The notes beneath the pieces are model-generated. The model saw nothing but the letters and a program-made list of their open reading frames with translations. It was not told the origin of the DNA and ran no database searches. Both the position numbers and the translations under genes were made by a program. A stretch of DNA of 64,000 nucleotides, from NCBI GenBank assembly GCA_963844965.1, contig CAWJQC010000004.1, positions 41,609 to 105,608 on the forward strand. The letters run 5' to 3'. Source of the DNA: an uncultured bacterium (GTDB lineage Bacteria; Patescibacteriota; Minisyncoccia; UBA6257; 2-01-FULL-56-20). Shown here in pieces: positions 1 to 64,000 of this stretch (positions are counted from its first letter, which is position 1; every line of letters begins with the position of its first letter).

Positions 1-644
1 TTTTCCAATCCGCCGACCATCAAAAGCTGTTTATACTGCTGCGGCGACTGCGGCAAAGCGTAAAACTGTCCTTTGAAAATGCGTGACGGCACAAGATAAT
101 CGCGTGCGCCTTCCGGCGTGGATTTTGACAGCACCGGCGTTTCTATTTCCAAAAATCCTTTCCCATCCAGAAAATCTCGTATTAACTTGATTATTCTGTG
201 CCGCGAAATCAAGTTTTTCTGCAAGCGCGCGCGCCGCAAATCCAAATATCTGTATTTCAGGCGGGTTTCCTCGTTGATCTCGTAACCGTCGGCGTCAACG
301 GAAATCGGCGTGGCTTCCGAGCGATTCAGGATTTCCAGTTCGGTCGCGCTGACTTCATAGTGACCGGTCGGCAACTTGTCGTTCACCATCGCCGGCGGCC
401 GCTTCTTGACCTCGCCTTTCACTCGCACGACATATTCCAGCCGCAGGTCGCCGGCGCCTGATAATGATGGCCCTCCGCCAGAGGCGGATCCGCCTTCGGC
501 GGAAAAAACGACCTGCGCTAAACCGCTCCGGTCGCGGAGGTCAATAAAAACCAATTTCCCGTGGTCGCGCCGCGCGTGAACCCAACCGCAAAGCTCAACT
601 TCTTTGCCTTCGTTTTTTATGATTTCTGATACAGATACCCGCAT
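1..644 (-). CDS. aspS: aspartyl-tRNA synthetase, N-terminal ~214 codons (rest lies left of the window)
   Basis: Reverse translation from the ATG at 644-642 gives [47 protein letters not shown]...YLDLRR...[46 protein letters not shown]. This is the OB-fold plus class II core of AspRS. It is absent from the ORF track because it runs off the window edge. Confidence 0.85.
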
Positions 645-656
645 GGATTGGCGTCC

Positions 657-920
657 TTATTTAGCTCTTGCCTTATCAACCCTATCTATGGCGCTCTGAT
701 ACTGATCGCGTATCTTTTCAAGCTCCTTGCGCTGATCGATCAGTGCATTTGCTGTCGCCTGACCATGCCTGACGCCATATTTTACTTGTTCTTGAATCTG
801 CTTCTGAAGCTCCGCAATCTCTGCTAACTTCTTCGCAAGTTCTTCCTTGTAAATTTCGTACATTTCCTCGTCTTCTTGCGAAGCTTCGCCGCTATTTTGA
901 ATTATTTCTTTCCCGTCCAT
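657..920 (-). CDS. hypothetical coiled-coil protein
   Basis: ORF 657..968; the likely start is the internal MDGKEII. The sequence is charged and heptad-like (EELAKKLAEIAELQKQIQEQ). I recognise no family. Confidence 0.4.
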   Translation of the reverse strand: MDGKEIIQNSGEASQEDEEMYEIYKEELAKKLAEIAELQKQIQEQVKYGVRHGQATANALIDQRKELEKIRDQYQSAIDRVDKARAK

Positions 921-950
921 ATGAGTATGATATAATTTCACTATACACCA

Positions 951-1439
951 ATGCTGACTTTTGAACAAATGATCTTGCGACTCATCGTCGCCCTCGCCCT
1001 CGGAGCGCTCATTGGCCTTGAGCGCGAACTCATCGGCAAAGAAGCCGGAATACGCACGACGATGCTTGTTTCAAGCGGAGCGACAATCTTCTCAATCATC
1101 GCGATGACTCTCCCCTACCTTGTCGCGACGGACGCGTCGCAGTTGCCCGACATCCTCGCGCACAACGGCGGCTTCCTCACAATAATAGGAAACATCATCG
1201 TCGGCATCGGCTTTATCGGCGCAGGCATAATACTCAAGGAAGAAGGGCGCGTGCGCAGCCTGACCACCGCGGCGGATGTCTGGTTCGCCGCCGCCGTCGG
1301 CATTCTTGTCGGTATTGGCCTGCTCAGCTTCGCTGTCGCTTCCGCAATACTCGTTGCCGGCCTTCTCTACTTACTGCGAAAAGTTAGGCTCTCCGAATAC
1401 GTGCGGCCGGAAGATAAGGCCGAAAACGTGTCGGACTAA
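951..1439 (+). CDS. MgtC/SapB family membrane protein
   Basis: 162 aa. The N-terminus LIVALALGALIGLERE is the MgtC family signature, followed by 4-5 hydrophobic helices. Confidence 0.75.
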   Translation: MLTFEQMILRLIVALALGALIGLERELIGKEAGIRTTMLVSSGATIFSIIAMTLPYLVATDASQLPDILAHNGGFLTIIGNIIVGIGFIGAGIILKEEGRVRSLTTAADVWFAAAVGILVGIGLLSFAVASAILVAGLLYLLRKVRLSEYVRPEDKAENVSD

Positions 1440-1463
1440 AAAACTTGTACCTTCTACGCAAAC

Positions 1464-1495
1464 AAAAACGCCCCGTTCATCGGGGTATTTTTGTT
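1464..1495. terminator. bidirectional intrinsic terminator
   Basis: aaaaaCGCCCCGttcatCGGGGtattttt: a GC stem flanked by an A-run and a T-run, lying between the convergent mgtC-like gene and rnpB. Confidence 0.7.
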
Positions 1496-1903
1496 GCTGG
1501 CAATCCGTAAGCCGGATTCTGTCGCGCCTGCCTGTCGGCAGACGATGCGATCATTTATCTGGGCCCTTGATTGCTCGCGGGCTCAAGCGGCACTTCCACC
1601 TCATCGGCGGACACGGCCTTGCACCCAGTAAGGATTTAGCCGTTTCATCTCCACTTTTTTATCCCTATGGCGGAGCTGGACCGACTAGCTTGGGATTGGG
1701 TCCGTCCGACTTTTTCAAATCGGACCGTTTCTGCTCGCACCTCTATTCTTACGAACGACGGCTGTTAGCCGCTACTATTTTATCCCTCCCCAGTTTTGCC
1801 AGTAATGTCACTGGCAAAACTGGGGAGGGATGGTGTCCGGACTTTCCTCCCTACATTTTCTAGAATTTTAAGAAAATGTAGGGCGATCGCCTAGATTGCC
1901 AGC
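1496..1903 (-). ncRNA. rnpB: RNase P RNA (bacterial type)
   Basis: The minus strand carries GGGAGGAAAGTCCGGACACC (CR-I) near the 5' end and ACAGAATCCGGCTTACGGATTGCCAGC (CR-V/P4 region) at the 3' end. The 5' GCTGGCAATC pairs with the 3' GATTGCCAGC to form P1. Confidence 0.9.
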
Positions 1904-1996
1904 TAACTACAGTGTAACATTCTATCAAAAAAAATCAAGTCCGGAAGCAGTGTTCGCGACTAGCCGGTGATATTTTAATTCACGGCGGACATACCT

Positions 1997-3091
1997 TCAA
2001 CTTATATTGAAAAGCAACTTGAATATGATAAAACACAACGCCGCGAGAACCCCACTCGCGATAATATTAACAAAGCAGACAAATCCCGAATCTTTTACCA
2101 GCCGCCAGCAAACCGCTTTAAAGCGGGATGCCACATCCGCTTCAGCTGTTGAGGATGAGATAACCTGCGCCGTGGAAAGCGGGTAACCGAAAATTGTAAA
2201 AGTATAAATCACGAACGCCGATGCCATTTGCGGCGCGAAGGCGCGCGTCGGTTTAACTTTGCGTGAACGCACCCCCACTGCCTTAATCGCCCTCCAACCG
2301 CCGGCCATCACGCCCGCGGCGATGCCAAGCGAACACAACGCTATCACCCACCACGGAATAACCACCGAATCTCCCGCTCGTAAGACATTAATGCCGACTA
2401 TCACAAGTGTGAAAGCAATGACGCCCATCGCCTTTTGTGCTTCATTCGCGCCACAAGAGAACGTCTGTGCCGCCAAAGACACAGCTTGCATATTTTTAAA
2501 CGATCTATCGGCGCGGTGTCCAAATAGTCCCGAAAAACGGACCGCCACTTTAGCAAAAATACGCGCGACAGCAAACCCGACGAGAGGAGCGATAAGCATT
2601 ATAACTACGATCAAGAGCACTTTCAGCCAATGAATCGGCTGAAATCCCCAAGCGATTAAAAACGCACCGACAAGCCCGCCGATGAGCGCGTAAGATAAGG
2701 AAGACGGGACCCTAAGGCGCCTGGCCAAGAAGTTCCACACTATCGCCCCAAGCAGCGCGGCTATAATTACGAACGCGCCTACGCTCCTTTCTCCCAAAAA
2801 GCTCGGGTCAATAATTCTCTGGCTAATGGTTCTCGCTACCGCCGTTCCCAAAAGAAACGCGCCGGCAAAATTTCCCGCCGCCGCGAGCAAAAACGCCCGG
2901 GTCGGTGAAACAGAACCAGACATAATCACCGCAGCTGTTCGGTCAGACGAATCGCCAAAACCATTCATGAAGTCAAAAAACAAGCCGAGCGCTATAGCGA
3001 TCGCCGCGAGCAAGATTGCCAATCCGGTCACCGGTTCTATGACTTGCATCAATGTAAAAGTTAAATCGTTCGCGAATCGGCGCCCTAACAA
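1997..3091 (-). CDS. PiT-family inorganic phosphate transporter-like membrane protein
   Basis: 364 aa and polytopic. It has two PiT-like half motifs: FMNGFGDSSDRTAAVI (compare NGFHDTANAIAT) and SCGANEAQKAMGVI (compare HGSNDAQKxMGII). Confidence 0.65.
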   Translation of the reverse strand: MLGRRFANDLTFTLMQVIEPVTGLAILLAAIAIALGLFFDFMNGFGDSSDRTAAVIMSGSVSPTRAFLLAAAGNFAGAFLLGTAVARTISQRIIDPSFLGERSVGAFVIIAALLGAIVWNFLARRLRVPSSLSYALIGGLVGAFLIAWGFQPIHWLKVLLIVVIMLIAPLVGFAVARIFAKVAVRFSGLFGHRADRSFKNMQAVSLAAQTFSCGANEAQKAMGVIAFTLVIVGINVLRAGDSVVIPWWVIALCSLGIAAGVMAGGWRAIKAVGVRSRKVKPTRAFAPQMASAFVIYTFTIFGYPLSTAQVISSSTAEADVASRFKAVCWRLVKDSGFVCFVNIIASGVLAALCFIIFKLLFNIS

Positions 3092-3162
3092 GTTAGTGGG
3101 CTCTAGAGTGCTTTGTTTATATTCAGTTAGCCCGCGAACTCGTCAACTGAACAATTTTTCAA

Positions 3163-3595
3163 CTATAACCCATTCTTGTTCAAAACCTCATTCACGACTC
3201 TATCCGCTTTTCTGTTCTCCTCGCGCGGCACGTGGCGGAATTCCACCATTTTAAAGTCAAATTTCAAATTCCATACACCGACGAACAGTGGCTGCAGGTT
3301 TTCTTCCATGATCTTATACTTGCCGTTCAGTTGTTTCACCACGAGTTCGGAATCCATCCTTATTTCAACATCCGACTCCTTCGCTTTCGCTTTGCCAATG
3401 AGCTGTTTTATTTTTTTAAGCGCGAAAATGACCGCTTCGTATTCGGCCTGATTGTTGGTCTTCTCGCCTAGATATTCGCCATATTCTTTATTATCAATCA
3501 CAACCCCGATAGCGGCCGGACCTGGATTTCCCCTGGAACCGCCGTCGGTATAAACGACGTATCTTTGATTCTTTGAATAATTGACCCTTCTTCAT
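3163..3595 (-). CDS. rnhA: ribonuclease HI, interrupted by one frameshift near 3560-3590
   Basis: The ORF gives VVYTDGGSRGNPGPAAIGVVIDNKEYGEYLGEKTNNQAEYEAVIFAL...RHVPREENRKAD, the RNase H catalytic motifs. The in-frame upstream stretch has no start codon. An ATG at 3595 overlaps the upstream gene's stop as ATGA but sits in another frame. Confidence 0.7.
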
Positions 3596-4545
3596 TTTAG
3601 CCTTTCAACAACTTCCATAGCGACCCTTCCAGCGTCTTCCTTACTTTTGAAGAAAGCACCCGCGGCGCCCTTGTGGCCGCCGCCGCCGTATTTTGCCATA
3701 AGTTCACCAGCATGAATTTTTGCCTCGCGCATTCGCCAGGGATTCGCTGAAAGCCCTACCTCAAAAAGGTTGTCGCTCCTTTGCAGGCGGACGGCATAGA
3801 TGGTCTTCGGATAAAGATAGTATGGCGCGAACCGCAGCTTGCCGCTACCTGCCAATGTCAGGTCTATAAATGTCGCCTTGCCGCGAACTTTTATGTTCTT
3901 CCGGTAAAATCTCAATCCCAATCTTATCTTTTTGCGCGCACCGGCTGCGCATTCCTGAACGCGCGGGTCTTTAGCTATTTCCCTGAGCGACTTCCGGGAA
4001 AGAAGGTCTATGAGCGGCCGGCGCGTGCTGTTATCATTGGCGTTCTTTTCAATGAAGGCGTCAATGCGGAGTGCCGGCTCCTTTACTTCAAGCGTCTGCT
4101 TGGCGGATCCATAACCCGCTCCGTCAATAATGTCCAGCCATTTCGTCAACTCCTTGAAGTGCTTGGGTGGTTTCCAGTCGAAACCGACGCGCAGTGACGC
4201 CTCGGTAAAATGGCACGCCGACTTATACGACGGATCGTAACGGCGGAACTTGGATGGTCTGAACTTTTTCCGCCAGCTTTCTTTCTGAAAAGCGGTCGGA
4301 TGGTGGTCAAACCAAAAAAAAGCCCCTGGGTGGTATTGGAAATCCAAAACGATGGCCGGATTGCGCCTGCCGCGGAAGAGTTTGTGCTTCAAAAAGAATT
4401 TTTCGTCCCGCCACTGCGGTAAAATATCAAAACCGAGAGGAACATAACGCTCAATATCGTCGCCGCGGTCGCGCAAAAATGCAAGCATCACCGCCGCTGA
4501 CGCCCATCCGTCAAAATCGTTGTGAAAATAGACGTCGTAAGTCAT
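3592..4545 (-). CDS. DHH-family phosphoesterase (DHH/DHHA1)
   Basis: 317 aa. It has an N-terminal HNDFDGWAS motif (DHH motif I-like) and a C-terminal GGGGHKGAAG (DHHA1 GGGH motif). Confidence 0.6.
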   Translation of the reverse strand: MTYDVYFHNDFDGWASAAVMLAFLRDRGDDIERYVPLGFDILPQWRDEKFFLKHKLFRGRRNPAIVLDFQYHPGAFFWFDHHPTAFQKESWRKKFRPSKFRRYDPSYKSACHFTEASLRVGFDWKPPKHFKELTKWLDIIDGAGYGSAKQTLEVKEPALRIDAFIEKNANDNSTRRPLIDLLSRKSLREIAKDPRVQECAAGARKKIRLGLRFYRKNIKVRGKATFIDLTLAGSGKLRFAPYYLYPKTIYAVRLQRSDNLFEVGLSANPWRMREAKIHAGELMAKYGGGGHKGAAGAFFKSKEDAGRVAMEVVERLK

Positions 4546-4769
4546 TCTCTATTATGATAACGCCTGCCGCCCCTCCTCGCCAACTATCTGAAGTCATCGG
4601 CGAAAAATTCATAACCGCAGATTAGCACGGGCGTGGAAAGAAAATACCAGAATACCACGTCGTCTATGGGAAAAATATGGCCGAAAACAAGAATTGGAAA
4701 GATATATTTTCCGGGTGACCAGGACCCCGTAATTTAGACACAAAGGTCGAAACAAACTACCATTGTGTC

Positions 4770-5033
4770 ATGAGCAACAAAAAAGGGCATCGGATTGCAA
4801 AGGAAGTGAAGGCGGACATCCTCCGCCGCGTGAAGGAAGAAGGCGTTTCGGTGGCCCAAGCCGCGAAGGACCACGGCTTGCACGAGTCCACCATCTATAA
4901 CTGGCTCGGAGCCGGAGCGGCAGGCGCTCCCTCGTGGAGCGAGTTCTCCCGCCTGCAGAAGCAGAACCGCGAGCTCTTTGAGGTGGTGGGCGAGCTCACC
5001 GTGAAGCTCTCTCAGGCCCAAAAAAAGAGTTGA
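4770..5033 (+). CDS. IS3-family transposase OrfA (HTH)
   Basis: MSNKKGHRIAKEVKADILRRVKEEGVSVAQAAKDHGLHESTIYNWL is a helix-turn-helix of IS3/IS911 OrfA type, followed by a leucine-zipper-like tail. Confidence 0.85.
   Translation: MSNKKGHRIAKEVKADILRRVKEEGVSVAQAAKDHGLHESTIYNWLGAGAAGAPSWSEFSRLQKQNRELFEVVGELTVKLSQAQKKS
5020..5027 (+). promoter_or_regulatory. programmed -1 ribosomal frameshift site (A7G) giving OrfAB
   Basis: The run AAAAAAAG sits just before the orfA stop. Slipping by -1 reads ...QKKELTEKRDKS, continuous with OrfB. This is the canonical IS3-family arrangement. Confidence 0.75.
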
Positions 5034-5812
5034 CGGAGAAACGGGACAAGTCGGCCCTGGCCAGGGCCATGGGCGTCTCACGGGCATCGCTCTACTACGT
5101 TCCGAAACAGTACGCGAAGGATTGGGCATTCAAGATCCTGATCGAGGAAGAGCTGCGGCGCCATTCCTCGTACGGCTCGCGGCGCCTGGCGCAAGCCCTC
5201 CACGCGAACCGCAAACGGACCAGGCGTGTGATGAAGCTCTTTGGCATCAAGCCATACCGGAGGCGGGGCAAGAAATATCGTAAATCAAAGGCATCGCGGG
5301 CCTTTCCGAACCTCTTACTTGCCATCATGCCCTCGTACGCGAACCACGTCTGGGCAACCGATTTCACGGAGTTCCTGTATCGCGGCAAGAAAGTGTACGT
5401 GTCCACGATACTCGATCTTTTCACGAGACGATTGATGGGCGTCCATGTGGCGTTGCGGAAAGGATCGCCCCTCACGATACAGACCCTGGCCAACGCGCTT
5501 TTCCACCATCCGCATCCGGTCATCTTCCATTCGGACAACGGCAGCGAGTACAAGGCACGAGCGTTCACCGATACACTGGGGGACTGTGGCATCACGATCT
5601 CGCGGTCGCGGCCCGGTGCCCCATGGGAAAACGGCTACCAGGAATCGTTCTATGACAAGTTCAAGATTGACCTCGGTGATCCCAACCGGTTCGGGACCTT
5701 CGGCGAGCTCGTGGCGGAGATCTACAGCACCTTGTGGCAGTACAACCACACGCGGATCCACTCCGCCCTCAAGATGCCGCCGTCCGTGTTTGCCGAGAAG
5801 ATTGCGGCTTAA
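5030..5812 (+). CDS. IS3-family transposase OrfB (DDE/rve integrase core)
   Basis: WATDFTEF, HSDNGSEYKA and PWENGYQESFY are rve-domain DDE motifs. It lies in the -1 frame relative to orfA. Confidence 0.9.
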   Translation: MTEKRDKSALARAMGVSRASLYYVPKQYAKDWAFKILIEEELRRHSSYGSRRLAQALHANRKRTRRVMKLFGIKPYRRRGKKYRKSKASRAFPNLLLAIMPSYANHVWATDFTEFLYRGKKVYVSTILDLFTRRLMGVHVALRKGSPLTIQTLANALFHHPHPVIFHSDNGSEYKARAFTDTLGDCGITISRSRPGAPWENGYQESFYDKFKIDLGDPNRFGTFGELVAEIYSTLWQYNHTRIHSALKMPPSVFAEKIAA

Positions 5813-5864
5813 CGAAAAAAAACGGCAAAAAGCCGTCGAATCACTGTCTAAAGAAACCTATCCT

Positions 5865-6098
5865 TTACAGGTGTTTATAGCTGCCATCTTCTGGTGCCCA
5901 AGACTCAAACAATTTCTTTAAGTCCTCTATGATTCCCACCTCCCACTCCATAATAACAAGCGCTGCAGTCGTTCCAAAAACGAATATGTGCGCGATTCCG
6001 TCCGAGAGGCCGGATTGCTTGACCACCGCAGCAACCCGATCGGTGATGTTTATAAAATCGTAGTGACCTTTTGTTTTGACGGAAAGGATCATCGCCAT
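5865..6098 (-). pseudogene. YjbQ/UPF0047-family gene truncated at the IS3 right end
   Basis: MAMILSVKTKGHYDFINITDRVAAVVKQSGLSDGIAHIFVFGTTAALVIMEWE...APEDGSYKH matches the first ~76 residues of a ~135 aa family. The stop codon is supplied by the IS terminus (cac cTG TAA). Confidence 0.6.
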
Positions 6099-6266
6099 AT
6101 TATCTCGAAAGTTGCGGGTGGGGTGCAAACGATTCTACCGCAAACTGGTTTTTTTTGCGGTTTTGACATGTCCATGTTTCCCAACTCTATCACTTTAATT
6201 CTATCAGAACAGAGAAAATTATATGCATCTCGGTCTGTCCGATACTAAAACTAGGTGCGGGGAGTA

Positions 6267-6285
6267 GTGGACGACGTTAGAACCT
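6267..6285. repeat. direct repeat, left copy (GTGGACGACGTTAGAACCT)
   Basis: It recurs as GTGGACGGTGTTAGAA...GTTAGAACCT at 7470..7510. The two copies bracket the AT-rich oxidoreductase gene. Confidence 0.5.
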
Positions 6286-6442
6286 GTTTGATGGAAAATG
6301 CCAGCAAATTCAGTATCCCGAGTCTTGTGAGTTAGGTTCCCCCACCCTATCACCCACCATATCTACTCCGGTGGTTGGACGACATAAGGGCCTGTAAAAA
6401 AACCGAACATTCTTATCGCGATCAGCTTTGAGAAATTAACTT

Positions 6443-7498
6443 CTAGTTCCCCATCTTCGGCCCGCTTACGTCGCCATTGTTATTATATCCAGACTTTTCC
6501 CACGTGCCTTTGTAATTAATATCATCGGACAACTCAATTTTGGTTATCCATTTTATCCATTTGTATCCCCATTTTTGTTCCGCAACAAGCTGAAACGGGA
6601 AGCCTTTTTCTGCCGGAATGACAACGTTATTCATTTTATAGGCCAAGAGAATATTATTATTTTCAATATAATCCAGGGGCAGTGAGGTGGTATAACCATC
6701 GCTCGCATAAAATATGACAACTTTTGCTTGTGCTTTAATACCGGCCGATTCCAAAAGGTCTTTGACCAAGACCCCTTCCCATAAAATTTTTGCAGTCCAG
6801 CCCTCGACACAATCAAGCTCCACAACCTTAGAATATTTCTGAAAATTTAGAACTTGATCGTAGGTATAACTTTTTGGAGTCTGGACCAAGCCAGAGATTT
6901 CCAATGAGTAATTATCAATGTCTATATATTGAGTTCCTTTAATCGCGTTATCCTGAATATCGGCAATTGATGATAATTTTTCTCCCTGGTACTCCTTAAC
7001 CTGACTATCTGTTAATTGTTTTGTTGCGTAATCAGACGATAATTTAATTCTGATAAAAGAAATGCTTGCGATTCCGGCCAGCACCAAAAAAATTATTAAA
7101 AACCAAATTTTGGTTCTCAAACCTAAAAATTTATTTTCAGGAGTTGCGTTGAGTGTTTTTTCGGAAACTTTAATTCGGCCCAAGACGATATTCATCAATG
7201 CCAAAACTACTATAATAATACCCGACCAATCATGTGCAAAATTTATCCAAAATAACGGCAAAGGCGCATAGCCAATTACATGATACAATTCCAAAAACTT
7301 AAAAACGCCCGTAATAACCAGTATTGGAACAAAAAATATCAAAACCAGTCGAACAATTTTTCTTAATGCAATCACGCTTTTATTATATCGTTTCCATCCG
7401 AAGTCAACAAAAGCGAAGAGCGTCAAAAAACCACCCCGTGTGCGGAGCGGCGGAAATTTACTCCAACGGGTGGACGGTGTTAGAATATAAATCGCCAA
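6443..7498 (-). CDS. membrane-anchored molybdopterin-dependent oxidoreductase (sulfite oxidase / MsrP-YedY-like domain)
   Basis: The C-terminal half reads LDCVEGWTAKILWEGVLVKDLL...FYASDGYTTSLPLDY...LLAYKMNN..IPAEKGFPFQLVAEQKWGYKWIKWITKIEL, typical of the Mo-cofactor oxidoreductase fold. The N-terminus is hydrophobic. The true start is uncertain. The gene is visibly AT-rich. Confidence 0.65.
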   Translation of the reverse strand: MAIYILTPSTRWSKFPPLRTRGGFLTLFAFVDFGWKRYNKSVIALRKIVRLVLIFFVPILVITGVFKFLELYHVIGYAPLPLFWINFAHDWSGIIIVVLALMNIVLGRIKVSEKTLNATPENKFLGLRTKIWFLIIFLVLAGIASISFIRIKLSSDYATKQLTDSQVKEYQGEKLSSIADIQDNAIKGTQYIDIDNYSLEISGLVQTPKSYTYDQVLNFQKYSKVVELDCVEGWTAKILWEGVLVKDLLESAGIKAQAKVVIFYASDGYTTSLPLDYIENNNILLAYKMNNVVIPAEKGFPFQLVAEQKWGYKWIKWITKIELSDDINYKGTWEKSGYNNNGDVSGPKMGN

Positions 7499-7510
7499 AA
7501 GTTAGAACCT
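7470..7510. repeat. direct repeat, right copy (split form)
   Basis: GTGGACGGTGTTAGAAtataaatcgccaaaaGTTAGAACCT; compare 6267..6285. Confidence 0.5.
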
Positions 7511-7555
7511 CAAATTGCTTACCGGATAAGCGTTAACCGAGAAAAATTATCGTAG

Positions 7556-7626
7556 CGGGGGCAGTAGGAATCGAACCCACGTTAGCGGTTTTGGAGACCG
7601 CTGTCCTGCCACTGAACGATGCCCCC
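7556..7626 (-). tRNA. tRNA-Trp (anticodon CCA)
   Basis: The minus strand reads GGGGGCATCGTTCAGTGGCAGGACAGCGGTCTCCAAAACCGCTAACGTGGGTTCGATTCCTACTGCCCCCG, a cloverleaf with anticodon loop CTCCAAA. No CCA is encoded. Confidence 0.9.
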
Positions 7627-7724
7627 TTGCGCTCCGACCATGGTCGGAGCGCAATTTTCAAATCACAATTTCCAATTTTCAAACCATTACTGAATTACCA
7701 CTAATTACAACTGAATTACATCTA

Positions 7725-7907
7725 TTACTTCCCTCCTATCTTAACCTCCTTGTGTGCCGTATGTTTTCGGCACCACTTGCAGAATTTTTTATATTCCAGT
7801 TTCCGCTCAACTTTCTTCTTGTTCTTGGTCGTATAATAATTCCGCCGTTTGCAGACGGAACAACGCAGGGCTATTAAATTCTCGGAATGCTTGGATTTAG
7901 CTGCCAT
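7725..7907 (-). CDS. rpmG: 50S ribosomal protein L33
   Basis: MAAKSKHSENLIALRCSVCKRRNYYTTKNKKKVERKLEYKKFCKWCRKHTAHKEVKI is the L33 zinc-ribbon pattern. The longer ORF-track start is unlikely. Confidence 0.85.
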   Translation of the reverse strand: MAAKSKHSENLIALRCSVCKRRNYYTTKNKKKVERKLEYKKFCKWCRKHTAHKEVKIGGK

Positions 7908-8027
7908 GGAATCAGAAAGTAGAAGGTAGAAAATAGAATTTAGAACATAGAACTGAGGGCGCGGAGAGAACAATCCTCAAAATTCCACACAGGAAATCTT
8001 AGCAGAAAACCGGTTTTCGCGCAAATC

Positions 8028-9906
8028 TTAAACGGTCCCTCGGGGTGACGCGCGGAACGCAGCCTCAACATCCAGGTCCTCCCAGCCGGCTTTCTTCAAT
8101 TCGCCGCGAATCACGTCGTCCACAAACGCGGCGGCGCGGGCGGCCCTGATATATTCCACGAGCTCCGGATTCTGGGAACCGGCTTGGGTTGATTTCACTT
8201 CCGCGGCCGGAGAAGCGGCGGTTGCGGCGTCCGCGCTAACTTGCCGCGCGGCTTCAGGGTTCGCCGCTGAAGCCGCTGAATTGTTTTTCTCCGCTTCTTC
8301 CCGCGTCGCCTCATGTTTTATAAGTTCTTTCTCTTCCGTCTCCAGCTTCACTATTTCCTCCTCCTCTTTTTTCATCCGCTTGCGAAGCATGACTACGACA
8401 AACGCCGCTATTATCAGAACCAACACTCCGCCGCCCGCGATAAGCCACGCGGTGAGTCCGACTCCGCTCAGCCGCTCCTTTATGACATCCCATGGCGTAT
8501 CAAGCGACCCGCCCGCGGCGATAAGCGCCGCGCACTGCTCTATATACGGGTCAGCGTATTTGTTTACGGAGAATTTCGCGTCGGAATTCTCGGCTATCTT
8601 GAATTGCTCCGTCGCTTTCTTGCACTGCTTGGCGTGCAGAAGCGCGAGACCCTGTTCCATTGAATCGGTGAAGCCGCTTGTATCGTTTTTCAGCGACTGT
8701 GCGTCAAGCGCGGCTTTCGCCAGTTCAACCGGAACGGCGGATGCGAAATTATCCCCTAAAATGTCGCTGAGCCCCGATTCAAATGTCACCAAACCAATGA
8801 CCTCTCCGTCAGCTCCGAAGAGCGGCCCTCCGCTTGAACCTTCGGAGATCTTCGCGTCCGATTGCAATATTTTGAAATCCTTATTTTGGGAATCTTTGAT
8901 GGCGGTTATCACTCCCTGTGTGAACGTCGGCTCAAGATAATCTTGCGACCCGATACTGGGCCGTACCCGGAAAGCCAAACACGTAAATTTTCTGGCCGAC
9001 AGCGGCCAACGCCGAAGCGCCGAGCTTCATGGCCGCGAGGTTACTTTCGCCAATCTTAAGAATAGCGACGTCCTTGTCGTCAAGGTTGTAGTTATCATTC
9101 ACGCTCAAAACCGTTGCCGGAAACGAATCTTTGATAAGTTCGGTGAGTTTTTGTTTCGTTGATGTCGGATTCAGCACGACGACCTCCCGCAAGATGTCAA
9201 AGCGGCTGTTGGCTTCCAGGGCGGATAAAATTTTCTTTCCATATTCTTCTCCCATGCTTTCCGCATCCAGCGAGTCAATCCCTTTATCTTTATAATACTT
9301 TTCCAAGTCCTGTATTTCATTCGGTTTCAAGGAGAACATTTCTTTGAATATCACCGACGTCATAGCCGCGCCGAGTATCGCCTGCCGCATGGTCTCTTCC
9401 GAAACAACATGGGAGTTTGTGAGGACCAGGCCGGATGGATTCACGACGAAACCGCTGCCCGCGAGATACTGCTCCGTGGAAGTGCCGTTAACGGCGCCTG
9501 ATTTCGGAAACGACACGGCAAACGTTCGGAGGTCAATGCTAAAATCGGGCACCGTTGAGGTTACCAGGAAATGCGTGAGCACCCGAACAATGGACGGCTT
9601 CGTTATGTCCGCCAATTCCTCTTCGCTCATCGCGAGCGGCTGCGGCGTGGGCATGCTCCAAAGATCGGAGAGCGACGCCGTCCCCGATCTCCCACCGCCG
9701 GGCAAACTGCGGAGAGCAACGGCGCCCAAAAACGCCGTGCTCACAAAAAGCGCGACCAAAAACAAAAAGAGCGGTAGCCATATCCGTCCACCTTCCCTAC
9801 CGTTGCCGATAAATGGCATGTATAAATTATAACAAACCCGGAATGAGCCTGGCACTTCACGACAACTTAAACGTGGGTCTGAATTAACTCGTTCAAATCC
9901 AGCCAA
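8028..9906 (-). CDS. trypsin-like (S1C/HtrA-like) serine protease with a C-terminal TM segment, split by one frameshift near 8950-8965
   Basis: The upstream ORF carries the His and Asp regions (GSGFVVNPSGLVLTNSHVV, DVAILKI). The downstream ORF carries the Ser motif (SEGSSGGPLF). The frames join at ...IYVFGFPG / SIGSQDYLEPTFTQGVI. Confidence 0.7.
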
Positions 9907-9949
9907 AACTTAACCCGTTGCCCTAAACACTTCGTGTCGGGCAGCTAAA

Positions 9950-9984
9950 ACAAAAAAGCAGGCGATTCACCTGCTTTTTTGTTT
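9950..9984. terminator. bidirectional intrinsic terminator
   Basis: aaaaaaGCAGGcgattcaCCTGCtttttt, immediately downstream of tRNA-Thr(GGT) on the minus strand. Confidence 0.6.
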
Positions 9985-9991
9985 TAGGCTG

Positions 9992-10064
9992 AGCCGATGG
10001 CCGGATTTGAACCGGCGACCTACTCCTTACCATGGAGTTGCTCTACCAGCTGAGCTACATCGGC
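9992..10064 (-). tRNA. tRNA-Thr (anticodon GGT)
   Basis: The minus strand reads GCCGATGTAGCTCAGCTGGTAGAGCAACTCCATGGTAAGGAGTAGGTCGCCGGTTCAAATCCGGCCATCGGCT, with anticodon loop ATGGTAA. Confidence 0.9.
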
Positions 10065-10200
10065 GAACTTAGTCCCGACGCGCTTCGGGCATCGGTTTAA
10101 GTTTACTATTACGAAAACGCACAGTCAAAACACCGTGTTTTTATCCCGTCACACGGTCCTCATTTCTGGCGTGCCGGTGATTCTTCAAAAATAGCCCGGA

Positions 10201-10452
10201 CTAGGCGGCACCGGCCGTGTCGGATTTGTCCTTGCTTATGCCGAGCTTGTTCATTAAACCCTTTCTCGTTTTCTCCAGCTCGGGCAACAGCACTCGGTCC
10301 TCTACCGTAGAATTACCGGCTCCCATCCACATGTTCAATTCTGCAATCCGCTTCTCAAGATTCTTAAGCTCGGCTATATCGGCCTCGCGCCTTGCCATTT
10401 TTGCCTCATCCTCTAACCTTTTTTCTTTTCGTTCAAACCATCCCATAAACAA
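10201..10452 (-). CDS. hypothetical small coiled-coil protein
   Basis: An 83 aa ORF between tRNA genes with charged repeats (EDEAKMARREADIAELKNLEKRIAEL). No family recognised. Confidence 0.4.
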   Translation of the reverse strand: MFMGWFERKEKRLEDEAKMARREADIAELKNLEKRIAELNMWMGAGNSTVEDRVLLPELEKTRKGLMNKLGISKDKSDTAGAA

Positions 10453-10540
10453 ATGTTAGCAAGCAAACGCCACAATATCAATATTTATGCCTACGCGTCT
10501 TATTTAAACCGAACTGTTTTACCCCACACTTTCCGCCGAA

Positions 10541-10600
10541 TGAGCCGAGGAGAGGAGTCGAACCTCCAACCTACGGTTTATCCCGATTTTGCAAAATTTG
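10541..10600 (-). pseudogene. tRNA-like 3' fragment (variable region, T-arm, acceptor 3' strand) lacking an anticodon arm
   Basis: The minus strand reads ...GTAGGTTGGAGGTTCGACTCCTCTCCTCGGCTCA: T-stem GGAGG/CCTCT, T-loop TTCGACT, acceptor 3' strand CCTCGGC. No D or anticodon arm can be drawn from the adjacent sequence. Confidence 0.55.
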
Positions 10601-10605
10601 CCTTG

Positions 10606-10677
10606 AGCCGGCGGTCGGATTTGAACCGACGACCTGCTGTTTACAAAACAGCTGCTCTGCCGCTGAGCTACGCCGGC
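10606..10677 (-). tRNA. tRNA-Thr (anticodon TGT)
   Basis: The minus strand reads GCCGGCGTAGCTCAGCGGCAGAGCAGCTGTTTTGTAAACAGCAGGTCGTCGGTTCAAATCCGACCGCCGGCT, with anticodon loop TTTGTAA. It is flanked on both sides by the palindrome ATTTTGCAAAA. Confidence 0.9.
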
Positions 10678-10792
10678 AATTTTTTTGCAAAATCGCGGAC
10701 TCGCGATATTGTAAGCAAATCGTAGATTTGCACAATATCGGAGCAAAACCGTTGCTCCCTGCCCCGCACCGAGCTTTGCTCTGGTGCGCGGG

Positions 10793-10812
10793 TGCCATTG
10801 AACTACCTCGAC
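10793..10812 (-). other. tRNA-like 5' fragment (acceptor 5' strand plus D-loop motif)
   Basis: The minus strand reads GTCGAGGTAGTTCAATGGCA. GTCGAGG pairs 7 of 7 (one U-G) with the CCTCGGC of the 3' fragment at 10544..10550. TAGTTCAATGG is a standard D-arm/loop motif, but the D-stem 3' strand is missing. Confidence 0.45.
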
Positions 10813-10871
10813 AAATATGCCTGAACCCAAAAATTATTCTAACAGAAAATTGAAAAATCGGCAATTTTCAT

Positions 10872-10901
10872 CAAAAAAGCCCCGCGCTCGAAGCACGGGG
10901 C
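10872..10901 (-). terminator. intrinsic terminator after the 10913..11152 ORF
   Basis: The minus strand reads GCCCCGTGCTTCGAGCGCGGGGCTTTTTT. Confidence 0.65.
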
Positions 10902-10912
10902 TACTCAAAATA

Positions 10913-11152
10913 TCATTGCGCCAATACCTTGTTAGGTTGAGCAACTTGCCGTCTCCCGGTGTATCCCCTGATCTCACTCAGCCCGGCATAAATGACGTGA
11001 CCAACCATCAATTCCGGACGATCTTCGTCCATACCCCCTACAAACTCACAGGGAAAACCGGCTCCCATAACAAGCTGGCAAGCATCCCTTGATTCGTTTG
11101 ACACTCCAAAGATCAGAAGGGCTTCATCTCTGATGGGGATTTCTGTTGCCAT
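10913..11152 (-). CDS. hypothetical protein
   Basis: An ORF with its own terminator; the likely start is MATEIPIRDEALLIF. No family recognised. Confidence 0.35.
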   Translation of the reverse strand: MATEIPIRDEALLIFGVSNESRDACQLVMGAGFPCEFVGGMDEDRPELMVGHVIYAGLSEIRGYTGRRQVAQPNKVLAQ

Positions 11153-11311
11153 TACAAGTCTCCTTTCGTAATTCATAATAAACTACTTTCATAATAAGTC
11201 GCGGCGCAAATTTTGTCAAATTTTCACGCATATGTGCATAAATCCTCTTTCGCGGACGCGAGAATTTCTCTATGATTAAGGAAACAACAACCGAGACCGT
11301 CAAAATTTTTT

Positions 11312-14300
11312 ATGTCCAAGTTCACGCATCTCCATATCCACTCCCACTATTCTCTGCTTGACGGCCTCACAAAAATTGACGACCTTGTCGCGCGGGTAAA
11401 GGAACTCGGAATGGATTCGGTAGCGCTCACCGACCACGGCGTTCTCTACGGCGCCGTTGAATTTTACAAAAAGGCGCGGGCCGCCGGCATAAAACCGATC
11501 CTCGGCCTCGAAACCTACGTCGCGCCGAGGGACAGGTTCAGTAAAGAAACGAGTGAGCGGTATTATCACCTCATACTCCTCGCGGAAAGCAACACCGGCT
11601 GGAAAAATCTCATAAAACTTTCCACCAAAGCGCACCTGGAAGGGTTTTATTACAAACCCCGCGTTGACAAAGACCTTCTGCGGGAATGCCACGAGGGACT
11701 CATCGCGCTCTCGGCATGCCTAGGCAGCGAGATCGGCCAGGCGCTCCTTGAAGGCAACACGGAAAAAGCTGAGCGCATCGCTCGGGAGTATGAAGAAATA
11801 TTCGGCAAAGGAAATTATTTTCTGGAGATCCAAAAACATCCGCGCATTGCCGATTCAGAAAAGATAGAGACGGGACTCATAGACCTGTCGCGCGCTACCG
11901 GCATCCCTCTCGTCGCCACGCAGGACAGCCACTACCTCCGCTCAGAGGATGCGGAATACCACGACGTGCTTCTCGCTGTGCAGACCGGCAATCAACTCGC
12001 CGACCAGGACCGCCTGACGATGAAAGACGATGACTTCTCCCTCCTTTCTCCGGAAGCAATGGCGGAAAAATTCGTGCGCGTTCCCGAAGCCATCGCCCAG
12101 ACTTCCGTTATCGCCGAGCGCTGCAATGTTGAACTGCAACTCGGAAAAGTTATCCTGCCGAATTTTCCCAAGCCGGAGGATAAAACCGCGAACGAATACC
12201 TGAGCGACTTGATAAACGAAAAGATCGGTAATCGCTTCACAAAAGAAAAACAAACTCCTGAACTTTTGAAGCGATTGGAATACGAGCTCACTACGATCGA
12301 GAAGACCGGATTCGCCGATTACTTTTTGATAGTCGCGGACATGATCAACTGGGCCAAAACCCACGGCATAGCCGTAGGCCCTGGCCGCGGTTCCGCCGCC
12401 GGAAGCCTGGCTTCGTATATCCTCGGCATAACGGACATCAATCCGCTTGAATACAACCTCCTTTTTGAGAGATTCCTGAACCCCGACAGGGTTCAAATGC
12501 CGGACGTTGACATGGATTTCGCCGACACGCGGCGCGATGAGGTCCTGGCATATCTGCGCGAAAAGTACGGCACCGACCATGTGGCGCAGATAATAACTTT
12601 CGGAACGATGATGGCGAGAGCGGCGTTGCGGGACGCGGGCCGCGCGATGGGATTTAGCTATAATTTCTGCGACCAAATCGCCAAGCTGATCCCGTTCAAT
12701 CCGACACAAGGAATGAAAGAAGGATGGCTGGACAGGTGTCTCGCCATGGTGCCGGAACTTAAATCCACCTACGAAGGCAATGTGGACGCCAAGCGCCTCA
12801 TTGACACCGCACGGCATCTTGAAGGAGTGGCGCGCCACGCGTCGGTCCACGCCTGCGGTACGGTGATCTCCAAAGAGCCGCTCGTGAATTACCTGCCGTT
12901 GCAGCTCGCGCCACAGGACAAAAACAATGTCATCACACAATTTGAGATGCACAGCGTGGAAGACCTGGGACTCCTCAAAATGGATCTCTTGGGACTCAGG
13001 AACCTCACCGTAATAGAGGAAACCGTACGCCTCGTGAAAGACACGCGCGGCGAGGAGTTGAAAATTTCCGAACTGCCGCTCAACGACAAAAAAACATTTG
13101 AACTTCTGCGGGCGGCGAACACCACGGGCGTCTTCCAGTTCGAAAGTTCCGGCATGAAACGCTATATGAAGGAAATTGAACCGACAAGCATTGAAGACCT
13201 AATCGCCCTCGTCGCTCTTTTCCGCCCCGGCCCGATGGAACTTATTCCGTCCTTTATCAATCGCAAGCATGGGCGGGAAAAAATCACATATCTTCATCCC
13301 CTGCTTGAACCAATCCTAAAAAACACCTACGGCATCGGCGTTTATCAGGAACAAATGATGCAAATCGCCCGCGACCTCGGCGGCTACACGCTCGCGGAAG
13401 CCGACACCCTGCGGAAAGCGATCGGCAAGAAAATAAAAAAACTTCTGGACGAACAGAAAGAAAAACTCATAAGCGGCATGCGCAAAAAAGGCATACCGCA
13501 AAAGACGGCGCAAGCTATCTGGGAACTCTTCCCACCTTTTGCGCGCTACGGTTTCAACAAATCGCACGCCGCCTGCTACGCCCTGATCGGCTACCGGACT
13601 GCATATCTCAAAGCGCACTATCCGGAGGAATTCATGGCGGGACTCCTCAATTCCGAGCTGAGCGATATTGACCGCATCTCGGTTCTCATAGAAGAAGCGA
13701 AGCAGTCCAACATCGGGATACTGCCGCCGGACATTAATAAAAGTTTCGTAAATTTCACACCAGAGGGAGAAAAAATCAGGTTCGGTCTGGTAGCTGTGAA
13801 AAATGTCGGCGAAGAGATAGCGAAGAACATCATAGAAGAACGGATCCGCGGCGGCCCGTTCAAGAATTTTGAGGATTTCCTCTCGCGGGTTCAGCACAAA
13901 GACCTGAACAAAAAATCCCTGGAGTCGCTCATAAAAGGCGGCGCGTTTGACTCGCTTGGCGTGGAGCGCAATCAGGCCCTCCAAGGAATGGAGGATGTGC
14001 TCAGGTTCGCGAACGTTTTCCGCAAAGGCGCAGCATCCATGAATGGCAGAAGTACTTCCCTCTTCGGTGTGAGCACGCCCAAAGCTTCGTTAAAATTGAA
14101 AATTGTTCCGCCGGCGACAAACGAGGAAAAGCTTGCCTGGGAAAAGGAACTCCTCGGATTCTACCTGTCCGAGCATCCTCTGAAGGCCTACGAGAAAAAA
14201 ATAAACGGCTACAACGCGAAGCCGATATCCGAAGTGCGGAAGATAACGAACGGCCAGCTTACGGTGCGGACCGCGGGCCTTGTCTCACAAATCAAAAAAA

Positions 14301-14509
14301 TTCTCACGAAGAACGGCCAGCCGATGCTCTTCGCGAAAATTGAGGACCTCTCCTCGCAGCCTATTGAGGTTGTCGTATTCAACAGCACTTTAGAAAAAAC
14401 GGCGAAGGCCTGGGTTCTAAACAACGTCGTCCTGCTTGAAGGCCGCGTCAACTGGCGCGACAACGAACCCAAAATCATCTGCGAGCGAGCGGCGAAGCTG
14501 GAAGCGTAA
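11312..14509 (+). CDS. dnaE: DNA polymerase III alpha subunit
   Basis: 1065 aa. It has a PHP domain (HLHIHSHYSLLDG), a polymerase core (GPGRGSAAGSLASYILGITDINP, MPDVDMDF) and a C-terminal OB region. The reading frame is intact. Confidence 0.95.
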   Translation: MSKFTHLHIHSHYSLLDGLTKIDDLVARVKELGMDSVALTDHGVLYGAVEFYKKARAAGIKPILGLETYVAPRDRFSKETSERYYHLILLAESNTGWKNLIKLSTKAHLEGFYYKPRVDKDLLRECHEGLIALSACLGSEIGQALLEGNTEKAERIAREYEEIFGKGNYFLEIQKHPRIADSEKIETGLIDLSRATGIPLVATQDSHYLRSEDAEYHDVLLAVQTGNQLADQDRLTMKDDDFSLLSPEAMAEKFVRVPEAIAQTSVIAERCNVELQLGKVILPNFPKPEDKTANEYLSDLINEKIGNRFTKEKQTPELLKRLEYELTTIEKTGFADYFLIVADMINWAKTHGIAVGPGRGSAAGSLASYILGITDINPLEYNLLFERFLNPDRVQMPDVDMDFADTRRDEVLAYLREKYGTDHVAQIITFGTMMARAALRDAGRAMGFSYNFCDQIAKLIPFNPTQGMKEGWLDRCLAMVPELKSTYEGNVDAKRLIDTARHLEGVARHASVHACGTVISKEPLVNYLPLQLAPQDKNNVITQFEMHSVEDLGLLKMDLLGLRNLTVIEETVRLVKDTRGEELKISELPLNDKKTFELLRAANTTGVFQFESSGMKRYMKEIEPTSIEDLIALVALFRPGPMELIPSFINRKHGREKITYLHPLLEPILKNTYGIGVYQEQMMQIARDLGGYTLAEADTLRKAIGKKIKKLLDEQKEKLISGMRKKGIPQKTAQAIWELFPPFARYGFNKSHAACYALIGYRTAYLKAHYPEEFMAGLLNSELSDIDRISVLIEEAKQSNIGILPPDINKSFVNFTPEGEKIRFGLVAVKNVGEEIAKNIIEERIRGGPFKNFEDFLSRVQHKDLNKKSLESLIKGGAFDSLGVERNQALQGMEDVLRFANVFRKGAASMNGRSTSLFGVSTPKASLKLKIVPPATNEEKLAWEKELLGFYLSEHPLKAYEKKINGYNAKPISEVRKITNGQLTVRTAGLVSQIKKILTKNGQPMLFAKIEDLSSQPIEVVVFNSTLEKTAKAWVLNNVVLLEGRVNWRDNEPKIICERAAKLEA

Positions 14510-14512
14510 TTT

Positions 14513-14608
14513 TAGAAAATAGTAAGTAGAAATTAGAAAATAGAATTTTGTCGGGATTTTCGGCGAAGTTCCGATTTCTATTTTCTATTTACTATTTTCT
14601 ACTTTCTA
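14513..14608. repeat. AT-rich low-complexity inverted repeat / bidirectional terminator hairpin (TAGAAA-word family)
   Basis: TAGAAAATAGTAAGTAGAAATTAGAAAATAGAA ... TTCTATTTTCTATTTACTATTTTCTA lies between convergent dnaE and the cytidylyltransferase gene. Related word repeats occur in many intergenic gaps. Confidence 0.6.
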
Positions 14609-15006
14609 TCTACGATATTGCTTTTATATCTATGCGGCTCGTGCGCCCTCAAAACAACCATCTTCGGCCGCCAACGAAATTCCTTGCGGTGATTTTTCAG
14701 GTCCTCTTTGAGCGCCACCTGGTCGTAACCCAAAGCGATAACGTCGGGCTTGTGCTTTTTCACGACCTCGTAAACGCCGAGTTCAGCGTCGCCGAGCGCG
14801 ACCTCGTCAACAAGAGGTTCTTTTCGCAGGTCGTCAATTCTCCGCGCGAGATTTCTCTGCGGCAGACGGCCCTTCAAGTACTCAGCCGTATGGTCCTGCG
14901 CGACTGCGACGAGCAAATAATGGCCGTATTCCCTGGCTTGTTTAAAAAATTGACGGTGACCTTCATGGATGCCGTCAAAAACGCCGAAGACCAGAACTTT
15001 TTTCAT
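14599..15006 (-). CDS. cytidylyltransferase-like (HxGH) nucleotidyltransferase
   Basis: MKKVLVFGVFDGIHEGHRQFFKQAR carries the GxFDxxHxGH nucleotidyltransferase motif, as in the RibL/TagD-like family. 135 aa. Confidence 0.6.
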   Translation of the reverse strand: MKKVLVFGVFDGIHEGHRQFFKQAREYGHYLLVAVAQDHTAEYLKGRLPQRNLARRIDDLRKEPLVDEVALGDAELGVYEVVKKHKPDVIALGYDQVALKEDLKNHRKEFRWRPKMVVLRAHEPHRYKSNIVDRK

Positions 15007-15068
15007 GTATCACGCAACATGAAACATGTAGCAGTTAAAACGGTGCTACATGTTTCGTGTTATATGTT

Positions 15069-16517
15069 TCATTTTTTCGGACGCATCAGCGGGAAAATCA
15101 CGGTCTCGCGCACGGGCTTGTCCATCAAAATCGCGAATAGGCGCTCTGACATGCCGAAACCGGCGGCGGGCGGCATACCGTACTCCATAGCTTCCAAGTA
15201 ATCCTCGTCCAGCCGCTGGGCTTCATTGTCCCCTTCCGCACGCAACTTCATCTGCTCCTCAAACCGCGCGCGCTGGTCAAGGGGGTCATTCAGTTCCGAA
15301 AAACCATTTCCCACTTCCGTGCCACAGGCCACTACCTGAAACCGTTCCGCGACTTTCGGATTTTTCCGACTGCGTTTGGCCAAGGGTACTAATTCAACCG
15401 GTGGGTCAACCAAAAAGCACGGCTCAATCAGTTTGGGTCGGATGGCTTTCTTATATATCAGATCAATAAGGCGTCCTCTGCCGAGATTTTCCTCCGGCTG
15501 CAGGCCGAAAGAACGTGCCGTGATAAAAAGCTCTTTGCGCGTGGCAACCGTCGGGTCAAGCCCGGCAGCTTTCTTAAATTCCTCCACGTAATTCACTTTC
15601 GGCCACCTCTTCCCCCAGTTTATTTTTTTGCCGCCGAAGGTCACGGTAAAACCGCCGCAGGTTTTTTTGACAACGGCTTTGTACATTTTTTCCACGGACG
15701 CCATCATGTCGTTGTAATCGGCGTAAGCCCAGTAGTATTCCATGTGCGTGTAGTCCTGCAGATGTTCCTTGTCTATGCCTTCGTTGCGGAACACGCGGCC
15801 AATCTCAAAGACCCTTTCAAAACCGGCGACGAGAAGTTTTTTCAAAGACAGTTCCATGGATATGCGCAGGTAGAAGTCAACATCCAGCGCATTGTGATGC
15901 GTTTTGAACGGCTCGGCGTCCGCGCCTCCGGGAACGCTCTCCAGAACGGGCGTTTCCACTTCCAAAAATCCTTCGCCCTTAAGATAATTGCGGATAGTTT
16001 CCCAAAAAACGGCTTTCTTCTCAAAAAGCACCTTTGCTTCCGGATTCATAAGCAAATCCAGGTATCGTTTCCGCAGGCGCGTTTCAATGTCTTCCAGCCC
16101 GTACCACTCGCTCGGCAACGGACGCAGGGATTTCGCCAGTATTTTAAGCTCTTTAACTTCCAGACTTTCCTCTCCTTTTTTCGTCTTGAACAACGAGCCA
16201 CCCGCGTAAATAAAATCGCCGATGTCCAAAACGGATTTCCAAAATTCAAAATCCGGCAAATTGTCTTTCTTCAAAACCAGCTGCAGCTTGCCCGTGGCGT
16301 CTGCCAGATCAAGAAACACGATATTCCCCTGGTCGCGCGAGCCCAAAATGCGCCCGACCAAAGAAATCTTCTTCCGGGATTTCGCCAGCGCGTTGAATCT
16401 TTTCCGCGCCTCGGCAATCGCAAGCGTCCGCTTCGCCTCCGGCGGATACGGGTCGAGCTTCACTTTCTTTATTTCTTCCAGCTTCTTCAACCGCTCTTTG
16501 ATAAGATCGTCAAGCAT
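15069..16517 (-). CDS. lysS: lysyl-tRNA synthetase, class II
   Basis: 482 aa. It has an OB N-domain and class II motifs (FLEVETPVLE, RISMELSLKKLLVAGFERVFEIGRVFRNEG, GMPPAAGFGMSERL). Confidence 0.95.
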   Translation of the reverse strand: MLDDLIKERLKKLEEIKKVKLDPYPPEAKRTLAIAEARKRFNALAKSRKKISLVGRILGSRDQGNIVFLDLADATGKLQLVLKKDNLPDFEFWKSVLDIGDFIYAGGSLFKTKKGEESLEVKELKILAKSLRPLPSEWYGLEDIETRLRKRYLDLLMNPEAKVLFEKKAVFWETIRNYLKGEGFLEVETPVLESVPGGADAEPFKTHHNALDVDFYLRISMELSLKKLLVAGFERVFEIGRVFRNEGIDKEHLQDYTHMEYYWAYADYNDMMASVEKMYKAVVKKTCGGFTVTFGGKKINWGKRWPKVNYVEEFKKAAGLDPTVATRKELFITARSFGLQPEENLGRGRLIDLIYKKAIRPKLIEPCFLVDPPVELVPLAKRSRKNPKVAERFQVVACGTEVGNGFSELNDPLDQRARFEEQMKLRAEGDNEAQRLDEDYLEAMEYGMPPAAGFGMSERLFAILMDKPVRETVIFPLMRPKK

Positions 16518-16617
16518 TAGATTAATTATGCCCCATTATCAATCAAAATTCAAAATCGGGATAACATAAAAAGCTGTTTTTGCCGACAGGCTAAAACACC
16601 TTATATCCAAAAGAATT

Positions 16618-16748
16618 GAGTGGCGTTTCTTGGGAAACCCGCAGCCGATTTAGCTAGGTCTTTGCCGAAAGGCAAAGTAAATCGGCGAGGACAAGTCGAA
16701 TTTGCCGCCGGAGCAAATTCGACGGGTTCCCAAGAAATCTCGCCGCTC
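16618..16748 (-). other. 131-nt three-helix structured element (ncRNA, leader or palindromic element) between greA and lysS
   Basis: The outer stem is GAGTGGCG-TTTCTTGGGAAACCCG / CGGGTTCCCAAGAAAtctCGCCGCTC. It encloses two near-perfect hairpins: CCGATTTA..CTTTGCCgaaaGGCAAAG..TAAATCGG and GTCGAATTTGCcgccggaGCAAATTCGAC. Confidence 0.5.
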
Positions 16749-16755
16749 GATTCCC

Positions 16756-17215
16756 TCACTCTATCTTAGTAATCTGGTATACAATCTGTCCCGCCGGCGC
16801 GTTAACGGTCACGCTGTCGCCGACTTTCCTGCCGATGAACGCTCTGCCGAGCGGCGATTCGTCGGAAATCTTTCCTTCCTCCGGCTTCGCTTCATAAGAA
16901 CCGACTATCGTGTAACGCGCAATCTGATTCTCCTTTCTTGGCGAAAACCGTGGAGCAGACGCCAACTTTCTCCGCTCCTTCTGTCTTCTTTATAATCACC
17001 GCTTTTTTCAGAAGTTCCTCCAGATCAAAAATCCGCGTCTCAACGAGCGCCTGCTCTTCCCTCGCCTCCGCGTACTCGGAATTTTCCGAAAGGTCGCCGT
17101 ATTCCTTCGCGTGACGCAAACGCTCCGCGATTTCCGCGCGTTTCGTATTTTTCAGAACGTCAAGTTCCTGCTTCAATTCCTCAAGACGTTCTTTTGTTAA
17201 GTAATATCTGTCCAC
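16756..17215 (-). CDS. greA: transcription elongation factor GreA, split by one frameshift near 16930-16940
   Basis: The N-terminal coiled coil (EYGDLSENSEYAEAREEQ) is in one ORF. The C-terminal domain (ARYTIVGSYEAKPEEGKISDESPLGRAFIGRKVGD) is in the next frame. Removing one A from gccaagAAAgg restores ...FAKKENQIARYTIVG. Confidence 0.85.
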
Positions 17216-17277
17216 GATAGAAAATTAAAAAATTTAAAAATCAAAATGCAAAATTTGGGTGTCCTACGGACCAGATT

Positions 17278-18141
17278 TTATAATTTGTCAATTTTAAATT
17301 TTTCATTGTTATTTTGAACTTTGATTTTTACATTTTCAACTTGATACTTGCCGGTCCACAGCCACCAACGAATTTTACACGTTTCCCATAAAGTTTTCAA
17401 GTAGGCGGAAGCCGGAAGCCTTGAGCGGGCATCGTTCACCCAATGAACCGGAATTTCCTTAATTTTGTAGCCGAATTTCTTGGCCAATGCCAGGATCTCC
17501 ACGTCAAATCCCCAACCGCTGATTTTTGATAAATTGAAAATTTTTTCCGCTGCCTCATCCGTAAACGCCTTGAAGCCACACTGCGTGTCCCAAATCTTCG
17601 GCAACAGCAGTGCTTGAATGATCAAATTCCCGACCTTTCCCGGGATCTGGCGGTAGAAGGGCTGCGGCGGGTCAAGTTTGCTTCCTTTGAGCACGCGGTC
17701 ACAGATCACGACATCATATCTCTCGCGCGCCGCCACGGTCGGCGCAGAAAGCGTTCCCAGTTTCATATCATCCGAATCCGACTCAACTGGTACGCCTCCC
17801 GGAGCAAAATACGGCATCATGGCATTGAAGTGATCTATGGACGTAGAATTGTCGGCATCGGTGAAGAGCCGAATCTTCCCCCTTGCGAGAAGCATTCCCT
17901 GCCGGACAACTCCGCCCTTGCCCTTGTTCTCGGAATTATCTATCAGCTTGAGGTTTTTGATAAGCTTCGCCATATTGCTGACGATTTGGGCGGTGTTGTC
18001 CTTTGAGCCGTCGTTCACGACCAAAATTTCGTAGGAATATTCCGCGTCTGCCAGGCGCTTGTCAATATCAACGAGCGTCAAGGGCAGCCGCTCGGCCTCG
18101 TTGTAGGCGGGAATGATGATAGAAAGATAGGGCTGGGCCAT
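17278..18141 (-). CDS. family 2 glycosyltransferase (dolichyl/polyprenyl-phosphate glycosyltransferase-like)
   Basis: LSIIIPAYNEAERLPLTL...VVNDGSKDNT...DADNS are GT2 (GT-A) motifs. Confidence 0.8.
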   Translation of the reverse strand: MAQPYLSIIIPAYNEAERLPLTLVDIDKRLADAEYSYEILVVNDGSKDNTAQIVSNMAKLIKNLKLIDNSENKGKGGVVRQGMLLARGKIRLFTDADNSTSIDHFNAMMPYFAPGGVPVESDSDDMKLGTLSAPTVAARERYDVVICDRVLKGSKLDPPQPFYRQIPGKVGNLIIQALLLPKIWDTQCGFKAFTDEAAEKIFNLSKISGWGFDVEILALAKKFGYKIKEIPVHWVNDARSRLPASAYLKTLWETCKIRWWLWTGKYQVENVKIKVQNNNEKFKIDKL

Positions 18142-18144
18142 TGA

Positions 18145-18232
18145 AATAGAAAATAGAATTTAGAAAGTAGAAAGTAGTAGGTAGTAGGAAGAAAAAACTG
18201 AAAATTTCTAAATTCTAATTTCTGATTTCTAA
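18145..18232. repeat. AT-rich low-complexity inverted repeat (TAGAAA/GTAGTAG words)
   Basis: AGAAAATAGAATTTAGAAAGTAGAAAGTAGTAGGTAGTAGG ... TTTCTAAATTCTAATTTCTGATTTCTA lies between the GT2 gene and map. Confidence 0.5.
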
Positions 18233-18276
18233 ACAATTAAAATTATAACACAAAAGAAACAGCTGAAATTCCACGC

Positions 18277-19038
18277 TCAAATCTTGGTTAGTATTCTTGT
18301 TCCCTGTTCTGTTATAGCAACCGTATGTTCCCAATGAGCGGATGGTGAGCCGTCGGCGGTGATAAAACTATCGTCGGCGAGCTGCTTTGTCGCCCCGGAG
18401 CCCATCGCTACCATCGGCTCAATCGCGAGCACCATTCCTGGCACAAGTTCTTCGCCTTCGCCTTTGCGGCCAAAATTCAGAACTTGCGGCTCTTCGTGAA
18501 GGTCGCGGCCGATACCGTGACCCGTGAGCGAACGAACGACCGAGAAACCATTTTTTGTCACGAACTTTTCAATAGCACAACCGATGTCCCCCACCATTTT
18601 TCCAGGCCTCGCTTCCGCAATACCAATATTAAGTGCTTCTCTCGTGACGTGAATTAATTTCTGTGCTTCACGGCCGATAGCGCCAACGGGAACGGTAATC
18701 GCCGAATCGGAATAAAATCCCTTGTATTTTAGTCCCAAATCCAATTTAAGAAGATCGCCGCTCTTCAGCGCGTAATCCGACGGCAACCCGTGCACGACAA
18801 CGTCGTTCAGGGATGCGCAAATCGTAAATGGATATGGCTTTTCGGAGCCCGCTGGTCGGTAACCCAAAAACGCCGGCTCGGCTCCAGATTCTTTTATCAG
18901 CTTCTTCGCCAATTTGTCCAAAAAAATTGTGGTGACGCCCGCGCGGACCTCTTTCCTAAGCGCCTCAACAACCGAAGCGAGCCGCTGCCCAGCCTCGGCC
19001 ATGATTTCAACCTCAGCGGGAGTTTTTATGGTGGTCAT
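18277..19038 (-). CDS. map: type I methionine aminopeptidase
   Basis: 253 aa. Metal ligands sit in the conserved context (VVHGLP, DLGLKYKGFYSDSA, LTGHGIGRDLHE, LAIEPM, HWEHTV). Confidence 0.95.
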   Translation of the reverse strand: MTTIKTPAEVEIMAEAGQRLASVVEALRKEVRAGVTTIFLDKLAKKLIKESGAEPAFLGYRPAGSEKPYPFTICASLNDVVVHGLPSDYALKSGDLLKLDLGLKYKGFYSDSAITVPVGAIGREAQKLIHVTREALNIGIAEARPGKMVGDIGCAIEKFVTKNGFSVVRSLTGHGIGRDLHEEPQVLNFGRKGEGEELVPGMVLAIEPMVAMGSGATKQLADDSFITADGSPSAHWEHTVAITEQGTRILTKI

Positions 19039-19793
19039 TACGAAAACAAAACCCGATAAAAGTCCACTGAGCCGGCGGAGGCCTTCCTCACGGTGGTTTT
19101 TCTGCCGATGCCGCGCGTTCGCAGCATAATCGTACCAATTATCTTGTTGAGCACTTTATATGGCGCGGCTCTGGCGTTAATAACTTCCAGGTTGTAACCC
19201 AATTTATCCAAAATATTGAAAACCGGCTCGGTGCGATTCTTATACTCCTTAAGACGTACCTTGATCACCTCCGGTTTATCCAATGAACGTCTGTAAAAAT
19301 TTCCGCCGCACACGGGGCAATACCTCGGCTTAACCTTGGGGTAATATTTCGCAAGCAGCGTGTAGCCGCAGGATTTACACACCATGCGGGCGCCGTTTCT
19401 CTTGATTGAATATTCTGCCGGCAGCCGCAACTCAAAAATAAATATATTCTCCCGGCCATAAAGCCGATCCAAAATCGGCATAAGCCGCTCGCCTTCGTAA
19501 ACGGTGCGCGGCGAGCCGCTGAAAGCGACGCCGAATCCCGCCTGCGCGATCTTCGTGACCGCGTTCGCCACCTCGCGCGAAACAAAGCTCGGTGTCATCA
19601 AAATCCCGCCATCAAAAAGTTTCCGCTCGCGCTTTACAATTTTTTCTTTCTGCCGCGCCTGGTCGTGCACAACCGATTCCAAAAATTTTCCCGTGTCAAA
19701 ATGAATCAGGTTCAGTTTTTGCGCCAATAAATTCGCCTGTGTTCCCTTACCCGAACCCGGCGGCCCGTAAATTATAATGGCGATTTTTTTCAT
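19038..19793 (-). CDS. adk: adenylate kinase (zinc-lid type) with a basic C-terminal tail
   Basis: P-loop IYGPPGSGKGTQA and lid CKSCGYTL...YCPVCGG. The last ~30 residues are atypical and may be read-through. Confidence 0.9.
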   Translation of the reverse strand: MKKIAIIIYGPPGSGKGTQANLLAQKLNLIHFDTGKFLESVVHDQARQKEKIVKRERKLFDGGILMTPSFVSREVANAVTKIAQAGFGVAFSGSPRTVYEGERLMPILDRLYGRENIFIFELRLPAEYSIKRNGARMVCKSCGYTLLAKYYPKVKPRYCPVCGGNFYRRSLDKPEVIKVRLKEYKNRTEPVFNILDKLGYNLEVINARAAPYKVLNKIIGTIMLRTRGIGRKTTVRKASAGSVDFYRVLFS

Positions 19794-19917
19794 CCCGTTA
19801 GAGACAGGGAACGCTTCGCCAGTTAGACGAACCGCTATCTGTCATTATTATTTTTGATAAATGAAGTTGGTTTGTGTAAATTAAGCGTCCCCGTAGCGAA
19901 GCGGTCTCTAACGGGAT
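19792..19917. repeat. long imperfect inverted repeat abutting the adk start codon
   Basis: ATCCCGTTAGAGAC(agggaa)CGCTTCGC ... GCGAAGCGGTCTCTAACGGGAT: arms of 14+8 bp around a ~75 nt AT-rich loop. One arm ends at the adk ATG. Confidence 0.5.
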
Positions 19918-20040
19918 TCATGCACTTGAAACAATTCTAACACAAGATGCCCCTGCAATTTAAGGGGGATTTATGCACAGCAAATCGGCACACGCCATGT
20001 CGCGACAAACAAAAACCCCGATTCTCATCGGGGATGCAAA

Positions 20041-20706
20041 CTATTCCGGCTCAATACCAAGAACATCGCAAACGGCGCAGAAAAGGCGCTCTTTCTTCTT
20101 TTTGAAACCTGTAGAATTATCAATTACCGTCAAATTTCTGTGTGGTCGCCAACCGGCGAGAATGCGCCGATCCAAAGCGCGGGCTTTTTTAGGGGTCTCG
20201 TATCTCACTTCGTTGCTTTTATTCCCATAATGCTTCTCTGCGCCCAACGCGGCCGTCACAAGGTGTATCACGGCGTCGTATCTCGTATAGATGTCGTGAA
20301 GCAACATTTCCTTGTCTTTCAAAATCTTTTCCAATGAAACTAGACCGTCGTATCCAACCCGATCGACGATTCCACGATCGCACAAGATTACTATATTTTC
20401 ACGGGGCAAGGTTTTTGCCAAAACCTCAGTCCCGTCTTCAAGGGCTAGTTGCAAATCAACAATATATCTCCCCATAAGGAAAGAGGTGTGTGAATCTTCC
20501 GCAACAATTCTCTTTATGTCGTATGCGCCCGTGCCTATACCGAAAAGGATGGTTGCAGCTTCCGGAACGAGCAATGGTTGCCAACCAGCCGCCTTCAACT
20601 TTCTAACGACGTACTTTATTCCCAGCGTTTTTCCCGAACAAGGCCCACCGGTAATGGCAATCTTTATAATCCTTCCCATTTGCGACCTCCCGGAAGATAA
20701 TTTCAA
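20041..20706 (-). CDS. AAA_28-type P-loop ATPase / predicted nucleotide kinase
   Basis: Walker A ITGGPCSGKT and Walker B-like ILCDRG, with an overall NadR-C/AAA_28-like layout. The start is probably the internal MGRIIKIA. Confidence 0.55.
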   Translation of the reverse strand: MKLSSGRSQMGRIIKIAITGGPCSGKTLGIKYVVRKLKAAGWQPLLVPEAATILFGIGTGAYDIKRIVAEDSHTSFLMGRYIVDLQLALEDGTEVLAKTLPRENIVILCDRGIVDRVGYDGLVSLEKILKDKEMLLHDIYTRYDAVIHLVTAALGAEKHYGNKSNEVRYETPKKARALDRRILAGWRPHRNLTVIDNSTGFKKKKERLFCAVCDVLGIEPE

Positions 20707-20836
20707 TTTCGCTGCCTAAAATATATCAGAACCTTAAAATTTGTGCAACAAAAAGTTTTGTATGGTAGCGGTCAATGGACAACAACGTAGGAATGATTTA
20801 GAATTTAGTCAGCATCACAAAATACGGGAGGTGGCA

Positions 20837-21193
20837 ATGGCTACTAAGAAAAAATTCAGATTGACGAAGAAAGAGCGCACAAAACGGAATCCGAAAGGAA
20901 AAATTTCCCGCCGAATTGCCGAATTGCGCCGGAAATTTAAAAAATTTTCAAAGACGCCTACAGACAACGTGTCTATTCGTTCCTTGGTTCGCTCTAATAT
21001 TAAGCGCAAGATTAAGATGCTGAACGACCACCTGAAGGGCAAGATTGATATTTTTGCCGAGATTGCGAACGAAAAACCCAAGACCGAAGTTCTGCGTTCG
21101 GCAGAGCAGCAATTATCTTTAGCTCAAATCAGGGTAGACACGCTCAAGAAAGAATTGCAGAGAATTGTCTGGCTCAAAGATTTGGTCGGTTAG
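20837..21193 (+). CDS. hypothetical highly basic coiled-coil protein
   Basis: GGAGGTGGCAATG Shine-Dalgarno plus start; MATKKKFRLTKKERTKRNPKGKISRR.... This is one of the few plus-strand genes. Confidence 0.4.
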   Translation: MATKKKFRLTKKERTKRNPKGKISRRIAELRRKFKKFSKTPTDNVSIRSLVRSNIKRKIKMLNDHLKGKIDIFAEIANEKPKTEVLRSAEQQLSLAQIRVDTLKKELQRIVWLKDLVG

Positions 21194-21379
21194 ATGTGGA
21201 ATTTACCAGACAAAATAACGGCGCCCCCTCGGCGCCGGATTTTTTTCGGCAGTTGCACATGCTTAGTTATCTAAATTTTCCCAATGCGGAGGCCATTGCC
21301 TCTCAAAAAAGAAAGGGCCGGATTATCCATCCGGACCCTGCGGCCTGCCGTGGCCGCTTCAAACCGGTCTCGCCCCGCC

Positions 21380-21814
21380 TCATTTGCCAACTTTCGGAGT
21401 GACGTCAGCCGCCGGAACGGCAAACTTGATCTCTTCTATGTCGCTGCCAAAGTCAGTACCAAGGTTATAGACAAACCTACCAACACATACCTGCTCTCCG
21501 ACTACCATCTTCAACCCTGGTTTAACAGGAACAGAACGGATCCTGTCACGCTGACTCTTGATTGCGACCCTGTCGAGGCCGAGGACCCCATCAGGTATCA
21601 CCTTCACGACGGTATAACGATAATCGTCAATGCCCTTGACATAGATGCGCAGGGACTCCCGACTGACGAGATCAATGTCTTTTTGTTCGCGCAACGCTTC
21701 TTGCTTGACGACATCGCGGGCGTGATCGTAGGCGGGTTGAGTTGCCCTCCAAACGATTCCCGCCAGAAGCAATACCGCAGAAATTAATAAAGCGACCGTA
21801 AAGTTCTTCCCCAT
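21380..21814 (-). CDS. hypothetical N-terminally anchored protein
   Basis: 144 aa with a single N-terminal TM helix (FTVALLISAVLLLAGIVW). No family recognised. Confidence 0.4.
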   Translation of the reverse strand: MGKNFTVALLISAVLLLAGIVWRATQPAYDHARDVVKQEALREQKDIDLVSRESLRIYVKGIDDYRYTVVKVIPDGVLGLDRVAIKSQRDRIRSVPVKPGLKMVVGEQVCVGRFVYNLGTDFGSDIEEIKFAVPAADVTPKVGK

Positions 21815-22291
21815 GTTTCTTCCCTCCGATTTGAGATACCCAACCAGAAAAAGCTGGGCTATAAGACCGAAAACTAGATTGTGCAGAACTACTTATATGT
21901 TAGCATATAGTCAATAATAAGTCAAGTGCTTAAAAACGCTTGATTTTGTTGGCTAAAACGTACTTCGCCCTGCTATCAAGAAAGCGCACGGAGATTCTTC
22001 GCATGGCTCAGAATGACACCGGCTCTTTATAAAAAATCCGTTTTGCGCCAGCAAAACTCCTTATTTCCTACAGCATTGAGGGATGTTTCTTTGGAACCAG
22101 AAGCGGAGGCCGCGCAAAAATGAATGAGTGCGGCGAAGATTTTTAAAAGCCGATTTTGCCGTGAGGCAAAATCACCTTAAGCACTCGCAGAAGTTTTTGT
22201 TTCGCGAGGGTGTATCGCAGGAGCGAAGGCGACGAGATGCAGCGCGTTTTCAGCAGAAAACGACGCGACCATCGCGAAATAAAAACTGGAG

Positions 22292-23564
22292 CTACTCGAT
22301 GCCCTCGTATTCGCGAACCGTCAGCTGCGAATCCACCTGCCTCATTGTCTCCAAGCGCTACCGCGACAACGATCAGAAGCGCCGTGCCCGAAATATTCAG
22401 GACCTGGACGCCGGTAAAGCGCTGGATGACGAGCGGCAAAACCGCGATCAAACCCAGAAACGCTGCGCCGAAAAACGTGATGCGGTTAACGATACCGGAA
22501 AAGAATTGGGTGGTCGCCTCGCCGGGCCGGATACCCGGAACGAATCCGCCACCCTTCTGGAGATTTTTGGCGACCTCTTCCGGATTGAACGTAATGGCGG
22601 TGTAGAAATATGTGAAAATGAAAACCAGGGCGAAGTAGAAAATTCCGTAAAAAATCTGATTGTTCAAAAACGCCGTCACGAAGCCGTTTATTTTAAGCGC
22701 GAGACTCGGAGAAAAAATGGTCGCGGCCTGAGCGATGAACTGCGGGAACAGAAGGACCGAGATCGCGAATATCAAGGGAATCATTCCGGCCTGGTTCACC
22801 TTGAGCGGTAGATAGCTTTGCGCGCCGCCATACATTTTCATGCCGCGAACCCGCCGCGCGTAGGCGACGGGAATTTTCCGTTCTCCCTCGTTCAGATAAA
22901 CCACGCCGGCGATAAGCAAGACGGCCACTACAACGAAACCGATATACGTCGGCAAAAGCGCCGGCTGATACGAAAGAAGCGCGAGTCCGAAAGACGAAGG
23001 CAGACGGCTCACGATACCCGCTAAAATTATGAGCGATATGCCGTTCCCCACCTTCTCTTCGCTTATAAGTTCTCCGAGCCACAAGGCGAGCATGGAACCC
23101 GTAACGATTACCACGACGTTCCTTATCATACTGAAAGGATCCGGCCTGTCTATGACGTTCTGGGATATGAGGAGCGTCAAAAATCCGTAAGCCGAAACGA
23201 CGGCCAGCGGCACGGTTATGAAACGCGAGTAGCGGTTGAACTTCGCCTGGCCGCGGGCTCCTTCCTCGTAATACATCTGCTTAAACTTCGGGAAAATAAT
23301 CGTGAGAAGCTGCATGATGATCGTAGCCGTGATATATGGTCCAACGCCAAGCATGACAACGGACATGTTCACAAGTCCGCCGCCCGAGAAGAAATTCAAA
23401 AATCCTAAGAGCTGATTGGAGTTGAAATAATTCTGAAGTCTAAGCGCGTCCACCCCCGGAATAGGTATCGCGGCCAGGAGCCGGTAAGCGATCAAAAACA
23501 GTGCGACCTTCAAAATTTTGTTGCGAAGGTCCTTGATTTTAAAAATTTGGAGGAATCTGTTCAT
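22292..23564 (-). CDS. secY: preprotein translocase subunit SecY, frameshift ~20 codons before the true stop
   Basis: A typical SecY throughout (GIPIPGVD..., GGGLVNMSVVMLGVGPYITATIIMQLL). After ...LLIVVAVAL the conserved tail ETMRQVDSQLTVREYEGIE* is in another frame (stop at 22292). The ORF-track extension to 22143 is an artefact of an extra base near 22352-22358. Confidence 0.9.
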
Positions 23565-23656
23565 CTCAATAGTAAACCGCAGAATGCGACGTATTTAATG
23601 GTTGCTTGATCGCGGTTGTGTCAAATCCGATCATTTTACATGTCGCGTTGTCCATT

Positions 23657-24097
23657 CTACTTTATTGTGCCGCCGGCTTTTTCAATCTTCTCCTTGGCGC
23701 TTTTTGATACCCCGATGCCTTCCACCGCAACCGGCACGGTAATTTCCCCGTCACCTAAGATTTTAACATCTCCCGGGTAATTCGCCTTCAAAAGTCCGCT
23801 TTGCGCCAAAAAATCCTTGTCCAGCAAAATTTGCTTCCCGCCGCTTCCGGCGACCTTCAGAACAAGCGACAAATCGTCAAGATTGAATATCGTAGGCTTG
23901 GAACTCTTCGGTTTGTTCCTAAAACCCCGGCGTTTGGGAATGCGCAAAATCAAGTCGCGCTCCGCTGGGCGAATCCTGTGGCCAGCCCTGGATTTTTGAC
24001 CCTTCTGTCCGCGTCCGGAAGTCGTGCCGCGCTTGCCGCCGCGGCCAATGCGCTGCGCCTTCTTGTGGCTTTTAACTTGTAGTTGATGCAGTTGCAT
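23657..24097 (-). CDS. rplO: 50S ribosomal protein L15
   Basis: RIGRGGKRGTTSGRGQKGQKSRAG; the position after S5 matches the expected order. Confidence 0.93.
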   Translation of the reverse strand: MQLHQLQVKSHKKAQRIGRGGKRGTTSGRGQKGQKSRAGHRIRPAERDLILRIPKRRGFRNKPKSSKPTIFNLDDLSLVLKVAGSGGKQILLDKDFLAQSGLLKANYPGDVKILGDGEITVPVAVEGIGVSKSAKEKIEKAGGTIK

Positions 24098-24562
24098 TTA
24101 GGCTTTAAGTTTCTTCAACGCTTCTATGGTCGCCAGGGCATTAGTCAGTTTATTTGGCGTTCTGCCGAGACATTTTGCCGTCGCGTCCTTTACGCCGGCC
24201 AAAGACAGCACAAATCTTACCGCCCCGCCCGCCCTAAGACCGTGCCCGGCCACGGCCGGTTTGAGCAATACCTCAGCCGCGCTGAACTTCGCCGTTACTT
24301 CGTGGGCTATCGTGCGGCCGTCCTTCAGATTCACTTTCAAAATATTTTTCTTCGCCGCCGACTTTGATTTGGCGATTGCCTGCTGGACATCCGCGCCCTT
24401 GGCAACCCCTATCCCGACTCTGCCCTTCTCGTCACCAATGACCAAAGTCGCCCGGAAACGGAATCTTTTGCCTCCGGCGACAACGCGCGTCACGCGGCGA
24501 AGGTCCAGAACCTTCTCCTTGAATTCCTCCCTTTTTGCGATTGTTTCTCTACGCTTGAACAT
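24098..24562 (-). CDS. rpsE: 30S ribosomal protein S5
   Basis: RRVTRVVAGGKRFRFRATLVIGDEKGRVGIGVAKG. Its stop directly abuts the rplO start, so no L30 gene lies between them. Confidence 0.93.
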   Translation of the reverse strand: MFKRRETIAKREEFKEKVLDLRRVTRVVAGGKRFRFRATLVIGDEKGRVGIGVAKGADVQQAIAKSKSAAKKNILKVNLKDGRTIAHEVTAKFSAAEVLLKPAVAGHGLRAGGAVRFVLSLAGVKDATAKCLGRTPNKLTNALATIEALKKLKA

Positions 24563-24574
24563 GTTGGCGTTAAA

Positions 24575-24700
24575 TTTCTAATATCTAATTTCTAATTTCT
24601 AAACAATATTTGAAATTCCAATGACAAAAACTTAAAATGGTCTGTTTTCAATTTGGGACTTAGAAATTGGGGTTTGTTTAGGATTTAGAAATTAGGAATT
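24575..24700. repeat. AT-rich low-complexity inverted repeat (TTTCTAA words)
   Basis: AAATTTCTAATATCTAATTTCTAATTTCTAAAC ... TTAGAAATTGG..TTTAGAAATTAGGAATTAGG lies between rpsE and rplR. Confidence 0.5.
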
Positions 24701-24707
24701 AGGGCTT

Positions 24708-25070
24708 TTATATCCTAAGTCCGCCCTTTCTGGCTCCTTCGGCCAGCGCTTTGACGCGACCATGGTACTTATACGCGCGGCGGTCCAACACCGCCTCCTT
24801 GACGCCCAACTCCACCGCTCTTTTCGCGATGAGTTCGCCGACCATCAGAGCTTCTTCGCTTTTGGATTTCTTCGCAGCCTTAATTTCGCGCGACGACGCC
24901 TGGGCAAGAGTGTGCGATTTGCCATCATCGATCAGCTGAGCGTAAATGGAACGACTGCTCCGCGAAACCGCAAGACGCGGCTTCGTGGCCGTGCCAAAAA
25001 TCCTGGCTCTGTTACGCGCCGTCCGCCGCACCCTTTTTTCGTTTAACAGTTTTTTCGGATTCATATCCAA
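24708..25070 (-). CDS. rplR: 50S ribosomal protein L18
   Basis: [35 protein letters not shown]...[15 protein letters not shown]. Confidence 0.93.
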
Positions 25071-25074
25071 AGCA

Positions 25075-25629
25075 TTATGCCGGGGCCGTTGTCGCCGCTC
25101 CGGCTTTTTTGCCGACTTTTCGCTTTATTACCTCGCCGCGATAGTGTATCCCCTTTCCCTTATATGGTTCGGGCTTCTTCAGCGCCCTGATATTCGCGGC
25201 CACCTTGCCGACCAGATCTTTATCAATGCCGGAAATCTTTATCGCGTTCTTCTCTACCACTACGGCAATGCCTTCCGGAATTTTCAGGCGAACCGGTTGC
25301 GCGTACCCCAAGAAAAGAACAAGCTCGTTCTTTTCGGTTTGAGCGCGATAGCCAACGCCCTCAATTTCCAGATTCTTCTCAAAGCCATTTGTGACTCCCT
25401 CAACGGAATTTTTAACCAGAGACCAAGCCGTGCCAGCAAGCGCCCGAGCGCGTCCCTCGTTGTCAGTTCCTTCGATCCGGATATCCTCACCCTCTACCTT
25501 AACACGAATTCCCGGATTGACGGCAATCTTTATTTCCCCGCGAGGTCCCTTAAAGATCAAAAAGGAACCCTCGTTTTTCACGGTAACGCCCGGCGGTAAT
25601 TTGACTGGTTTTTTGATTAAACGGCTCAT
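25075..25629 (-). CDS. rplF: 50S ribosomal protein L6
   Basis: [18 protein letters not shown]...GVGYRA...[11 protein letters not shown]. Confidence 0.93.
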
Positions 25630-25736
25630 TGATAACAAATGGAAAATGTAAATATCAAAATGTAAAATGACAACCCAAAATGCAAAAATTTTTAATTCTG
25701 AATTGTAATTTTGATTTTTGCATTTTAAATTTTACG

Positions 25737-26117
25737 TTACCATATTTGAAATAAATATTCCCCGCCGACTTTGTTTTTCCTGGCGGTTTTGTTACTCATT
25801 ATGCCTTTAGGCGTGGAAATAATACCGACGCCGTAGCCGTGTTTTACCGGCTTCAGGCTTCTGTAATCCGCATAGATGCGCCGGCTCGGCTTGCTTAATA
25901 TTTTGAAATCGTTTATGGCCGGTTTTTTACCGCCACCGGCAAGTTTAATTTCTATCGCGCCGCGCACACCGGCACTTTTCTTTTCAACGGCTTTCACGTA
26001 GCCCTCTTCGGCCAAAACTTTGGCGACGGCAAAATCAAACTTTGAGAGGGGGGTGGTGATTTTTTCTTTCCCCGAACGCTCGGCGTTTTTTATTTTTACC
26101 AGCAGATCGTAGTACAT
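25737..26117 (-). CDS. rpsH: 30S ribosomal protein S8
   Basis: The internal start gives MYYDLLVKIKNAERSGKEKITTP...GIISTPKGIMSNKTARKNKVGGEYLFQIW. The ORF-track 5' extension overlaps rpsZ and is unlikely. Confidence 0.9.
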   Translation of the reverse strand: MYYDLLVKIKNAERSGKEKITTPLSKFDFAVAKVLAEEGYVKAVEKKSAGVRGAIEIKLAGGGKKPAINDFKILSKPSRRIYADYRSLKPVKHGYGVGIISTPKGIMSNKTARKNKVGGEYLFQIW

Positions 26118-26125
26118 AAATTTTA

Positions 26126-26311
26126 TTACCAAGACGCCTTTTTGACCCCGGGTATTTCCTGCTGCGTTGCCATTTCCCTGAAGCAAATCCTGCAAAGATT
26201 GAATTTCCTTATGTAGCCGCGTTTTCTGCCGCAACGAAAACACCGCCGCACAATTCGCGTGGAATATTTTGGCGTTTTTTTGCTTCTTGCGATGACAGAT
26301 TCTTTGGCCAT
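26126..26311 (-). CDS. rpsZ: 30S ribosomal protein S14, short zinc-binding (type Z)
   Basis: 61 aa with [20 protein letters not shown]. Confidence 0.93.
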
Positions 26312-26392
26312 GATTATAAATAAATTTTCAATTTTTAATTTTCAATTTTAAAATGTTTGGAAATTGTAAAATTGAGAATTATAAAATTGTTT

Positions 26393-26911
26393 TCATTTCT
26401 TCTTTAGCGGCAATCCTAACTCCCTAAATTTCTCTATCGCCCATTGCCGATCTTTCTTGCGCGGAACGATGCTCACTCCCAACGAAAAAGAGAGTGGCGA
26501 TTCTTCCGGCTTCACTTCAGGAAAAACAAATTGTTCTTTAAAGCCGACGTTCAGAACGCCTCCGCGATCAACCGCGCCAAGATCTACCCCCCTGAAATCT
26601 CGGACCCTTGGCCATACTATCTTAACCAAGCGCTCAAAAAAATCAACCATTTTTCCGCGCCTTAATGTAGCTTTCAAGCCGACGATCTGGCCTTCGCGCA
26701 CCTTGAAGCCGGATATCGATTTTTTGGCGCGCCTTACCTGAGGCTTCTGGCCCGCAATGAGCGCGATGTCGCGCGATACCTGCGGCAGCCCCCTTTCCTC
26801 AAAGTTGGGGTTTTGAGCTGCGCGACCCACGCCGGCGTCAATGACGATCTTCTCTAAAAACTGTGTTACACGCCGACTGTTCTCGGATTGTTTTGGCTGT
26901 TCGTATTTCAT
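26393..26911 (-). CDS. rplE: 50S ribosomal protein L5
   Basis: KIVIDAGVGRAA...GQKPQVRRAKKSISGFKVREGQIVGLKATLRRGKMVDFFERL. The start is taken at the internal MKYEQ. Confidence 0.9.
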   Translation of the reverse strand: MKYEQPKQSENSRRVTQFLEKIVIDAGVGRAAQNPNFEERGLPQVSRDIALIAGQKPQVRRAKKSISGFKVREGQIVGLKATLRRGKMVDFFERLVKIVWPRVRDFRGVDLGAVDRGGVLNVGFKEQFVFPEVKPEESPLSFSLGVSIVPRKKDRQWAIEKFRELGLPLKKK

Positions 26912-26912
26912 T

Positions 26913-27218
26913 TTATGTTGTGGCATTACATTTCTTGCAATATCGGACTTTTCGCCCAGATTCAAAACGGTAACCAACGCGCGTCGCTTTCTTGCAACCT
27001 GAACATACCAGCATCACCTTGGATGCCGGCATCGGACGCGGAACCATGACCGTTTCGCCTTTCTGCCCCTGTCTCTTCGGACGCACGCGCTTCTTATAGA
27101 GATTTAGTCCTTCAACGGTAGCGCGTCCATCGTCTGGAAAAACATTCAAAACGGTGCCGCTTTTGCCGCGATCTTTGCCGGATAATATTTTAACTTGGTC
27201 GCCTTTCTTTATGTGCAT
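26913..27218 (-). CDS. rplX: 50S ribosomal protein L24 with a C-terminal zinc-ribbon extension
   Basis: MHIKKGDQVKILSGKDRGKSGTVL (KOW), followed by CSGCKKATRVGYRFESGRKVRYCKKC. Confidence 0.9.
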   Translation of the reverse strand: MHIKKGDQVKILSGKDRGKSGTVLNVFPDDGRATVEGLNLYKKRVRPKRQGQKGETVMVPRPMPASKVMLVCSGCKKATRVGYRFESGRKVRYCKKCNATT

Positions 27219-27229
27219 GATTGAAGTTC

Positions 27230-27599
27230 TTATACAATTTCTTCGGCCATCGTCATTAATTTTTCAAAACCTTTTTCCTTGAGCTCGCGCGGTAAAGGAC
27301 CGAAGATCCTGGTCGCTATCGGTTCCTTCTTGGCGTCAATCAGCACAACCGCGTTCTCGTCAAAACGCACGTAAGAACCATCCAAACGCCTTATGGGACT
27401 CTTTCGTGCGCACGATGAGCACCCGGACGATGTCCTTTTTCTTCACGGTTTTTCTGGGCTCGGCGACCTGAACGGAGGTCACGATAACGTCACCCACACC
27501 TCCATATCTCCTGCGCGTTGCTCCCAAAATTCTAAAGCAACGGACGATTTTCGCGCCGGAATTATCAGCAACCTTTAAAATACTCCTTTCTTGTATCAT
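27230..27599 (-). CDS. rplN: 50S ribosomal protein L14, split by one frameshift near 27390-27400
   Basis: [26 protein letters not shown]...VRTK continues in another frame as [19 protein letters not shown]...[28 protein letters not shown]. Confidence 0.88.
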
Positions 27600-27668
27600 T
27601 GCTTTGTAAAATGTTTACTGCGACATGTGAAATGTTTTATTTATATGATCTTTCCATGTCGCTTGTCG

Positions 27669-27929
27669 CTATTCTACTTTTGCCACGATTCTCCATCTTT
27701 TCTCTTTTGATGTCGGCCTTGTTTCCTCTATGACAACCTTATCGCCAACGCGATATTCGTTTTTCTCGTCATGCACTTTAAACCGCGCGGTGACCCTATA
27801 GTACTTTTGGTACTTGGGATGCTTTTTAAACCTTTCTATTTCAATTACCCTCGTCTTCTGCATCTTGTCGCTTACCACCACGCCCTCAAGCTTCCTATGA
27901 TTTAATTTTGCGTTGGATTTTTCCGCCAT
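27669..27929 (-). CDS. rpsQ: 30S ribosomal protein S17
   Basis: KLEGVVVSDKMQKTRVIEIERFKKHPKYQKYYRVTARFKVHDEKNEYRVGDKVVIEETRP. Confidence 0.93.
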   Translation of the reverse strand: MAEKSNAKLNHRKLEGVVVSDKMQKTRVIEIERFKKHPKYQKYYRVTARFKVHDEKNEYRVGDKVVIEETRPTSKEKRWRIVAKVE

Positions 27930-27934
27930 GATAA

Positions 27935-28144
27935 TTATTTGTTGCCGTTATTTTCGGCCTCGCGCATGAAGGTAAGCACCCTCGCGATATCTCTGCGCAG
28001 TTTTCTTAATTCTTCCACGTTCTTGACCTTGCCGGCTGCCAAATCAAACTTCAAAACTCTTAGGCGCTCTCTCCACTCCTTGAGGAGTTTCGCAAGTTCC
28101 GGCATCGGCTTGGTTTTTAATTCTTGGATCTCTTTACGTTTCAT
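27935..28144 (-). CDS. rpmC: 50S ribosomal protein L29
   Basis: A 69 aa helical protein in the conserved L16-L29-S17 position; ELRKLRRDIARV. Confidence 0.88.
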   Translation of the reverse strand: MKRKEIQELKTKPMPELAKLLKEWRERLRVLKFDLAAGKVKNVEELRKLRRDIARVLTFMREAENNGNK

Positions 28145-28148
28145 ATCG

Positions 28149-28560
28149 TTATTTACTAATGACCTTGCTTTTGAACGGCAGTTTATATCCGGCGAGGCGC
28201 AGGGCTTCCTTTGCCATATCCCCGTCCACGCCGTCTATTTCAAATATAACCCGACCGGGCTTCACGGGGAATACGTAGTGGTCAACGCTTCCTTTCCCGC
28301 CGCCCATGGTGGTTTCCGGCGGCCGCATGGTGACCGGCTTATCCGGGAAAACGCGTATCCAGAGCCGGCCGCTGCGCTTCAAGTGATTCGTAATGGTTTT
28401 CCTCGCAGCTTCAATCTGCTTGGAATTCAACCACGACGGCTCAAGCGCCTTCAGACCGTACTCGCCGTAATTCAACCCCAAACCGCGCGTTTCCACCGGC
28501 GCGCTTGCGCGACCTGCCCTTTTGCCACTTCCTATGTTTTACTTTTTTGGGAATCAACAT
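28149..28560 (-). CDS. rplP: 50S ribosomal protein L16, split by one frameshift near 28490-28500
   Basis: The ATG at 28560 gives [22 protein letters not shown], then the frame changes to [20 protein letters not shown]...[13 protein letters not shown]. Confidence 0.88.
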
Positions 28561-28645
28561 GGTTTTATAAATTCGAAACTTAAAAATCAAAAGGCAAAAG
28601 TGGGATTAAAAAGTTTTAAATTTTGACCTTTGATTTTGTTATTTG

Positions 28646-29329
28646 CTACTTTTTGTTTTCTGTTTTGTCTTTTTGGAATATCTCTCCTTTATATATCCAA
28701 ACCTTGACTCCCACCGTTCCATACGTGGTGTAGGCGACGGCGTGGCCGTAATCTATATTGGCGCGGAGGGTGTGGAGCGGCAAAGAACCGCCCTGCGCCG
28801 CAAGCCACTCGCGCCTCGCAATCTCGTTGCCGTCAAGCCGGCCGGAAAGAAGCACTTTTGCGCCTTTCACTTCCTTGTTTTGTTTGACGCCTTCAAGATA
28901 TTTTTTCATCGTCCTGCGGTAAGGCATGCGTTTTTCCAGATCCCAGGCGATCTGCTGCGCAACGTATTGTGCAGAAATTTCGGACCTTTTCAGTTCCTCA
29001 ACGTTCACACTCAAGTTCCCGGTCAATTTCTTGACTCCCTTGAGCTTCCTTACTGCCGCCTCAATCGCCTTGTTCAGTTCTTCTATGCCTTTGCCGCCCC
29101 TGCCGATTATGAAACCCGGCCTTGCGGCTTTTATCCAAATCTTGATATTTCCGCCGGTGCGTTCTATCTCCACGGCAGCGATGCCCGCCTGCCCGATTTT
29201 ATCCGTAATCACCCTTCTAACTGCTTCATCCTCTTCCAGAAATTTTGCGTAATTCTTGGAAAACCAGCGCACTGGCCAATTCTTGGTAACACCAAGCCGA
29301 TATGATAACGGATTTATTTTTTGTCCCAT
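28646..29329 (-). CDS. rpsC: 30S ribosomal protein S3
   Basis: MGQKINPLSYRLGVTKNW...IIGRGGKGIEEL (KH domain). Confidence 0.95.
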   Translation of the reverse strand: MGQKINPLSYRLGVTKNWPVRWFSKNYAKFLEEDEAVRRVITDKIGQAGIAAVEIERTGGNIKIWIKAARPGFIIGRGGKGIEELNKAIEAAVRKLKGVKKLTGNLSVNVEELKRSEISAQYVAQQIAWDLEKRMPYRRTMKKYLEGVKQNKEVKGAKVLLSGRLDGNEIARREWLAAQGGSLPLHTLRANIDYGHAVAYTTYGTVGVKVWIYKGEIFQKDKTENKK

Positions 29330-29337
29330 GATTTTAT

Positions 29338-29853
29338 TTATTTGGCGAATCCAGCCTTTCTGCTGAAAATTCTCCTGAAGAAACCGGGTCTTTTCTTCGG
29401 CTCGGCGACTTCTTTTTTGGCCTTTTCAACTCTTTTCTTTTTCGCCGGTTTTTCCTCTCCCGGCGGCAACTTAACTTTTTTAGGAACAACTATCTTGAAC
29501 CGCGGCGAAGCCAGATCCGGTTTCTCCGCTAAAATCATAGTAACGTGGCTCATTTTTCTCTGTATCGGCGTGGCTGTGCCGCGCGCGCGGGGCAGATATC
29601 TTTTGAGCATGGGGCCCTGGTCAACGCGCACACTCTCAACGAGAAATCTTTCTTCGGCTAAGCGCTTATTGTTCTTGATATCGGCGACGGCGGAACGCAA
29701 AAGCTTCAAAAGCGGTACGGCGGCTCGGCGCCTTATGGACATAAGCTGCGCTTCCGCTTCGTGGATAGGCAGTCCTTTAAGCAGATCGGCAATGGCGCGC
29801 ACCTTGCGCGGAGTCATTCTAAGATAATTCAGTTTTACTGTTTGCTTATTCAT
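29338..29853 (-). CDS. rplV: 50S ribosomal protein L22 with a basic C-terminal extension
   Basis: RMTPRKVRAIADLLKGLPIHEAEAQL...ARGTATPIQRKMSHVTMIL. Confidence 0.92.
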   Translation of the reverse strand: MNKQTVKLNYLRMTPRKVRAIADLLKGLPIHEAEAQLMSIRRRAAVPLLKLLRSAVADIKNNKRLAEERFLVESVRVDQGPMLKRYLPRARGTATPIQRKMSHVTMILAEKPDLASPRFKIVVPKKVKLPPGEEKPAKKKRVEKAKKEVAEPKKRPGFFRRIFSRKAGFAK

Positions 29854-29865
29854 GCGTAATTTTTA

Positions 29866-30198
29866 TTATTTCTTGACCTCCTTTGCCGGCGCGGCAGCCG
29901 GTGCTCCAGCGACAGCGGCGCTCGCCTCCAACTCACGCTGCATCTTGCCGCCGTGCCGCGTGAACTTCCTCGTCGGCGCGAATTCTCCCAAGCGATGGCC
30001 GACCATTTCTTCGCTCACTTTAACCTCAATGAAGATCTTGCCGTTGTGAACGCCGAAAGTGAATCCCACCATTTCCGGTGAAATCTCCGAAGCCCGCGAC
30101 CATGTCTTAACAACCACCTTGTCGTCGGGCCTGAGTTTGGAAACCTTCTTAAGAAGTTTCGGGTCAACATAAGGACCTTTCTTTAGCGAGCGGCTCAT
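29866..30198 (-). CDS. rpsS: 30S ribosomal protein S19
   Basis: [19 protein letters not shown]...[17 protein letters not shown]. Confidence 0.95.
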
Positions 30199-30204
30199 AA
30201 TGAT

Positions 30205-30268
30205 AAATTTTCAATTTCCAATTTTCCAATTTCCAAACGTTTGGAAATTCTGAACTTGGAATTATTTT
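30205..30268. repeat. AT-rich low-complexity inverted repeat (CCAATTTCC words)
   Basis: TTTCCAATTTTCCAATTTCCAAACGTTTGGAAATTCTGAACTTGGAA lies between rpsS and rplB. Confidence 0.5.
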
Positions 30269-30274
30269 CTCCGT

Positions 30275-31087
30275 TTAATTATAAGTTTTGCTCGACCATT
30301 TTTTCTTATTGCGGGTCTTGTGCCCGCCGGTAACCTTACCCCACAACGTTTTTGGTTTTCTCGTGCCGCGCGGCTGTCTGCCCTCGCCGCCGCCGTAGGG
30401 ATGATCAACCGGATTCATGGCTGTGCCGCGGACGGTCGGCCTCACGCCAAGCCAGCGCGAGCGGCCGGCTTTTCCTATTGTAACCAAATTATGCTCGGGA
30501 TTGGAAAGTTGTCCGATGGAAGCGAAGGAGTTCCAGGAAACCCTTCGTATCTCGCCGGAGGACAACTTCAGGTCCGTATAGCCATCGGCGTTCGCGAGGA
30601 CCTCCACGTAAGAACCGGCGGAACGGGCCAGCTTCCCGCCCACGCCCGGCTTCAATTCTATATTATGTACTTGGTAGCCAACTGGAATATTCTTCAATCT
30701 TAACCTATTTCCGATTTTAAGAGGCGCGGTATCGGACGTCACGATGGTATCCCCGACCGCGAGCCCCTGAGCCGCGAGAACGTAGCGGCGCTCGCCATTG
30801 GCGTATAAAACCCTGGCGATGAATGTGGTTCTGTAAGGATCATATTCCAAAGTTTCAACCTTGGCCGGCATATCCGGGAATTCGCTCTGCACGAAATCTA
30901 CCATCCTGTACAGCTTTTTGTGACCGCCGCCCTGATGGCGCACCGTGATTCTTCCCTGCGAGTTCCTGCCCGCGTGGTCCTGAAGGCGCCTAAGCAGCGG
31001 CTTATACGGTTCTGTTTTTGTAAGCGCACCATAATCGGGTACCGTCATCTGCCTGCGTCCCGGAGTTGTTGGCTTGTAAGCTTTCAT
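30275..31087 (-). CDS. rplB: 50S ribosomal protein L2
   Basis: RNSQGRITVRHQGGGHKKLYR...RGTAMNPVDHPYGGGEGR. Confidence 0.95.
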   Translation of the reverse strand: MKAYKPTTPGRRQMTVPDYGALTKTEPYKPLLRRLQDHAGRNSQGRITVRHQGGGHKKLYRMVDFVQSEFPDMPAKVETLEYDPYRTTFIARVLYANGERRYVLAAQGLAVGDTIVTSDTAPLKIGNRLRLKNIPVGYQVHNIELKPGVGGKLARSAGSYVEVLANADGYTDLKLSSGEIRRVSWNSFASIGQLSNPEHNLVTIGKAGRSRWLGVRPTVRGTAMNPVDHPYGGGEGRQPRGTRKPKTLWGKVTGGHKTRNKKKWSSKTYN

Positions 31088-31094
31088 CGGAAAA

Positions 31095-31370
31095 TTATTG
31101 TATGTCTATTTTTTGTCCGGCCTTAAGCGTCACAATCGCTTTTTTGTATCCAGATTGTTTGCCGCGCAGGGCGCCGACGCGCTTATGCTTGGCCGGGCGA
31201 TTGACGATATTGACTGCGACCGCATCGGCTTTGTAAATTTCTTTCACCGCTTTTTTGATCTCCGGCTTGGTGGCGTCATTCCTCACGAGAAAAACGTATT
31301 TGCCGAACTTGGACAAGTCGGTCGCTCTCTCTGTCACCCACGGTTTTTTTATCAAAAATACGCTGCTCAT
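31095..31370 (-). CDS. rplW: 50S ribosomal protein L23
   Basis: 91 aa; KYVFLVRNDATKPEIKKAVKEIYKADAVAVNIVN...KKAIVTLKAGQKID. Confidence 0.92.
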   Translation of the reverse strand: MSSVFLIKKPWVTERATDLSKFGKYVFLVRNDATKPEIKKAVKEIYKADAVAVNIVNRPAKHKRVGALRGKQSGYKKAIVTLKAGQKIDIQ

Positions 31371-32011
31371 GATTTGTAACGTTTACCCATAATTTCAACG
31401 GCTTTTCTGTCCATGAAAATATTCTTATAGTTCAAAATGTCGTAGAGATTCAGCGACTCCGGAGGAACAGTTTTTGTCTTGACCAAATTCCGCGAGGCGC
31501 GCGCCAAATTTTTGTTTTCTTTGTTCGCGACAAGAAGTAGATCAAATTTTTTATCCTTCTTTTTCAAGTTCAAAACCGGCGCGAGCGCCGCGGCAAGAAC
31601 CTTGGTTTTCGGCCGCTCCACGTTCAAATCTTCAAAAATCCTCACGTCATTGTCTTTGAGTTTGCGCGAGAGCGCGCTCACGAGAGCCAGACGCTTCATT
31701 TTCTTGTTTATCTTCTGCGAATAATCGCGCAACTTGGAAGGTCCGTGCGCCTTGCCGCCGCCAACCCACAACGGCGAGCGGATAGAGCCATGCCTCGCGC
31801 GCCCCGTTCCCTTCTGCCGCCACGGCTTTCTGCCGCCGCCTCGGACTTCGGCGCGGGTCTTTGCGTGCGCCCACGGGCGTCTGGCGTTCGCAAGCTGGGC
31901 AACCAAAACCTGTTGCACAAGCTCCGGATTCCACTTCACGCCAAAAATCTTGTCGGGTAGTTCAATCTCGCCGACCACCTCGTTTTTTAAATTATAAACC
32001 GCGGCTTTCAT
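31367..32011 (-). CDS. rplD: 50S ribosomal protein L4
   Basis: RRPWAHAKTRAEVRGGGRKPWRQKGTGRARHGSIRSPLWVGGGKAHGP. Confidence 0.95.
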   Translation of the reverse strand: MKAAVYNLKNEVVGEIELPDKIFGVKWNPELVQQVLVAQLANARRPWAHAKTRAEVRGGGRKPWRQKGTGRARHGSIRSPLWVGGGKAHGPSKLRDYSQKINKKMKRLALVSALSRKLKDNDVRIFEDLNVERPKTKVLAAALAPVLNLKKKDKKFDLLLVANKENKNLARASRNLVKTKTVPPESLNLYDILNYKNIFMDRKAVEIMGKRYKS

Positions 32012-32012
32012 T

Positions 32013-32564
32013 CTATTTTCTATTTTCTATTTTCTGTACTTCCAAAATCCCTCCCCTCGCTCCGGGAACCGCTCCCTTTATAAAAAGCAATCCGTTCTCT
32101 TTATCAACGCCGGCGACCTTCAAATTTTTTACCGTCACGCGCTCGTCGCCCATGTGGCCGGCCATGCGGTGGCCCGGCGTAACCCGCTGGGGCGCGGTGC
32201 TGCCGATGGAACCGCCGGCGCGGAAACGGTTTTTCTGTCCGTGTGTTTTCGGTCCGCCGGCGAAACCATGGCGCTTGACGACACCAGCAAAGCCACGTCC
32301 CTTCATCGTGCCCGACACGCGCACCACATCACCTTCCTTGAAAGCATCAACCTCTATTGCGTCACCAACTTTAAATTTCTCGCTTTCGGTTCTGAATTCC
32401 CGCTTTTGCTTTCCGAGAGCGAGCTGAACGGCTTCATATCCGTCCCGTTCGTTAGTGCGAACAAAAGTTACCTTATTCGGCTGCGCGCGAAGCACCGTCA
32501 CGGGCACGACGGTTTTGTCCTTCCAAATCTGGGTCATCTTCAATTTTTTCGCCAGGATAAACAT
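32013..32564 (-). CDS. rplC: 50S ribosomal protein L3
   Basis: VTVLRAQPNKVTFVRTNERDGYEAVQL...SGTMKGRGFAGVVKRHGFAGGPKTHGQ. Confidence 0.95.
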   Translation of the reverse strand: MFILAKKLKMTQIWKDKTVVPVTVLRAQPNKVTFVRTNERDGYEAVQLALGKQKREFRTESEKFKVGDAIEVDAFKEGDVVRVSGTMKGRGFAGVVKRHGFAGGPKTHGQKNRFRAGGSIGSTAPQRVTPGHRMAGHMGDERVTVKNLKVAGVDKENGLLFIKGAVPGARGGILEVQKIENRK

Positions 32565-32570
32565 AACTTA

Positions 32571-32600
32571 ATAAAAATCCGCCCAAGCACACCCGGGCGG
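32571..32600 (-). promoter_or_regulatory. terminator-like hairpin plus U-run ~10 nt upstream of the rplC start (possible leader/attenuator)
   Basis: The minus strand reads CCGCCCgggtgtgcttGGGCGGATTTTTATTaagttATG. Confidence 0.45.
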
Positions 32601-32664
32601 TCCGGCTGTCCTTGTGAAAACGTTCTTAATTATTGTCCAGAACGTCCATTAAAGAGACAAGCTA

Positions 32665-32693
32665 ATACTACGCCGGAATGCCTGGAACGTCAA
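32665..32693 (-). promoter_or_regulatory. sigma70-like promoter for the rplC operon
   Basis: The minus strand reads TTGACG, a 17 nt spacer, then TAGTAT, about 100 nt upstream of the rplC ATG and just downstream of the island terminator. Confidence 0.5.
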
Positions 32694-32756
32694 TAGCACC
32701 CCCTCCACAAGCAAAATCGGCCTGATTTTGCCGCCTTGCCTTCTAAAATGTCGGTA

Positions 32757-32792
32757 AAATAAAAAGCCGGGCCGTTAGAACTTCAGCCCGGC
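32757..32792 (-). terminator. intrinsic terminator after the 367-aa island gene
   Basis: The minus strand reads GCCGGGCtgaagttctaacgGCCCGGCTTTTTATTTT. Confidence 0.7.
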
Positions 32793-32799
32793 AACTTGC

Positions 32800-33879
32800 T
32801 CACCGAAGAATGAAACGTCCCGGTTTGCTTGAGTAATCAGAGAAGAAATTCGCATACGGGAAACGCAGAACACCATAGCCGTGCGTCACGCTTTTTGAGA
32901 CGAACGCGGGCCTTTCTCGTTTCCATCGCTCATACTCTTCTTCCTTGAACAGCACGACGCGTAGCGGATTGCGCGATTCATCAATAACGGCAGGAAGAGC
33001 AAACTCCCAAAACGCCATGTCGTCCTGTTCGTCGCGCGTGAAGAGCGAACGAACGTCGGCGATATCGCCTTCGGCCCAGAACGCGAATCCGCCGCAGGAA
33101 GTCAAATATATTCTCTCCAACTCTTTCGGCCGAATACCCTCCAACTTCAACAAATCAAATCTGTTACAAACAGCCAAAGGCTTTAACCGAGAATAGTAAA
33201 AAAGTTGTCGCGCTTCCTTTCTTACACATTTGGCAAATATGTCCTCGATGTAGGCGGCGAGGAACGGGAGCTCGTGACTAATGTCGGCATCAAAACAGTT
33301 GACCGAATGTTCAACCGGCAGGGCGTATTTCCAAATGCTCGGAATCGTTTCTTGGAGAATGGCAAGTGTGTCCGGCACCGACCCGCCGATAGTACTGAGA
33401 GAATTGAGGCCGGGAACCGTTTCGCCGTGTATGAAGTGCCGGTGGCAAACCGACACATACCGGAGATATATACCCATGCCGTCGCTGTGCATGAATTCCA
33501 GAAGACGCAGGGTTTTTTCCGGCGCGAACATAACGAGCACGCATTTCTTCGTTTTCTCAATCGGCACCGTTTCGCCGGGCAGTACGTGCCCTTTATCCCC
33601 GAGCGCGCGGAGAAGTTCTTCGGCGGCTTCATCGCAACCGTCACGCCGGAGCTGGGCATAAAAATCGGCGAGAACGCGCGCATCGCTGAAAAGTCCGTTA
33701 AGTTCGTTCAAAAACGCGGTTGGGGTGTCGGCTTTATCGGCGATATTTGCCAACGTTTCCGTCATAAATCCGAGTTTGCCGCGCCTTCGCCCAAACACTT
33801 TATGGCCGGCGAGTTTCTGAAATAACCGGTCAAATTGCTGTCCACGAAGAACCGTCTTTCCTTCAGGCACCTGTTTCAT
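32800..33879 (-). CDS. hypothetical cytoplasmic protein (359 aa), first gene of the rpsJ-rplC island counted from the rplC side
   Basis: An intact long ORF. GGAGG lies 6 nt before the ATG (MKQVPEGKTVL...). No signal peptide or TM segment, and no family I recognise. Confidence 0.55.
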   Translation of the reverse strand: MKQVPEGKTVLRGQQFDRLFQKLAGHKVFGRRRGKLGFMTETLANIADKADTPTAFLNELNGLFSDARVLADFYAQLRRDGCDEAAEELLRALGDKGHVLPGETVPIEKTKKCVLVMFAPEKTLRLLEFMHSDGMGIYLRYVSVCHRHFIHGETVPGLNSLSTIGGSVPDTLAILQETIPSIWKYALPVEHSVNCFDADISHELPFLAAYIEDIFAKCVRKEARQLFYYSRLKPLAVCNRFDLLKLEGIRPKELERIYLTSCGGFAFWAEGDIADVRSLFTRDEQDDMAFWEFALPAVIDESRNPLRVVLFKEEEYERWKRERPAFVSKSVTHGYGVLRFPYANFFSDYSSKPGRFILR

Positions 33880-34082
33880 GGGAACCTCCTTGTTCCGAAA
33901 CACATCTGAAGCAACACTTCCTGGGAAATGCCTATTCGTCTGCCTTTCAGCAGACCGTCTCCTGGGAAACGTGGATTAGCGCATTTTCAAAGAACATGCA
34001 CCGAACAAATCATAAGCAATGCGGACTTCTAAGTCAAGCGCATCGTAGATGCGGCCGACACCGAAAATCTTCCGTTCCCAAT

Positions 34083-35000
34083 TTACTGTGCCACCATAAG
34101 CGTCCTCCTTATTGAGTCAAACTGATTAAGCAATGCCGTGCGGTCAAATTCATGGACAACGCCAGGCGGATAGTTATAAATATCCGTGGAGTGTATGAGA
34201 TAGCGCACCGCGAGGCAGGGATTTGTGCCGGGAACGGCCCAGACTTGTTCTTCGTAAAAATTGCCCGCCGCCCCTTCGGTCGTCGTAGCAACGGAATACT
34301 CCGCGCCGCCGTCGGTCACATTCTCTGCGACCAGATTTTGCCGGTCAAGAAAAGGAAGCGCGCTGCAATCCTTTATGTTCGGAGTTTCTTCAACCGACAC
34401 GCCCGTGTCGTAGTGTGAAAGATTGGTACCGGTCGCCATCGCGGCGGGAATAACAAATTTGACGCCGCTGATATCCTTGCCCGGGCCGAGTTCCTGATAC
34501 TTATACGAAGCGTCAACGGAGTAGCCCACGGGATAACGTATGGAAAAACCCGCCGTTCCGCTTGCGTAAGTTTGCGGCAAACCGCCCGAGTCTGGCGCAA
34601 GCACAATACAGCCAACGTAATTTTTCTCTTCGTTATTCTCAAAAACGAGCGCGCCGTTGCCCTTGCCCCAGAAAACGAACGACTCGTCACTGTTGGCGTA
34701 ACGTATTCCGTCCGCCGATATTGTTTGCGGCAAAGTGAATCTGCGCCCGTCGCTTAAAACCAAGGCAACGCTCCCACCGGGAACCGGCGGCTCGCCGGGC
34801 TTTACGGGCGGCGGAGTTCCCTTGTAAAAACTTGCGTCAATCGTCTTTCCGCCATTGCACAGATAGGTAACTTCATTGATAGGCGCGGGCGCCGCGGACT
34901 TTTCCGGCGCGCCGCGGCGGGCGTACCAAAACCACACGCCAAAAAACACCAAGATGACCGCGAGCACCGCAAACAATATTTTAATATTCCTAAATTCCAT
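34083..35000 (-). CDS. membrane-anchored protein with an N-terminal MliC-like (lysozyme-inhibitor fold) domain and an unknown C-terminal domain
   Basis: The start MEFRNIKILFAVLAVILVFFGVWFW forms a TM helix. It is followed by TYLCNGGKTIDASFYKG...VALVLSDGRRFTLPQTISADGIRYANSDESFVFWGKGNGALVFEN, which matches the MliC pattern (C..G......v.l..dg....L.q..SasG.rY......w.kG). Confidence 0.5.
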   Translation of the reverse strand: MEFRNIKILFAVLAVILVFFGVWFWYARRGAPEKSAAPAPINEVTYLCNGGKTIDASFYKGTPPPVKPGEPPVPGGSVALVLSDGRRFTLPQTISADGIRYANSDESFVFWGKGNGALVFENNEEKNYVGCIVLAPDSGGLPQTYASGTAGFSIRYPVGYSVDASYKYQELGPGKDISGVKFVIPAAMATGTNLSHYDTGVSVEETPNIKDCSALPFLDRQNLVAENVTDGGAEYSVATTTEGAAGNFYEEQVWAVPGTNPCLAVRYLIHSTDIYNYPPGVVHEFDRTALLNQFDSIRRTLMVAQ

Positions 35001-35098
35001 GATTTTAGTTTTTAGAAACGCCCGATCCGATAAGCACAGGTGGCACTCTGTGGAGATAGCGAGAGGCACCAGTTGCAACTTCGCCAAACCAACCGCCG

Positions 35099-35410
35099 TC
35101 AGCTGTAAGCCAAAATGATAAACACAATCGCGACGATTACGACGAGGAACGTAATGGTTGCCGCAACAAGATTTATCGCTTCCCTTTTTTTGCCGTTAAA
35201 GTACCAAAGAATCGGCCGGCCGAAGATAACAATGCCCATTACAGCCGCGGAAATCACAAAAACAAGAAGAAACGCCGAGACGACCAGCACCCCGCCCCCG
35301 GGACCGAAAACGTGGTTCGCGTTTGAAATCAAAAGAGCGACGAGCCCCACGTAGGCCGCGGCGGCAAGCGCGTTAAGCAAGCCGTAGCCGATTATTCGTT
35401 TTGTTTTCAT
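35099..35410 (-). CDS. small integral membrane protein (3 predicted TM helices)
   Basis: 103 aa, almost entirely hydrophobic helices. Confidence 0.5.
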   Translation of the reverse strand: MKTKRIIGYGLLNALAAAAYVGLVALLISNANHVFGPGGGVLVVSAFLLVFVISAAVMGIVIFGRPILWYFNGKKREAINLVAATITFLVVIVAIVFIILAYS

Positions 35411-35422
35411 TGTATAGAAATA

Positions 35423-36814
35423 TTACTGCTGGCATGCCTGGCCCGTCAGCCACGGTCCACTCGTGGCGTTGGGATCGTATGGCACGAGCGGCACTACGCA
35501 CGACCAGGAAAGGCCAGTGGATTTGAGCACGATTTTGCTATCGCTTCGGTCCGTTATTACGCTACGCAGTCCGATGGTAATTGTCGGGTCAACGCCGGAA
35601 ATGCCCATGCGGTGCACCCCCAATATTTCAATCGGGAGCATTCTCTGGGTGGTTGGTCCTAATGGGAAGGAAAACGGAACGTTAATGTTCTCTCCGCTGT
35701 GCGTGAAGGGAATAGATGGGTCAGCCGCCAGATTTTCCAGGTGATAATCGGTTGACGGATCATCAGCTACGCGCAAAACCAGCGGCGAATCGGCGACATT
35801 CAAAGCCGTGTAAGAAATATCAACGTTTAGTCCGGTAATCGTAATCTGGTTGGAATCTATATTGTTGAAAACAAGACCACCATTGTCCGTACTTTCCTGA
35901 AGCACGGTGCTCATGGCCGACGGCGAAGTGACGATCAGTTGGCCGGGGTCGGTCGTAAAGGAAAAATTTTTGGACTGAACCCGCTGGTCGTTTCCGGAAG
36001 TCTGAGCCAAACCGATGGCACAAGCGTATGAAGTTCTCACATCGAACATCGGATTTTGGTCGGTATCGTCGGAAGACGGGATATTCGGCGGCGGATTGCA
36101 GGAGAACGAAACGAAAAAACGCGGCACCGAACCGCTGCCGCCGATGGAAGTTTCGTCCAAACCCCATATTACACTGCTTTTTGTGCCTGCGAACGTGGTA
36201 AATTTTGCTTCGTATGGGCCGTCAAACCGTTCGTTCAAAGAAAGCGTGGTGGCGTCCAAAAACGTCCGCGCCGTAATTACCGCCGGGACGGAAGCGGCGG
36301 CTGTTGTCGGGGTCGTAGCGGATTTTGCCTGCGCTCCGGCCTTTTTACTTGTAGTTTTCCCACCGGACTGGGTGGTCGCGGCGGCCGTCGTGGCGGTCGT
36401 TGTGGAAAACGGCACATCCACGCTTGGCAATAGTCCCGCCACAATCTCCGTCTGTGCATCCAAACTCGCGACGCTTGAGGTGGCAACGCTTGAAGTAGCC
36501 GTGGAAGTTGAGAACGCAATAACACTTTGCATCATGGCAATCTCTTTCGGGACGCCTACTGCCATGCCCAGGCGTGCCTGCATGCCCATAACTTCAATCG
36601 TCTGTTTATAGGAAACAATTTCCGTCAAAGTTTTCGCCGCGAAAACTCCTCCGAAGAGGATTGCCGCGAGCCCGACAAGAAAAGGAACTCTCGTGCTGAA
36701 CAACTTCAAGATTTTTCCGGAGATATTTCCGCCGCCCAAAAAAATGGCCTTGAAGCCGCCGGGTCTGGCGGGCTTTTCACGGCGCACAATATCTTGTACG
36801 CGCCTGTTATTCAT
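35423..36814 (-). CDS. hypothetical secreted/anchored protein with a Thr/Ser/Ala-rich linker
   Basis: 463 aa. It has an N-terminal TM helix (VPFLVGLAAILFGGVFAA), low-complexity SSVATSSVAS..TTTATTAAATTQ, then a beta-rich C-terminal region. Confidence 0.5.
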   Translation of the reverse strand: MNNRRVQDIVRREKPARPGGFKAIFLGGGNISGKILKLFSTRVPFLVGLAAILFGGVFAAKTLTEIVSYKQTIEVMGMQARLGMAVGVPKEIAMMQSVIAFSTSTATSSVATSSVASLDAQTEIVAGLLPSVDVPFSTTTATTAAATTQSGGKTTSKKAGAQAKSATTPTTAAASVPAVITARTFLDATTLSLNERFDGPYEAKFTTFAGTKSSVIWGLDETSIGGSGSVPRFFVSFSCNPPPNIPSSDDTDQNPMFDVRTSYACAIGLAQTSGNDQRVQSKNFSFTTDPGQLIVTSPSAMSTVLQESTDNGGLVFNNIDSNQITITGLNVDISYTALNVADSPLVLRVADDPSTDYHLENLAADPSIPFTHSGENINVPFSFPLGPTTQRMLPIEILGVHRMGISGVDPTITIGLRSVITDRSDSKIVLKSTGLSWSCVVPLVPYDPNATSGPWLTGQACQQ

Positions 36815-37023
36815 TTGACGTATTGTTATATATTACCTCAGGACGCGTGGGGATTCAAACGTAGGCAAAATCGCAGTTTTGTTGCGGCAGGGCAAATCAC
36901 CCGGAGCGCTGAAGGATTAAAAAACAAAGCCGCAACCACGACTGTTCACTTTTTATGAACAATCATTTTATCGCTTGTTAAAAATTGAAACTGCCGACCG
37001 TGGATACAAAAATCTTTCAAAAG

Positions 37024-37064
37024 CCCGAAAAGAAAACACCCCGAAAACGAATTGGCTTTCGGGG
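37024..37064 (-). terminator. intrinsic terminator
   Basis: The minus strand reads CCCCGAAAgccaattcgTTTTCGGGGTGTTTTCTTTT. Confidence 0.65.
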
Positions 37065-37109
37065 CGACTTGTTAGAAAAAAACAGGAGTCAGGATTCTAT
37101 TCTCTGGTT

Positions 37110-37554
37110 TCAATTGAGGCCCGTTGCGGCAAGAAGTGTGCGGCGAATCACCGAATCGTGTCCCATCTCATTGTATGTGGCCGCCTCTATACGCCTCTCC
37201 AAAACAGCAGGAAGCCCAAGTATTTCTTTCTTGACCTCCCGTTCGGCAGAGCTCGCCACACCTTCCGTAATCATCGCGTATACCGCAGTCAACGGATAGT
37301 AGTCATTTTCCGCGGTGATGATGACACCGAGCGGCGTCAGCTTCCATCGGTGGGGTCTTTGCGCAGATACTCAAGAATACGCTGTAGTCGTAGATATCGC
37401 GCCCCAACAGTGCGCCGAAGAACAGCAACAAAACACCCTGAATTCCTACGACCACGTGATGACCTTGTATTTGATCTTTTGAAAAAAGAGCGAAAGCGGT
37501 GCATATTCCACCAAACACCAGCAGCACGACAAGCGATGGCTTAGCGCCCTTCAT
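37110..37554 (-). CDS. hypothetical membrane protein, probably one gene split by a frameshift near 37290-37330
   Basis: The 83-aa ORF (2 TM helices) ends where a second frame stays open (..KLTPLGVIITAENDYYPLTAVYAMITEGVASSAEREVKK..) and runs on to 37110. Confidence 0.35.
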
Positions 37555-37826
37555 ATACCCCCCCTTCCTCTTTTTTATCTTTGGCCTATCCAGCTGGCCT
37601 CAACCTAACACAGCGAAAGTTATTAGTCAAATGCGGCGGCTTTTTATAACTTGCGCGCTGATCACGGCAAAAATCTGCCGCCGGCCGGGAATGCGGGGGT
37701 TTAAACGAGGTCCAGCTGGTCCTCGGCCACAGGGTTTTAGAAAACCAATTCAAAACTGCCCTTTCCTGCGCTTCGCCGAAGGCTTCGGCAAGGCGAGCGG
37801 GCGGTGGTGAAAAAAATTACCTAGTT

Positions 37827-38174
37827 CTATTTGCCGTCGGCGCTGCTGGCCGGAAACTCGGAAGACGCGTCTCCGTCGTTCATCCATTGCCAAATTTCGG
37901 CTCGGCGCTTTTCGGCGCCGGGAAACACGTCATCGGGTATGGCAATACGCCGCAATTCTTCTTCGGTCAAGCTGCTGAGGTTAACCGACGAGGGGTCTTT
38001 GCCTAAAAGAGATTTGAGCGTTTTAAGGCTCGCTTTTATCCGTTTCGGGGCGAGAGCGTCCTTATTCCACAACTCTGAATCTTTTCTAATTGCGTCCAAA
38101 TTTTCGTGCGCCAGGGCGATCCTGTCGTTCCTGGAGAGTTCGTTCCCGCCAATCTTATCTGCAGGTTCTGGCAT
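37827..38174 (-). CDS. hypothetical protein
   Basis: A 115 aa ORF directly downstream of the rpsJ terminator. No family recognised. Confidence 0.4.
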   Translation of the reverse strand: MPEPADKIGGNELSRNDRIALAHENLDAIRKDSELWNKDALAPKRIKASLKTLKSLLGKDPSSVNLSSLTEEELRRIAIPDDVFPGAEKRRAEIWQWMNDGDASSEFPASSADGK

Positions 38175-38232
38175 AAATTTATATTACAACAATTTAATTT
38201 CTAAGTCCAAGCCCTGAATTAACAGAGAAATT

Positions 38233-38255
38233 CAAAACCGCCTTTTCGGGCGGCT
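38233..38255 (-). terminator. intrinsic terminator after rpsJ
   Basis: The minus strand reads GCCGCCCGAAAAGGCGGTTTTGAATTT, preceded by GCGCGGAACTACGCGGAATTACGCAGAAAC word repeats. Confidence 0.65.
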
Positions 38256-38287
38256 TTGTTTCTGCGTAATTCCGCGTAGTTCCGCGC

Positions 38288-38618
38288 TTAGACCATTTTG
38301 ATTTCCACATCTACGCCAGCCGGTAAATTCAGATTGCTCAGCGATTCCACGATTTTCTGACTGGGATTCAGTATTTCCACGAGGCGCTTGTGGACGCGGA
38401 GCTCAAACTGCTCGCGCGAGTCCTTGTGGACGAATGTTGAACGATTTACGGTGTAGCGCTTAATCTCGGTCGGCAGCGGAATCGGCCCTACGATGCGCGC
38501 GTCCTGCCTCTCGGCGGCTTCAATAATTTGCCGCGCCGAATTATCAATCAGCTTGTGATCTGTATGACTTGATTCTCAGCCTGATTTTTTGCGGAAGGTC
38601 CGCTACTTTTTTGGCCAT
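38288..38618 (-). CDS. rpsJ: 30S ribosomal protein S10, interrupted by a +1 base near 38558-38565
   Basis: [19 protein letters not shown] then a stop. Deleting one base in tcatacAgatcac restores [63 protein letters not shown]...VDVEIKMV*. Confidence 0.88.
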
Positions 38619-38627
38619 TATTTTTTC

Positions 38628-38948
38628 CTATTGAGGGAATTCATCCGGATGTTCGTCCTCGTATTTTTCAAGAAGTCCGTTGTACAGATTTATATCCCTT
38701 TCGAGTTTGGAGCAGGATTCAAGCTCCCAGTGCCCGATATCCCCTTGACGGGACGCCGCTGGCTCGCCACTTCCGCAAATTGGCTCTCTAATCGCTTAAC
38801 CAGGGCTTTCAGTTTTTCGTAGTCCTCGTGATTTTGAGGCGGATTTTTCAACCAGCTCCTGTTGTCAAAGTTAGTTTCTTTTTCCTCACCAAGCTAATTT
38901 TGGATTCACTGCGATTTTTTTCACCCATATTATTTCAGTATCTTAGTC
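38628..38948 (-). CDS. hypothetical ~106 aa protein inserted between tuf and rpsJ (two compensating frameshifts)
   Basis: Three consecutive frame pieces read [17 protein letters not shown].. / [44 protein letters not shown] / [35 protein letters not shown]. The start lies 1 nt after the tuf stop. Confidence 0.35.
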
Positions 38949-38949
38949 A

Positions 38950-40132
38950 CCGCTCCTGCGCCGACCGTCTTGCCGCCTTCGCGGATGGCAAAACGCTGTT
39001 TTTCTTCAAGCGCGACCGGGAAATGAGTTTCACGGTGAGTTTAACGGTGTCGCCCGGCATGACCATTTCCATGCCTGCCGGCAAGGGTCACTTCGCCCGT
39101 AACATCGGTCGTCCTGATATAGAACTGCGGCTTGTAGCCGTTGAAGAACGGCGAGTGGCGGCCGCCTTCCTCTTTTGAAAGCACGTAAACCTCGCGCTCG
39201 AATTCCGTGTGCGGCGTGACGCTGCCCGGCTTCGCGACAACCTGCCCGCGCTCCACGTCTTCTTTCTTCAGGCCGCGGAGCAGAACGCCGACGTTGTCGC
39301 CCGCCATGCCTTCGTCCAAGAGTCTTATTGAACATTTCAATGCCCGTGACGACGGTCTTCTGCCGTCGGCCTGCAGGCCGACGATCTCCACTTCTTCGTT
39401 CACTTTCACCTTGCCGCGCTCCACGCGGCCGGTCACGACCGTGCCGCGTCCTTCAATCGAGAAGATGTCTTCGATCGGCATAAGGAACGGCTTGTCGAAG
39501 TCGCGGACCGGATCGGGAATGAATGTCATCCACCGCTTTGATAAGGTCCAAGATCGGTTTCGCGTCCGGGTCGTCGGCGATTTCGCGGCCAACGCTTTCA
39601 AAGCCGAACCGCGGATGATCGGAGTCGTGTCGCCCGGGAATTCGTATTTCTTCAAAAGCTCGCGGACTTCGGACTCAACGAGATCAATGAGTTCCGGATC
39701 GTCCACCTGATCGCACTTATTAAGAAACACGACGATGGTCGGCACGCCGACCTGGCGGGCAAGCAAAATGTGCTCGCGCGTCTGCGGCATCGGGCCGTCG
39801 GTCGCGGCGACGACCAAAATCGCGCCGTCCATCTGCGCGGCGCCCGTGATCATGTTCTTGATATAGTCGGCGTGTCCCGGCGCGTCAATGTGCGCGTAGT
39901 GGCGCTTCTCGGATTCGTACTCCGAATGGTGCAGGGCGATCGTGATGCCGCGCGCCTTTTCCTCCGGAGCGTTGTCAATTTGGTCCACTCTCTCTTCTTT
40001 CTTCGTCAGACCCTTCAAATGCAAAACGTGCATAATCGCGGCGGTCAGGGTCGTCTTGCCGTGGTCAACGTGGCCGATCGTGCCGATGTTCATGTGCGGC
40101 TTGGCCCGGTAGAATTTTTCTTTTTCAGCCAT
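38950..40132 (-). CDS. tuf: elongation factor Tu, with four apparent single-base indels
   Basis: The N-terminus is canonical ([53 protein letters not shown]). A compensating pair near 39515-39527 and 39585-39600 scrambles [21 protein letters not shown]. Two more, near 39075-39085 and 39015-39020, break the C-terminus (..[20 protein letters not shown] / [29 protein letters not shown]). Confidence 0.88.
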
Positions 40133-40256
40133 GGTTTTATTATTTTATTTTTATTTATTTTTTTAGTGAGAACCTGGCCTGATGGATATCGCGTATGAAA
40201 AGCCCCAAACCAATCGACCGGGGCCGCGAACACATCATCGGACCTTATAATGCTAG

Positions 40257-40286
40257 ATTATATACCATTCCCCCAACTGCTGTCAA
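40257..40286 (-). promoter_or_regulatory. near-consensus sigma70 promoter upstream of tuf
   Basis: The minus strand reads TTGACA, an 18 nt spacer, then TATAAT, about 125 nt upstream of the tuf ATG. Confidence 0.6.
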
Positions 40287-40443
40287 TTGCCATTGTGGAA
40301 TGATTGTGGACGGCGAAAGGGGGCAGGATTTGGACAAATCATAGATAGATAGCATGAATTAATTTATTACTTATTAACGGATTAACGAATTGCGAATTGA
40401 ATCCGATGCGTTAATACGTTAATTCGTTAATTTTAATAGAATA

Positions 40444-40486
40444 AAAAACCCGCCGACGCTTACACCTAACGCGCGGCGGGCTCGTT
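40444..40486 (-). terminator. intrinsic terminator after the 40493..41296 gene
   Basis: The minus strand reads CCCGCCGcgcgttaggtgtaagcgtCGGCGGGTTTTTTAT. Confidence 0.7.
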
Positions 40487-40492
40487 CAAGAC

Positions 40493-41296
40493 TCATTTCC
40501 CTAGAGCGGAAAACGCCTCGTTGCCGGGATACTTTCTATGAAGGTAATCGTGGATATTAGCTTTGTCATCTGCGGTATATTGGCAGGCGTTTTTCTTGTC
40601 CGTGATTATCTTCAAAATCACGAACCAAACGTCGTCGGCGTACATACCGCCGTCCAGAGCCACCGATTCGAATATTAATTCCCGGCCGCGATAGTCGTTG
40701 TTCGGAATGCCGAACAGTGTTGTCACCACGGGATGCGACGACGCCCTATAGTTCGTAAGGCCGAGAAGGAATTTCGCGCCACGGTACTTTGAGGCGGAAG
40801 CGACGGCAACGGCGGACTGCAAGGTGTTTTTTGCCGCCCACCACGAGCCGCAGCCATACAACAGAACTGCCTTGGTATATAGAAGATTCGCCTCTACATA
40901 CTGATAAAAATCAATCTGCTTGCCGTTTCCTATTTTCTTATCAGCCTTGTTGATGCCCACATCAAGCAGCTTGAAAAAATCCGCGCGCGGGCCGTCCTCC
41001 AATTTAGGCGCGTCCTTTTTTTGTTCGTGCCGAAGCCGGAAAAGCCAGCTCAAAGATAGCCGCAGTTCACCGACGGGATCGTCCGGCTCCATTTCCGCGT
41101 ATTTTCTGAACTTGGCGTCGGCGCAGTTATAATCGCTGTTGTAAAAACAATTCAGGCCCGCCTCAAGCACAGCACGGCTCTCGGGCCTCATCTCACGGTC
41201 CGAGATAGAATCCGCAGAAAAAACCGGGGCAGCCGAACCCGAGAAGAGACACACCGACATAAAAAAGATGAGCATCCTCGTTCTCTTCGCGCCCAT
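40493..41296 (-). CDS. hypothetical secreted protein inserted between fusA and tuf
   Basis: 267 aa with signal peptide MLIFFMSVCLFSGSAAPVFSA. It has its own terminator. No family recognised. Confidence 0.5.
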   Translation of the reverse strand: MGAKRTRMLIFFMSVCLFSGSAAPVFSADSISDREMRPESRAVLEAGLNCFYNSDYNCADAKFRKYAEMEPDDPVGELRLSLSWLFRLRHEQKKDAPKLEDGPRADFFKLLDVGINKADKKIGNGKQIDFYQYVEANLLYTKAVLLYGCGSWWAAKNTLQSAVAVASASKYRGAKFLLGLTNYRASSHPVVTTLFGIPNNDYRGRELIFESVALDGGMYADDVWFVILKIITDKKNACQYTADDKANIHDYLHRKYPGNEAFSALGK

Positions 41297-41436
41297 TTTT
41301 CTCCTTTCAACGGCAAAATTTCAACGCAAGCCCATCAGCTACGAAGCATTATACGGAAATACTTCATAAAAGTCAAACAAATTGCCAAATTGCCCCGAGG
41401 GCGCAAGAGAACGCGACCAGGATCTCCGGCAAAAAA

Positions 41437-43541
41437 TTACCGTTTTTTGCCTTCGATAATCAACTGCGCAATGTTCTGCGGCACTGGCTCATAATGGTCA
41501 AATTCCATCGTGAACGCTCCCCTGCCTTGCGTCATGGAACGCAACTCGGTCGCGTAGCCGAACATTTCCGCGAGCGGAACTTTGGCGTCAATCACTTTCA
41601 CGTTGGGCCGGTCGGAAATTTCCTCAATCCTGCCGCGCTTGGAGTTCAAGTTGCCGCTCACCTCGCCCAAAAATTCTATCGGGATGATAACCTGAAGCTT
41701 CATTATCGGCTCCAATATGACCGGCTTCGCGCGCTTCGCCGCTTCCTGCAGGGCGATGGAGCCAGCAATTTTGAAAGCCGCCTCCGACGAGTCAACTTCA
41801 TGGAAAGAGCCGTCATAGAGCGAAACTTCAAGGTCGGTCATCGGGTAGTGGGCAACGACCCCCTTACTCAATGCTTCCACCACACCTTTTTCCACCGCCG
41901 GGATGAATTCGTTCGGAATGATCCCTCCCTGATATCGTCTATGAAAACAAATCCCTTGCCGCGCTCCAAGGACTTCACGCGCAGCCAGACATGTCCGTAT
42001 TGTCCGCGGCCGCCGGATTGCCTGATATATTTGCCTTCCGCCTCCGCTTCGCCCATAATCGTTTCTTTATAGGCAACCTGCGGCCGCCCCACCGAACCCT
42101 CAACACCGAACTCCCGCTTCATCCTGTCAACAATAATTTCCAGGTGCAACTCGCCCATGCCAGAAATAATCGTCTCGCCAGTTTCCAGGTCGCCCGCCAC
42201 GCGGAAAGTCGGGTCTTCTTCCGCCAAGCGGTGCAGGGCAATGCTCATTTTTTCCTGGTCGGCTTTCGTCTTCGGCTCAATGCGAATGCCGATCACCGGC
42301 TCGGGGAATATGATCTTCTCAAGCACTATCGGCGCGTCGGGACTGCAAAGCGTGTCGCCGGTCGTCGTATTCTTCAAACCGACGATCGCCGCGATATCTC
42401 CGGCATGCACTTCCTCCATTTCTTCGCGGTGGTTGGCGTGCATCCGCACCACGCGGCCGACACGTTCCTGCTGGTCCTTCTTGGAATTCAAAACGTACGT
42501 GCCGCGCTTCAAAACGCCGGAATAATTCCGGAAATAGGTTAAAGTGCCGACGTACGGGTCTGTCGCAACCTTGAAAGCCAGCGCCGAGAACGGCTCTTCG
42601 TCCTTGGGGTGCCGCACGATATCGGCGCCGCTCTTCGGGTCAATGCCCTTAACCGGAGGAAGGTCCGTCGGCGCGGGCAAATATTCCACAACCGAGTCAA
42701 GCATAAATTGCACGCCTTTGTTTTTCAGGGCCGAACCGCAAAGCACCGGCACAATTTTGTTGGCAATAACGGCTTTGCGCAAAACGCGGCGCAAATCTTC
42801 AATGTCAAGCTCAGTACCATCCAAATACTTGGTCATCAAGGCATCGTCATTGTCCACAATGCGTTCCACAAGTTCATGCCGCGCCTTCTTCACGTGCACT
42901 TTCATATTTTCCGGCATCGGAATTTCTGTAATCTTTTCGCCATGTTCACCCTCCGAGCCGTACGCCTTTTCGGTTAAGAGGTCTATCATTCCCACGAATT
43001 CACCCTCAAGGCCGATGTTCAACTGCAAAGGCAGTGCGTTCGGCGTGAGCCGTTCTTTGATTGACTGCAAACTTTTTTCAAAGCTCGCACCCAAGCGGTC
43101 AAGTTTGTTAATAAAGCAAATCCGCGGCACGTGGTACTCATCGGCATAGCGCCAGTTCGTTTCCGACTGCGGCTCAACACCTGCGACGCCATCAAAGACG
43201 ACAACCGCGCCGTCCAAAACGCGGAGCGAACGCTTCACCTCCACCGTAAAGTCAATGTGCCCCGGCGTGTCAATCAAATTTATCATATGCTCAAATTTTT
43301 TGTCGCCCTTGCGGTAAGTCGGAATCCAGAACGCCGTCGTTGCGGCGGAAGTAATCGTAATTCCCCTCTCACGTTCCTGCTCCATCCAATCCATCACCGT
43401 GTCGCCCGTGTGCACCTCGCCGATTTTGTGACTGACGCCCGTATAAAAAAGCACCCGTTCGCTCACGGTGGTTTTGCCGGCATCTATATGGGCGATGATG
43501 CCGATGTTACGGACCTTCTCGACAGGATACATTCTAGGCAT
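41437..43541 (-). CDS. fusA: elongation factor G, split by one frameshift near 41920-41933
   Basis: [35 protein letters not shown]. At ..FIDDIR the frame slips; adding one G in atcaGGGaGGGatc restores [30 protein letters not shown], which joins the two track ORFs. Confidence 0.9.
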
Positions 43542-43695
43542 TGAATTTGAATAAACTTATTTTAATTCTCGCGCATATTGATGCGGGAAAGGGGTCGGGA
43601 AAACGGGAGTTTTCCCGTATAGGAAAAAGGCCGGAGGCCGAGTTAAAAACCGAGAGGTTTTTAAGGAGCGGGTTGCTGTATAGCGACTCGCGACC

Positions 43696-43755
43696 GTCTA
43701 TATGCGCGATTATTCCTATATTTCTTACTTTTTCTACTGGATATTGTCGCGGCAT
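43696..43755 (-). pseudogene. orphan copy of the first 20 codons of fusA
   Basis: [20 protein letters not shown] versus the resident [20 protein letters not shown]. The amino acids are nearly identical but almost every third codon position differs. It lies 8 nt after the stop of the inserted ORF and ~155 nt upstream of the real fusA start. Confidence 0.7.
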
Positions 43756-43763
43756 AAAATAAA

Positions 43764-44150
43764 TTATTTATCTTCTTCAACTTCCGGCAAACCTGTTCCG
43801 CCTCTCACCCCTTGGCCGCCGCTCTCCACGTAAGACATGGTGACATCGAATGCGTTCCGGAGATAAGGAATTTTGGCGGGACTGCTGTTGCCTTCCTCTA
43901 TCTCCGACCAGCTAATTTTGCCTTTTTCCAAAAGAGCGCTCAGAACTTCTATTTTTGATTTGGTGCCGAAATCCAAAACCGTTTCCGGTGGTGCATAAGC
44001 GATGTTTTTACCCTGCCGAAGCGCTTCCAATTCGTGGCGTTTCGCTCGTTCCTTATATTCTTCCAATTTTAATCGCAATTGCTTTACGCGCCGTCCGTCA
44101 GTAGGCAAAACTATCTCTAAACCACTTTTTTCGGCTTCCGGACCTTTCAT
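43764..44150 (-). CDS. hypothetical protein inserted between rpsG and fusA
   Basis: 128 aa and charged (LRLKLEEYKERAKRHELEALRQGK...). It is flanked tightly by the rpsG-3' and fusA-5' remnants. Confidence 0.5.
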   Translation of the reverse strand: MKGPEAEKSGLEIVLPTDGRRVKQLRLKLEEYKERAKRHELEALRQGKNIAYAPPETVLDFGTKSKIEVLSALLEKGKISWSEIEEGNSSPAKIPYLRNAFDVTMSYVESGGQGVRGGTGLPEVEEDK

Positions 44151-44162
44151 CGTGGCAAATAA

Positions 44163-44201
44163 TTACCGGGCGAAGTGCGCGAATGCCCTGTTCGCTTCCG
44201 C
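44163..44201 (-). pseudogene. orphan copy of the last 12 codons plus stop of rpsG
   Basis: gcg gaa gcg aac agg gca ttc gcg cac ttc gcc cgg taa encodes [12 protein letters not shown], identical in protein to the end of the resident rpsG but different at most third positions. It lies 12 nt upstream of the inserted ORF start. Confidence 0.7.
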
Positions 44202-44278
44202 CCCCGCACCAAAGCTACGCTTGGTACGGGACTCCGCCTCTTCTAAATATCTTAAATTAAGGTGGCTACGCATTCTGT

Positions 44279-44746
44279 TTATCTGGCAAAGTGTGCAAAG
44301 GCACGATTAGCCTCAGCCATCCGGTGCATATCTAACTTCTTTTTGATTGCCGCGCCTTCATTCTTGGAAGCGGCAATGATTTCTTCCGCCAATTTGTCGG
44401 CCATGGGCTTGCCTTTGCGGCTGCGCGCAGTGCCGATTATCCAGCGGATTGCCAAAATAAACCTGCGTTCGGGGCGCACTTCAATCGGCACTTGATAGTT
44501 CGCGCCGCCGACCCGCCGCGATTTCACCTCCAATAAAGGCGAGGCGTTTTCAACGGCTTTCTCAAAAACCTTCAGGGAATCTTCTTTCGTGATTTCTTTC
44601 ACTTTATCAAACGCGTCATAGACAATTTTTTCGGCAATTGATTTCTTGCCGTCGCGCATCACGTAATTAATAAAACGCTCCACGTCTATGCGCTCATGCT
44701 TTATGTCCGGCTTGTGATATTTTTTGTAAACTCGTTTTTTGCGCAT
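44279..44746 (-). CDS. rpsG: 30S ribosomal protein S7
   Basis: [22 protein letters not shown]...[23 protein letters not shown]...[13 protein letters not shown]. Confidence 0.95.
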
Positions 44747-44760
44747 TGTTACATATGGTT

Positions 44761-44817
44761 GTCATTCCGAGCTTTGCGAGGAATCTCATGAGATCCTTCA
44801 CTTCGCTCAGGATGATG
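44761..44817. repeat. palindromic GTCATTCCGAGC...GCTCAGGATGA element (REP/MITE-like) between rpsL and rpsG
   Basis: GTCATTCCGAGCtttGCGAGGAATCTCATGAGATCCTTCacTTCGCTCAGGATGAT is an imperfect hairpin. A related half-copy (GATTCTTCGCATGGCTCAGAATGAC) occurs at ~21995..22020. Confidence 0.55.
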
Positions 44818-44829
44818 CTCTGCGGAGCG

Positions 44830-45240
44830 TCATTTCGGCCGCTTTACACCGTATTTACTGCGCTGCTGTTTCCTGTTATCCACTCCGGTCGTGTCCAAAA
44901 TTCCGCGGATAACGTGGTAGCGCACGCCCGGCAAGTCCTTCACGCGGCCGCCGCGCACGAGAACGATGGAGTGCTCCTGCAGGGTGTGGCCTTCGCCGGG
45001 AATATAAGCCGTGATTTCCATGCCGTTCGTGAGACGGACGCGCGCGACTTTGCGCAGAGCCGAGTTCGGTTTCTTCGGCGTTGTCGTGAAAACCTTGAGG
45101 CAAACGCCGCGCTTGAACGGTGAGCCGGAATCCACCGGCCGATTCTTCAGCGTGTTGAAATAATAAGACAGCGCCGGCGCCTTGGTCTTTGCTTTAAGCG
45201 GCTTCCTTCCTTTTTTAATTAGTTGACGGATTGTCGGCAT
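44830..45240 (-). CDS. rpsL: 30S ribosomal protein S12
   Basis: [12 protein letters not shown]...[22 protein letters not shown]...[15 protein letters not shown]. Confidence 0.95.
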
Positions 45241-45410
45241 CCTTAGATAATCTCCAATTTACAATACCCAATTTCCAACTAAATTTCCAGATTAACAAAA
45301 TTAGCAGCCAGCCACAGCCGCTACATTAGGAAAGTGTACAGTAAACGGCGGCCAGTGTCAAACCCACCACGCTTACCCACCGCGCCTAAGAGAGATAAAA
45401 AAAAGCCGCT

Positions 45411-46121
45411 TCAAAATCCGAAAGACTGCCCCGTGATGAGCGTGAAAAGAAACTGAATGATGGGCGCTATGAGCTGAAATCCGAAGAATACGAAAATGAG
45501 AACGAGAATCATGCCGTAGCGCTCCAGGAAATATGCCGCGCGGTAGCTCGCTTCGGTTTTCGGCAAAACGGCGAATAAAACCTTGGAGCCGTCAAGCGGC
45601 GGAATGGGAACAAGGTTGAATACGGCGAGCAGAATGTTAATAAGAGTTATCACAAAAAAAGCATATAAAATCATAGCAACTGGCGAAGTTAGTAAAGTTA
45701 AAACTAGGTCCGTTCTGCCAGAAAGCACGGCTATAGCCATATTATTTCGCAACATTTCGGATACTGGCAAAAACCGACTAGCAATTCCAAAAAAAATTGC
45801 TATTAACAAGTTTGAAGCTGGCCCAGCAACGGCGATTTTTCCAGCTCCAGAAAGAGGATCGCGCAGATTATTCGGGTTGTATGGCACGGGCTTCGCCCAA
45901 CCGAAGACCATGCTGCCTCCGGTCAAAAAATAAAGAGAAACCGGCAGCAGAAACGAGCCGAAGAAATCCAGATGTTTTATGGGATTCAAAGTCAGCCGCC
46001 CGGCGAGCCGCGCCGTGGGGTCGCCCAAGTGCTCGGCGACGACGCCGTGCGAAACCTCGTGGATTACGGCGGACATTATGAGTATCGCGAGCCAAAATAA
46101 AAAAGCGATTGTGGATGTCAT
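45411..46121 (-). CDS. site-2 protease family (M50) zinc metalloprotease
   Basis: HEVSHGVVAEHLGD (HExxH within a TM helix), NPIKHLD, and polytopic. The start is taken at the internal MTSTIAFLF. Confidence 0.75.
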   Translation of the reverse strand: MTSTIAFLFWLAILIMSAVIHEVSHGVVAEHLGDPTARLAGRLTLNPIKHLDFFGSFLLPVSLYFLTGGSMVFGWAKPVPYNPNNLRDPLSGAGKIAVAGPASNLLIAIFFGIASRFLPVSEMLRNNMAIAVLSGRTDLVLTLLTSPVAMILYAFFVITLINILLAVFNLVPIPPLDGSKVLFAVLPKTEASYRAAYFLERYGMILVLIFVFFGFQLIAPIIQFLFTLITGQSFGF

Positions 46122-46221
46122 ATCAACAATAATATCCGAAAACCGCGGTCTTTGCCAATTAAGAAAAAACAAATTAAAATGAGCATGTCGCCCTCGTGGT
46201 GAAACTTGCCCTCCCACCTTT

Positions 46222-46294
46222 GTCCCTGTAGCTCAACGGATAGAGCGTGTGGCTTCGAACCACAAGGTTGCAGGTTCAAATCCTGCCAGGGACG
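46222..46294 (+). tRNA. tRNA-Arg (anticodon TCG)
   Basis: GTCCCTGTAGCTCAACGGATAGAGCGTGTGGCTTCGAACCACAAGGTTGCAGGTTCAAATCCTGCCAGGGACG, with loop CTTCGAA. It is bracketed by the perfect inverted repeat CCCTCCCACCTTTG / CAAAGGTGGGAGGG. Confidence 0.9.
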
Positions 46295-46321
46295 CAAAGG
46301 TGGGAGGGTGAAGATATCATA

Positions 46322-46367
46322 TGTGGCTTCGAACCACAGGTTCCAGGTTCGAGTCCTGGCGAGGGCA
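46322..46367 (+). pseudogene. 3' fragment of a different tRNA-Arg(TCG) (anticodon arm to acceptor 3' strand)
   Basis: TGTGGCTTCGAACCACA is identical to the anticodon arm of the neighbouring gene. It is followed by a different T-arm (CCAGGTTCGAGTCCTGG) and acceptor strand (CGAGGGC). There is no 5' acceptor or D-arm. Confidence 0.7.
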
Positions 46368-46464
46368 CACACAACATTTCGTATCGCGGCATCGTGGGGG
46401 CCGACGCTCTAGCGCGACCCCGAGAGGCCTACCGATACGGAATATCGTCCTCCTTATTTCTCTA

Positions 46465-46832
46465 TTAAGAGCCGGCAAAAATACTTTTGATAAGGCTTGT
46501 AATGCCGCCTGCTATCAGCACGATCACAAAACCGACTGCCGCATACGTAAGGGTCTTCTTCCCTTTCGAAAATTTTTCAGGATCGCCAGCCGCCGTCATC
46601 ATTTGAAACCCGCCGACAAGCACCATTATACTTGTGAGCGGCGCTGCAATATCGTAAAAAAGAAATCCCGCCACACTATTCGCGACGGACACCAAGCTGC
46701 CCCCCCATTCGTACAATTTGGATCGAACGGATTAAAAAGTTGGTTGGGAGGGCACGCGGCAAAAGCTAACTTCGCGACGGTTAAGGCGCTGACTGTTATT
46801 AAAATCTTTGTTGTGCGGCGGATAATATGCAT
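46465..46832 (-). CDS. small two-TM pilin-like protein (TrbC/VirB2-like T4SS-pilin type seen in CPR), frameshifted in a C7/G7 run at ~46697-46705
   Basis: A signal-like N-terminus (MHIIRRTTKILITVSALTVAKLAFA) is in one frame. SLVSVANSVAGFLFYDIAAPLTSIMVLVGGFQMMTAAGDPEKFSKGKKTLTYAAVGFVIVLIAGGI is in the next. The family assignment is from memory of the pattern. Confidence 0.45.
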
Positions 46833-46883
46833 ATGGATTATTATAGCATACGAGATAGCGTGGCAGAAGCCCATTTTGTTTAG

Positions 46884-48221
46884 CTATTTCTGCAAGCTCA
46901 GAATTTTATTCCTGAACGTCAACTTACTCTTGAAGCAAGATAGCAATTCGCGTTTCTCGACCGTGCTGCCCTTTTTGAGAAGATATTTTGCGTACGTTTT
47001 AAGGTCAATTTCTTTAGTGGCCGCTTTCGATCCTTCTCCCAAGACATCGTTCGCGAATTTGCGATATCGTTCCATCTCGTCTTCGAATTTCTTCTGCATC
47101 CCAATCTCACTGATATCCATCTCGTCAATGATAGCGAGAAGTTGAGCGATCAATTCCTCTTCGCGAATGTATCCGCACTTGCAATCCTTATCTTTCGAGC
47201 GTGAGCATCCATAGTACACGTACCGCGCCGTCGTTCCATCCTTGTGCGCCTTATATTTCTCGCACGCACTGATGCCCGATCCGCATAGGCCGCACGAGAT
47301 CAGTTTCGTAAACGAAAATTCCTTTATCTCCGACCTGATGACAAAATCTCGGTGCAGCTGCTCCTGTACTTTATCGAACAGCTCCCGCGAAATGATTGCT
47401 TCGTGCTTGCCGCTGTACCAGTTACCGCTCTTCAGTGGATACTCAAAGATGCCGCAGTAAAATGGATTTTTGAGGATGATATAAATATTGGATAACGAAA
47501 GCACTTTCCCATTCTTTGTTCTGAATTTGATTTCCGACTTCAGCCAATGATAAAGCTTCCGGCCCGACCATTGTTCGTCGGCGACTTTCTGGAGCATTTG
47601 CTTGATGACGGGCGCTCGCAGGGGATCAATGATAACTTCACAAGGACGGTCGGTGCTCTTCTCGTTAAGATACCCTGTCGGTGCGATAGACGGACGCAAA
47701 CCTTGTTCGCACCGCATCCGTAATCCGCGCTTCACGTTTTCCGATTTGTTATCATTCTCAAGTTTCGCTTGGCTGCACAAAATCATCAACATGAATTTCT
47801 CGCTCGGCGAGTTCGTGAATTTCTGGCTGAAGGTTCTGATCTCGATAAGTAATTTTTGATCCATCAAGTCCACCAAGCCGCCAAGGTCGCCCGCGTTGCG
47901 GCTCAAGCGATCCGGCGCCCATGTAAGGATACCGTTGAATTCGCCGGAACGAATATCAATAAGCAACTCGTTAAAAATTTTTCGCTGGCCGACAGCTTTT
48001 GCGGAATGGCTTTCCTTTCTAACTTCGGCGATCTCAAGGTTATCGCGCTCGGCGATTTTCAGCATCTCCTTTATCTGACTATCAATGGAAAGCACTTGCT
48101 GTTCCTCGCTCTCCGTACTTTTCCTCGCATAGAGGCAGTATTTTATTTTTATCGCTTCGGCCTTTGTCGCAGAAACGCCCGACTGATCCCAGCCCTTTGG
48201 TATATTTGTTATTTTCTCCAT
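46884..48221 (-). CDS. large serine recombinase (resolvase domain, recombinase domain, zinc ribbon)
   Basis: YCLYARKSTESEEQQVLSIDSQ (catalytic Ser region), LTWAPDRLSRN, later CGLCGSGISAC...YYGCSR. About 445 aa from MEKITNIPKGW. Confidence 0.85.
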   Translation of the reverse strand: MEKITNIPKGWDQSGVSATKAEAIKIKYCLYARKSTESEEQQVLSIDSQIKEMLKIAERDNLEIAEVRKESHSAKAVGQRKIFNELLIDIRSGEFNGILTWAPDRLSRNAGDLGGLVDLMDQKLLIEIRTFSQKFTNSPSEKFMLMILCSQAKLENDNKSENVKRGLRMRCEQGLRPSIAPTGYLNEKSTDRPCEVIIDPLRAPVIKQMLQKVADEQWSGRKLYHWLKSEIKFRTKNGKVLSLSNIYIILKNPFYCGIFEYPLKSGNWYSGKHEAIISRELFDKVQEQLHRDFVIRSEIKEFSFTKLISCGLCGSGISACEKYKAHKDGTTARYVYYGCSRSKDKDCKCGYIREEELIAQLLAIIDEMDISEIGMQKKFEDEMERYRKFANDVLGEGSKAATKEIDLKTYAKYLLKKGSTVEKRELLSCFKSKLTFRNKILSLQK

Positions 48222-48377
48222 ACCTAAGGGATGCCGCAACGGCGGAAGGAGTCCAGAGCATCCTTGTCGGTAACTCAAAACTCGATATCAGGCGACGAAG
48301 GGGCAAAGAAGGCAAGCAGAGTGATTTCCCCAGCCACCCTCTTTAAGACCATTTATAAACGAGCTATAATAATTCTA

Positions 48378-49918
48378 ATGTTCAGTACCAATGCGCGACG
48401 GGTAATGTGTGTCGTTGCAGGTTTGATTTTGACTTCGCTCGCTTGGATCGGATGCGCGAATTATTTCAACTGGTACGCCGACACAATCGGTCCCGTGGCC
48501 TGGTTTGGCACCCTGTTCCTATTTGCCGCAGCAGGAGTCGGCGCCGGTCTGCTCTTCGAAAAATCGACCAGGGCTCATTATCAGTCTGCAATGACGGCAA
48601 ATCCCCAACTTAAGGAACGAATGGAAACTACTCTCGGAAGGCGCCTCAAGTTTGGCTACGTGCTTGCCGGGCTTTATGTCGCCTATAGGCTTTTCGGATA
48701 TTATCTGTTTTTTGTTCTCGGCTTCTCTTTATCTCCAGCGGCCCATCTTCAACTGATTCTTTCGGCGGTCGTTGAGGCGGTTGTCGCCTTAGTGTGTTTG
48801 TTGCTTTATTGGGAGCGCGGAGAAGATGCCAGTACGGCGAATATAAAAAAGCATTTGCTTGTCTATGTTATTTTCTTCTTCGTTCTCGCAGTGGTTGACG
48901 GTGTCGCACTGCTTGTCTTGAAGCCCGCTTCGGCGGTAGTTCAAACACCCGCAACTCTCGAATCCGCGCTCGAAGCATTTTCCGCCGAGGAATTTTCCGG
49001 GGCAGCAGCAAAAGGGGCGCAAGCGCTACAAGTAAAAGATATGGTCGGGATAGCTTCGGCGCTCCAGAAGATCAATGCTCATTTTAACCAATCATTAACC
49101 AGCGCGGATCTTTATGACATGCGGTACACCATTAATTGGGGCTTGAATGAAGCAATTGCATATTACCAATTCGAGGCCGACGATCAATCCATTTACGCTC
49201 TTCAGCTTACCGAAAATCTTGCGACCAGCAATATTGCCGAGAGTTATTATTCGTTTCCGGCAGGTAGCACCTCCGCTCTAACCGGACAGAGGTATCTCTT
49301 CGTGGCAAACGGATTCAAACGCGGCCGAAACTTTGTTCCTTGATACTGCAGGTGCTTATCTCAACCTACCTATGCAATCTCCGATTATGAACGAAGACCT
49401 TTATTATCCTTTAACGGCATCTGCTCCTTCGTGGACAGTGTCCGTCCTCTTTACGAGCACTACGGAGGAGGGACAACAGCAAGTTCACGCTCTATAATAC
49501 CTTTGACGCGAATACCGAGCGGGTGACGACGAGTACTTACGTTCCCTCCGGAAACTATTTGCCCTTGTCACCACAATCGCCATCCGTGTCGATGAACGTT
49601 GCTCCGCCTCCCTCAAATTCCTCCCTGAAAATAATTTCTCCTGCCAACGGACAGAAATTGAAGCAGGGGTCAACATACACGATTAGCTGGCAGTCGTCTG
49701 GTGATTTCAATTTTGTCGTCGGGAATATCGTCGCTCCCGTTCCGGGCGAAGGGGGTGTAGGAATATTCCAAGCCCCCGCGACTTCAAGCCGCTATAGCTG
49801 GACCGTGCCGACCGGCTTCCCACCTGGGATGTATAAACTGGGGCTTGCGGGCAGCGATCAAGATTTTGTGAATCATAATTTTGCCTCGTCCAGTGTTTCA
49901 ATCTACATCATTCCGTAG
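48378..49918 (+). CDS. membrane-anchored surface protein, probably one ~510-aa gene broken by two frameshifts (~49320-49345 and ~49480-49495)
   Basis: TM-rich N-terminal ORF (48378..49343), then the open frame ..SNAAETLFLDTAGAYLNLPMQSP..TSTTEEGQQQ, then KFTLYNTFDANTERVTTSTYVP... to 49918. The end carries an Ig-like YTISWQSSG motif. Confidence 0.4.
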
Positions 49919-49930
49919 TAAAACTTATTT

Positions 49931-50378
49931 AAGATGAGACGCGGCCTTGGGACACCCTTTTAGTGCCTCATTTGTCTCATTTGCATAAAAAAGCCTTATT
50001 TTATGGGCATCGATTTTTCGGAATGAGACACTGCTTTGTATAAATCGGACACGTCCAGAATGGCATTTCTGTGTCCGATTTGTCCGATTTGCCTCCAAAA
50101 TGTTACACACCACAAAGTGCAAAAGTTGTGTAACATTTGTAACATTTTGAGGAAAAGCGGGGGGTTGGAACATGGGAATGGGACACGAAAAATCGACCTC
50201 TTGTGTCCCATTTGTTCCATTTTGTAGAAATGAGCCCTGCTGCGTTACGTTTGCCGCGTTACATTCCGAACGCTCAGAAATCTTTGATTTATCTACCTAA
50301 CAGGACAGCTCCCCAAAAAAGTGCCGCCCTCTCAACTTTTCACATCGCGTTACATTTGTTACATGTTACATTTGATCC
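49931..50378. repeat. array of related hairpin / direct-doublet units with a covarying central triplet (GTGT-NNN-ATTTGT-NNN-ATTT(T)G)
   Basis: Units: AAATCGGACAC-18nt-GTGTCCGATTTGTCCGATTTG (50042-50091); AAAATGTTACAC-19nt-GTGTAACATTTGTAACATTTTG (50097-50149); AATGGGACAC-16nt-GTGTCCCATTTGTTCCATTTTG (50176-50224). CTC and TAC variants sit at 49963-50031 and 50242-50378. Confidence 0.7.
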
Positions 50379-50580
50379 CTCCGAAAACCGCGACCGTGAG
50401 CCTTCCAAGGGAAATTTGGGGTCGTCCTCAAAAACCCTTATACTGATTGCACAGGGAAAGTCCGCATCCGCGAGGGGGCACAACAAAACTATATCTTTTT
50501 AGTTACCGCACGGTTGTCGTCGAGACGCGTGAAAAACAAAAAAGGAGCTTGCAGAGCTCCTCTATCTAACTCAACCTAAC

Positions 50581-51300
50581 TCAACGGGATGCGGCGGAAA
50601 CATGGGACAGCACGTCCGCAATGGCGTTCACGAGAACTCTTAATCCGTCTCTCCGGTAGAAAATTTCCTCACCGTCTGCCGGTCCGAAGCGATCAATGTG
50701 GCGGTGAGATTTTTTCCTTATGAAACGACTGTTCGAAAGAGCGTGTAAGTTTACCCTTATGTTCTCAATCATTTTCTCGTGATAAGGGTTCTCCCTGCCA
50801 TGCCATTGCTCACAAAGGGCAATCTCGCCTTCGGCGGTCGTAAAAAACAACGACCGAAGGAAGTAATTAAAGTGACGCTCAACGGCAGTCTCAACCAATC
50901 TTTGCAACTCCGGCCCGCTTTTCGCGCTTCCCAAGACCGGTATCGCCGAGATATCGTTACCATACTTCTTTTTGGCCAAGTGGTCCCAGGCATAACCAAG
51001 AGCGATGAGCCAACGTTTGCCGTGGACGGTGGCAAGGAACACGTCGCCGTACTTCATATATAACCTTTCCGAATTATTGCCGTTGACGGCATGGTCGTCA
51101 ACGATCGCGTAGACAGATGACGGAATGGGCAACTCGATTTTCCTACGGGGACGCAATCTATAATCATCCCAAAGTCCGTGAAATACCCCGTAGGTAAGTT
51201 CCTCAGGCGTAATCAACCGCCTGAACGGATGGACAATAGAACGAAGAGCACCGTGCTTTCCTTCCAGCACTTCCTTCAGGCGTTTTCTAAAAATTTTCAT
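50581..51300 (-). CDS. hypothetical protein
   Basis: A ~239 aa ORF from MKIFRKRLKEVLEG. No family recognised. Confidence 0.45.
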   Translation of the reverse strand: MKIFRKRLKEVLEGKHGALRSIVHPFRRLITPEELTYGVFHGLWDDYRLRPRRKIELPIPSSVYAIVDDHAVNGNNSERLYMKYGDVFLATVHGKRWLIALGYAWDHLAKKKYGNDISAIPVLGSAKSGPELQRLVETAVERHFNYFLRSLFFTTAEGEIALCEQWHGRENPYHEKMIENIRVNLHALSNSRFIRKKSHRHIDRFGPADGEEIFYRRDGLRVLVNAIADVLSHVSAASR

Positions 51301-51628
51301 CCGACCCCCAATCAAAAGATTTTCACTCAAACAACTGCAAGCAGTATAACGAAATTTTTTGAATTTGGCAAATTTGATATTTTTCGCCGCAGAAGCCAAC
51401 GCCACTTCTCGGCCATAAAAATATCCGCAAACGGCAACCGTTTGCGGATTTCAACTTATCGCGACGCACTCTCAACGCACCTCACGCACAAAACACGCAC
51501 CTGCCGCCAAGGAATCTCGCCCTCAGCGGCGAGAAGAAAATCTCCGGCCAATATAAAGCCCATGGATTCAAGAATTCGCGCGCGGCATTTGCAACAATTC
51601 ACTTTCACGCCGACCTTCCTTAGAATTT

Positions 51629-52648
51629 TCAATCGCGCCTCTTCAAAACAGGCGGCTGCTCCTCGCCCTTATTACCTTTATTCTCGCCGCCCTGCTGTGT
51701 CTGGTCGGTCGGCTCGCGCTTCTTAAGCGTCGGCTTTCCTTCGGTTACTTTCCTTCTGCTCGTCACAATTTGCAGCCGATCTTTCACGTCATCAAACTCG
51801 GATGTAGACACGAGATACTGGTCCTTTTTCGGAAGAATTTCCTTAATCTCCTTCTCTATTTTTATAATCCTGTCACCAGTTGGCGGATGGTCGGCAAAAA
51901 CGTTTGGCACGCTTCCGGGTATTCGCCTTTCTTCTTCAATAACCTTGGAAAACATACCTACGTAGGACTCCGGGTCGTAGCCCGCCTTATACATGTACTG
52001 CAATCCCAGATAGTCCGCCTCGGCCTCGTCGTTGCGGCTGAATTTTAAAAACGCAATAGGTATGCCAAAGTTCATGGCCTCCATAGTCGCAATGTAAACA
52101 GGATAAGACATGGGTACGAAGATAAGAGGAATTGTGGCGTATTGGAGGAGCGTGGCTTTTGTCATCTGCGACGCCCAATGCCGGCACGCAACGTGCGCAA
52201 TCTCGTGCGCCATCACTCCGGCAACCTGACTTTCTCCATCGGCAACAAGAAGCAGGCCAGAATTAATATACAAGAACCCGCCAGGGAGAGCGAAGGCGTT
52301 GATTCCGGGCGCATCTATAACTTTCACCGTAAGAGGAACTTTCAGGTCCGAATTCCGCGCAATGTTCTGAGCGACGCGGTTGACATACTCGCCCACCACA
52401 GGGTCGGTCAAAAGTTTCGCCGATTTCTCAACTTCGGTGGAGTATTGTTTCCCGATGGCAATCTCTTTTTCAATGGAAATTATTGACTTGTGCGCGACCT
52501 TGCGGTTGCCGATTTCTTCGGGGTTGTCTTTGCTCTTCTGTCCGTCCGCCGAAGCGCCATAAGCCCTGGGAGGGCACGCCATAATGGCCAAAAGGATAGC
52601 AAGAATAATTACAAGAATCAGGTATCGTTTCTTGACCGTACCGCTCAT
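51629..52648 (-). CDS. M48-family zinc metallopeptidase (BepA/Ste24-like), N-terminally anchored
   Basis: GVMAHEIAHVACRH (HExxH) and NDEAEADYLGLQYMYKAGYDP, with an N-terminal TM helix (YLILVIILAILLAIMA). Confidence 0.8.
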   Translation of the reverse strand: MSGTVKKRYLILVIILAILLAIMACPPRAYGASADGQKSKDNPEEIGNRKVAHKSIISIEKEIAIGKQYSTEVEKSAKLLTDPVVGEYVNRVAQNIARNSDLKVPLTVKVIDAPGINAFALPGGFLYINSGLLLVADGESQVAGVMAHEIAHVACRHWASQMTKATLLQYATIPLIFVPMSYPVYIATMEAMNFGIPIAFLKFSRNDEAEADYLGLQYMYKAGYDPESYVGMFSKVIEEERRIPGSVPNVFADHPPTGDRIIKIEKEIKEILPKKDQYLVSTSEFDDVKDRLQIVTSRRKVTEGKPTLKKREPTDQTQQGGENKGNKGEEQPPVLKRRD

Positions 52649-52880
52649 AAGCCACCTCCTTTTCCAGATTCAACCAACTGCTTCCACTCTACCAAAAAGC
52701 GGGAAAAAATCCAGAACCTGTCCAAGTCGTTGCGGAAAGACGTTTTTGGATATAAAATAATAAAACCGGCCGCGAAGCCCGACATAATCAGCGCCATTCG
52801 GCTTAATAAAAATCCGCCCATAGCTCCCACCTTCGCCGAGGCTTCGGCGGGCAAGCAACTGGCCCCGCACCAAAATTTAT

Positions 52881-52953
52881 CCGCGCGTAGCTCAACTGGC
52901 AGAGCAGCTCCCTCTTAAGGAGACGGTTGCAGGTTCGACTCCTGCCGCGCGGA
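52881..52953 (+). tRNA. tRNA-Lys (anticodon CTT)
   Basis: CCGCGCGTAGCTCAACTGGCAGAGCAGCTCCCTCTTAAGGAGACGGTTGCAGGTTCGACTCCTGCCGCGCGGA, with loop CTCTTAA. It is bracketed by the inverted repeat CCCGCACCAAAATTTAT / ATAAATTTGGTGCGGG. Confidence 0.88.
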
Positions 52954-53132
52954 CTGGAAAAATTAAGGATAAATTTGGTGCGGGTTAGACGCCGCAGCTC
53001 TCCTCTTACAACCGCGTAGCGAGGCGAGGATAAAAATCGCCAATTTTTATTTTCGCCGAGCGAGCGGGTGGCGAAACAGGTTTTCGCAGGAAAAGGTTCC
53101 AGGTTCAAGTCCCTGCTTGCCAGCAGGCAGGC

Positions 53133-53182
53133 AGGTGGGCGGACACAGAATCGAGGATCTCCGGCAGCTCACCTCTTTTTTA
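53133..53182 (+). terminator. intrinsic terminator closing the tRNA-Lys transcription unit
   Basis: AGGTGGGCggacacagaatcgaggatctccggcaGCTCACCTCTTTTTTAT. Confidence 0.55.
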
Positions 53183-53252
53183 TTGACAACACACACGTTA
53201 TTTTTTAATCTAAACAGTAGCGTCTGTTAAAAATTAAAAATCGGGAGCGGCA

Positions 53253-53492
53253 ATGTATAGTCTGTTTGGAAGATTCGAGCGGATAGGCGAAGCGAAATAT
53301 TCCGCCGAGGAAATCTGTCTTTTCCGGTTAATCGACCTTCTATTACATCGCGGATGGAGATTCCTGGGATGCCTGTGGAACGGCAAAAAATATAAGATAA
53401 AAATAAAAAATCTCCGCACCGGCAAAAAACGCTCTTTCAAATCAGGACGCCCATATTGGCTCTCAAGCGATGCCGACGGAAATTTATTCTAA
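53253..53492 (+). CDS. hypothetical small basic protein
   Basis: A 79 aa ORF followed by the terminator AACCCCACCgaatgaacaGGTGGGTTTTTGTTTT (53492-53524). No family recognised. Confidence 0.35.
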   Translation: MYSLFGRFERIGEAKYSAEEICLFRLIDLLLHRGWRFLGCLWNGKKYKIKIKNLRTGKKRSFKSGRPYWLSSDADGNLF

Positions 53493-53515
53493 CCCCACCG
53501 AATGAACAGGTGGGT

Positions 53516-53543
53516 TTTTGTTTTGGGGTAAATTTGGTATAAT
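53516..53543 (+). promoter_or_regulatory. extended -10 promoter upstream of recG
   Basis: TGgTATAAT at 53535-53543. The -35 is weak. Confidence 0.45.
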
Positions 53544-53623
53544 ATGTGCGCGATGTGCTTGGCTCATATTGGGAAAACGTGGCGCCGGACACCGAACAAA
53601 TTCCGTTCTATGTATAAATCATT

Positions 53624-56305
53624 ATGAGTGGGATAAAAATAAATCTTTCTCTCAGCGAAATCCCAGGCATCGGCCCGCGTTTTCTGGAACGGCTGGGAAA
53701 ACTCGGCATAAAAACCGTCCGTGATCTCATTTATCATTTTCCGGCCCGCTACGAGGATTTCTCCCAGATATACAAAATTTCCGACGTTGAGCCGGGGGAA
53801 CAGGTAACAATACGTGGCGTTGTTGAAGACACCAAACTGCGGCGGACTTGGAGAAAACACATGACAATCGCCGAAGCCCTGATCCGCGACGATTCCGGAA
53901 CGATACGCGCCATCTGGTTCAACCAACCATATGTTTTGAACACTCTGCGGGTCGGGCGCACGGCGAATTTCGCAGGCAAAATATCCATATCGGACGAGGA
54001 CGAAATTTATTTGAGCCACCCGGCTTATGAAATCGTCGGCAGTCGGGAGTCGGGAACGGAGAAGCAAGAAACAAAACATACAGCGCGGCTCGTCCCCATT
54101 TATCCCGAAACGCGCGGCCTCACATCCAAGGGGTTGAGATATCTGATCCAGCCAATTCTGAAAAACAGCGAACAGCTGGAGGAATGGCTGCCGCCGGAAG
54201 TTCTGCGCGAAAATAATTTTCCCGAAATAAACCTTGCGCTCAGATCCATACACTTCCCCGAAAAAACCGAGGATGCTCTTGTCGCGAAAAAACGCTTCAC
54301 TTTTGAAAACCTGTTCCTGCTGCAACTCGCCAATCTTGAACAAAAATTGAAACTCGCGCGCGAAAAAGCGCCAGTGATCAAAACCGACATAGAACACCTG
54401 AAAAAAATGATCTCGGAACTGCCATACGAACTCACGTTTTCGCAAAAGAAATCATTGTGGGAAATCATCCAGGACCTCGCCAAAAAACAGCCGATGAACC
54501 GCCTGCTCCAGGGCGACGTGGGCTCCGGCAAGACGGTTGTCGCGGCGCTCGCCGCGGTAATTACCGCGGAAAACGGGCTGCAGACCGCGTTTATGGCGCC
54601 AACCGAGGTTCTCGCGAGACAGCATTTTGAAACATTGAAAAAATTATTCGCCGGAATTCCCTCGATCCATCAACCCGTAGTTGGGCTTCTCACGTCAAGC
54701 GAAGCAAAAATCCTCTACGCGACAGACCTTGAATCAAAAATCAAAAAACCGGAGTTGCAGGAAAAAATAAAAAACGGCGAGGTAAAAATAGCCATCGGCA
54801 CGCACGCTTTGATACAAAAAGACGTGGCGTTCGGCAATCTTGCCTTTATCATCATTGACGAACAGCATAGATTCGGCGTCTCACAACGAGCTGCGCTCGT
54901 TCGCGGACAGACGCAGAATGATAATACGCGGACAGACGCTGAACAACTACTATACGAAAAAACGACGTTTGAGATAAGAAAAAGTCTGTTTGAGGTGAGA
55001 AAACAACTGGGCCTTGGTCATAAAGAAGTGGTGTATCAGAAAGCATTGGAGGAGGAGTTCAAGAAATCCGGTGTAATATTTGAGAAAGAAAAGAAAATTC
55101 CTGTCGTTTATAACAAGAAAAAGATTGGCGTTTATCAACCGGATTTTGTCATAGATAATGAAGTAATTTTGGAACTTAAGGCTCTTCCCTTTATCGGCGG
55201 CATCGAAAAAAAACAGCTGTGGAATTATTTGAGGGGTTCGGATTACAAACTCGCGCTTATGGCAAACTTTGGACCGGAAAGATTATCCATAGAGCGGGTA
55301 GTATACGATATTGCGCGGAGTCGGCGGCTGTCAGCGTCCGGTCAGCAACTGTCCGCGCCTATCCCCCACCTCCTCTCAATGTCCGCCACGCCAATCCCAC
55401 GCACGCTCATGCTCACCGTCTTCGGCGATTTGGATATATCGCTCATCACCGAACTTCCCGCCGGCAGAAAAAATATCGTAACAAAAATAATCCCCCCACG
55501 GGGCAGGAGCGAAGCCTATGAATTCATCCGCGGCGAAGTGAGGGCCAGCCGGCAGGTTTTTGTCATCTGCCCCCGCATTGACAAACCGCAGACAGGCGCA
55601 GACCACACGCAGACAAACGCAGACAAGACACAGACAGACGCAGACAATTTTCAGCGGCTGTCTGCGTCAAGTCAGCGACTGTCCGCGTTAAGTCCACGTA
55701 AGTCCGCGTTAGTGTGGGAAGTAAGATCCGTGAAAGAAGAATTTGAAAAATTATCCAAGAAAATTTTTCCGGATTTGCGCGTCGCCATGCTCCACGGCCA
55801 GCTCAAGCCAAAAGAAAAAGCGGGTATCATGAAGGACTTCCGCAACTACAAAATAGATATTCTCGTTTCAACTTCCGTCGTGGAAGTTGGCGTGGACGTG
55901 CCGAACGCAACAATAATGATGATTGAAGGCGCCGATCGCTTCGGGCTGGCTCAGATCTACCAATTCCGCGGACGCGTGGGGCGCGGCGAACACCAATCCT
56001 ATTGCTTCCTGTTCACGGATTCGTCCGCCAAAACTACGCGCGAGCGGCTGCAGGCCGTCCTTGAAGCCAAGAACGGCTTTGAGCTCGCCGAGAAGGACCT
56101 GAAGATCCGCGGTCCCGGCGAATTCCTCGGCACGGCGCAGACCGGCTTTCCCGACACGGCGATGAGCGGCCTCATGAACCCGGAGCTCGTGAAAGCAAGC
56201 CGCGAAGCGGCGGCAAAAATCGTCCAAAAAGATCCGCTTTTCAAAAATTATCCGCTCCTGAAAACCAAATTAAACGAGTTCCGGAAGGAAATCCACTTGG
56301 AGTAG
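53624..56305 (+). CDS. recG: ATP-dependent DNA helicase RecG carrying two in-frame insertions
   Basis: Wedge/OB N-terminus; motif I GDVGSGKT; motif II [11 protein letters not shown]; motif III [9 protein letters not shown]; later [15 protein letters not shown] and QFRGRVGRG. 893 aa against ~680-700 expected. The excess is accounted for by 54908-55357 and 55589-55708. Confidence 0.92.
   Translation: [893 protein letters not shown]
54908..55357 (+). other. 450-nt in-frame insertion in recG encoding a GxxExxY-family (PD-(D/E)XK-like) domain flanked by inverted word repeats
   Basis: [87 protein letters not shown] matches the GxxExxY pattern. The flanks are cgcggacagacgcagaat..tacgcggacagacgctga and the reverse-complement-like ctgtcagcgtccg..ctgtccgcgc. 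Confidence 0.75.
55589..55708 (+). repeat. 120-nt in-frame palindromic insertion in recG (solo copy of the same word-repeat arms)
   Basis: cagacaggcgcagaccacacgcagacaaacgcagacaagacacagacagacgcagaca attttca gcggctgtctgcgtcaagtcagcgactgtccgcg. It translates as [40 protein letters not shown]. Confidence 0.7.
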
Positions 56306-56571
56306 TGCCTTCGGTAAAAATGCTTTTCGGTAAAACTCGTTTTCAAACGACCGTCCGCTCATTCCGACAATCAATAGGCGGTAGCAGTGCCGCAAACGCC
56401 GTTCAGATAATTTTGAAGCGTTGCTTCCCAAGCATAATCGTTGCCAGCGGCGCAGAAGTGGGACAAGTGGCTCCACTTGTTACCTATTTCACATAAGCCT
56501 GCGTTTCCTTCCGATGCTCTGCCGGATTCTTTTGATCGGCTCTCGCTATTTTCGTGGAACTTGTTATGTCA

Positions 56572-59017
56572 CTACTGCTCCATATGACCGACAAGGGTGC
56601 ATGTATAAAAGTTACCAGTGCATTGGGATGAATTAGTAACATCCCAACAAGTTGAATAAGTCTCCAGCGCGCCACTACAAGGAGTGGTATTAGCGCATGA
56701 ACTGTTGTAGTAACGAATATAAGTCATATACTGCGGGCAGAAGTAAATCGGCGTCCCGCCTGTAACTTTAAGAGTGCCGGGAATGATGACGTTGCCGTTT
56801 GCTAGAACCTGTATAGCTGCTCCGGTTGTAGTAGCTGTACCAGTATTCGGCATACTGCCGCCAATACCGACGTTGCCGGCATAGTTGATGACTAATTTAT
56901 TTGATTCTGCCGCACTAGGATAATTTCCCACCATAAGCATGGCGCCCTGATTAACATCGCCCACATCGAGCAGCACCGCATCCGCATTGGTCGTAGCCGC
57001 GGTGCCGTAGAACGTGCCGGTATTGGTATCCCTGTTCTGCTCGAACTGGGTGCCGTAATCACCGGTGTTATACAAGAACGAATAGGTGGGATTACTAAAA
57101 TCGCTGTACATCTCAAGGCCGGGGCCGGTACCGGCAGTATTTGAATATGCATAAAATTGATAGTTGGCGGGCGCCGCCGCTCCCACCCCGATTCCGGAGG
57201 TGAATAAACCTCCTCCAGTTACCGTCAGTTTCTGGGTCGGCGCCGTATTCCCGATGCCGACGTTGCCGGAGGAATTCCAAATACCGGTGCCAGGCATCGT
57301 AACGTTGCCAGTAAAGGTCGGGCTCGCTAAAAGCGCCGCTCCGGTAACCTGCGCTACCCCGTAGTCACCAGATGCCGCCACCACGGCTCCGGTTCCGCCA
57401 AATACCGAGGTGACGCCGCCGCTCGGCCAAGCCGTGATGCAATTCGCCCCGGAGATGCAATATTGAGTGGCGTTTGCGGTAACCGTTGACGTACAGAGCG
57501 TACCCTCCGCCTGAGTTTGTGAAATACCCACCGTAGCCGCCGGAGTTGGTGGCTAATCCATAAACTCCTACGCCGTTACCTGCCGCTGACTGTCCGGCAA
57601 CCCCTACCCAGTAAGAAGCGCCGACCTGTCCGCCGAGAATCCCATTCGTTGTGGCGTTGCTATTATTTCCCGTTACCGAGCCGACCCATGATGAATTGAC
57701 GGCGCTCGTGAAACTGCCTACGCCAGCAACAACCAACGGATATGCCGGCGTCGTCGTCCCGATGCCGACGTTGCCGTTCGTGATGGAGAAATATGGACCA
57801 CCCCCCATCCCAGTGCCAAGCGCCAAATTGAGGCCATAAGATTGTGACGTCAAATCAGCGTATGTAAATGCTCCGTTGCTGGTGGTGAACTTTATCCAAT
57901 CTACGTTTGACCCGTTTGTATTGTCTAGCCGTAAGGTAGACGTACTTCCACTCTGAATATCAAGTTTTGCGACCGGCGCCGTGTTCCCGATGCCGACGTT
58001 GCCGTTGTTATTTATAAACAAGGCGGGTGACGCGCCGGATGAGTCAGAACCCTGAGTCAAAAAGGCCATTGGAGAACCGTTACTGCCGATCCGGGCCCAG
58101 TTCGCAACTGCTGCCGGTCCAAGCTGTAGCAAGGCATCGGTACCGTTAGATGTCAAGTCAAACTTGGCGAATTTTGACCCGTTCACGACATGCAACGTCG
58201 TTGCCGGCGACGCCGTCCCGATGCCGACGTTGCCGCCATATGCAAGCGTCATTATTTGGGAGTACCAACTGCTGGGGTTCTGATACCCAATCGTCAAGAC
58301 CGAATTATCTGACGCTGGTGCAAAAACATACCCATTATTACTGCCAGCCATATCGCGGAGCTTGAAGGCTCCAAAGACATCAAGTGTATTTTGTGGTGAC
58401 GGCGTCCCGATGCCGACCGAGCCCGAGAAATACCCGCCGCCGTAGACGGAGAGGGCCTGCGGCAAGTTGCTGGCGGAGGATGTGGTAACGCCCAGAGCGG
58501 AAGAAACAAACACACTGTGGGGGAACCCGTAGGGAACGCCGGAATCGGCCTCTAGAGAATTGAACACCGCGGGCGTGACATAGCCGGCGTTGACGGTCCC
58601 GTTAAAATTGCCGTGGATCGTGCCGTTCACGTCAAGCTGGTAGCCAGGCGACGCCGTCCCGATGCCGACAGAACCGTCATTGCGCACGACAAGTATGGGC
58701 GACGAATTCGGATAAAGGATCTTCAATGTGTAATTCGCGGCATCAGCGGACGAAGAAGCAACGATGAGGAGTTTGGTTTCCGGCAGAGGCGTGGGCGTAC
58801 CAACGCCCAGATTCCCAGCCGCATTAGTGCTTACCGCTCCCGAACCGAAACCGGGGGTGGGAGGAGGAGAGGCAAACGCGTAGTAGGTAGTAGGTAGTAG
58901 GTAGTAGGTAGTAGCGAGAATGACGAAAAACAAAACGTGCGGCGCAAAACTCGGACGCACACCGTAAAACTTGCGGCGGAGCTTTTGCTGTTTTTGGAAC
59001 AAATCTGCGTCCATCAT
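56572..59017 (-). CDS. large secreted tail-fibre-like repeat protein (GNVGIG repeats), split by one frameshift near 57525-57540
   Basis: About 815 aa when ORFs 57365..59017 and 56572..57531 are joined (..GGGYALYVNGY / GISQTQAEGTLCTS..). The motif NGNVGIG(T/N)(A/T)(S/A)P recurs. It has an N-terminal hydrophobic segment and a Cys-rich C-terminus. Confidence 0.6.
58880..58914. repeat. heptanucleotide tandem repeat (GTAGTAG)x5 inside the 5' coding region of the tail-fibre-like gene
   Basis: gtagtaggtagtaggtagtaggtagtaggtagtag encodes ..ATTYYLLPTTYY.. on the minus strand. An inverted partner (TACTACC x3.5) lies at 59025-59049, upstream of the ATG at 59017. Confidence 0.8.
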
Positions 59018-59186
59018 AATAATTTACTACCTACTACCTACTACCTACCGCTTTTAATTGTTTCGGGGCGACAATCTCATAGCTTTATTATATAAGAACA
59101 GGGAAAGATATGTAGAAAGGGGTGTGCATAGGCGCGAAAACTGCCCGAGCGGCGGCCGCAAATTTCCCGGCCATCCGGGATATAAA

Positions 59187-59235
59187 AAAGGCTCTCGCGA
59201 GGAATTGCGAATTGCGAATCCTCACGAGAGCCAAA
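59187..59235 (-). terminator. intrinsic terminator after the 59252..59959 gene
   Basis: The minus strand reads GGCTCTCGTGAGGAttcgcaattcgcaatTCCTCGCGAGAGCCTTTTTTAT. Confidence 0.7.
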
Positions 59236-59251
59236 CATACCGGAGGGGAAT

Positions 59252-59959
59252 CTAGTGGCCGACGATGGGTGGAAGACCGGCCTGGTAGCGGCGGTAATTC
59301 CCCATGTACCGGTCCGCCACCTGAATATTCCGCACGCCGTACCAAACGTGAACCGTGCTAAGGTAACCGGCAAAGCCGATGCTTGCGAGACGCTCGGCCC
59401 TCACCATTCTCCTGCCCCACTTATGTCCCCCCCATTTATGCTCTGTCCAGCGAGGGATAGCCGAAGAAAAGTAGGAAAAAACGACATCGAACGCCGAGGC
59501 GCTCCCTAACACCCCAGCAATATTGCGATTGCCAAATTGGGTATATAGGGAGTCCGTCTCACGGGGGCCCTGCTGGCTAGCATAACGCAAACCGTTGCTA
59601 GCGACGTACTCTGGAATAAAGGGTGGCGTAGAGAGGGAACGGAACGTGGTTATGTTGTCAAACGCAAATGGCCCGCGCTCAACACCCCACATCCAAGCCT
59701 GTGTCCTCTCAAGCTTGCTCTGGTCCCGGTTTAACTTGCCGCCAGGCCAAGCCATAACCCTAAACACCTTATCAAAGGTTGATGGCTCAACCGGTGCCGC
59801 CGAACGCAAGGGCGAGATAGCGGGTGCGAGTGCCGGTGCAGACGCGGCGGATGCCGCCACGGGCGTTGACGCTAAGGGCAGTTCGGTAAGACCGTCTGCC
59901 GGAAACGCGCGAACCGAAATGATTGTCAAGATTGTCAACAAAAGCACCAGTCGCTTCAT
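59252..59959 (-). CDS. hypothetical secreted protein
   Basis: MKRLVLLLTILTIISVRAFPA is a signal peptide, followed by an Ala/Pro-rich linker. No family recognised. Confidence 0.5.
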   Translation of the reverse strand: MKRLVLLLTILTIISVRAFPADGLTELPLASTPVAASAASAPALAPAISPLRSAAPVEPSTFDKVFRVMAWPGGKLNRDQSKLERTQAWMWGVERGPFAFDNITTFRSLSTPPFIPEYVASNGLRYASQQGPRETDSLYTQFGNRNIAGVLGSASAFDVVFSYFSSAIPRWTEHKWGGHKWGRRMVRAERLASIGFAGYLSTVHVWYGVRNIQVADRYMGNYRRYQAGLPPIVGH

Positions 59960-60178
59960 AACGACCTCCTCAAAAAGATTTAATTTAATTGCGCAAAGCA
60001 ATTTGGCTACTCCCAAGAATAACCAAATCGCTTTGCGCAAGCAATATATTCATTTTTCAAGATACTTGCCTATCTATGCTAATTATAGCACAAATAAACA
60101 ACCTGTCAACCCCCACCTTTTTCCGAAAAGGTGGGGGTCAAGTGGCCGCGGCGGCTGACCCGCTGAAGCGACGATACC

Positions 60179-60438
60179 CTACAACTCATAAATCTCATCT
60201 CGCTTGCCTATTTTGAGTATATAAATTGCGCCATTTCTAACGTCAAATACCAACCTATAATCGCCCACGCGAAATCTGAACTCCCCGCCGCGGTTGTCAG
60301 CCAAACGCTTGGCAAACCTCAACGGATTATCCTCTGACGCATAAATGCGCATCTTCTTTGCTTTGCGATGCGCACTTGAACTTCTCTCGGCAGGGATTCC
60401 AACTGCTTAGCCGCCCGCTTGGCATAGAAAATCTTCGT
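60179..60438 (-). pseudogene. decayed copy of the RelE/ParE toxin gene
   Basis: About 97% identical by eye to 62204..62458, but the start ATG is mutated to ACG (cgt at 60436-60438) and a 5-nt insertion (ctttgctttgcg versus cttcgcg) shifts the frame. Confidence 0.7.
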
Positions 60439-60614
60439 TACAATCCCAACTTCTTAAACAGCTTATCCTGCGATATAGTTTTTTTTGCCTTGATTTCTTT
60501 TCTCGCTTCGCGGACATCCAAAATATGCGCGAGGTAGCCAAGCAGGGCGCCGAAGCGAGCATCCGTTTTCCTCAAACGCTCGTATTCTTGTTTTGGTATA
60601 GTAACCGTGGTCAT
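60438..60614 (-). CDS. antitoxin (copy 1) of the RelE/ParE pair, intact
   Basis: MTTVTIPKQEYERLRKTDARFGALLGYLAHILDVREARKEIKAKKTISQDKLFKKLGL, identical in protein to copy 2. Confidence 0.6.
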   Translation of the reverse strand: MTTVTIPKQEYERLRKTDARFGALLGYLAHILDVREARKEIKAKKTISQDKLFKKLGL

Positions 60615-60737
60615 ATAAGTGCATTATAGTAAACCGGCGGCGGATATCAACCCCCACACCAAACGAGGACTTTCCGGGTCCCGCGCCGAAGGCGCATGTC
60701 CTCGTTAGGATTCTCGATAGGAATTGCCGGTGCGACA

Positions 60738-60956
60738 TTACAACAGAGAAACAAACTGCTCCGGTGCAAGTTCGGCATCACGTAGTATTTTGCGAAGCAG
60801 AGAAACATCCACTGCCTTATAGTTCGGCACCGTTACGGATTTCTTGCCGGGACAGGACAAACGAATATGGCTGCCGCGCTGGCGAACTTCGCGATAACCG
60901 AACTTTGCCAAAGCAGAAATAATCTTGCGGCCGGAGATAACAGGCAGTTTAGACAT
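60738..60956 (-). CDS. hicA: HicA-family mRNA-interferase toxin
   Basis: 72 aa; ISGRKIISALAKFGYREVRQRGSHIRL... is the YcfA/HicA pattern. It lies downstream of a HicB-like gene. Confidence 0.7.
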   Translation of the reverse strand: MSKLPVISGRKIISALAKFGYREVRQRGSHIRLSCPGKKSVTVPNYKAVDVSLLRKILRDAELAPEQFVSLL

Positions 60957-60962
60957 GACGAG

Positions 60963-61214
60963 CTATACGGCAATTGTATGTAAGCTGATTTCCTGCGGCT
61001 TGTAATCCTGCAAAATTTGCCTGGACTGCTTTTCTTCCAAAATAAGCATTATAACCTCTCGGATATTGCGGAGCGCCTCGTCAATCGTCTTGCCCTGCGC
61101 ATAACATCCTTCAAAAACAGGGCATTCAACAACATAAAACCCGCTCTCTCCTTTTTCGGCGAGGAGCGGCAATTGCCGGCCGCGGCCTATAAATTTTGCT
61201 CTTGTTCTTGCCAT
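60963..61214 (-). CDS. hicB: HicB-family antitoxin (UPF0150 fold)
   Basis: GFYVVECPVFEGCYAQGKTIDEALRNIREVIMLILEE is the typical HicB N-domain motif. Confidence 0.7.
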   Translation of the reverse strand: MARTRAKFIGRGRQLPLLAEKGESGFYVVECPVFEGCYAQGKTIDEALRNIREVIMLILEEKQSRQILQDYKPQEISLHTIAV

Positions 61215-61493
61215 AGTGAAATAATACCACAACCCTTTAGGCGGTCAAGTGAAATTGGTAGCCAAAATCGCCCTGCCACACTAAAACCCCTTTAAATTCT
61301 TCCAGCAAGCAAACTGCCCGCGCTTTTCCGCGCGGGCTTTTTTTAAATCCCCGCTGAATACCCAGCCGAGACGTGGCGGAGACGAAACAGTGAGATATCT
61401 TTCTTTCCTCGCTTCGCAAGAAATCTTGCCGTTCCTCCGCGAGCCAATATCTACGGCCCCCGGCTGGAGGGATGAAATGAAATGGACGCTCAA

Positions 61494-61688
61494 CTATTTC
61501 TGTTTAATCTCTCTAATACCGAGGTCCCGGCAGATTTTCTTTGCCAAAAATTCATTGATTTCGCTATGGCGGGGCACCGTAGACGAACGTCTGACTTTGG
61601 GGTTAAAAAAGACGCTGTGCTTGGCGCCTTCCCGAACAAAAACACACCCCTCATGCTCAATGTGGCAAATTAAAACAACTCGCTTCAT
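61494..61688 (-). CDS. hicA: HicA-family toxin (second pair)
   Basis: 64 aa; REGAKHSVFFNPKVRRSSTVPRHSEINEFLAKKICRDLGI matches the HicA pattern (GSHxxf......tvPrH.eI...l...I.k.lgi). Confidence 0.65.
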   Translation of the reverse strand: MKRVVLICHIEHEGCVFVREGAKHSVFFNPKVRRSSTVPRHSEINEFLAKKICRDLGIREIKQK

Positions 61689-61691
61689 TCA

Positions 61692-61916
61692 TCAAACTGT
61701 AAGCAGCTGCCGCGTCAACTTCTGTTTGCCGGCCTCGGCATCAGCCAGCGCCCGGTTGGTTTCCAAAATTAGCCGAAGCGCTTCTTTAAGATTTTCTTTT
61801 ACTTCCTTCACGCTTTTCCCTTGAGTATTTACCCCGGGCACTTCCTCTATCCAGCCGACATACCATTTACCGCTTTTTTTAAACACGGCTGTAAATTTGT
61901 ATTTCATGACTGCCAT
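61692..61916 (-). CDS. hicB: HicB-family antitoxin (second pair)
   Basis: MKYKFTAVFKKSGKWYVGWIEEVPGVNTQGKSVKEVKENLKEALRLILE. Confidence 0.65.
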   Translation of the reverse strand: MAVMKYKFTAVFKKSGKWYVGWIEEVPGVNTQGKSVKEVKENLKEALRLILETNRALADAEAGKQKLTRQLLTV

Positions 61917-62203
61917 ACATTTAAGATAATCCCAAAGCATGTAGCTGTCAACTCCTCTCAACTCCCGAGAAAACCCAGATGGCGAGCTTCTCCCTGCCTC
62001 GATAGGGTAGAAAAACAACTCAAACAGCCCAACGAAATTCGTTGGGCTGGATTTTTTTAACCAATGGCGTCACCCGCCGTTGAATTCCTTAATATCTTTT
62101 GGCGAACACCGTTTAAACTACCTGTCAACCCCCACCTTTTTTCCGAAAAGGCGGGGGTCAAGCGGCCGCGGCGGCTGACCCGCTGAGCTGAAGCGACGAT
62201 ACC

Positions 62204-62458
62204 CTACAACTCATAAATCTCATCTCGCTTGCCTATTTTGAGTATATAAATTGCGCCATTTCTAACGTCAAATACCAACCTATAATCGCCCACGCGAAAT
62301 CTGAACTCCCCGCCGCGGTTATCAGCCAAACGCTTGGCAAACCTCAACGGATTATCCTCTGACGCATAAAAGCGCATCTTCTTCGCGATGCGCATTTGAA
62401 CTTCTCTCGGCAGGGATTCCAACCGCTTAGCCGCCCGCTTGGCATAGAAAATCTTCAT
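62204..62458 (-). CDS. RelE/ParE-family toxin (intact copy)
   Basis: 84 aa; ...GGEFRFRVGDYRLVFDVRNGAIYILKIGKRDEIYEL is the typical RelE/ParE C-terminal pattern. Its ATG overlaps the antitoxin stop (TAATG). Confidence 0.75.
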   Translation of the reverse strand: MKIFYAKRAAKRLESLPREVQMRIAKKMRFYASEDNPLRFAKRLADNRGGEFRFRVGDYRLVFDVRNGAIYILKIGKRDEIYEL

Positions 62459-62634
62459 TACAATCCCAACTTCTTAAACAGCTTATCCTGCGATATAGTT
62501 TTTTTTGCCTTGATTTCTTTTCTCGCTTCGCGGACATCCAAAATATGCGCGAGGTAGCCAAGCAGGGCGCCGAAGCGAGCATCCGTTTTCCTCAAACGCT
62601 CGTATTCTTGTTTTGGTATAGTAACCGTGGTCAT
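62458..62634 (-). CDS. antitoxin (copy 2) of the RelE/ParE pair
   Basis: 58 aa, the same sequence as copy 1, translationally coupled to the toxin. Confidence 0.6.
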   Translation of the reverse strand: MTTVTIPKQEYERLRKTDARFGALLGYLAHILDVREARKEIKAKKTISQDKLFKKLGL

Positions 62635-62678
62635 ATTAAGTGCATTATAGCAAACCGGCGGCGGATGTCAACCCCCAC

Positions 62679-62738
62679 ACCAAACGAGGACGCGCGCCTT
62701 CGGCGCAGGACCCGGAAAGTCCTCGTTTGGTGTGGGGG
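62679..62738. repeat. 20-bp perfect-stem hairpin (CCCCCACACCAAACGAGGAC ... GTCCTCGTTTGGTGTGGGGG)
   Basis: A perfect inverted repeat around a 28-nt loop. The loop is present in the opposite orientation in the copy-1 region (60671-60697). Confidence 0.8.
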
Positions 62739-62946
62739 TAAATTATGCCGAAAAAGCCGGAAGGAAAGATGCGATCTATGTTTCTCCCGCAAGAATACCC
62801 CCGCCGCAGGCGGGGGATGAATTGCGGTTCGAGAAACATAAACCCCGCCGATGGCGGGGTGAACTACCACCTAACATGCTGCATGTGCTAAGTATTTCGT
62901 GCGCAGCACGGCAGTTGAGATACCACCGCTGTGAGGCGGTGGTAGT

Positions 62947-64000
62947 TCATTTCAGAAGAGCGTCAACTTTTTCTTGGAGCGCGGCGTTCTGCGCCTGAAG
63001 AGCGCTGATCTCTTGTTGCTGCTCCTTGATGGATTCTATCATCGGCGCGATAAGCCCAGTATAATCCAGACCAAGGGTTCCGCTCGCGTCAGTTTCCACC
63101 AACTGCGGGAAAACCGTCTGTACATTCTGCGCGGTTAAACCGAGCTGCTCTCCACTGCCCATCAGTTTTGTATCTTTCCATTCAAAGGAAACCGGCGTCA
63201 GTAACTCAAGCTCCGCAAGCGAACCCGACAGTGGAACTATATTCTTCTTCAAACGCTCGTCGGAGCTATTTATCCACTGCCCAGCATTGTTTGTATACTC
63301 GCCGTGGGCTCCCTGAAAGTCATACGTACTGCCGGAACCATAGACGCCGATTGCAGCAGTTGAAAACACCCCATACCCTGCGGGATTACCGAAGTATCCA
63401 GCGGAACCGTTCGCGCCCGCGGTATCCGAATATCCTTCCACCCCAACCCCAGTACCAGCGTTGTAGCCATAGACGGCGGGAAGACCATTACCAGTACCGT
63501 AGCCATAGACCCCATACCCAGTCGCACCAGCAGTGCCATAGACACCATACATAGAGCCGGTGCCATAAATCCCTGCCCCAGCTTGCCCGGCGCCACCGAC
63601 GCTTAATGTTGACGCCGGTGCCGTCGTCCCGATGCCGACGTTGCCGTTCGTGATGGAGAAATATGGACCACCCCCCATCCCAGTGCCAAGCGCCAAATTG
63701 AGGCCATAAGATTGTGACGTCAAATCAGCGTATGTAAATGCTCCGTTGCTGGTGGTGAACTTTATCCAATCTACGTTTGACCCGTTTGTTTTGTCTAGCC
63801 GTAAGGTAGACGTACTTCCACTCTGAATATCAAGTTTTGCGACCGGCGCCGTGTTCCCGATGCCGACGTTGCCGTTCGTGATGGAGAAATATGGACCACC
63901 CCCCATCCCAGTGCCAAGCGCCAAATTGAGGCCATAAGATTGTGACGTCAAATCAGCGTATGTAAATGCTCCGTTGCTGGTGGTGAACTTTATCCAATCT
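62947..64000 (-). CDS. tail-fibre-like repeat protein with a C-terminal intramolecular chaperone (Peptidase_S74 / endosialidase-chaperone) domain; N-terminus beyond the right window edge
   Basis: The C-terminus reads SSDERLKKNIVPLSGSLAELELLTPVSFEWKD...LGLTAQNVQTVFPQLV...LDYTGLIAPMIESIKEQQQEISALQAQNAAL, the S74 chaperone domain plus coiled coil. Upstream are 76-aa tandem repeats containing GNVGIG. Confidence 0.75.
   Translation of the reverse strand, partial: DWIKFTTSNGAFTYADLTSQSYGLNLALGTGMGGGPYFSITNGNVGIGNTAPVAKLDIQSGSTSTLRLDKTNGSNVDWIKFTTSNGAFTYADLTSQSYGLNLALGTGMGGGPYFSITNGNVGIGTTAPASTLSVGGAGQAGAGIYGTGSMYGVYGTAGATGYGVYGYGTGNGLPAVYGYNAGTGVGVEGYSDTAGANGSAGYFGNPAGYGVFSTAAIGVYGSGSTYDFQGAHGEYTNNAGQWINSSDERLKKNIVPLSGSLAELELLTPVSFEWKDTKLMGSGEQLGLTAQNVQTVFPQLVETDASGTLGLDYTGLIAPMIESIKEQQQEISALQAQNAALQEKVDALLK
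63628..64000. repeat. 228-bp (76-codon) tandem coding repeat, at least 1.6 copies in the window
   Basis: cccgatgccgacgttgccgttcgtgatggagaaatatggacc... restarts at 63628 and at 63856 and is near-identical. The same ~255 bp block occurs at 57752-58006 in the paralog. Confidence 0.85.

Follow-up and report, generated by a model that had tools for sequence, protein, structure and literature searches.

Clustered hairpin and doublet units on the distal arm of a putative serine recombinase island in Patescibacteria: candidate protein-binding sites

Introduction

Patescibacteria have tiny genomes, and very little has been learnt about the mobile elements they carry or about how they regulate their genes. 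The stretch of 64 kb analysed here (the window, taken at its full length) carries, in a non-coding gap near a gene for a large serine recombinase (LSR), an array of short units that combine inverted arms, direct repeats and a variable central triplet, and the question it raises is what such an array does. An earlier note, made from the letters of the window, had offered three readings: a tandem structured ncRNA family, operator-like dyad sites, or sites belonging to the surrounding serine-recombinase segment. We examine below the anatomy of the array, its recurrence in other genomes, the covariation of its triplets and its setting in a probable integrative island. Our best reading, the second of the three, is that the array is a cluster of protein-binding accessory or regulatory sites on an island arm, a preference that we hold tentatively and at somewhat under an even chance.

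Anatomy of the array in the window

Positions 49930-50224 hold four minus-strand units (Table 1), each laid out as a tandem pair of 9-mers of the form AAAT-xyz-AC, a spacer of 16-22 nt and a single inverted 11-mer. The CGG, GTT and GGG/GGA units lie where the earlier note had put them, and the variant that it had called CTC is the imperfect GAG unit (49931-49983), whose minus strand reads as tandem copies CAAATGAGAC and AAATGAGgCAC, a 22-nt spacer and an imperfect inverted arm, GCGTCTCATCTT. GAG is the dominant class in other genomes, and the window's GAG unit is homologous to those of two related loci, L017 and L037; with the extra inverted arm, its doublet forms a < > > < layout found also in L017, L037, L007 and L026. 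The CGG unit has an orthologue in L037 that reads GGG, a compensated change, and GTT units are further found in L062, L037, L007, L026, L027 and L070. Arms are doubled on either side of the GGG/GGA unit, the right copies differing (GGG, GGA) and the left copies likewise, with GGAAC (50167-50171) matching GTTCC (50214-50218) and GGGAC matching GTCCC; the same GGG/GGA pair is present in L062. The supposed TAC variant fared less well than CTC: its copies, here the GTA class, run in the order GTTACGTTT, GTTACAT, GTTACATTT, GTTACAT, GTTACATTT as direct repeats that lack an inverted arm and therefore have a different architecture from the units; the block 50340-50374 within them is conserved in L017 and L037.

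Table 1. Features of the array and its surroundings (window coordinates)
Feature	Position	Strand	Remarks
tRNA-Arg locus	46190-46366	+	recombinase-proximal boundary of the putative island
LSR gene and leader	46884-48276	-	gene 46884-48221; conserved non-coding leader 48226-48276
Cargo ORFs (n=2)	48231-49918	+	between array and recombinase, on the strand opposite to the recombinase
GAG (= CTC) unit	about 49930-49984	-	imperfect; covariance-model E 7.8e-6
Extra inverted GAG arm, GAATGAGACAC	50022-50034	+	opposite side of the GAG doublet
CGG unit	50040-50092	-	arm 50042-50052; copies 50071-50081, 50082-50090; covariance-model E 1.8e-8; fold z = -4.4 / -4.0
GTT unit	50096-50149	-	arm 50098-50108; copies 50128-50138, 50139-50149; covariance-model E 4.7e-9
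GGG/GGA unit	50166-50224	-	left arms 50167-50173, 50177-50186; right arms 50203-50213, 50214-50224; covariance-model E 1.2e-8
GTA-class ('TAC') direct copies (n=5)	about 50242-50374	-	starts 50244, 50258, 50349, 50358, 50365
Conserved blocks of the module's left end	50388-50443	-	by-eye comparison with the 21-locus module alignment
tRNA-3'-end-like repeat, GTCCGCATCCGCGAGGGGGCACA	50460-50483	+	aligns with two repeats downstream of tRNA-Arg in L207
Intrinsic terminator of the minus-strand gene 50581-51405	50541-50563	-	outside the island, host side

Chance does not explain the array. The pattern GTNNNATTTGTNNNATTT, with at most one mismatch, matches six times against 0.63 expected, five of the six inside the gap, and the arm-spacer-arm pattern matches twice against 0.00 expected. 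Shuffles yield none, so the shuffled-sequence control that might have undone the claim of repeats not due to chance fails to do so. The covariance-model search that the earlier note had suggested gave a concordant answer: a model (R1) trained on 46 units from other genomes only (L007-L125) recovers precisely the four units of the array (minus strand, E between 4.7e-9 and 7.8e-6) and has no further match below E 0.1 anywhere in the 64 kb. By this match to a model of sequence and structure, the units are members of a hairpin/doublet family found across Patescibacteria. Hairpin energies are well below those of shuffles for the CGG and GGG units (z = -4.0 to -4.5) and less so for the GTT and GAG units (z = -1.3 to -2.3), and, taken in full, the region has a more stable fold than its shuffles on both strands (z = -4.5, -4.0). 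A terminator scan gave no hit at any unit of the window, the loops there being 16-22 nt long; no sigma-70-type promoter was predicted at the units in the window, L012 or L029, and a promoter within the unit was also rejected by hand, no -35 element being suitably spaced from the A/T-rich hexamers. Searches of Rfam 15, at the gathering threshold and at E 10, with the gap, the far end and 18 related loci returned chance-level microRNA and snoRNA matches only.

Recurrence and triplet covariation

The motif is present in at least 119 species-level genomes or loci, nearly all of them Patescibacteria (CPR bacteria), according to a scan whose pattern did not demand triplet agreement; each genome has one to three loci in that scan, and most have a single unit. 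Covariation was assessed on 120 distinct units, likewise chosen regardless of triplet agreement, and in 56 of them all three triplets are identical. Where the spacer-proximal triplet is other than GAG (53 units), the arm carries the same triplet in 18, where 5000 permutations gave 1.8 on average and never more than 7. The claim that triplets change in a compensatory way within a unit is thereby borne out across genomes, and concordance among the three copies is far above the permutation level. The arm agrees equally with the distal (72/120) and the proximal copy (72/120); such equal constraint on three copies is needed by sites for one protein and not by a single hairpin, which favours protein sites.

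Other features of the comparison bear on more than one reading. Standard pairs make up 97% of arm pairs, with compensated changes, and mismatches between arm and copy are G·U-compatible in 51 cases in the LSR-sense strand vs 24 in the other. Multi-nucleotide hybrid units number three in 120, the remaining differences between arm and copy being single substitutions, and the triplet varies while its flanks stay invariant across phylum-level distances. Arrangement varies among genomes (arms inside spacers, doubled arms, < > > < layouts), as does spacer length (12-24 nt). A T run follows the arm and an A run precedes the doublet, and in 66 of 98 loci a convergent gene ends near the arm, at a median of ~30 nt (range -30 to +1474). 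The GAG unit is always nearest the cargo and the LSR; GAG and GTA end blocks are homologous among L017, L037 and the window, the array having been inherited as a block; and the related arrays L007 and L026 differ in unit order, L026 containing in addition a reciprocal pair of hybrid units.

The island, its distal module and the recombinase

Comparison with relatives indicates that the window's island spans 46367-50483 (~4.1 kb) and carries both recombinase and array. It is absent from a close relative, L207, whose EF-G is 90% identical to the window's and which keeps M50 – tRNA-Arg – M48: there M48 and tRNA-Arg lie 670 nt apart, followed by M50, whereas 5.3 kb separate M48 from tRNA-Arg in the window. 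The window's host is Liptonbacteria-like; an acidobacterial host, to which matches of the M48 peptidase had pointed, is rejected by EF-G. The ancestral tRNA-Arg (46190-46204 and 46313-46366) is split by a stem-flanked second tRNA-Arg (46222-46295). At the other end, the repeat at 50460-50483 is probably the distal, att-type boundary; it resembles tRNA 3' ends and the scars in L207, but does not significantly resemble the end of the tRNA-Arg in the window itself, and a homologous LSR island of L175 shows a clean 18-nt repeat. The tRNA hot spot of L207 holds several att-type scars. To describe the gap as lying downstream of both neighbouring genes, as had been done, is too simple: the minus-strand gene has its own terminator (Table 1), and the plus-strand gene is island cargo. 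The two cargo products are a 370-aa membrane-like protein and a 131-aa Ig-like protein that ends 13 nt before the GAG unit; homologues of the cargo ORFs and of the 274-aa ORF were found in no related locus, and among neighbouring ORFs the integrase is the sole match in PHROGs.

The array is part of a non-coding module of ~150 nt at the distal end of LSR islands, which was aligned across 21 loci and in which the unit is embedded in longer conserved sequence. Other conserved blocks (TTAAGGG, CTCGGTCGGGG), without pairing covariation, are found in the spacer and the module, and in the window CCGCGACCGTGAGCC and CAAAAACCCTTATAC are the reverse complements of the CTCGGTCGGGGC-like and TTAAGGG-like blocks, respectively. 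RNAalifold detects no conserved structure in the module except arm pairing; a structured RNA spanning all 150 nt was rejected, arm pairing being all that was found and a GCC...GGC 'hairpin' block lacking covariation. Also rejected was the idea, plausible by eye, that the module's left end is a real tRNA fragment: T-arm pairing is lost, and the similarity in the window is not significant. Module, unit and LSR together make up a sharp-edged 1.7 kb element in seven species (82-85% identity, unrelated flanks), the left boundary of which lies ~150 nt away from the unit; in L049 and L031, 68 nt lie between the doublet and the module boundary upstream of it, in L049 the LSR segment sits between two modules, and tandem elements occur in L049 and L080. 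Within the 1.7 kb element, the arm and the adjacent TGAGACA form, in the LSR-sense strand, a hairpin that with its T tract resembles a canonical terminator, and host-side terminators lie directly outside the module.

The recombinase has the Pfam domains Resolvase, Recombinase and Zn_ribbon_recom and matches PHROG integrase; its leader is conserved in the 19 loci inspected out of 80 homologue loci, and pairwise nucleotide matches have left ends that cluster ~-100 to -160 from the conserved core. The earlier note had advised looking for the motif beside homologues of the recombinase or of the ORF that it placed at 50581-51300 (here 50581-51405). For the ORF, related loci gave none. For the recombinase the outcome is divided: units lie upstream of the LSR and co-oriented with it in 18 of 18 LSR-containing motif loci and in 5/5 of an independent sample, but among 80 LSR homologue loci picked irrespective of the motif five have a unit and 75 have none within 6 kb, and the LSR family therefore works without it. 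Conversely, within the 8 kb examined an LSR is missing from ~100 of the 119 loci with the motif, and the association is not obligatory. In L062, the element's closest relative, the array directly abuts the recombinase gene. Genes adjoining units include an excisionase-type HTH, ImmA with XRE, and terminase; no gene family except the LSR recurs with units, and a regular-expression search for the catalytic motif found no tyrosine recombinase in any locus. Two candidates for a general reader of the units were rejected on their distribution, the excisionase-type HTH (two loci only) and a Zn-finger-like family (~11 loci, beside the unit in five). Viral contigs scanned with the recombinase protein contained no relatives, and GenBank phages gave no DNA match to the gap and only distant integrase relatives, all at <60% identity and, among the ten matches listed, at <31%.

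What the units may be

What we say here on protein binding, on the binder and on the action of the resulting complex is what we infer from the observations above. In the reading as protein-binding sites, the array is an enlarged stretch of repeats within the non-coding module, which lies on the distal arm of prophages and small integrative islands in Patescibacteria; the integrase of these elements, where one is detected, is an LSR encoded at the opposite, tRNA-proximal end. The AAAT-xyz-AC(AC) elements (9-11 bp) would serve as double-stranded DNA sites for a sequence-specific protein, which might be the LSR, a partner protein that the element encodes or a factor of the host, and two tandem and one or two inverted sites could assemble a small nucleoprotein complex beside the att-type boundary repeat. 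Such a complex may control the directionality of recombination, island gene expression, or both, making the units functional analogues of the arm-type and Xis sites of lambda-like elements and of the accessory subsites of res. Specificity would lie in the central triplet, as recognised by the protein, GAG being the class tied to the window's LSR clade, with the CGG, GTT, GGG/GGA and GTA classes either for related factors or the retained arms of earlier islands. Short direct and inverted repeats in an arm beside an att boundary, the anatomy of arm-type and accessory sites, are found in the window and in the 21 modules. In favour of this reading are the wide recurrence and the triplet concordance, the equal constraint on all three copies, the invariant flanks around a variable triplet, the conserved blocks that lack pairing covariation, the flexible layout of the sites and the island context. 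Against it, no gene family but the LSR recurs with the units, LSRs are not known to use accessory sites, most LSR homologue loci have no unit within 6 kb, most motif loci show no LSR in the 8 kb examined, no sigma-70-type promoter is predicted at the units, one LSR cannot account for five triplet classes in a single array, the 4-5 bp variation in spacer length is awkward for a rigid dimer, and the G·U-compatible bias of mismatches hints at constraint on an RNA. A further proposal, to which we give little credence, makes the triplet a modular specificity code, one class per island or prophage, read by a cognate protein or through pairing of a unit transcript with DNA or RNA; an array like the present one would act as a control region with several keys, by which an LSR island might sense, or be mobilised or regulated by, factors of several co-resident elements.

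The G·U bias belongs to a possible, though rather unlikely, alternative in which the units work as RNA hairpins once transcribed in the LSR sense; as terminators, attenuators or insulators on the outer island arm they would block host-gene read-through into the island or gate its downstream genes, the tandem copy providing an alternative 5' arm and the differing triplets keeping neighbouring hairpins from mispairing. The almost fully standard and compensated arm pairing, the low folding energies, the T and A runs, the proximity of convergent gene ends and the terminator-like hairpin of the 1.7 kb element are all consistent with it. However, AU-rich stems with 16-22 nt loops make poor terminators, and the window's units do not combine the G+C-rich stem, 3-8 nt loop and immediate T tract of intrinsic terminators. 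The distal tandem copy is moreover as constrained as the proximal one, the stem flanks are invariant beyond structural need, there are one to few loci per genome while every operon needs terminators, Rfam holds no such family, no structure outside arm pairing is conserved, and host-side terminators are already in place directly outside the module. Tandem genes for small structured RNAs, each under a promoter of its own and closed by a terminator, are the least credible of the readings considered, in spite of the favourable folding of both strands and the repeated architecture: promoter-like sites were not found, no Rfam match emerged even at E 10, the units stand 55-110 nt apart with no conserved elements between them, and most genomes have a single unit inside a longer module conserved in sequence. 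The ncRNA-family option of the earlier note is not supported, in view of the missing Rfam match, the lack of conserved structure beyond arm pairing and the variable arrangement of sites.

Might the units instead be sites at which the LSR recombines, either att cores or secondary sites at which island segments are inverted, deleted or shuffled? Arm, 18 bp and arm span ~40 bp, the size of an LSR attB, and ~50 bp with the extra copy, the size of an attP; a few units are hybrids, including the reciprocal pair, unit order differs between L007 and L026, and the spacer contains a conserved motif. Yet mobile segments end ~100-150 nt from the unit, at sequence resembling a tRNA 3' end, multi-nucleotide hybrids are as rare as noted above, most LSR homologues lack units (a unit is present in 5/80 LSR loci), and LSR half-sites are not known to be tandem repeats. 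We consider a crossover role very unlikely; of the earlier proposal that the units belong to the serine-recombinase segment, the island context and fixed polarity stand. Improbable too, if less so, is that the array is a fossil record, in which tandem integrations at a tRNA hot spot and subsequent deletions left behind the arms of several island lineages and only the GAG unit, if any, is functional. The multiple scars of L207, the tandem elements of L049 and L080, the position of the LSR-linked GAG unit closest to cargo and recombinase, and the GTA copies bereft of an inverted arm would fit such a history; against it, no att-type repeats lie between units, the array was inherited as a block in L017, L037 and the window, and non-GAG units (CGG and GTT in the window) keep perfect three-way agreement, which argues for continuing selection.

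Significance

A group-wide non-coding module tied to integrative islands would provide a handle on DNA exchange in Patescibacteria. Large serine integrases are prized in genome engineering because two short sites suffice for them, and a lineage with a conserved repeat arm could alter how these enzymes are viewed; the 1.7 kb element, coding for an integrase alone and bearing the repeat arm, would be a small system in which to study how directionality or expression is controlled. Should triplet covariation reflect protein specificity, it would be a natural example of re-targetable recognition, and were the triplet code true, LSRs would gain an accessory programmable arm that they are currently thought not to have. 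Interest would be narrower if the units are insulating hairpins.

Comparison with known systems

Several familiar classes were rejected on their defining features. CRISPR arrays have identical direct repeats of 24-48 nt and unique spacers of similar length, whereas these are sites of 9-11 nt with inverted partners and no constant repeat/spacer period. REP/BIME-type palindromes, dispersed in tens to hundreds of copies per genome, and DNA uptake sequences are too numerous to correspond to one cluster in a 64 kb window and to one or a few loci per genome in the scan of other genomes. An oriC with DnaA boxes is contradicted by register and consensus, by multiple loci per genome and by the link to a recombinase; parS is ruled out by the 18-nt spacer; and integron attC sites by the absence of a tyrosine integrase and of R'/R'' cores. 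Literature searches on the motif sequence and on serine recombinases or prophages of CPR bacteria found nothing relevant.

The recombinase shares its domain set (Resolvase, Recombinase, Zn ribbon) with the phiC31, Bxb1, A118 and SPbeta integrases. LSR attB sites are ~40 bp and attP sites ~50 bp long, and the unit is likewise 40-50 bp with inverted arms; unlike attP and attB, the units lie inside the element and not at its junctions, contain tandem repeats and are dispensable for most members of the LSR family. We know of no arm-binding domain in large serine recombinases, nor of any use of accessory sites by LSRs such as the phiC31, Bxb1 and A118-type integrases. Tycheposons are reportedly small cargo islands at tRNA genes, with a tyrosine or large serine integrase, that are said to leave tRNA-end repeats behind and to accrete in tandem; to our knowledge, no hairpin/doublet module has been described in them. 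Those of Prochlorococcus, in a different phylum, are presented as tRNA-targeting cargo islands, like that of the window (bioRxiv 10.1101/2020.12.28.424599).

The res sites of Tn3 and gamma-delta resolvases are comparable in layout. In L062 and the 1.7 kb element, as at res, a dyad-symmetric array lies immediately upstream of a serine recombinase and is co-oriented with it, and an autoregulatory and architectural role like that of subsites II/III is plausible; differences are that the enzyme here is a large serine integrase and not a small resolvase, that crossover falls outside the array, that copies are in tandem, with 16-22 bp spacers and differing core triplets, and that in the window 1.65 kb of cargo separates array from recombinase gene. 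Rep iterons of geminiviruses and rolling-circle replicons similarly consist of two direct copies and one inverted copy of a short core that differs between lineages, is identical within a set and determines specificity for the cognate protein, but no Rep/HUH gene or nonanucleotide hairpin is present here, the island is chromosomal and one array holds several classes. As for the arm-type and Xis/Cox sites of lambda/P2-like elements, the only recombinase here is an LSR, with no tyrosine recombinase detected, several triplet classes share an array, and the sites are candidates known from sequence; in common with them are short tandem direct repeats of 9-11 bp with inverted partners, a non-coding arm at one element end, roughly 50-200 bp from the att crossover as in attP, and a tRNA-adjacent island with its integrase at the tRNA-proximal end.

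Array anatomy

The interval 49919-50580 carries the hairpin and doublet units described in the earlier note, and sequence inspection confirmed their arms and copies at the places it had given (table). Read on the minus strand, each unit consists of two tandem 9-mers AAAT-xyz-AC (distal and, nearer to the spacer, proximal copy), a spacer, and an inverted 11-mer (the arm), and is named by its central triplet xyz. Triplet agreement is perfect in the CGG and GTT units; in the GGG/GGA unit the right copies are unlike each other (GGG, GGA), the left copies differ in the same manner, and folding gives one extended hairpin over the entire length. The supposed TAC variants hold up as repeats but not as units, having no inverted partner. 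Doublet matches number 6 (0.63 expected), arm-spacer-arm matches 2 (0 expected), and the fold z is about -4 for two units; chance does not produce the array. The gap is not simply downstream of both neighbouring genes, as had been thought: the minus-strand gene 50581-51405 ends in its own canonical terminator (50541-50563), and the repeats lie past it.

Features of the array and island in the window, and of the minimal element elsewhere
Feature	Position	Strand or reading	Remarks
CGG unit	left arm 50042-50052; right copies 50071-50081, 50082-50090	plus-strand reading	
GTT unit	left arm 50098-50108; right copies 50128-50138, 50139-50149	plus-strand reading	
GGG/GGA unit	left arms 50167-50173, 50177-50186; right copies 50203-50213, 50214-50224	plus-strand reading	
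GAG unit	left arm 49931-49940; right copies 49965-49973, 49974-49983		imperfect; CTC in the earlier note
Additional inverted arm of GAG unit	50022-50034		
TAC elements	50244-50373		five direct copies
Recombinase leader	48226-48276	minus	GTTAyCAAC..CTGGACtCC..GGTTGCGTCATCCCTTGT
Island order		minus	att-type repeat; module blocks 50443-50388; GTA copies; GGG/GGA, GTT, CGG, GAG units; two cargo ORFs; leader and recombinase; tRNA-Arg
1.7 kb element	L012 614-2360		equivalents in L024, L025, L080 (two copies), L094, L095, L119, L177, L184

Recurrence and covariation across genomes

The scan covered 185,579 species, each represented by one genome, with the pattern AAATNNNACAAATNNNACACN{12,24}GTGTNNNATT, which constrains none of the three triplets and for which a hand estimate of the chance yield is a few matches. 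At least 119 loci match, nearly all in Patescibacteria; the matches listed span Parcubacteria lineages, Saccharibacteria, Uhr-, Kaiser-, Berkel-, Peregrini- and Doudnabacteria, and Microgenomates, and about ten AT-rich ones among them, outside Patescibacteria, look like chance. The window's host is itself a patescibacterium, its EF-G sharing 80-90% identity with proteins of Liptonbacteria and Minisyncoccia. Bona fide GAG units also occur in six MAGs labelled 'uncultured Gammaproteobacteria' (L022, L024, L025, L030, L069, L079), two of which (L024, L025) share the 1.7 kb element with Uhrbacteria; these labels may be erroneous.

The dominant unit, in the window's minus-strand sense, is CAAATGAGAC-AAATGAGACAC-(17-21 nt, often TAyTTAAGGGTATnTT)-GTGTCTCATTTT. 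The triplet agreement noticed within units extends beyond chance, by permutation, across 120 distinct units: all three triplets are identical in 56, and where the proximal triplet is other than GAG (53 units) the arm is the same in 18, against a permutation mean of 1.8 and maximum of 7. Distal-arm and proximal-arm agreement are equal (72 and 72 of the 120), and 97% of arm pairs are standard, two-sided changes being limited to the three central ones, in a subset picked for agreement and hence biased. The first check proposed in the earlier note was run with a covariance model trained on 46 units, none of them from this genome; in the window it picks out precisely the four units, each on the minus strand (E 5e-9 to 8e-6). 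Arrays of several units, drawn from the same triplet classes, are also present at L007/L052, L008, L017, L026, L027, L037 and L062; both ends of the window array are homologous to those of L017 and L037 (73-83% identity), and at one orthologous unit the window has CGG where L037 has GGG, L017 being intermediate. Rfam families, GenBank phage records and the literature searched yielded no match to the array.

Association with a large serine recombinase

Three lines of evidence place the units in the non-coding arm of mobile islands carrying a large serine recombinase (LSR; window 46884-48221, minus strand). The motif, which the earlier note had proposed to seek beside recombinase homologues, is found there: of the 119 listed loci, 18 have an LSR by HMM search, in every case downstream of a unit, at 17 to ~4,400 nt, and on the strand of the doublet-to-arm direction. 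The closest relative, L062 (LSR 67% identical), has a GTT, GGG/GGA, GAG, GAG array directly upstream of the LSR gene; two cargo ORFs on the opposite strand intervene in the window. Among 80 LSR homologue loci (60-71% identical), drawn from metagenomes regardless of motif, five contain units, upstream and co-oriented in all five. In many of the 80, a convergent tRNA gene lies 80-200 nt past the stop, and an 18-nt repeat of the tRNA-Gln 3' end brackets one locus (L175). As these loci mostly lack a unit and often lie at tRNA genes, the family is one of tRNA-targeting LSR islands, in which only some lineages have the unit module as their arm. A non-coding leader ~80 nt long, ahead of the LSR start codon, is conserved in every one of the 19 loci inspected among the 80, out of frame with the gene in some; in these and the window it is kept just upstream of the start with or without hairpin units.

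Most listed motif loci have no LSR in the 8 kb around; their islands may be longer than that, because terminase-bearing prophages occur among them. No tyrosine recombinase was found in any locus by catalytic-motif search. Genes adjoining units elsewhere (excisionase-type HTH, ImmA with XRE repressor, large terminase) fit prophage or island edges.

The minimal form is a discrete 1.7 kb segment, 82-85% identical in seven species with unrelated flanks, whose coding content is the LSR alone, accompanied by the non-coding arm. From a sharp left edge (TGGCGGTGTACACGCG...), just past host terminators, follow ~150 nt, a GAG unit, ~130 nt and the LSR, the right end lying at most 45 nt past its stop codon. 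More widely, a module of 147-167 nt with a sharp left edge is common to 21 diverse loci and comprises a small CGGGT-CTAGA-ACCCG-type hairpin, TTAAGGG, CTCGGTCGGGGC and then the unit; in L100, L102 and L103 it is the sole homology between loci, and in L049 it flanks an LSR segment on both sides. A protein family with CxxC...WYDKWGIKCxxC and no Pfam match is encoded in islands L009, L033, L050, L116, L002, L030, L066, L106 and L115. In the first five it is the first gene past the unit. It follows a GAG unit at 21-28 nt in L009, L033 and L050; in L116 it overlaps the arm, and in L002 it lies ~130 nt downstream (24 nt to a by-eye upstream ORF).

The island at tRNA-Arg

In a close island-free relative (L207; EF-G 90% identical), the M48 peptidase gene is followed by 670 nt, tRNA-Arg and M50; in the window M48 and tRNA-Arg are 5.3 kb apart, and the window copy is an insertion. 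The island starts where the ancestral tRNA-Arg ends (3' end, 46366) and reaches to a tRNA-3'-end-like repeat (50460-50483), which aligns with two such repeats just downstream of the L207 tRNA-Arg. Because this repeat resembles the window's own tRNA end weakly, the distal boundary there is graded probable. The L207 repeats (3700-3925; GGGGGTTCGAATCCCTCCGGGGGCACA and GAGATTCCCTCCGGGGGCACT, 21 and ~215 nt past tRNA-Arg) are probable scars of former integrations at the same hot spot.

The window tRNA-Arg(TCG) (46190-46366) is itself interrupted in its D-loop by ~108 nt, its parts (46190-46204, 46313-46366) being identical to those of L207's single gene. The insert has a perfect 13-bp inverted repeat (46209-46221 / 46296-46308) around an intact, different tRNA-Arg(TCG) (46222-46295); a long inverted repeat likewise borders the L207 tRNA-Arg.

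Among host genes, the M48 peptidase (51629-52648), also present in L207, has its named homologues (65-73% identity), some annotated as beta-barrel assembly-enhancing protease, in Terriglobia/Acidobacteria; the host being a patescibacterium, the gene is probably an old horizontal acquisition. EF-G (41437-43541, minus strand), a single 701-aa protein in relatives, is split into overlapping ORFs of 557 aa (41868-43541) and 152 aa (41437-41895), through either a frameshift or a sequencing error. RecG (53624-56305) has a PD-(D/E)XK_3 nuclease domain inserted at residues 447-558; L207 has a free-standing PDDEXK_3 gene between S7 and EF-G.

Possible functions of the units

With the array confirmed and its island context resolved, it is function alone that we infer. 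We tentatively favour, at rather less than even confidence, protein-binding sites on duplex DNA, because the three copies are under equal constraint, the triplet alone varies between invariant AAAT and AC(AC) flanks, the surrounding module is kept as conserved sequence blocks without pairing covariation, and site number, orientation and spacing differ between genomes. Against this, no candidate reader protein is general among the motif loci, most LSR family members lack units, and five triplet classes are more than one LSR can explain; nor, to our knowledge, do LSRs use such accessory sites. The main rival, under which the units are hairpins that work in the LSR-sense RNA as terminator, attenuator or insulator, seems unlikely: a T run 3' of the arm, an excess of G·U-compatible mismatches in the LSR-sense strand (51 vs 24) and, in the 1.7 kb element, a variant resembling a canonical terminator speak for it; loops of 16-22 nt, constraint on the distal copy, the invariance of the stems and the low copy number speak against it.

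Other readings are less likely than either. Units are unlikely to be crossover sites, because the boundaries lie elsewhere and true hybrids make up just 3 of the 120. Successive integrations that left a fossil record may account for array growth, but this leaves the perfect agreement within non-GAG units unexplained, and tandem small RNA genes are without any support.

We know of no described three-copy architecture with a covarying central triplet in LSR elements, of several triplet classes in one array, or of repeated short arm sites tied to a large serine integrase. The general kind, an integrative element with short repeated sites in its arm, is known. As protein sites, the units would form an accessory or regulatory complex at the island arm, as suggested by their position adjoining the att-type boundary and, in minimal elements, upstream of the LSR; the nearest functional analogues of such a complex are the lambda arm and Xis sites, or res subsites II and III.

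Follow-up and report, generated by a model that had tools for sequence, protein, structure and literature searches.

How a predicted nuclease gene came to lie inside the coding sequence of a helicase, and how the helicase tolerates it, is the question raised by the recG gene in the 64,000-nucleotide stretch of DNA analyzed here (the window). The gene occupies positions 53624-56305 of the forward strand, on which all features described below lie, and encodes 893 amino acids in a frame that is open through two insertions, as judged from the list of open reading frames and from NCBIfam and Pfam matches. The protein scored 765 bits against the NCBIfam RecG equivalog model NF008168 (cut-off, 718 bits), contained the Pfam domains RecG_wedge, DEAD, Helicase_C and RecG_dom3_C, and retained helicase motifs II and III intact, which identifies it as RecG. 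The two motifs delimit the insertion site. Motif II (DEQH, residues 412-415) lies upstream at 54857-54868 and motif III (MSATPIP, residues 586-592) lies downstream at 55379-55399, both located from the sequence and its translation. The spacing between the motifs is 167 residues, whereas about 70 close homologs have 18 to 49 residues there (69 in one case) and the near relative P0007 has 19; the net gain is about 148 codons. A chimeric join introduced by assembly or binning is almost certainly not the source of these codons. A record of an identical RecG protein exists from a 216-kb contig, and the same in-frame architecture occurs at the same site in dozens (more than 90) of independent assemblies.

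The ORF-bearing element extends from arm to arm over 54902-55357 (456 nt or 152 codons, in frame), from the outermost unit CGCGGACAG on the left to the complement CTGTCCGCG on the right. Its extent was also judged by comparing an empty allele (L083), whose insert-less recG site lies around CTCGCCCGCCAGAAAAATTTAATCCCCCAC, with a filled allele (L084). The initial annotation had described an insert of exactly 450 nt that preserves the frame; the frame is indeed preserved, but the length and, slightly, the boundaries differ. No target-site duplication was visible at the junction, whose exact position is undefined in alleles that are about 70% identical in DNA (L083 and L084, the nearest empty and filled alleles). 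The left arm (54902-54943) and the right arm (55321-55357) consist of inverted, tandem 10-11-nt units with the core CGCRGAC, spaced by about one helical turn. CGCGGACAGACGC was found twice in the left arm (at 54902 and 54927) and its reverse complement twice in the right arm (55324-55357), in agreement with the earlier observation that inverted repeats bracket the insert. When up to two mismatches were allowed, CGCGGACAGACGC matched 18 places in the window compared to a mean of 6.6 in 100 shuffled sequences, none of which reached 18, and all matches with zero or one mismatch were inside recG. Two clusters of the core word in the rest of the window (17067-17133 and 38261-38281) lacked repeat structure and are not further copies.

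Between the arms lies the GxxExxY or PD-(D/E)XK nuclease core (residues 442-563; 54947-55312). The 150-aa insert matched TIGR04256 (GxxExxY) over model positions 2-116 of 116 (E 3.5e-31, 108 bits, cut-off 35) and PF13366 (PDDEXK_3) over model positions 3-116 of 117 (E 2.3e-29, 102.6 bits, cut-off 22). These full-length matches confirm the original proposal that a complete module of this family is nested in frame in RecG between motifs II and III. The window copy holds GHKEVVY (55016-55036), PDF (PD at 55139-55144) and ELK (55172-55180). The residues of the GxxExxY and PD...(D/E)xK motifs were invariant in an alignment of 27 sequences and the catalytic residues were kept in 80 nested copies, bar one E-to-D change in ExK, although the pattern used to search for these loci included PDF, so that these 80 loci were in part preselected for P and D. 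The catalytic site of the nested module is under strong constraint and the module has a restriction-endonuclease-like alpha/beta fold. By HMM, motifs and fold, it belongs to the same family as stand-alone GxxExxY proteins (TIGR04256/PF13366), and the stand-alone copies examined also were flanked by inverted arms and located at fixed spots within operons. Stand-alone members, small proteins of about 125 aa, are encoded between genes by ORFs with start and stop codons of their own, whereas the recG copy lacks both codons and is translated within the host polypeptide.

The AF2 model of the 893-aa RecG had a mean pLDDT of 79.6 with well-folded helicase parts. The nuclease core and the RecG parts were predicted to fold confidently, and the arms were predicted to be translated into disordered linkers (pLDDT below 50 for residues 428-441 on the left and 564-577 on the right). 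The linker peptides, approximately QTxTDAD on the left and SPRESAS on the right, are hydrophilic, and the core heptamer of the arms is free of stop codons in all six frames. An ORF without a start or stop codon, a length that keeps the frame, stop-free arms and disordered linkers together suggest that the nuclease is an independent loop domain and that the host protein still folds. Inteins likewise are selfish in-frame insertions at conserved sites of essential proteins and often carry a homing endonuclease. Unlike an intein, the recG element had no Hint domain detectable with Pfam and no conserved splicing residues at its junctions, which are low-complexity linkers of variable length, and an intein was rejected on these grounds. 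A classical insertion sequence or transposon also was rejected; inverted arms are present, but the only ORF is the PD-(D/E)XK gene and there is no DDE, HUH or serine transposase.

The distribution of the element among RecG homologs was very patchy. About 45 of the 120 closest homologs carried it at the same site, and the roughly 70 close homologs with the short spacing lacked it. In a tree of the 120 RecG cores, carriers were interleaved with non-carriers, and several sister pairs were discordant for the element (P0002/P0007, P0005/P0032, P0008/P0059 and P0011/P0072). Two close RecG relatives (P0041 and P0057) had the element at a different site, in the wedge domain. The window copy has no close relative, its best match being 70% identical in amino acids. 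A word-index protein search with the insert only gave 22 matches, and wider relatives were obtained from an exhaustive profile search. The GxxExxY/PDDEXK_3 family numbers 21,266 representative proteins at E ≤ 0.001.

Nested copies were not confined to recG. In all of the best 80 genomic loci, the module was in frame within a large ORF, which encoded RecG in 45 loci, LepA in 27 (at two sites), LeuRS in three and SecA, Wzy, GT4, GT2 or one unknown protein in the rest. Database proteins added DHFR, GatB, RtcB, transketolase and asparagine synthase as hosts. At least 12 unrelated host protein families are thus represented, all in Patescibacteria, and the arm type was identical across all hosts. 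The same arms were absent around the other nested domains inspected, namely, a NUDIX and a serine-hydrolase domain in the LeuRS of L061 and L048. The frame was open across both junctions in 79 of the 80 loci; in the exception (L025), a stop codon follows 18 codons after the module.

These data bear on whether the insert is an old accessory domain, passed down vertically and recruited by its hosts for some function (a RecG equipped with its own nuclease for branched DNA would be an example), with the patchiness resulting from repeated loss. RecG acts on junctions, and the sole match in a sequence search of the PDB was to the junction resolvase T7 endonuclease I, a weak one (E 0.015). The strong constraint on the catalytic site and the fact that 64 of the 80 inserts had their nearest neighbor in the same host gene also fit a resident domain. 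However, the same module and arms occur in LepA, LeuRS, SecA, DHFR, GatB, RtcB, transketolase and glycosyltransferases, which have no DNA function in common, and closely related RecGs have the module at two different sites. The initial annotation had raised the possibility of a helicase-nuclease chimera; the presence of the module in LepA, LeuRS, SecA and DHFR makes a RecG-specific chimera unlikely as the reason for the element to exist. Near-identity tracts limited to the element within genes that are 19% diverged and a weak link between host and insert divergence, both detailed below, further argue against an accessory domain, which we regard as improbable.

Comparison of individual loci provided evidence for movement at the nucleotide level. 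The recG genes of two Magasanikbacteria (L008 and L010) differed at 505 of 2646 nt (19%) overall and at one of 581 nt in the interval from motif II to motif III that contains the element, and the tract of low divergence extended about 330 nt downstream past the element. This pattern indicates a recent lateral transfer by gene conversion between the two recG genes. A second pair (L064 and L070) was 18.7% divergent overall and about 2.4% divergent in the element, although pairs were chosen for their similar inserts, which inflates the contrast between insert and host in the weaker cases. Among RecG loci (703 pairs), the identity of inserts was weakly correlated with that of their hosts (Spearman 0.21) and was the higher of the two, at 61% compared to 47%. 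Recent jumps within a genome were rejected since the recG and lepA copies within one genome (two genomes) were 59-63% identical; within-genome jumps must be infrequent or ancient, and long residence with repeated loss could account for much of the distribution. Of the readings offered initially, that of a mobile module trapped in a gene is favored by the patchy occurrence among homologs, the range of unrelated hosts and the nucleotide-level transfer.

The arms themselves appear to be maintained as nucleic acid. The two arms of a locus matched each other better than arms of different loci did (local-alignment scores of 25.2 and 19.4, respectively, compared to 13.9 for shuffled sequences), and the peptides that they encode are unrelated to each other, reverse complementarity being their sole tie. 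On these comparisons, what is conserved in the arms is the nucleic acid. Arm type also varies with nuclease subfamily: two other nuclease subfamilies each had an arm type of their own, with units AATCCGAAT and GCGAAT.

A second copy of the arm palindrome, in frame and without an ORF, lies at 55580-55710, 220 nt downstream of the ORF-bearing element in the same recG; the initial annotation did not mention it. It comprises about three left units, a short loop and about three inverted units, as delineated by repeat families D1-D3, the inverted pair I1 and TRF periods of 10 and 21. The palindrome forms a long, periodically interrupted hairpin (z = -7.3 for the sense strand and -8.2 for the antisense strand) and the peptide derived from it has a pLDDT below 50 for residues 652-692. 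These two copies, both in recG, are the only ones in the 64-kb window. The same kind of ORF-less element was present at this position (RecG site 2) in many homologs.

Such palindromes raise the possibility of two layers, in which in-frame palindromes resembling the Rickettsia palindromic elements (RPEs) spread first and the nuclease gene is a passenger that homes into them, with the arms serving both for recognition and as homology for repair. Palindromes with this arm type but no ORF are common; all 14 that were found lie in frame within genes, often in genes that also host the ORF. The correspondence of arm type and nuclease subfamily and the spacing of arm units by about one helical turn are consistent with such a history. 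The empty site 1 of P0007, on the other hand, lacks the arms as well, so arms and ORF look like a single unit of gain or loss, and RecG site 2 often carries the palindrome but never the ORF among the approximately 95 RecGs examined. A two-layer origin is considered unlikely.

The layout of stem, ORF and stem is shared with ORF-bearing rRNA intervening sequences, and removal at the RNA level had been proposed by analogy. The arms would pair in the transcript, RNase III or another enzyme would cut the stem, and the two halves would be rejoined or remain separate. A terminal 9-bp stem was present in the minimum-energy fold, and the sense strand of the ORF-less palindrome formed a very strong hairpin. 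In L001, a stand-alone GxxExxY copy has in its neighborhood an ORF of the 23S rRNA intervening-sequence protein family, which is flanked by long arms of heptamer repeats. An excised segment, however, would not have an open frame kept by selection, and the open frames at 79 of 80 loci count against removal. The 486-nt ORF-bearing region folded no better than shuffled sequences (z = +0.92), and the stem was missing from the centroid structure. The arms are about 79% complementary, and their mismatches on the sense strand comprised 61 G.U and 126 A.C pairs, that is, no excess of G.U and no sign of selection for RNA pairing. An RNA stem with the ORF in its loop was thus rejected as the main explanation, and excision of the element from RNA seems very unlikely. 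The recG element lies in a protein-coding gene and is not itself an rRNA intervening sequence. The proposed association of the family with such sequences did not hold for the four stand-alone relatives that were located; all four were in operon spacers (between pilus genes, between type IV secretion genes, or between permease and ABC ATPase genes) and none was in rRNA.

The explanation that we favor, and consider probable, is that the recG insert is a selfish mobile cassette of the homing type, tolerated as a surface-loop domain with neither intron nor intein. The cassette would consist of a predicted PD-(D/E)XK (GxxExxY) nuclease ORF between inverted arms of CGCRGAC units. Splicing would not be needed for it to survive in genes, given an ORF without its own start or stop, a length that fits the host frame and a stop-free arm heptamer. 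With its arms translated as putative disordered linkers, the nuclease would hang off a surface loop and leave the host able to fold. The cassette would spread between genomes when gene conversion copies it into the corresponding site of a homologous gene, as in homing, and would occasionally jump into new genes. The break that starts conversion is presumably made by the encoded nuclease, perhaps at the empty site or at the palindromic arms. These arms may be cis-acting recognition sites of the nuclease, and the ORF-less palindromes may be non-autonomous derivatives or empty landing sites.

Several features of the recG element resemble those of homing endonuclease genes in introns and inteins, among which PD-(D/E)XK enzymes such as I-Ssp6803I are represented (PMC3384342). 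In both cases, a small nuclease ORF occupies fixed sites by the most conserved motifs of conserved genes, occupancy is site specific and patchy among relatives, copies at a given site are related even between distant hosts, and lateral transfer into the homologous site brings flanking host sequence along. Genomes of CPR bacteria are rich in insertions that carry homing endonucleases, and site-bound relatedness and patchiness are mixed there in a similar manner (PMC11270868). In a published survey of CPR rRNA insertions, 403 of 455 ORFs with a known domain were LAGLIDADG, and the PD-(D/E)XK/GxxExxY fold was not mentioned. The recG element differs from homing genes in that it lies in no intron or intein, judging from the continuous ORF and the Pfam search, its ORF is translated through with nothing spliced, and it has inverted tandem-repeat arms, which homing elements lack.

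The arms invite comparison with the in-frame palindromic elements of Rickettsia (PMC10969869). Like RPEs, the Patescibacteria element places palindromic DNA in frame in many unrelated housekeeping genes, whose folds tolerate the extra peptide. Unlike RPEs, it occurs in Patescibacteria, has a repeat sequence unrelated to that of Rickettsia, is present in low copy number within the window (two in 64 kb) and includes a form whose loop contains a nuclease ORF. To our knowledge, RPEs have no autonomous partner.

Classical homing elements do not need inverted repeats, and homing alone therefore leaves the role of the arms unexplained. More tentatively, and as a possibility short of an even chance, the palindrome-borne nuclease cassette may represent an unrecognized class of autonomous mobile element in Patescibacteria whose arms serve as recognition sites of the nuclease, as repair homology and as stop-free linkers. 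If so, a homing-type gene colonizes essential coding sequence without an intron or intein and leaves behind ORF-less in-frame palindromes as non-autonomous copies or landing pads, and the cassette would be the missing autonomous partner of RPE-like in-frame palindromic elements. The initial annotation knew of no description of this family nested in a helicase, and we likewise found none of the arrangement in open-access papers and bioRxiv on GxxExxY/PF13366/PDDEXK_3 or on domain and palindromic insertions in Patescibacteria. The architecture is common in databases.

Introns are removed by splicing of RNA and inteins by splicing of protein. The cassette would offer a selfish nuclease gene a third way to inhabit an essential gene, in which it is simply translated along with its host as a loop domain that brings its own disordered linkers. 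It would also connect two phenomena that have been considered apart, namely, homing endonuclease genes and in-frame palindromic repeats like those of Rickettsia. The large GxxExxY/PDDEXK_3 family, whose function is listed as unknown (PMC3424549), would gain a proposed role and context. Should the nuclease recognize the repeats of its own arms, it would be a possible tool, namely, a compact enzyme that is specific for sequence or structure and whose target can be read. For phylogenetic work, lepA, leuS, secA and recG can contain laterally moving segments. Annotation is affected as well: several RecG proteins that carry the module are named GxxExxY protein at NCBI.

The recG gene of the window (53624-56305, plus strand) is a single uninterrupted open reading frame of 893 aa. 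In an HMM search its product scored 765 bits against the NCBIfam equivalog NF008168 (cut-off 718), and wedge, DEAD, Helicase_C and RecG C-terminal domains were all found. Between motif II (DEQH; 54857-54868, plus strand) and motif III lie about 150 extra residues. This segment alone matched the whole of the TIGR04256 GxxExxY model (E 3.5e-31; 108 bits, cut-off 35) and the whole of PF13366 PDDEXK_3 (E 2.3e-29), and it contains GHKEVVY, PD and ELK in the expected order. Two copies of CGCGGACAGACGC lie to the left of the module (54902 and 54927) and two copies of the reverse complement to its right (55324-55357); measured arm to arm, the ORF-bearing element covers 54902-55357 on the plus strand, 456 nt or 152 codons. 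The HMM matches, motif order and bracketing repeats thus bear out the initial annotation, which had placed a repeat-bracketed GxxExxY module inside RecG between helicase motifs II and III. The insert is not an artefact; the identical RecG protein is also on record from a 216-kb contig.

The module was not unique to this RecG. The 120 best RecG homologs all came from Patescibacteria, and about 45 of them carried PF13366 at the motif II-III site (site 1), with motif II-III spacings of 161-232 residues compared with 18-69 residues in the remainder. Two of the 120 homologs (P0041 and P0057) had the module in the wedge domain instead, and three (P0064, P0079 and P0090) had a different nuclease subfamily at site 1. 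Seven full-length RecG helicases (P0012, P0015, P0017, P0020, P0024, P0041 and P0102) are named "GxxExxY protein" in NCBI and public records because of the nested domain. Some such records come from bins labelled Spirochaetia or Nanoarchaeota, although the RecG proteins most closely related to them are from Patescibacteria, so misbinning is possible.

The module is not specific to RecG. A genome scan with a profile of the inserts, using one genome per species, gave 183 confirmed stretches, and in all of the best 80 the module lay in frame inside a large ORF. The hosts among these best 80 loci were RecG (45), LepA (27), LeuRS (3), one each of SecA, an O-antigen ligase, a GT4 glycosyltransferase and a GT2 glycosyltransferase, and a membrane protein with two modules. 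Most of the 27 LepA insertions fell between the ERERGITIK and DTPGH motifs; one occupied a second site. When 1.84 billion representative proteins were searched exhaustively with a profile, 21,266 members of the GxxExxY family were detected at E ≤ 0.001, and the best matches extended the host list to DHFR, GatB, RtcB, transketolase and asparagine synthase. The peptides flanking the module were alike in every host, approximately TQTxAD/E on the left and PRxSAS/L on the right. The two modules of the membrane protein (locus L005, 2930-5515) are of different subfamilies and differ in arm type, and a third arm-like stretch without an ORF lies near the C-terminus (…SEHSDRFGDSDYAEGF…). Nesting in RtcB, an RNA-splicing ligase (P0164), is relevant to any model of RNA cutting and rejoining and is probably incidental. 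Two of the LeuRS hosts also contain other nested domains, a serine hydrolase (L048, aa 659-822) and a NUDIX domain (L061, aa 588-686), and no CGCRGAC arms were found around either.

The nested copies appear to be translated as part of their hosts. The frame was open across both junctions and on into the host in 79 of the best 80 of the 183 loci, the exception being L025, where it stops 18 codons past the module; none of the nested copies had a start or stop codon of its own. AlphaFold modeled the insert alone with a mean pLDDT of 84.6 (core above 90, both flanks below 50) and full-length RecG with a mean of 79.6. In the full-length model the helicase parts and the nuclease domain were well folded and disorder was confined to two linkers on either side of the nuclease (aa 428-441 and 564-577) and to aa 652-692, encoded by a palindrome without an ORF. 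The insert is therefore predicted to be an independent, structurally tolerated domain. Catalytic and signature residues were kept in essentially all 80 nested copies, with one E-to-D change in ExK, although the conservation of PDF was partly built in, as these residues were part of the locus search pattern. By its residues, the nuclease active site appears intact in nested copies.

Each arm is, as DNA, an array of tandem 10-11-nt units with the core CGCRGAC, the right arm containing the units in reverse complement. Two units make 21 nt, or seven codons, so the arrays keep the reading frame, and the core, read directly, is free of stop codons in all six frames. The peptides encoded by the left and right arms are unrelated except through the reverse complementarity of their DNA, which places conservation at the level of the nucleic acid rather than the protein. 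Local-alignment scores were higher between a locus's own arms (25.2) than between arms across loci (19.4) or shuffled arms (13.9), and lineage-specific variants such as CGCAGAT, CGCGGAA and ATACNGAC change on both sides together. Arm type also went with nuclease subfamily: the RERQYAD subfamily had units like AATCCGAAT/ATTCGGATT, and one stand-alone subfamily had GCGAAT-type units. The initial annotation had suggested that the mRNA could fold into a stem with the ORF in its loop, as in rRNA intervening sequences. A selected stem in the sense RNA found no support, since complementarity between arms was only about 79% over a median of 28 nt, mismatches included 61 sense-strand G.U vs. 126 A.C, and a 486-nt RNA across the window's element folded no better than shuffles (z = +0.92), its terminal stem being present in the minimum-energy fold and absent from the centroid structure.

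A second element, not listed in the initial annotation, lies inside recG at 55580-55710 (plus strand), in frame and translated. It has no ORF of its own and is built from the repeat of the ORF-bearing element, with roughly three left units separated by a short loop from roughly three inverted ones; beyond these two elements, the arm core word, allowing up to one mismatch, occurred nowhere in the 64-kb window. The predicted fold of the palindrome is a long hairpin with periodic interruptions (z = -7.3 for the sense strand, -8.2 for the antisense strand), and folding that is equal or stronger on the antisense strand would be expected of a DNA-level palindrome. At this position (site 2, the loop just after ICPRI) many RecG homologs, some without a nuclease insert, have a QTxAD...PRxSA palindrome, and in others the palindrome is of a different arm type. 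Stringent scanning of 657 kb of retrieved locus sequence detected 14 distinct family-A palindromes, all of them inside long ORFs and in frame: at site 2 of RecG, at a second LepA site, and in LeuRS, Wzy and one further ORF. In a few RecGs (P0071 and P0028) site 1 had arm-like sequence with no ORF. Such palindromes may be non-autonomous derivatives of the element or empty landing sites. Site 1 of the near relative P0007 is empty and has no arms, which favors arms and ORF being gained or lost as one unit. Other in-frame palindromes at site 2 (P0002, P0008, P0044, P0079, P0018 and P0021) include ...SELSEKKNEFGTFGWNS..SDR and TTNNQQLTTNNQQ...SLVVSRKSLVS; their sequences suggest that these genomes hold several families of coding-region palindromes.

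The distribution of the element was patchy. In a neighbor-joining tree of the 120 RecG cores (a simple distance tree), carriers and non-carriers were interleaved, several sister pairs differed in state, and P0030, a motif II-III carrier, adjoined the two wedge-site carriers. Insert identity tracked host identity weakly across 703 pairs of RecG loci (Spearman 0.21), with means of 61% for inserts vs. 47% for carrier helicases. Two Magasanikbacteria species representatives (L008 and L010) have recG genes that differ at 505 of 2646 positions, whereas a 581-nt tract that starts shortly before motif II, reaches motif III and contains the whole element has 1 difference; low divergence extends about 330 nt downstream. 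In a second pair, L064 and L070, divergence is 18.7% across the gene and about 2.4% in the element. Weaker pairs in this comparison were chosen for similar inserts, which overstates their contrast; the L008/L010 and L064/L070 contrasts are too large for that selection effect to explain. These near-identity tracts have the sequence pattern expected when the element has recently been copied by gene conversion into a diverged homolog together with some flanking sequence, the hallmark of homing. Copies in different genes of one genome were only 59-63% identical, and the nearest neighbor of the insert came from the same host gene for 64 of the best 80 of the 183 loci, indicating that gene-site lineages are old and jumps between genes rare. 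The best relative of the window copy has 70% amino-acid identity and none is close, so the evidence for mobility comes from other family members.

The element is most likely a selfish cassette, able to persist in essential genes because it costs them little. It would be translated through as a loop domain on two disordered linkers and would spread when repair copies it into the matching site of homologous genes, only rarely moving to a new gene. The predicted nuclease that it encodes would make the initiating break, and the arms may be its recognition sites, as suggested by the pairing of subfamily with arm type, the spacing of units one helical turn apart and conservation at the nucleotide level. 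Homing endonucleases of the PD-(D/E)XK type are known, for example I-Ssp6803I (PMC3384342), and the recG element behaves like homing elements but without an intron or intein. CPR genomes are rich in insertions carrying homing endonucleases that combine site-bound relatedness with patchiness (PMC11270868); the recG element has the same mix, although those insertions are in rRNA genes and carry LAGLIDADG enzymes (PMC11270868). It also resembles the in-frame palindromic elements of Rickettsia (PMC10969869), except that it has an autonomous, ORF-bearing form. The function of the GxxExxY/PDDEXK_3 family is listed as unknown (PMC3424549), and the recG module is a member by HMM but lacks the family's stand-alone architecture. 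No published description of the nested arrangement was found among open-access papers and bioRxiv. The element combines features of known kinds in a new form, and there is a real chance that it represents a distinct class of mobile element.

Two unrelated samples yielded stand-alone GxxExxY ORFs immediately upstream of an ABC-transporter ATPase gene (L085, 1864-2322; L086, 223-717), in L085 between this gene and a branched-chain-type permease gene; the common position indicates that site-specific occupancy holds for the intergenic form too. Another stand-alone copy lies 2.3 kb from an ORF (L001, 2232-2717) that belongs to the family of 23S rRNA intervening-sequence proteins (PF05635/bAvd-like) and occupies an operon spacer between pilus genes. 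A 72-nt inverted repeat of (AAGACGT)n heptamers brackets this ORF, giving again a stem-ORF-stem layout but with different cargo. The window itself has intergenic hairpins at 14513-14609, 18144-18233, 24573-24703, 25637-25733 and 26323-26390, whose arms consist of 7-nt tandem repeats and the complementary repeats, e.g., (TAGAAAA)n ... (TTTCTAT)n. Many directly follow ORF ends, and three that were folded gave z values of -7.9, -3.4 and -5.4; these hairpins may act as terminators or may be the non-coding equivalent of the in-frame palindromes. Two roughly complementary arrays straddle the start codon of the minus-strand ORF 57365-59017: (GTAGTAG)5 at 58880-58914, in its 5' end and encoding ...TTYYLLPTTYY..., and (TACTACC)3.4 at 59025-59048, just upstream of its start.

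Follow-up and report, generated by a model that had tools for sequence, protein, structure and literature searches.

Paired phage-tail-fibre-like genes on a Patescibacteria chromosome share one near-identical stalk unit and probably encode surface fibres of the Bdellovibrio MAT kind

INTRODUCTION

The closest described counterparts of the genes considered here belong to the MAT ("mosaic adhesive trimer") family of Bdellovibrio bacteriovorus, whose fibres have been established by experiment as surface adhesins and whose structures include Bd2133 (PDB 8OND), Bd3182 (8ONC) and Bd1334 (8OML) (Caulton et al. 2024, Nat Microbiol, PMC10769870). The family is defined by a signal peptide, the S74 and NS74 subfamilies, a capping-loop motif and tip swapping, with a ~130-aa domain, beta-rich and conserved, right behind the signal peptide (PMC10769870). 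Phage fibres and tailspikes with an intramolecular chaperone, such as the K1F endosialidase (3GW6), T5 pb1 (4UW8), the GA-1 neck appendage (3GUD) and the T4 gp37-type fibre (6F45), carry a C-terminal PF13884 domain with a Ser/Lys dyad in a post-stalk position. A third point of comparison is offered by the Periscope proteins (Whelan et al. 2021, PNAS, PMC8201768), whose stalks are encoded by DNA-identical tandem repeats, so that recombination can change copy number and with it stalk length.

RESULTS

Two fibre genes on a Patescibacteria chromosome

We analysed a window of 64,000 nucleotides, the whole stretch of DNA studied here, which carries two fibre-like genes alongside housekeeping genes for DnaE, LysS, SecY, EF-G and EF-Tu. 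The best named matches of LysS are to Patescibacteria, Liptonbacteria and Paceibacterota (66–71%), and, judged from its sequence, the host is a Paceibacteria-type CPR (Patescibacteria) bacterium with the fibre genes on its chromosome. We assume that the CPR members of this lineage are episymbionts. A Paceibacterota MAG, L001, carries an equivalent pair, one S74 and one Cys-rich non-S74 gene, among housekeeping genes, and the fibre family is widely spread in cellular genomes of many phyla. TA modules sit between the two fibre genes, and a large serine recombinase lies beside tRNA-Arg at a distance of 9 kb, with RecG in between. A nearby ParE copy has a real-looking 5-bp deletion and therefore gene decay occurs in this island. 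Among the ORFs scanned over about 44–62.5 kb, 12 kb of it upstream, searches with Pfam and PHROGs found no capsid, portal, terminase, tail tube, sheath or baseplate gene, in agreement with an earlier sequence-only reading of this DNA, and the scan of the same ORFs returned no reverse transcriptase. The observation made in that reading stands, but it missed the minus-strand orientation of the genes, the frameshift in the left-hand gene and the fact that the family has been known since 2024.

The right-hand gene ends in an S74 chaperone domain

The visible part of the right-hand gene, whose reading frame is open from 63999 to the stop at 62947–62949, is laid out as follows.

62947–64000, minus strand: right-hand fibre gene, S74 type, 3' part; 350 codons and the stop are visible, the 5' end lying past the window edge
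63283–63597, minus strand: Gly/Tyr-rich segment with repeats of GxYGVYG type, lying after the last unit and ahead of the chaperone domain; presumably a trimeric beta-helix stalk, from an inferred fold
62950–63282, minus strand: intramolecular chaperone/Peptidase_S74 domain and C-terminal coiled-coil helix; Ser246 codon at 63262–63264, Lys251 codon at 63247–63249

The PF13884 profile matched residues 246–301 of the 350 visible with 54.9 bits (cutoff 22; E=1.1e-14), covering profile positions 1–57 of 58. The S-D-x-x-x-K motif reads S246-D-E-R-L-K251, and S246 and K251 are invariant in an alignment of 101 homologous sequences. The domain makes up the last 111 residues of the protein, behind the fibre stalk, with a helix at 313–349; its AF2 model reaches a pLDDT of 96–98 over residues 250–350, and Foldseek assigned a probability of 1.00 to MyRF ICA (7DC3, TM-target 0.6), endoNF IMC (3GW6) and 3GUD, while sequence matches in the PDB were to 8JOV and 6F45. 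An S74 domain had been proposed for the end of this gene, together with the advice to run an HMM search; with profile, Ser/Lys dyad, AF2 and Foldseek in agreement, the C-terminus is confirmed, at the sequence level, as a Peptidase_S74 intramolecular chaperone with predicted self-cleavage at Ser246. The Gly/Tyr-rich segment has low pLDDT in the monomer model and finds the Bd2133 fibre as its top Foldseek match. PHROG tail-fibre families match the right protein as well, e.g. phrog_1980 over residues 37–348.

The left-hand gene is a non-S74 counterpart

57478–57493, minus strand: frameshift site (…YALYVNG, (T)ANATQYCISGANC…); a single surplus base, probably within 'ggttacc'
56572–59017, minus strand: left-hand fibre gene, non-S74 type; 814 aa after repair of the 1-nt frameshift
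58871–59017, minus strand: candidate signal peptide or signal anchor (K/R-rich n-region, hydrophobic HVLFFVILATTYYLLPTTYYAFA, AFA/S), from hydropathy and sequence
57265–57414, minus strand: conserved phage-fibre-type linker VTSVFGGTGAVVAASGDY..AQVTGAALLASPTFTGNVTMPGTGIWNSSGNVGIG; 65–80% identity in many homologues
56875–57264, minus strand: 130-aa beta-rich module flanked by two GNVGIG motifs; conserved in about 20 representative proteins
56575–56751, minus strand: Cys-rich C-terminal tip (6 Cys in about 55 aa); pLDDT 33–46

Owing to the frameshift, the left-hand gene as assembled can be read only as two overlapping ORFs, 57365–59017 (550 aa) and 56572–57531 (319 aa), for which the deposited CDS are P0004 (550 aa) and P0125 (270 aa). 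In the homologues P0128 (39.5% identical over 620 columns) and P0129 the frame continues unbroken across the junction. Once repaired, the protein shows eight units bounded by GNVGIG motifs and the Cys-rich tip, and a Pfam profile search found no S74 domain in it. The hydrophobic core of the N-terminus reaches Kyte-Doolittle values of up to 2.0, and the aligned position in P0128 is a classical signal peptide. Giant proteins contain as many as 27 copies of the linker. The 130-aa module is all-beta in its AF2 model (pLDDT 74–93), and comparison with PDB folds gave no significant match; for the tip, a search of 1.84 billion representatives yielded no match past about residue 223 of P0125. NCBIfam models gave zero matches to either the left or the right protein.

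One stalk unit is nearly identical in both genes

57752–58006, minus strand: left-hand copy of a 255-bp block; left-protein residues N338–T422
63622–63876, minus strand: right-hand copy of the block (unit plus flanking NGNVGIG..GNVGIGTT codons); one mismatch to the left-hand copy
63646–63873, minus strand: complete 228-bp/76-aa unit of the right-hand gene (GNVGIGNTAPVAKLDI...YFSITN), from sequence
63874–64000, minus strand: upstream tandem copy of the 76-aa unit; last 42 codons visible, the visible unit body identical to the downstream copy

The two copies of the block match over 255 bp at a constant offset of 5870, with position 57920/63790 as the sole mismatch; read on the minus (coding) strand, the left gene has AAT (Asn) there and the right gene AAA (Lys). 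Immediately beyond the block edges identity drops to background, about 25–30%. The block comprises exactly one 76-aa repeat unit with the conserved NGNVGIG(TT) motif at either end, and a 70-mer taken from the unit has three exact occurrences in the window, at 57832, 63702 and 63930, where shuffles expect 0. The right protein aligns with left residues 306–525 at 53% identity over 237 columns, yet DNA-level matches between the genes are confined to the block and to short motif cores. The 19-nt coding core of the conserved motif (GGCAACGTCGGCATCGGGA) is repeated exactly at six unit boundaries, and an identical 18-nt codon string is used by six of seven GNVGIG motifs. These data support old paralogs with one recently homogenised unit, the pattern that gene conversion or unit transfer would predict. 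The sequence-only reading had described the near-identical block with its single difference, the divergence of the genes outside it and a recent gene conversion, and all three fit what we find.

It had further reported a tandem 228-bp unit in the right-hand gene, which we recovered: 63615–63772 recurs at 63843–64000, about 1.7 copies being visible in the window. TRF does not report this repeat because fewer than two copies fall inside the window. The 144 visible nucleotides of the upstream copy equal those of the downstream copy, with differences confined to junction codons. As in the Periscope proteins (PMC8201768), the stalk of a presumed surface protein is encoded by DNA-identical tandem repeats; the Periscope stalks are monomeric rods of another fold and from other taxa (Gram-positive SHIRT domains and their kin), and the array here is known from about 1.7 visible copies in one sequence.

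We propose that one whole 76-aa unit was copied between the genes very recently, with the endpoints of the exchange falling within the conserved motif. The 19-nt motif cores supply brief tracts of identity on which unequal crossing-over as well as gene conversion could act. The same recombination process would account for the amplified tandem units of the right-hand gene.

Relation to the Bdellovibrio MAT fibres

A phmmer comparison aligned left residues 255–400 with Bd2133 (8OND) motif on motif (E=2.5e-7), and the top Foldseek matches of the fibre proteins are Bdellovibrio 8OND and 8ONC. Because the units match Bd2133 and Bdellovibrio fibres are the top folds, the pair fits the MAT family as one S74-type and one non-S74 member, an assignment made from stalk units and tips, the PDB entries of the Bdellovibrio MATs being C-terminal fragments. 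Like the Bdellovibrio MATs, these are cellular proteins that resemble phage tail fibres and have beta-helix units, secreted there and predicted to be secreted here; the loop motif G-N-(V/L)-G-(I/L)-G-x-x-x-P-x-x-x-L bounds the stalk units; some members end in the S74 chaperone/protease (SDxxxK) and others in different tips; and paralogs combine a common stalk sequence, here at 53% identity, with swapped tips. They differ in that the host is a small-genome CPR bacterium whereas Bdellovibrio is a predator, in protein length, which stays below the ~1,000 aa usual for Bd MATs, in the short Cys-rich left tip without relatives, in the unit that is 99.6% identical between the genes and tandemly amplified, and in a heptanucleotide repeat within the signal-peptide coding region.

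We consider it likely that the pair encodes secreted, phage-tail-fibre-like surface fibres of the Bdellovibrio MAT kind on a Paceibacteria-type CPR chromosome, which would make it a further example of a family already described in Bdellovibrio. The earlier suggestion of cellular fibres built from phage-fibre parts is upheld by the Patescibacteria chromosome, the candidate signal peptide of the left protein and the homology of the units to Bdellovibrio MAT fibres. The right-hand protein would begin its visible part with beta-helix units between GNVGIG motifs, of which two or more are encoded by DNA-identical tandem copies, and continue with the Gly/Tyr-rich segment and last the chaperone domain, which would nucleate trimerisation and afterwards release itself by cleavage at Ser246 by means of the Ser246/Lys251 dyad. 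The left-hand protein would proceed from a signal peptide through eight GNVGIG motifs, the phage-fibre-type linker and the beta-rich module to the Cys-rich tip. Since monomer AF2 models of the stalk are of low confidence (pLDDT about 42–86), a trimeric beta-helix is suggested for it by homology only; more broadly, we infer that the fibres are trimers displayed on the surface, that self-cleavage takes place and that the fibres help in attachment to a host cell.

Alternative explanations

The genes might instead be true tail fibres of a prophage, a tailocin or another phage-derived particle, not cellular adhesins. Consistent with this are the matches to PHROG tail-fibre and baseplate families, which for tail fibres cover part of the units, the PDB matches to the phage fibres 8JOV and 6F45, the recombinase beside tRNA-Arg, the TA modules, and the position of the right flank (beyond 64000) and of the right-gene N-terminus outside the window. 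The C-terminal domain, homologous to that of the phage fibres named above, is also matched by 235 GenBank phages, but these matches cover only the last ~150 residues, the S74 part, and not the units. The scanned 44–62.5 kb hold no virion module, the core gene RecG separates the recombinase from the fibres, the left paralog has a candidate signal peptide, a feature absent from virion fibres, the L001 relatives sit in a housekeeping context, and the Bdellovibrio precedents are cellular, so that we regard a phage particle as improbable. CPR genomes often carry diversity-generating retroelements (DGRs) aimed at surface proteins, and near-identical repeats are a DGR signature, which raises the question whether a TR/VR pair made the block. 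The copies differ by a single T/A change, are both coding and in frame, and lie in the stalk and not in a C-terminal lectin-type tip; the block is a whole structural unit that is tandemly repeated too, and the ORFs scanned over 44–62.5 kb contain no reverse transcriptase. A DGR target is thereby effectively refuted.

Errors in the assembly bear on two further readings. In the same assembly tuf carries two compensating frameshifts and fusA one, and comparison of the window with an independent Logan contig from this organism shows 2 indels in 3.1 kb. Such base-level errors, the ability of polishing to confer false identity on tandem copies, and an array that runs past the window edge, leaving its total copy number out of view, would agree with an artefact in which repeats were mis-assembled, or diverged repeats made uniform by consensus polishing, to produce the tandem copies and/or the shared block. 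Both block copies, however, sit in frame in coherent ORFs with differing, sensible flanks and are told apart by one substitution; a collapse does not yield two direct repeats separated by 5.9 kb on the same contig; unit boundaries fall on a biologically meaningful motif; and the homopolymer-type indels suggest long reads, which would easily span 255 bp. We therefore give the artefact little credence. The left-hand gene could also be a genuinely frameshifted pseudogene, either a paralog in decay or a silent donor cassette, leaving the right-hand gene alone to make the fibre. The deposited assembly itself contains the frameshift and has the gene called as two CDS, the 'ggttacc' site is no long homopolymer, and the ParE deletion provides a local parallel; against this, both halves of the left-hand gene are otherwise open and conserved, without stops over 814 codons, and the frameshift is probably a sequencing error because tuf and fusA, essential genes of the same window, carry the same kind of indel. 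A pseudogene is accordingly a minority view to which we still assign some weight.

Heptanucleotide repeats and possible variation of the fibres

58880–58914, minus strand: perfect heptanucleotide repeat (CTACTAC)x5 in the candidate signal-peptide coding region; TRF period 7, 5.0 copies, 100% matches
59025–59048, minus strand: complementary heptamer array (GGTAGTA)x3.4 just 5' of the ATG; could pair with 58880–58914, enclosing the start codon

The (CTACTAC)x5 array occupies codons 35–46 of the left-hand gene, where gain or loss of one unit shifts the frame, and the RNA fold predicted there has -68.1 kcal/mol (z = -5.6). Neisseria opa is an example of a simple-sequence-repeat contingency locus, with CTCTT repeats in the stretch that encodes its leader peptide. 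The left-hand gene, a presumed surface adhesin gene, resembles such loci in that a perfect repeat, with a unit length not divisible by three, falls where the candidate signal peptide is encoded, and differs in that its array is known here from one sequence. The array is possibly a phase-variation switch; it may also have another origin, because period-7 TAG arrays occur in intergenic DNA across the genome of this organism.

A larger proposal, which we think unlikely as a whole, is that the preferred MAT-like fibre pair forms a programmed surface-variation system of a CPR episymbiont with three levels: an on/off switch, stalk length and tip switching. Slipped-strand mispairing at the heptanucleotide repeat, paired with its complement in the 5' leader, would switch production of the left fibre on or off, and the 19-nt motif cores would act as recombination anchors that alter the number of tandem units and with it the length of the stalk. 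The two 255-bp repeats lie in direct orientation and in the same codon phase, and recombination between them would delete 5.87 kb, fusing the right stalk in frame to the left non-S74 tip. If this were true, the bacterium could vary the fibres used for holding host cells.

Two further candidate elements flank the genes, each from a consensus scan only.

59087–59116, minus strand: sigma-70-like promoter candidate of the left-hand gene (TCTACA-18-TATAAT)
62921–62944, no strand assigned: palindromic G+C-rich hairpin, terminator-like, directly after the right-gene stop

Two diverged fibre genes share one stalk unit

The comparison concerns two genes on the minus strand:

56572..59017 (-), left gene, non-S74 fibre gene
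62947..64000 (-), right gene, S74-type fibre gene

Base comparison of the window showed that 57752-58006 and 63622-63876 match at a constant offset of 5870 with a sole mismatch at 57920/63790, where the coding strand reads AAT (Asn) in the left gene and AAA (Lys) in the right gene; the sequence-only reading had likewise seen a single difference. Outside this 255-bp block, identity falls at once to background, and in a sensitive blastn comparison the only further matches were motif cores of 23-34 nt, in line with the earlier claim that the rest of the two genes is diverged. In the left protein the block corresponds to N338-T422, one entire unit with an NGNVGIG motif at either side. A 70-mer taken from the block has three occurrences in the window (57832, 63702 and 63930; expected 0), the last of them in the adjoining tandem copy of the unit in the right gene. 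There, 63615-63772 recurs at a spacing of 228 bp as 63843-64000, as the claimed tandem repetition implies, with copies identical across the visible 144 nt of the unit body. An exact match to a 30-mer from the unit was absent from JGI metagenome contigs. Taken together, the paralogs have 53% protein identity and their DNA is elsewhere unalignable, yet one unit is 99.6% identical with sharp edges; the fibre genes are old paralogs sharing one unit. The earlier observation holds on all points checked, and its interpretation was essentially right.

The edges of the exchange lie inside the motif; its 19-nt core, GGCAACGTCGGCATCGGGA, recurs exactly at four boundaries of the left gene and at two of the right gene, six in all. 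One 18-nt codon string encodes six of the seven GNVGIG motifs seen in the window, whereas the motifs of other genomes track their own GC content. The 19-nt cores could have supplied the short stretches of homology needed for a whole unit to pass non-reciprocally from one gene to the other, and unequal crossing-over at these cores could have generated the identical tandem copies in the right gene. A DGR origin of the block was rejected, with one mismatch in the block and no RT found among the ORFs scanned between 44 and 62.5 kb. The two 255-bp copies lie in direct orientation and in equal codon phase; therefore, a crossover between them would remove 5.87 kb and create an in-frame fusion of the right stalk to the left tip, which would be a consequence of the geometry only. 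We consider it distinctly improbable that the locus is a surface-variation system.

The right gene ends in an S74 domain

The right gene is an open frame from the window edge at 63999 to a stop at 62947-62949 (minus strand), its 5' part lying beyond the window. In the visible protein (350 aa), a partial unit precedes a full one; a Gly/Tyr-rich stretch follows, and the C-terminal domain starts NSSDERLKKNI. The protein matched Pfam PF13884 with 54.9 bits (cutoff 22), Ser246 and Lys251 are invariant across 101 homologues, and the AF2 model reached pLDDT values of 96-98 for residues 250-350. Foldseek assigned a probability of 1.0 to the MyRF ICA domain (7DC3), the endoNF intramolecular chaperone (3GW6) and 3GUD. 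These methods consistently identify the C-terminus as S74, which substantiates the assignment made in the sequence-only reading, including by the Peptidase_S74 profile search it had proposed as a check. Sequence matches were also obtained to the phage fibres 8JOV and 6F45 and to many PHROG tail-fibre families; in GenBank phages the match is confined to the last ~150 residues. NCBIfam contained no model for the left or the right protein.

The left gene is a single gene interrupted by a frameshift

In the left gene the reading frame is divided between ORFs 57365-59017 (550 aa) and 56572-57531 (319 aa), which overlap and are both on the minus strand; the public record likewise has two separate proteins for it, P0004 and P0125, and places them on a 216,488-bp contig. 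Its homologues continue unbroken across the junction (39.5% over 620 columns for the homologue P0128); a further homologue, P0129, reads "LTVNGTTSATAYCINGANCITSWPSGG" at this point, and the window counterpart is "LYVNG|..ANATQYCISGANCITAWPSGG". Because the homologues read across the junction, the two ORFs make up a single gene in which an extra base lies near 57478-57493. Indels also affect two other genes of the window: two compensating frameshifts are required to read tuf and a single one to read fusA. The fusA shift and one tuf shift coincide with short G or C runs:

38990-39100, tuf (EF-Tu), two shifts ~60 nt apart: extra g in 'cttgccggcagg' and CCC for required CCCC
41900-41940, fusA (EF-G), GGG for required GGGG

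Frameshifts in these essential genes point to assembly indel errors, which probably stem from long reads. An independent contig of the same organism (Logan contig ERR10755942_791901, run ERR10755942) has two indels relative to the window in 3.1 kb. Given the indels in tuf and fusA and those in the independent contig, the left-gene frameshift is most likely a sequencing error, and a true pseudogene appears unlikely. The Logan contig aligns with 13564-16720 at 99.9% identity, and its lysS is split by an indel absent from the window.

The repaired left protein has 814 aa, with the following parts:

N-terminus, predicted signal peptide, K/R-rich, hydrophobic core, AFA|S; aligns with the P0128 signal peptide
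Eight motifs G-[NS]-[VL]-G-[IV]-G-x-x-x-P-x-x-x-L, delimiting units of 47-169 aa
Gly/Tyr-rich stretch, after the motif-bounded units
Linker VTSVFG.TGAV…GDY…TGAA.LASPTFTG, strongly conserved
130-aa all-beta module after the linker, common to ~20 representative proteins
Cys-rich tail, ~55 aa, at the C-terminal end, without relatives or a confident model

Pfam returned no match for the left gene, S74 included, and when the left tip model was searched by fold, no match was significant, the best being the Bd3182 beta-helix (E=0.02), with the Cys-rich tail unmodelled.

Both genes fit a described fibre family

Members of the CPR/Patescibacteria are presumed to live on the surface of other cells, and to our knowledge few of their attachment molecules have been described. 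Bdellovibrio uses a phage-derived fibre family to recognise prey. The best Foldseek match of the right model was the Bdellovibrio Bd2133 fibre (8OND), with Bd3182, Bd1334 and Bd2439 lower in the list, and left residues 255-400 match 8OND by sequence alone (E=2.5e-7), GNVGIG aligning on GNVGIG. These mosaic adhesive trimer (MAT) fibres have been defined as trimeric surface adhesins resembling phage tail fibres, built of a signal peptide, then a conserved N-terminal domain, then beta-helix segments with caps formed by a conserved loop motif; they end in a self-cleaving S74 domain in 13 genes and in other tips in 8 "NS74" genes, the paralogs have stalk sequence in common with tips swapped, and such proteins are present in other bacteria too (Caulton et al. 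2024, PMC10769870). In its stalks and tips, the window pair repeats the S74 and NS74 pattern, one each.

Relatives are plentiful in cellular genomes (Bacteroidota, Acidobacteriota, Patescibacteria and one archaeon), and are frequently annotated by NCBI as "tail fiber domain-containing protein"; a scan of genome contigs yielded distant relatives only (≤45% identity), and look-ups of the exact ParE, RecG, P0004 and P0125 proteins gave no match on record. A second Paceibacterota genome (L001, MAG contig JBAYLX010000002.1) carries a like pair, 2.8 kb apart in housekeeping surroundings:

9260-10993, S74 member
13787-15505, Cys-rich non-S74 member

An N-terminal 'LAWTEP..APAGNVAAPIN' region is common to both L001 members, the Cys-rich C-terminus is on the non-S74 paralog, and the window's exact 19-nt core is also present twice there.

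One CPR bacterium thus carries both subtypes of the phage-derived family, S74 and non-S74, and by analogy with the family the products would be trimeric, self-processing attachment fibres. Although real and coherent, the locus falls within a family that has already been described, as have the domain and the mosaic mode of evolution; it does not amount to a novel type of system. Our literature search found nothing specific on S74 or tail-fibre adhesins in Patescibacteria. The locus supplies concrete candidate host-attachment genes for CPR bacteria, makes module exchange between paralogs visible as a caught event, and offers a candidate diversification mechanism, in which whole units recombine at a conserved motif core, perhaps together with repeat-mediated phase variation.

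Genomic context

The window holds dnaE, lysS, secY, fusA, tuf, RNase P RNA and five tRNAs, and the best named matches of LysS are Patescibacteria, Liptonbacteria, Paceibacterota and Parcubacteria (66-71%). Pfam and PHROG scans detected no phage structural protein among the ORFs tested from 44 to 62.5 kb, as the sequence-only reading had noted for the surroundings of the paralogs, and a prophage was rejected for the visible side on these ORFs. An M48 peptidase gene was among the genes found in the scans. Further features are:

46222-46295, tRNA-Arg, then a partial tRNA-like match at 46307-46359
46884-48278 (-), large serine recombinase (phrog_95 integrase), adjoining tRNA-Arg
53624-56305 (+), RecG with a PD-(D/E)XK (PDDEXK_3) domain between the helicase lobes, residues 447-558
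59252-60040 (-), secreted ORF, 262 aa, with signal peptide, between the left fibre gene and the TA island
60110-60670 and 62130-62691, two antitoxin-ParE cassettes between the fibre genes, a 560-bp direct duplication (98% identity)
60738-61232, HicA/HicB, between the ParE copies
61494-62018, second HicA-like/HicB pair, between the ParE copies

The region 46222-48278 may be an integrated element; unannotated ORFs lie past the recombinase, up to ~51.4 kb. In RecG, 10/21/31-nt tandem repeats (55580-55694) encode low-complexity 'TQTNADKTQTDADN…QRLSASSQRLSA' segments. The 262-aa ORF had no match in Pfam or PHROG, and a 12/12 sigma-70 consensus promoter lies in its region at 60109-60082. The left ParE copy is shortened by a 5-bp deletion (57 aa versus 84 aa); the cassettes have a perfect sigma-70-like promoter and hairpins at their flanks. 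The class A RNase P RNA, 1493-1902 (-), scored 100.2 against an Rfam gathering score of 100, which suggests that the RNA is divergent, error-laden or carrying an insertion.

A heptamer array in the signal-peptide region

Part of the predicted signal peptide of the left gene, codons 35-46, is encoded by a perfect (CTACTAC)x5 array (58880-58914), and a complementary (GGTAGTA)x3.4 array lies at 59025-59048, just 5' of the ATG at 59017; the two are predicted to pair with -68 kcal/mol (z=-5.6). As in classical contingency genes, gain or loss of a 7-nt copy shifts the reading frame. Throughout the genome, intergenic regions carry period-7 TAG arrays, often as inverted pairs (15 pattern matches, expected 0), with these sites in the window:

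7920-7950
14513-14543/14578-14608
18147-18184/~18205-18232
24578-24601/24679-24702
32013-32029

L001 has similar AT-rich heptamer arrays (18914-18944 and 19021-19052). As such arrays are found genome-wide and are similar in L001, the signal-peptide array may derive from the TAG element and not be a dedicated switch. ORF 14548-15201 was rejected as a second array-encoded signal peptide, being spurious; the real gene is 14599-15006 (-). A TAG every 7 nt places stops in all three frames, and the arrays are usually hairpin-capable inverted pairs at gene ends or in intergenic positions; they may represent a lineage-typical terminator or 'all-frame stop' element.
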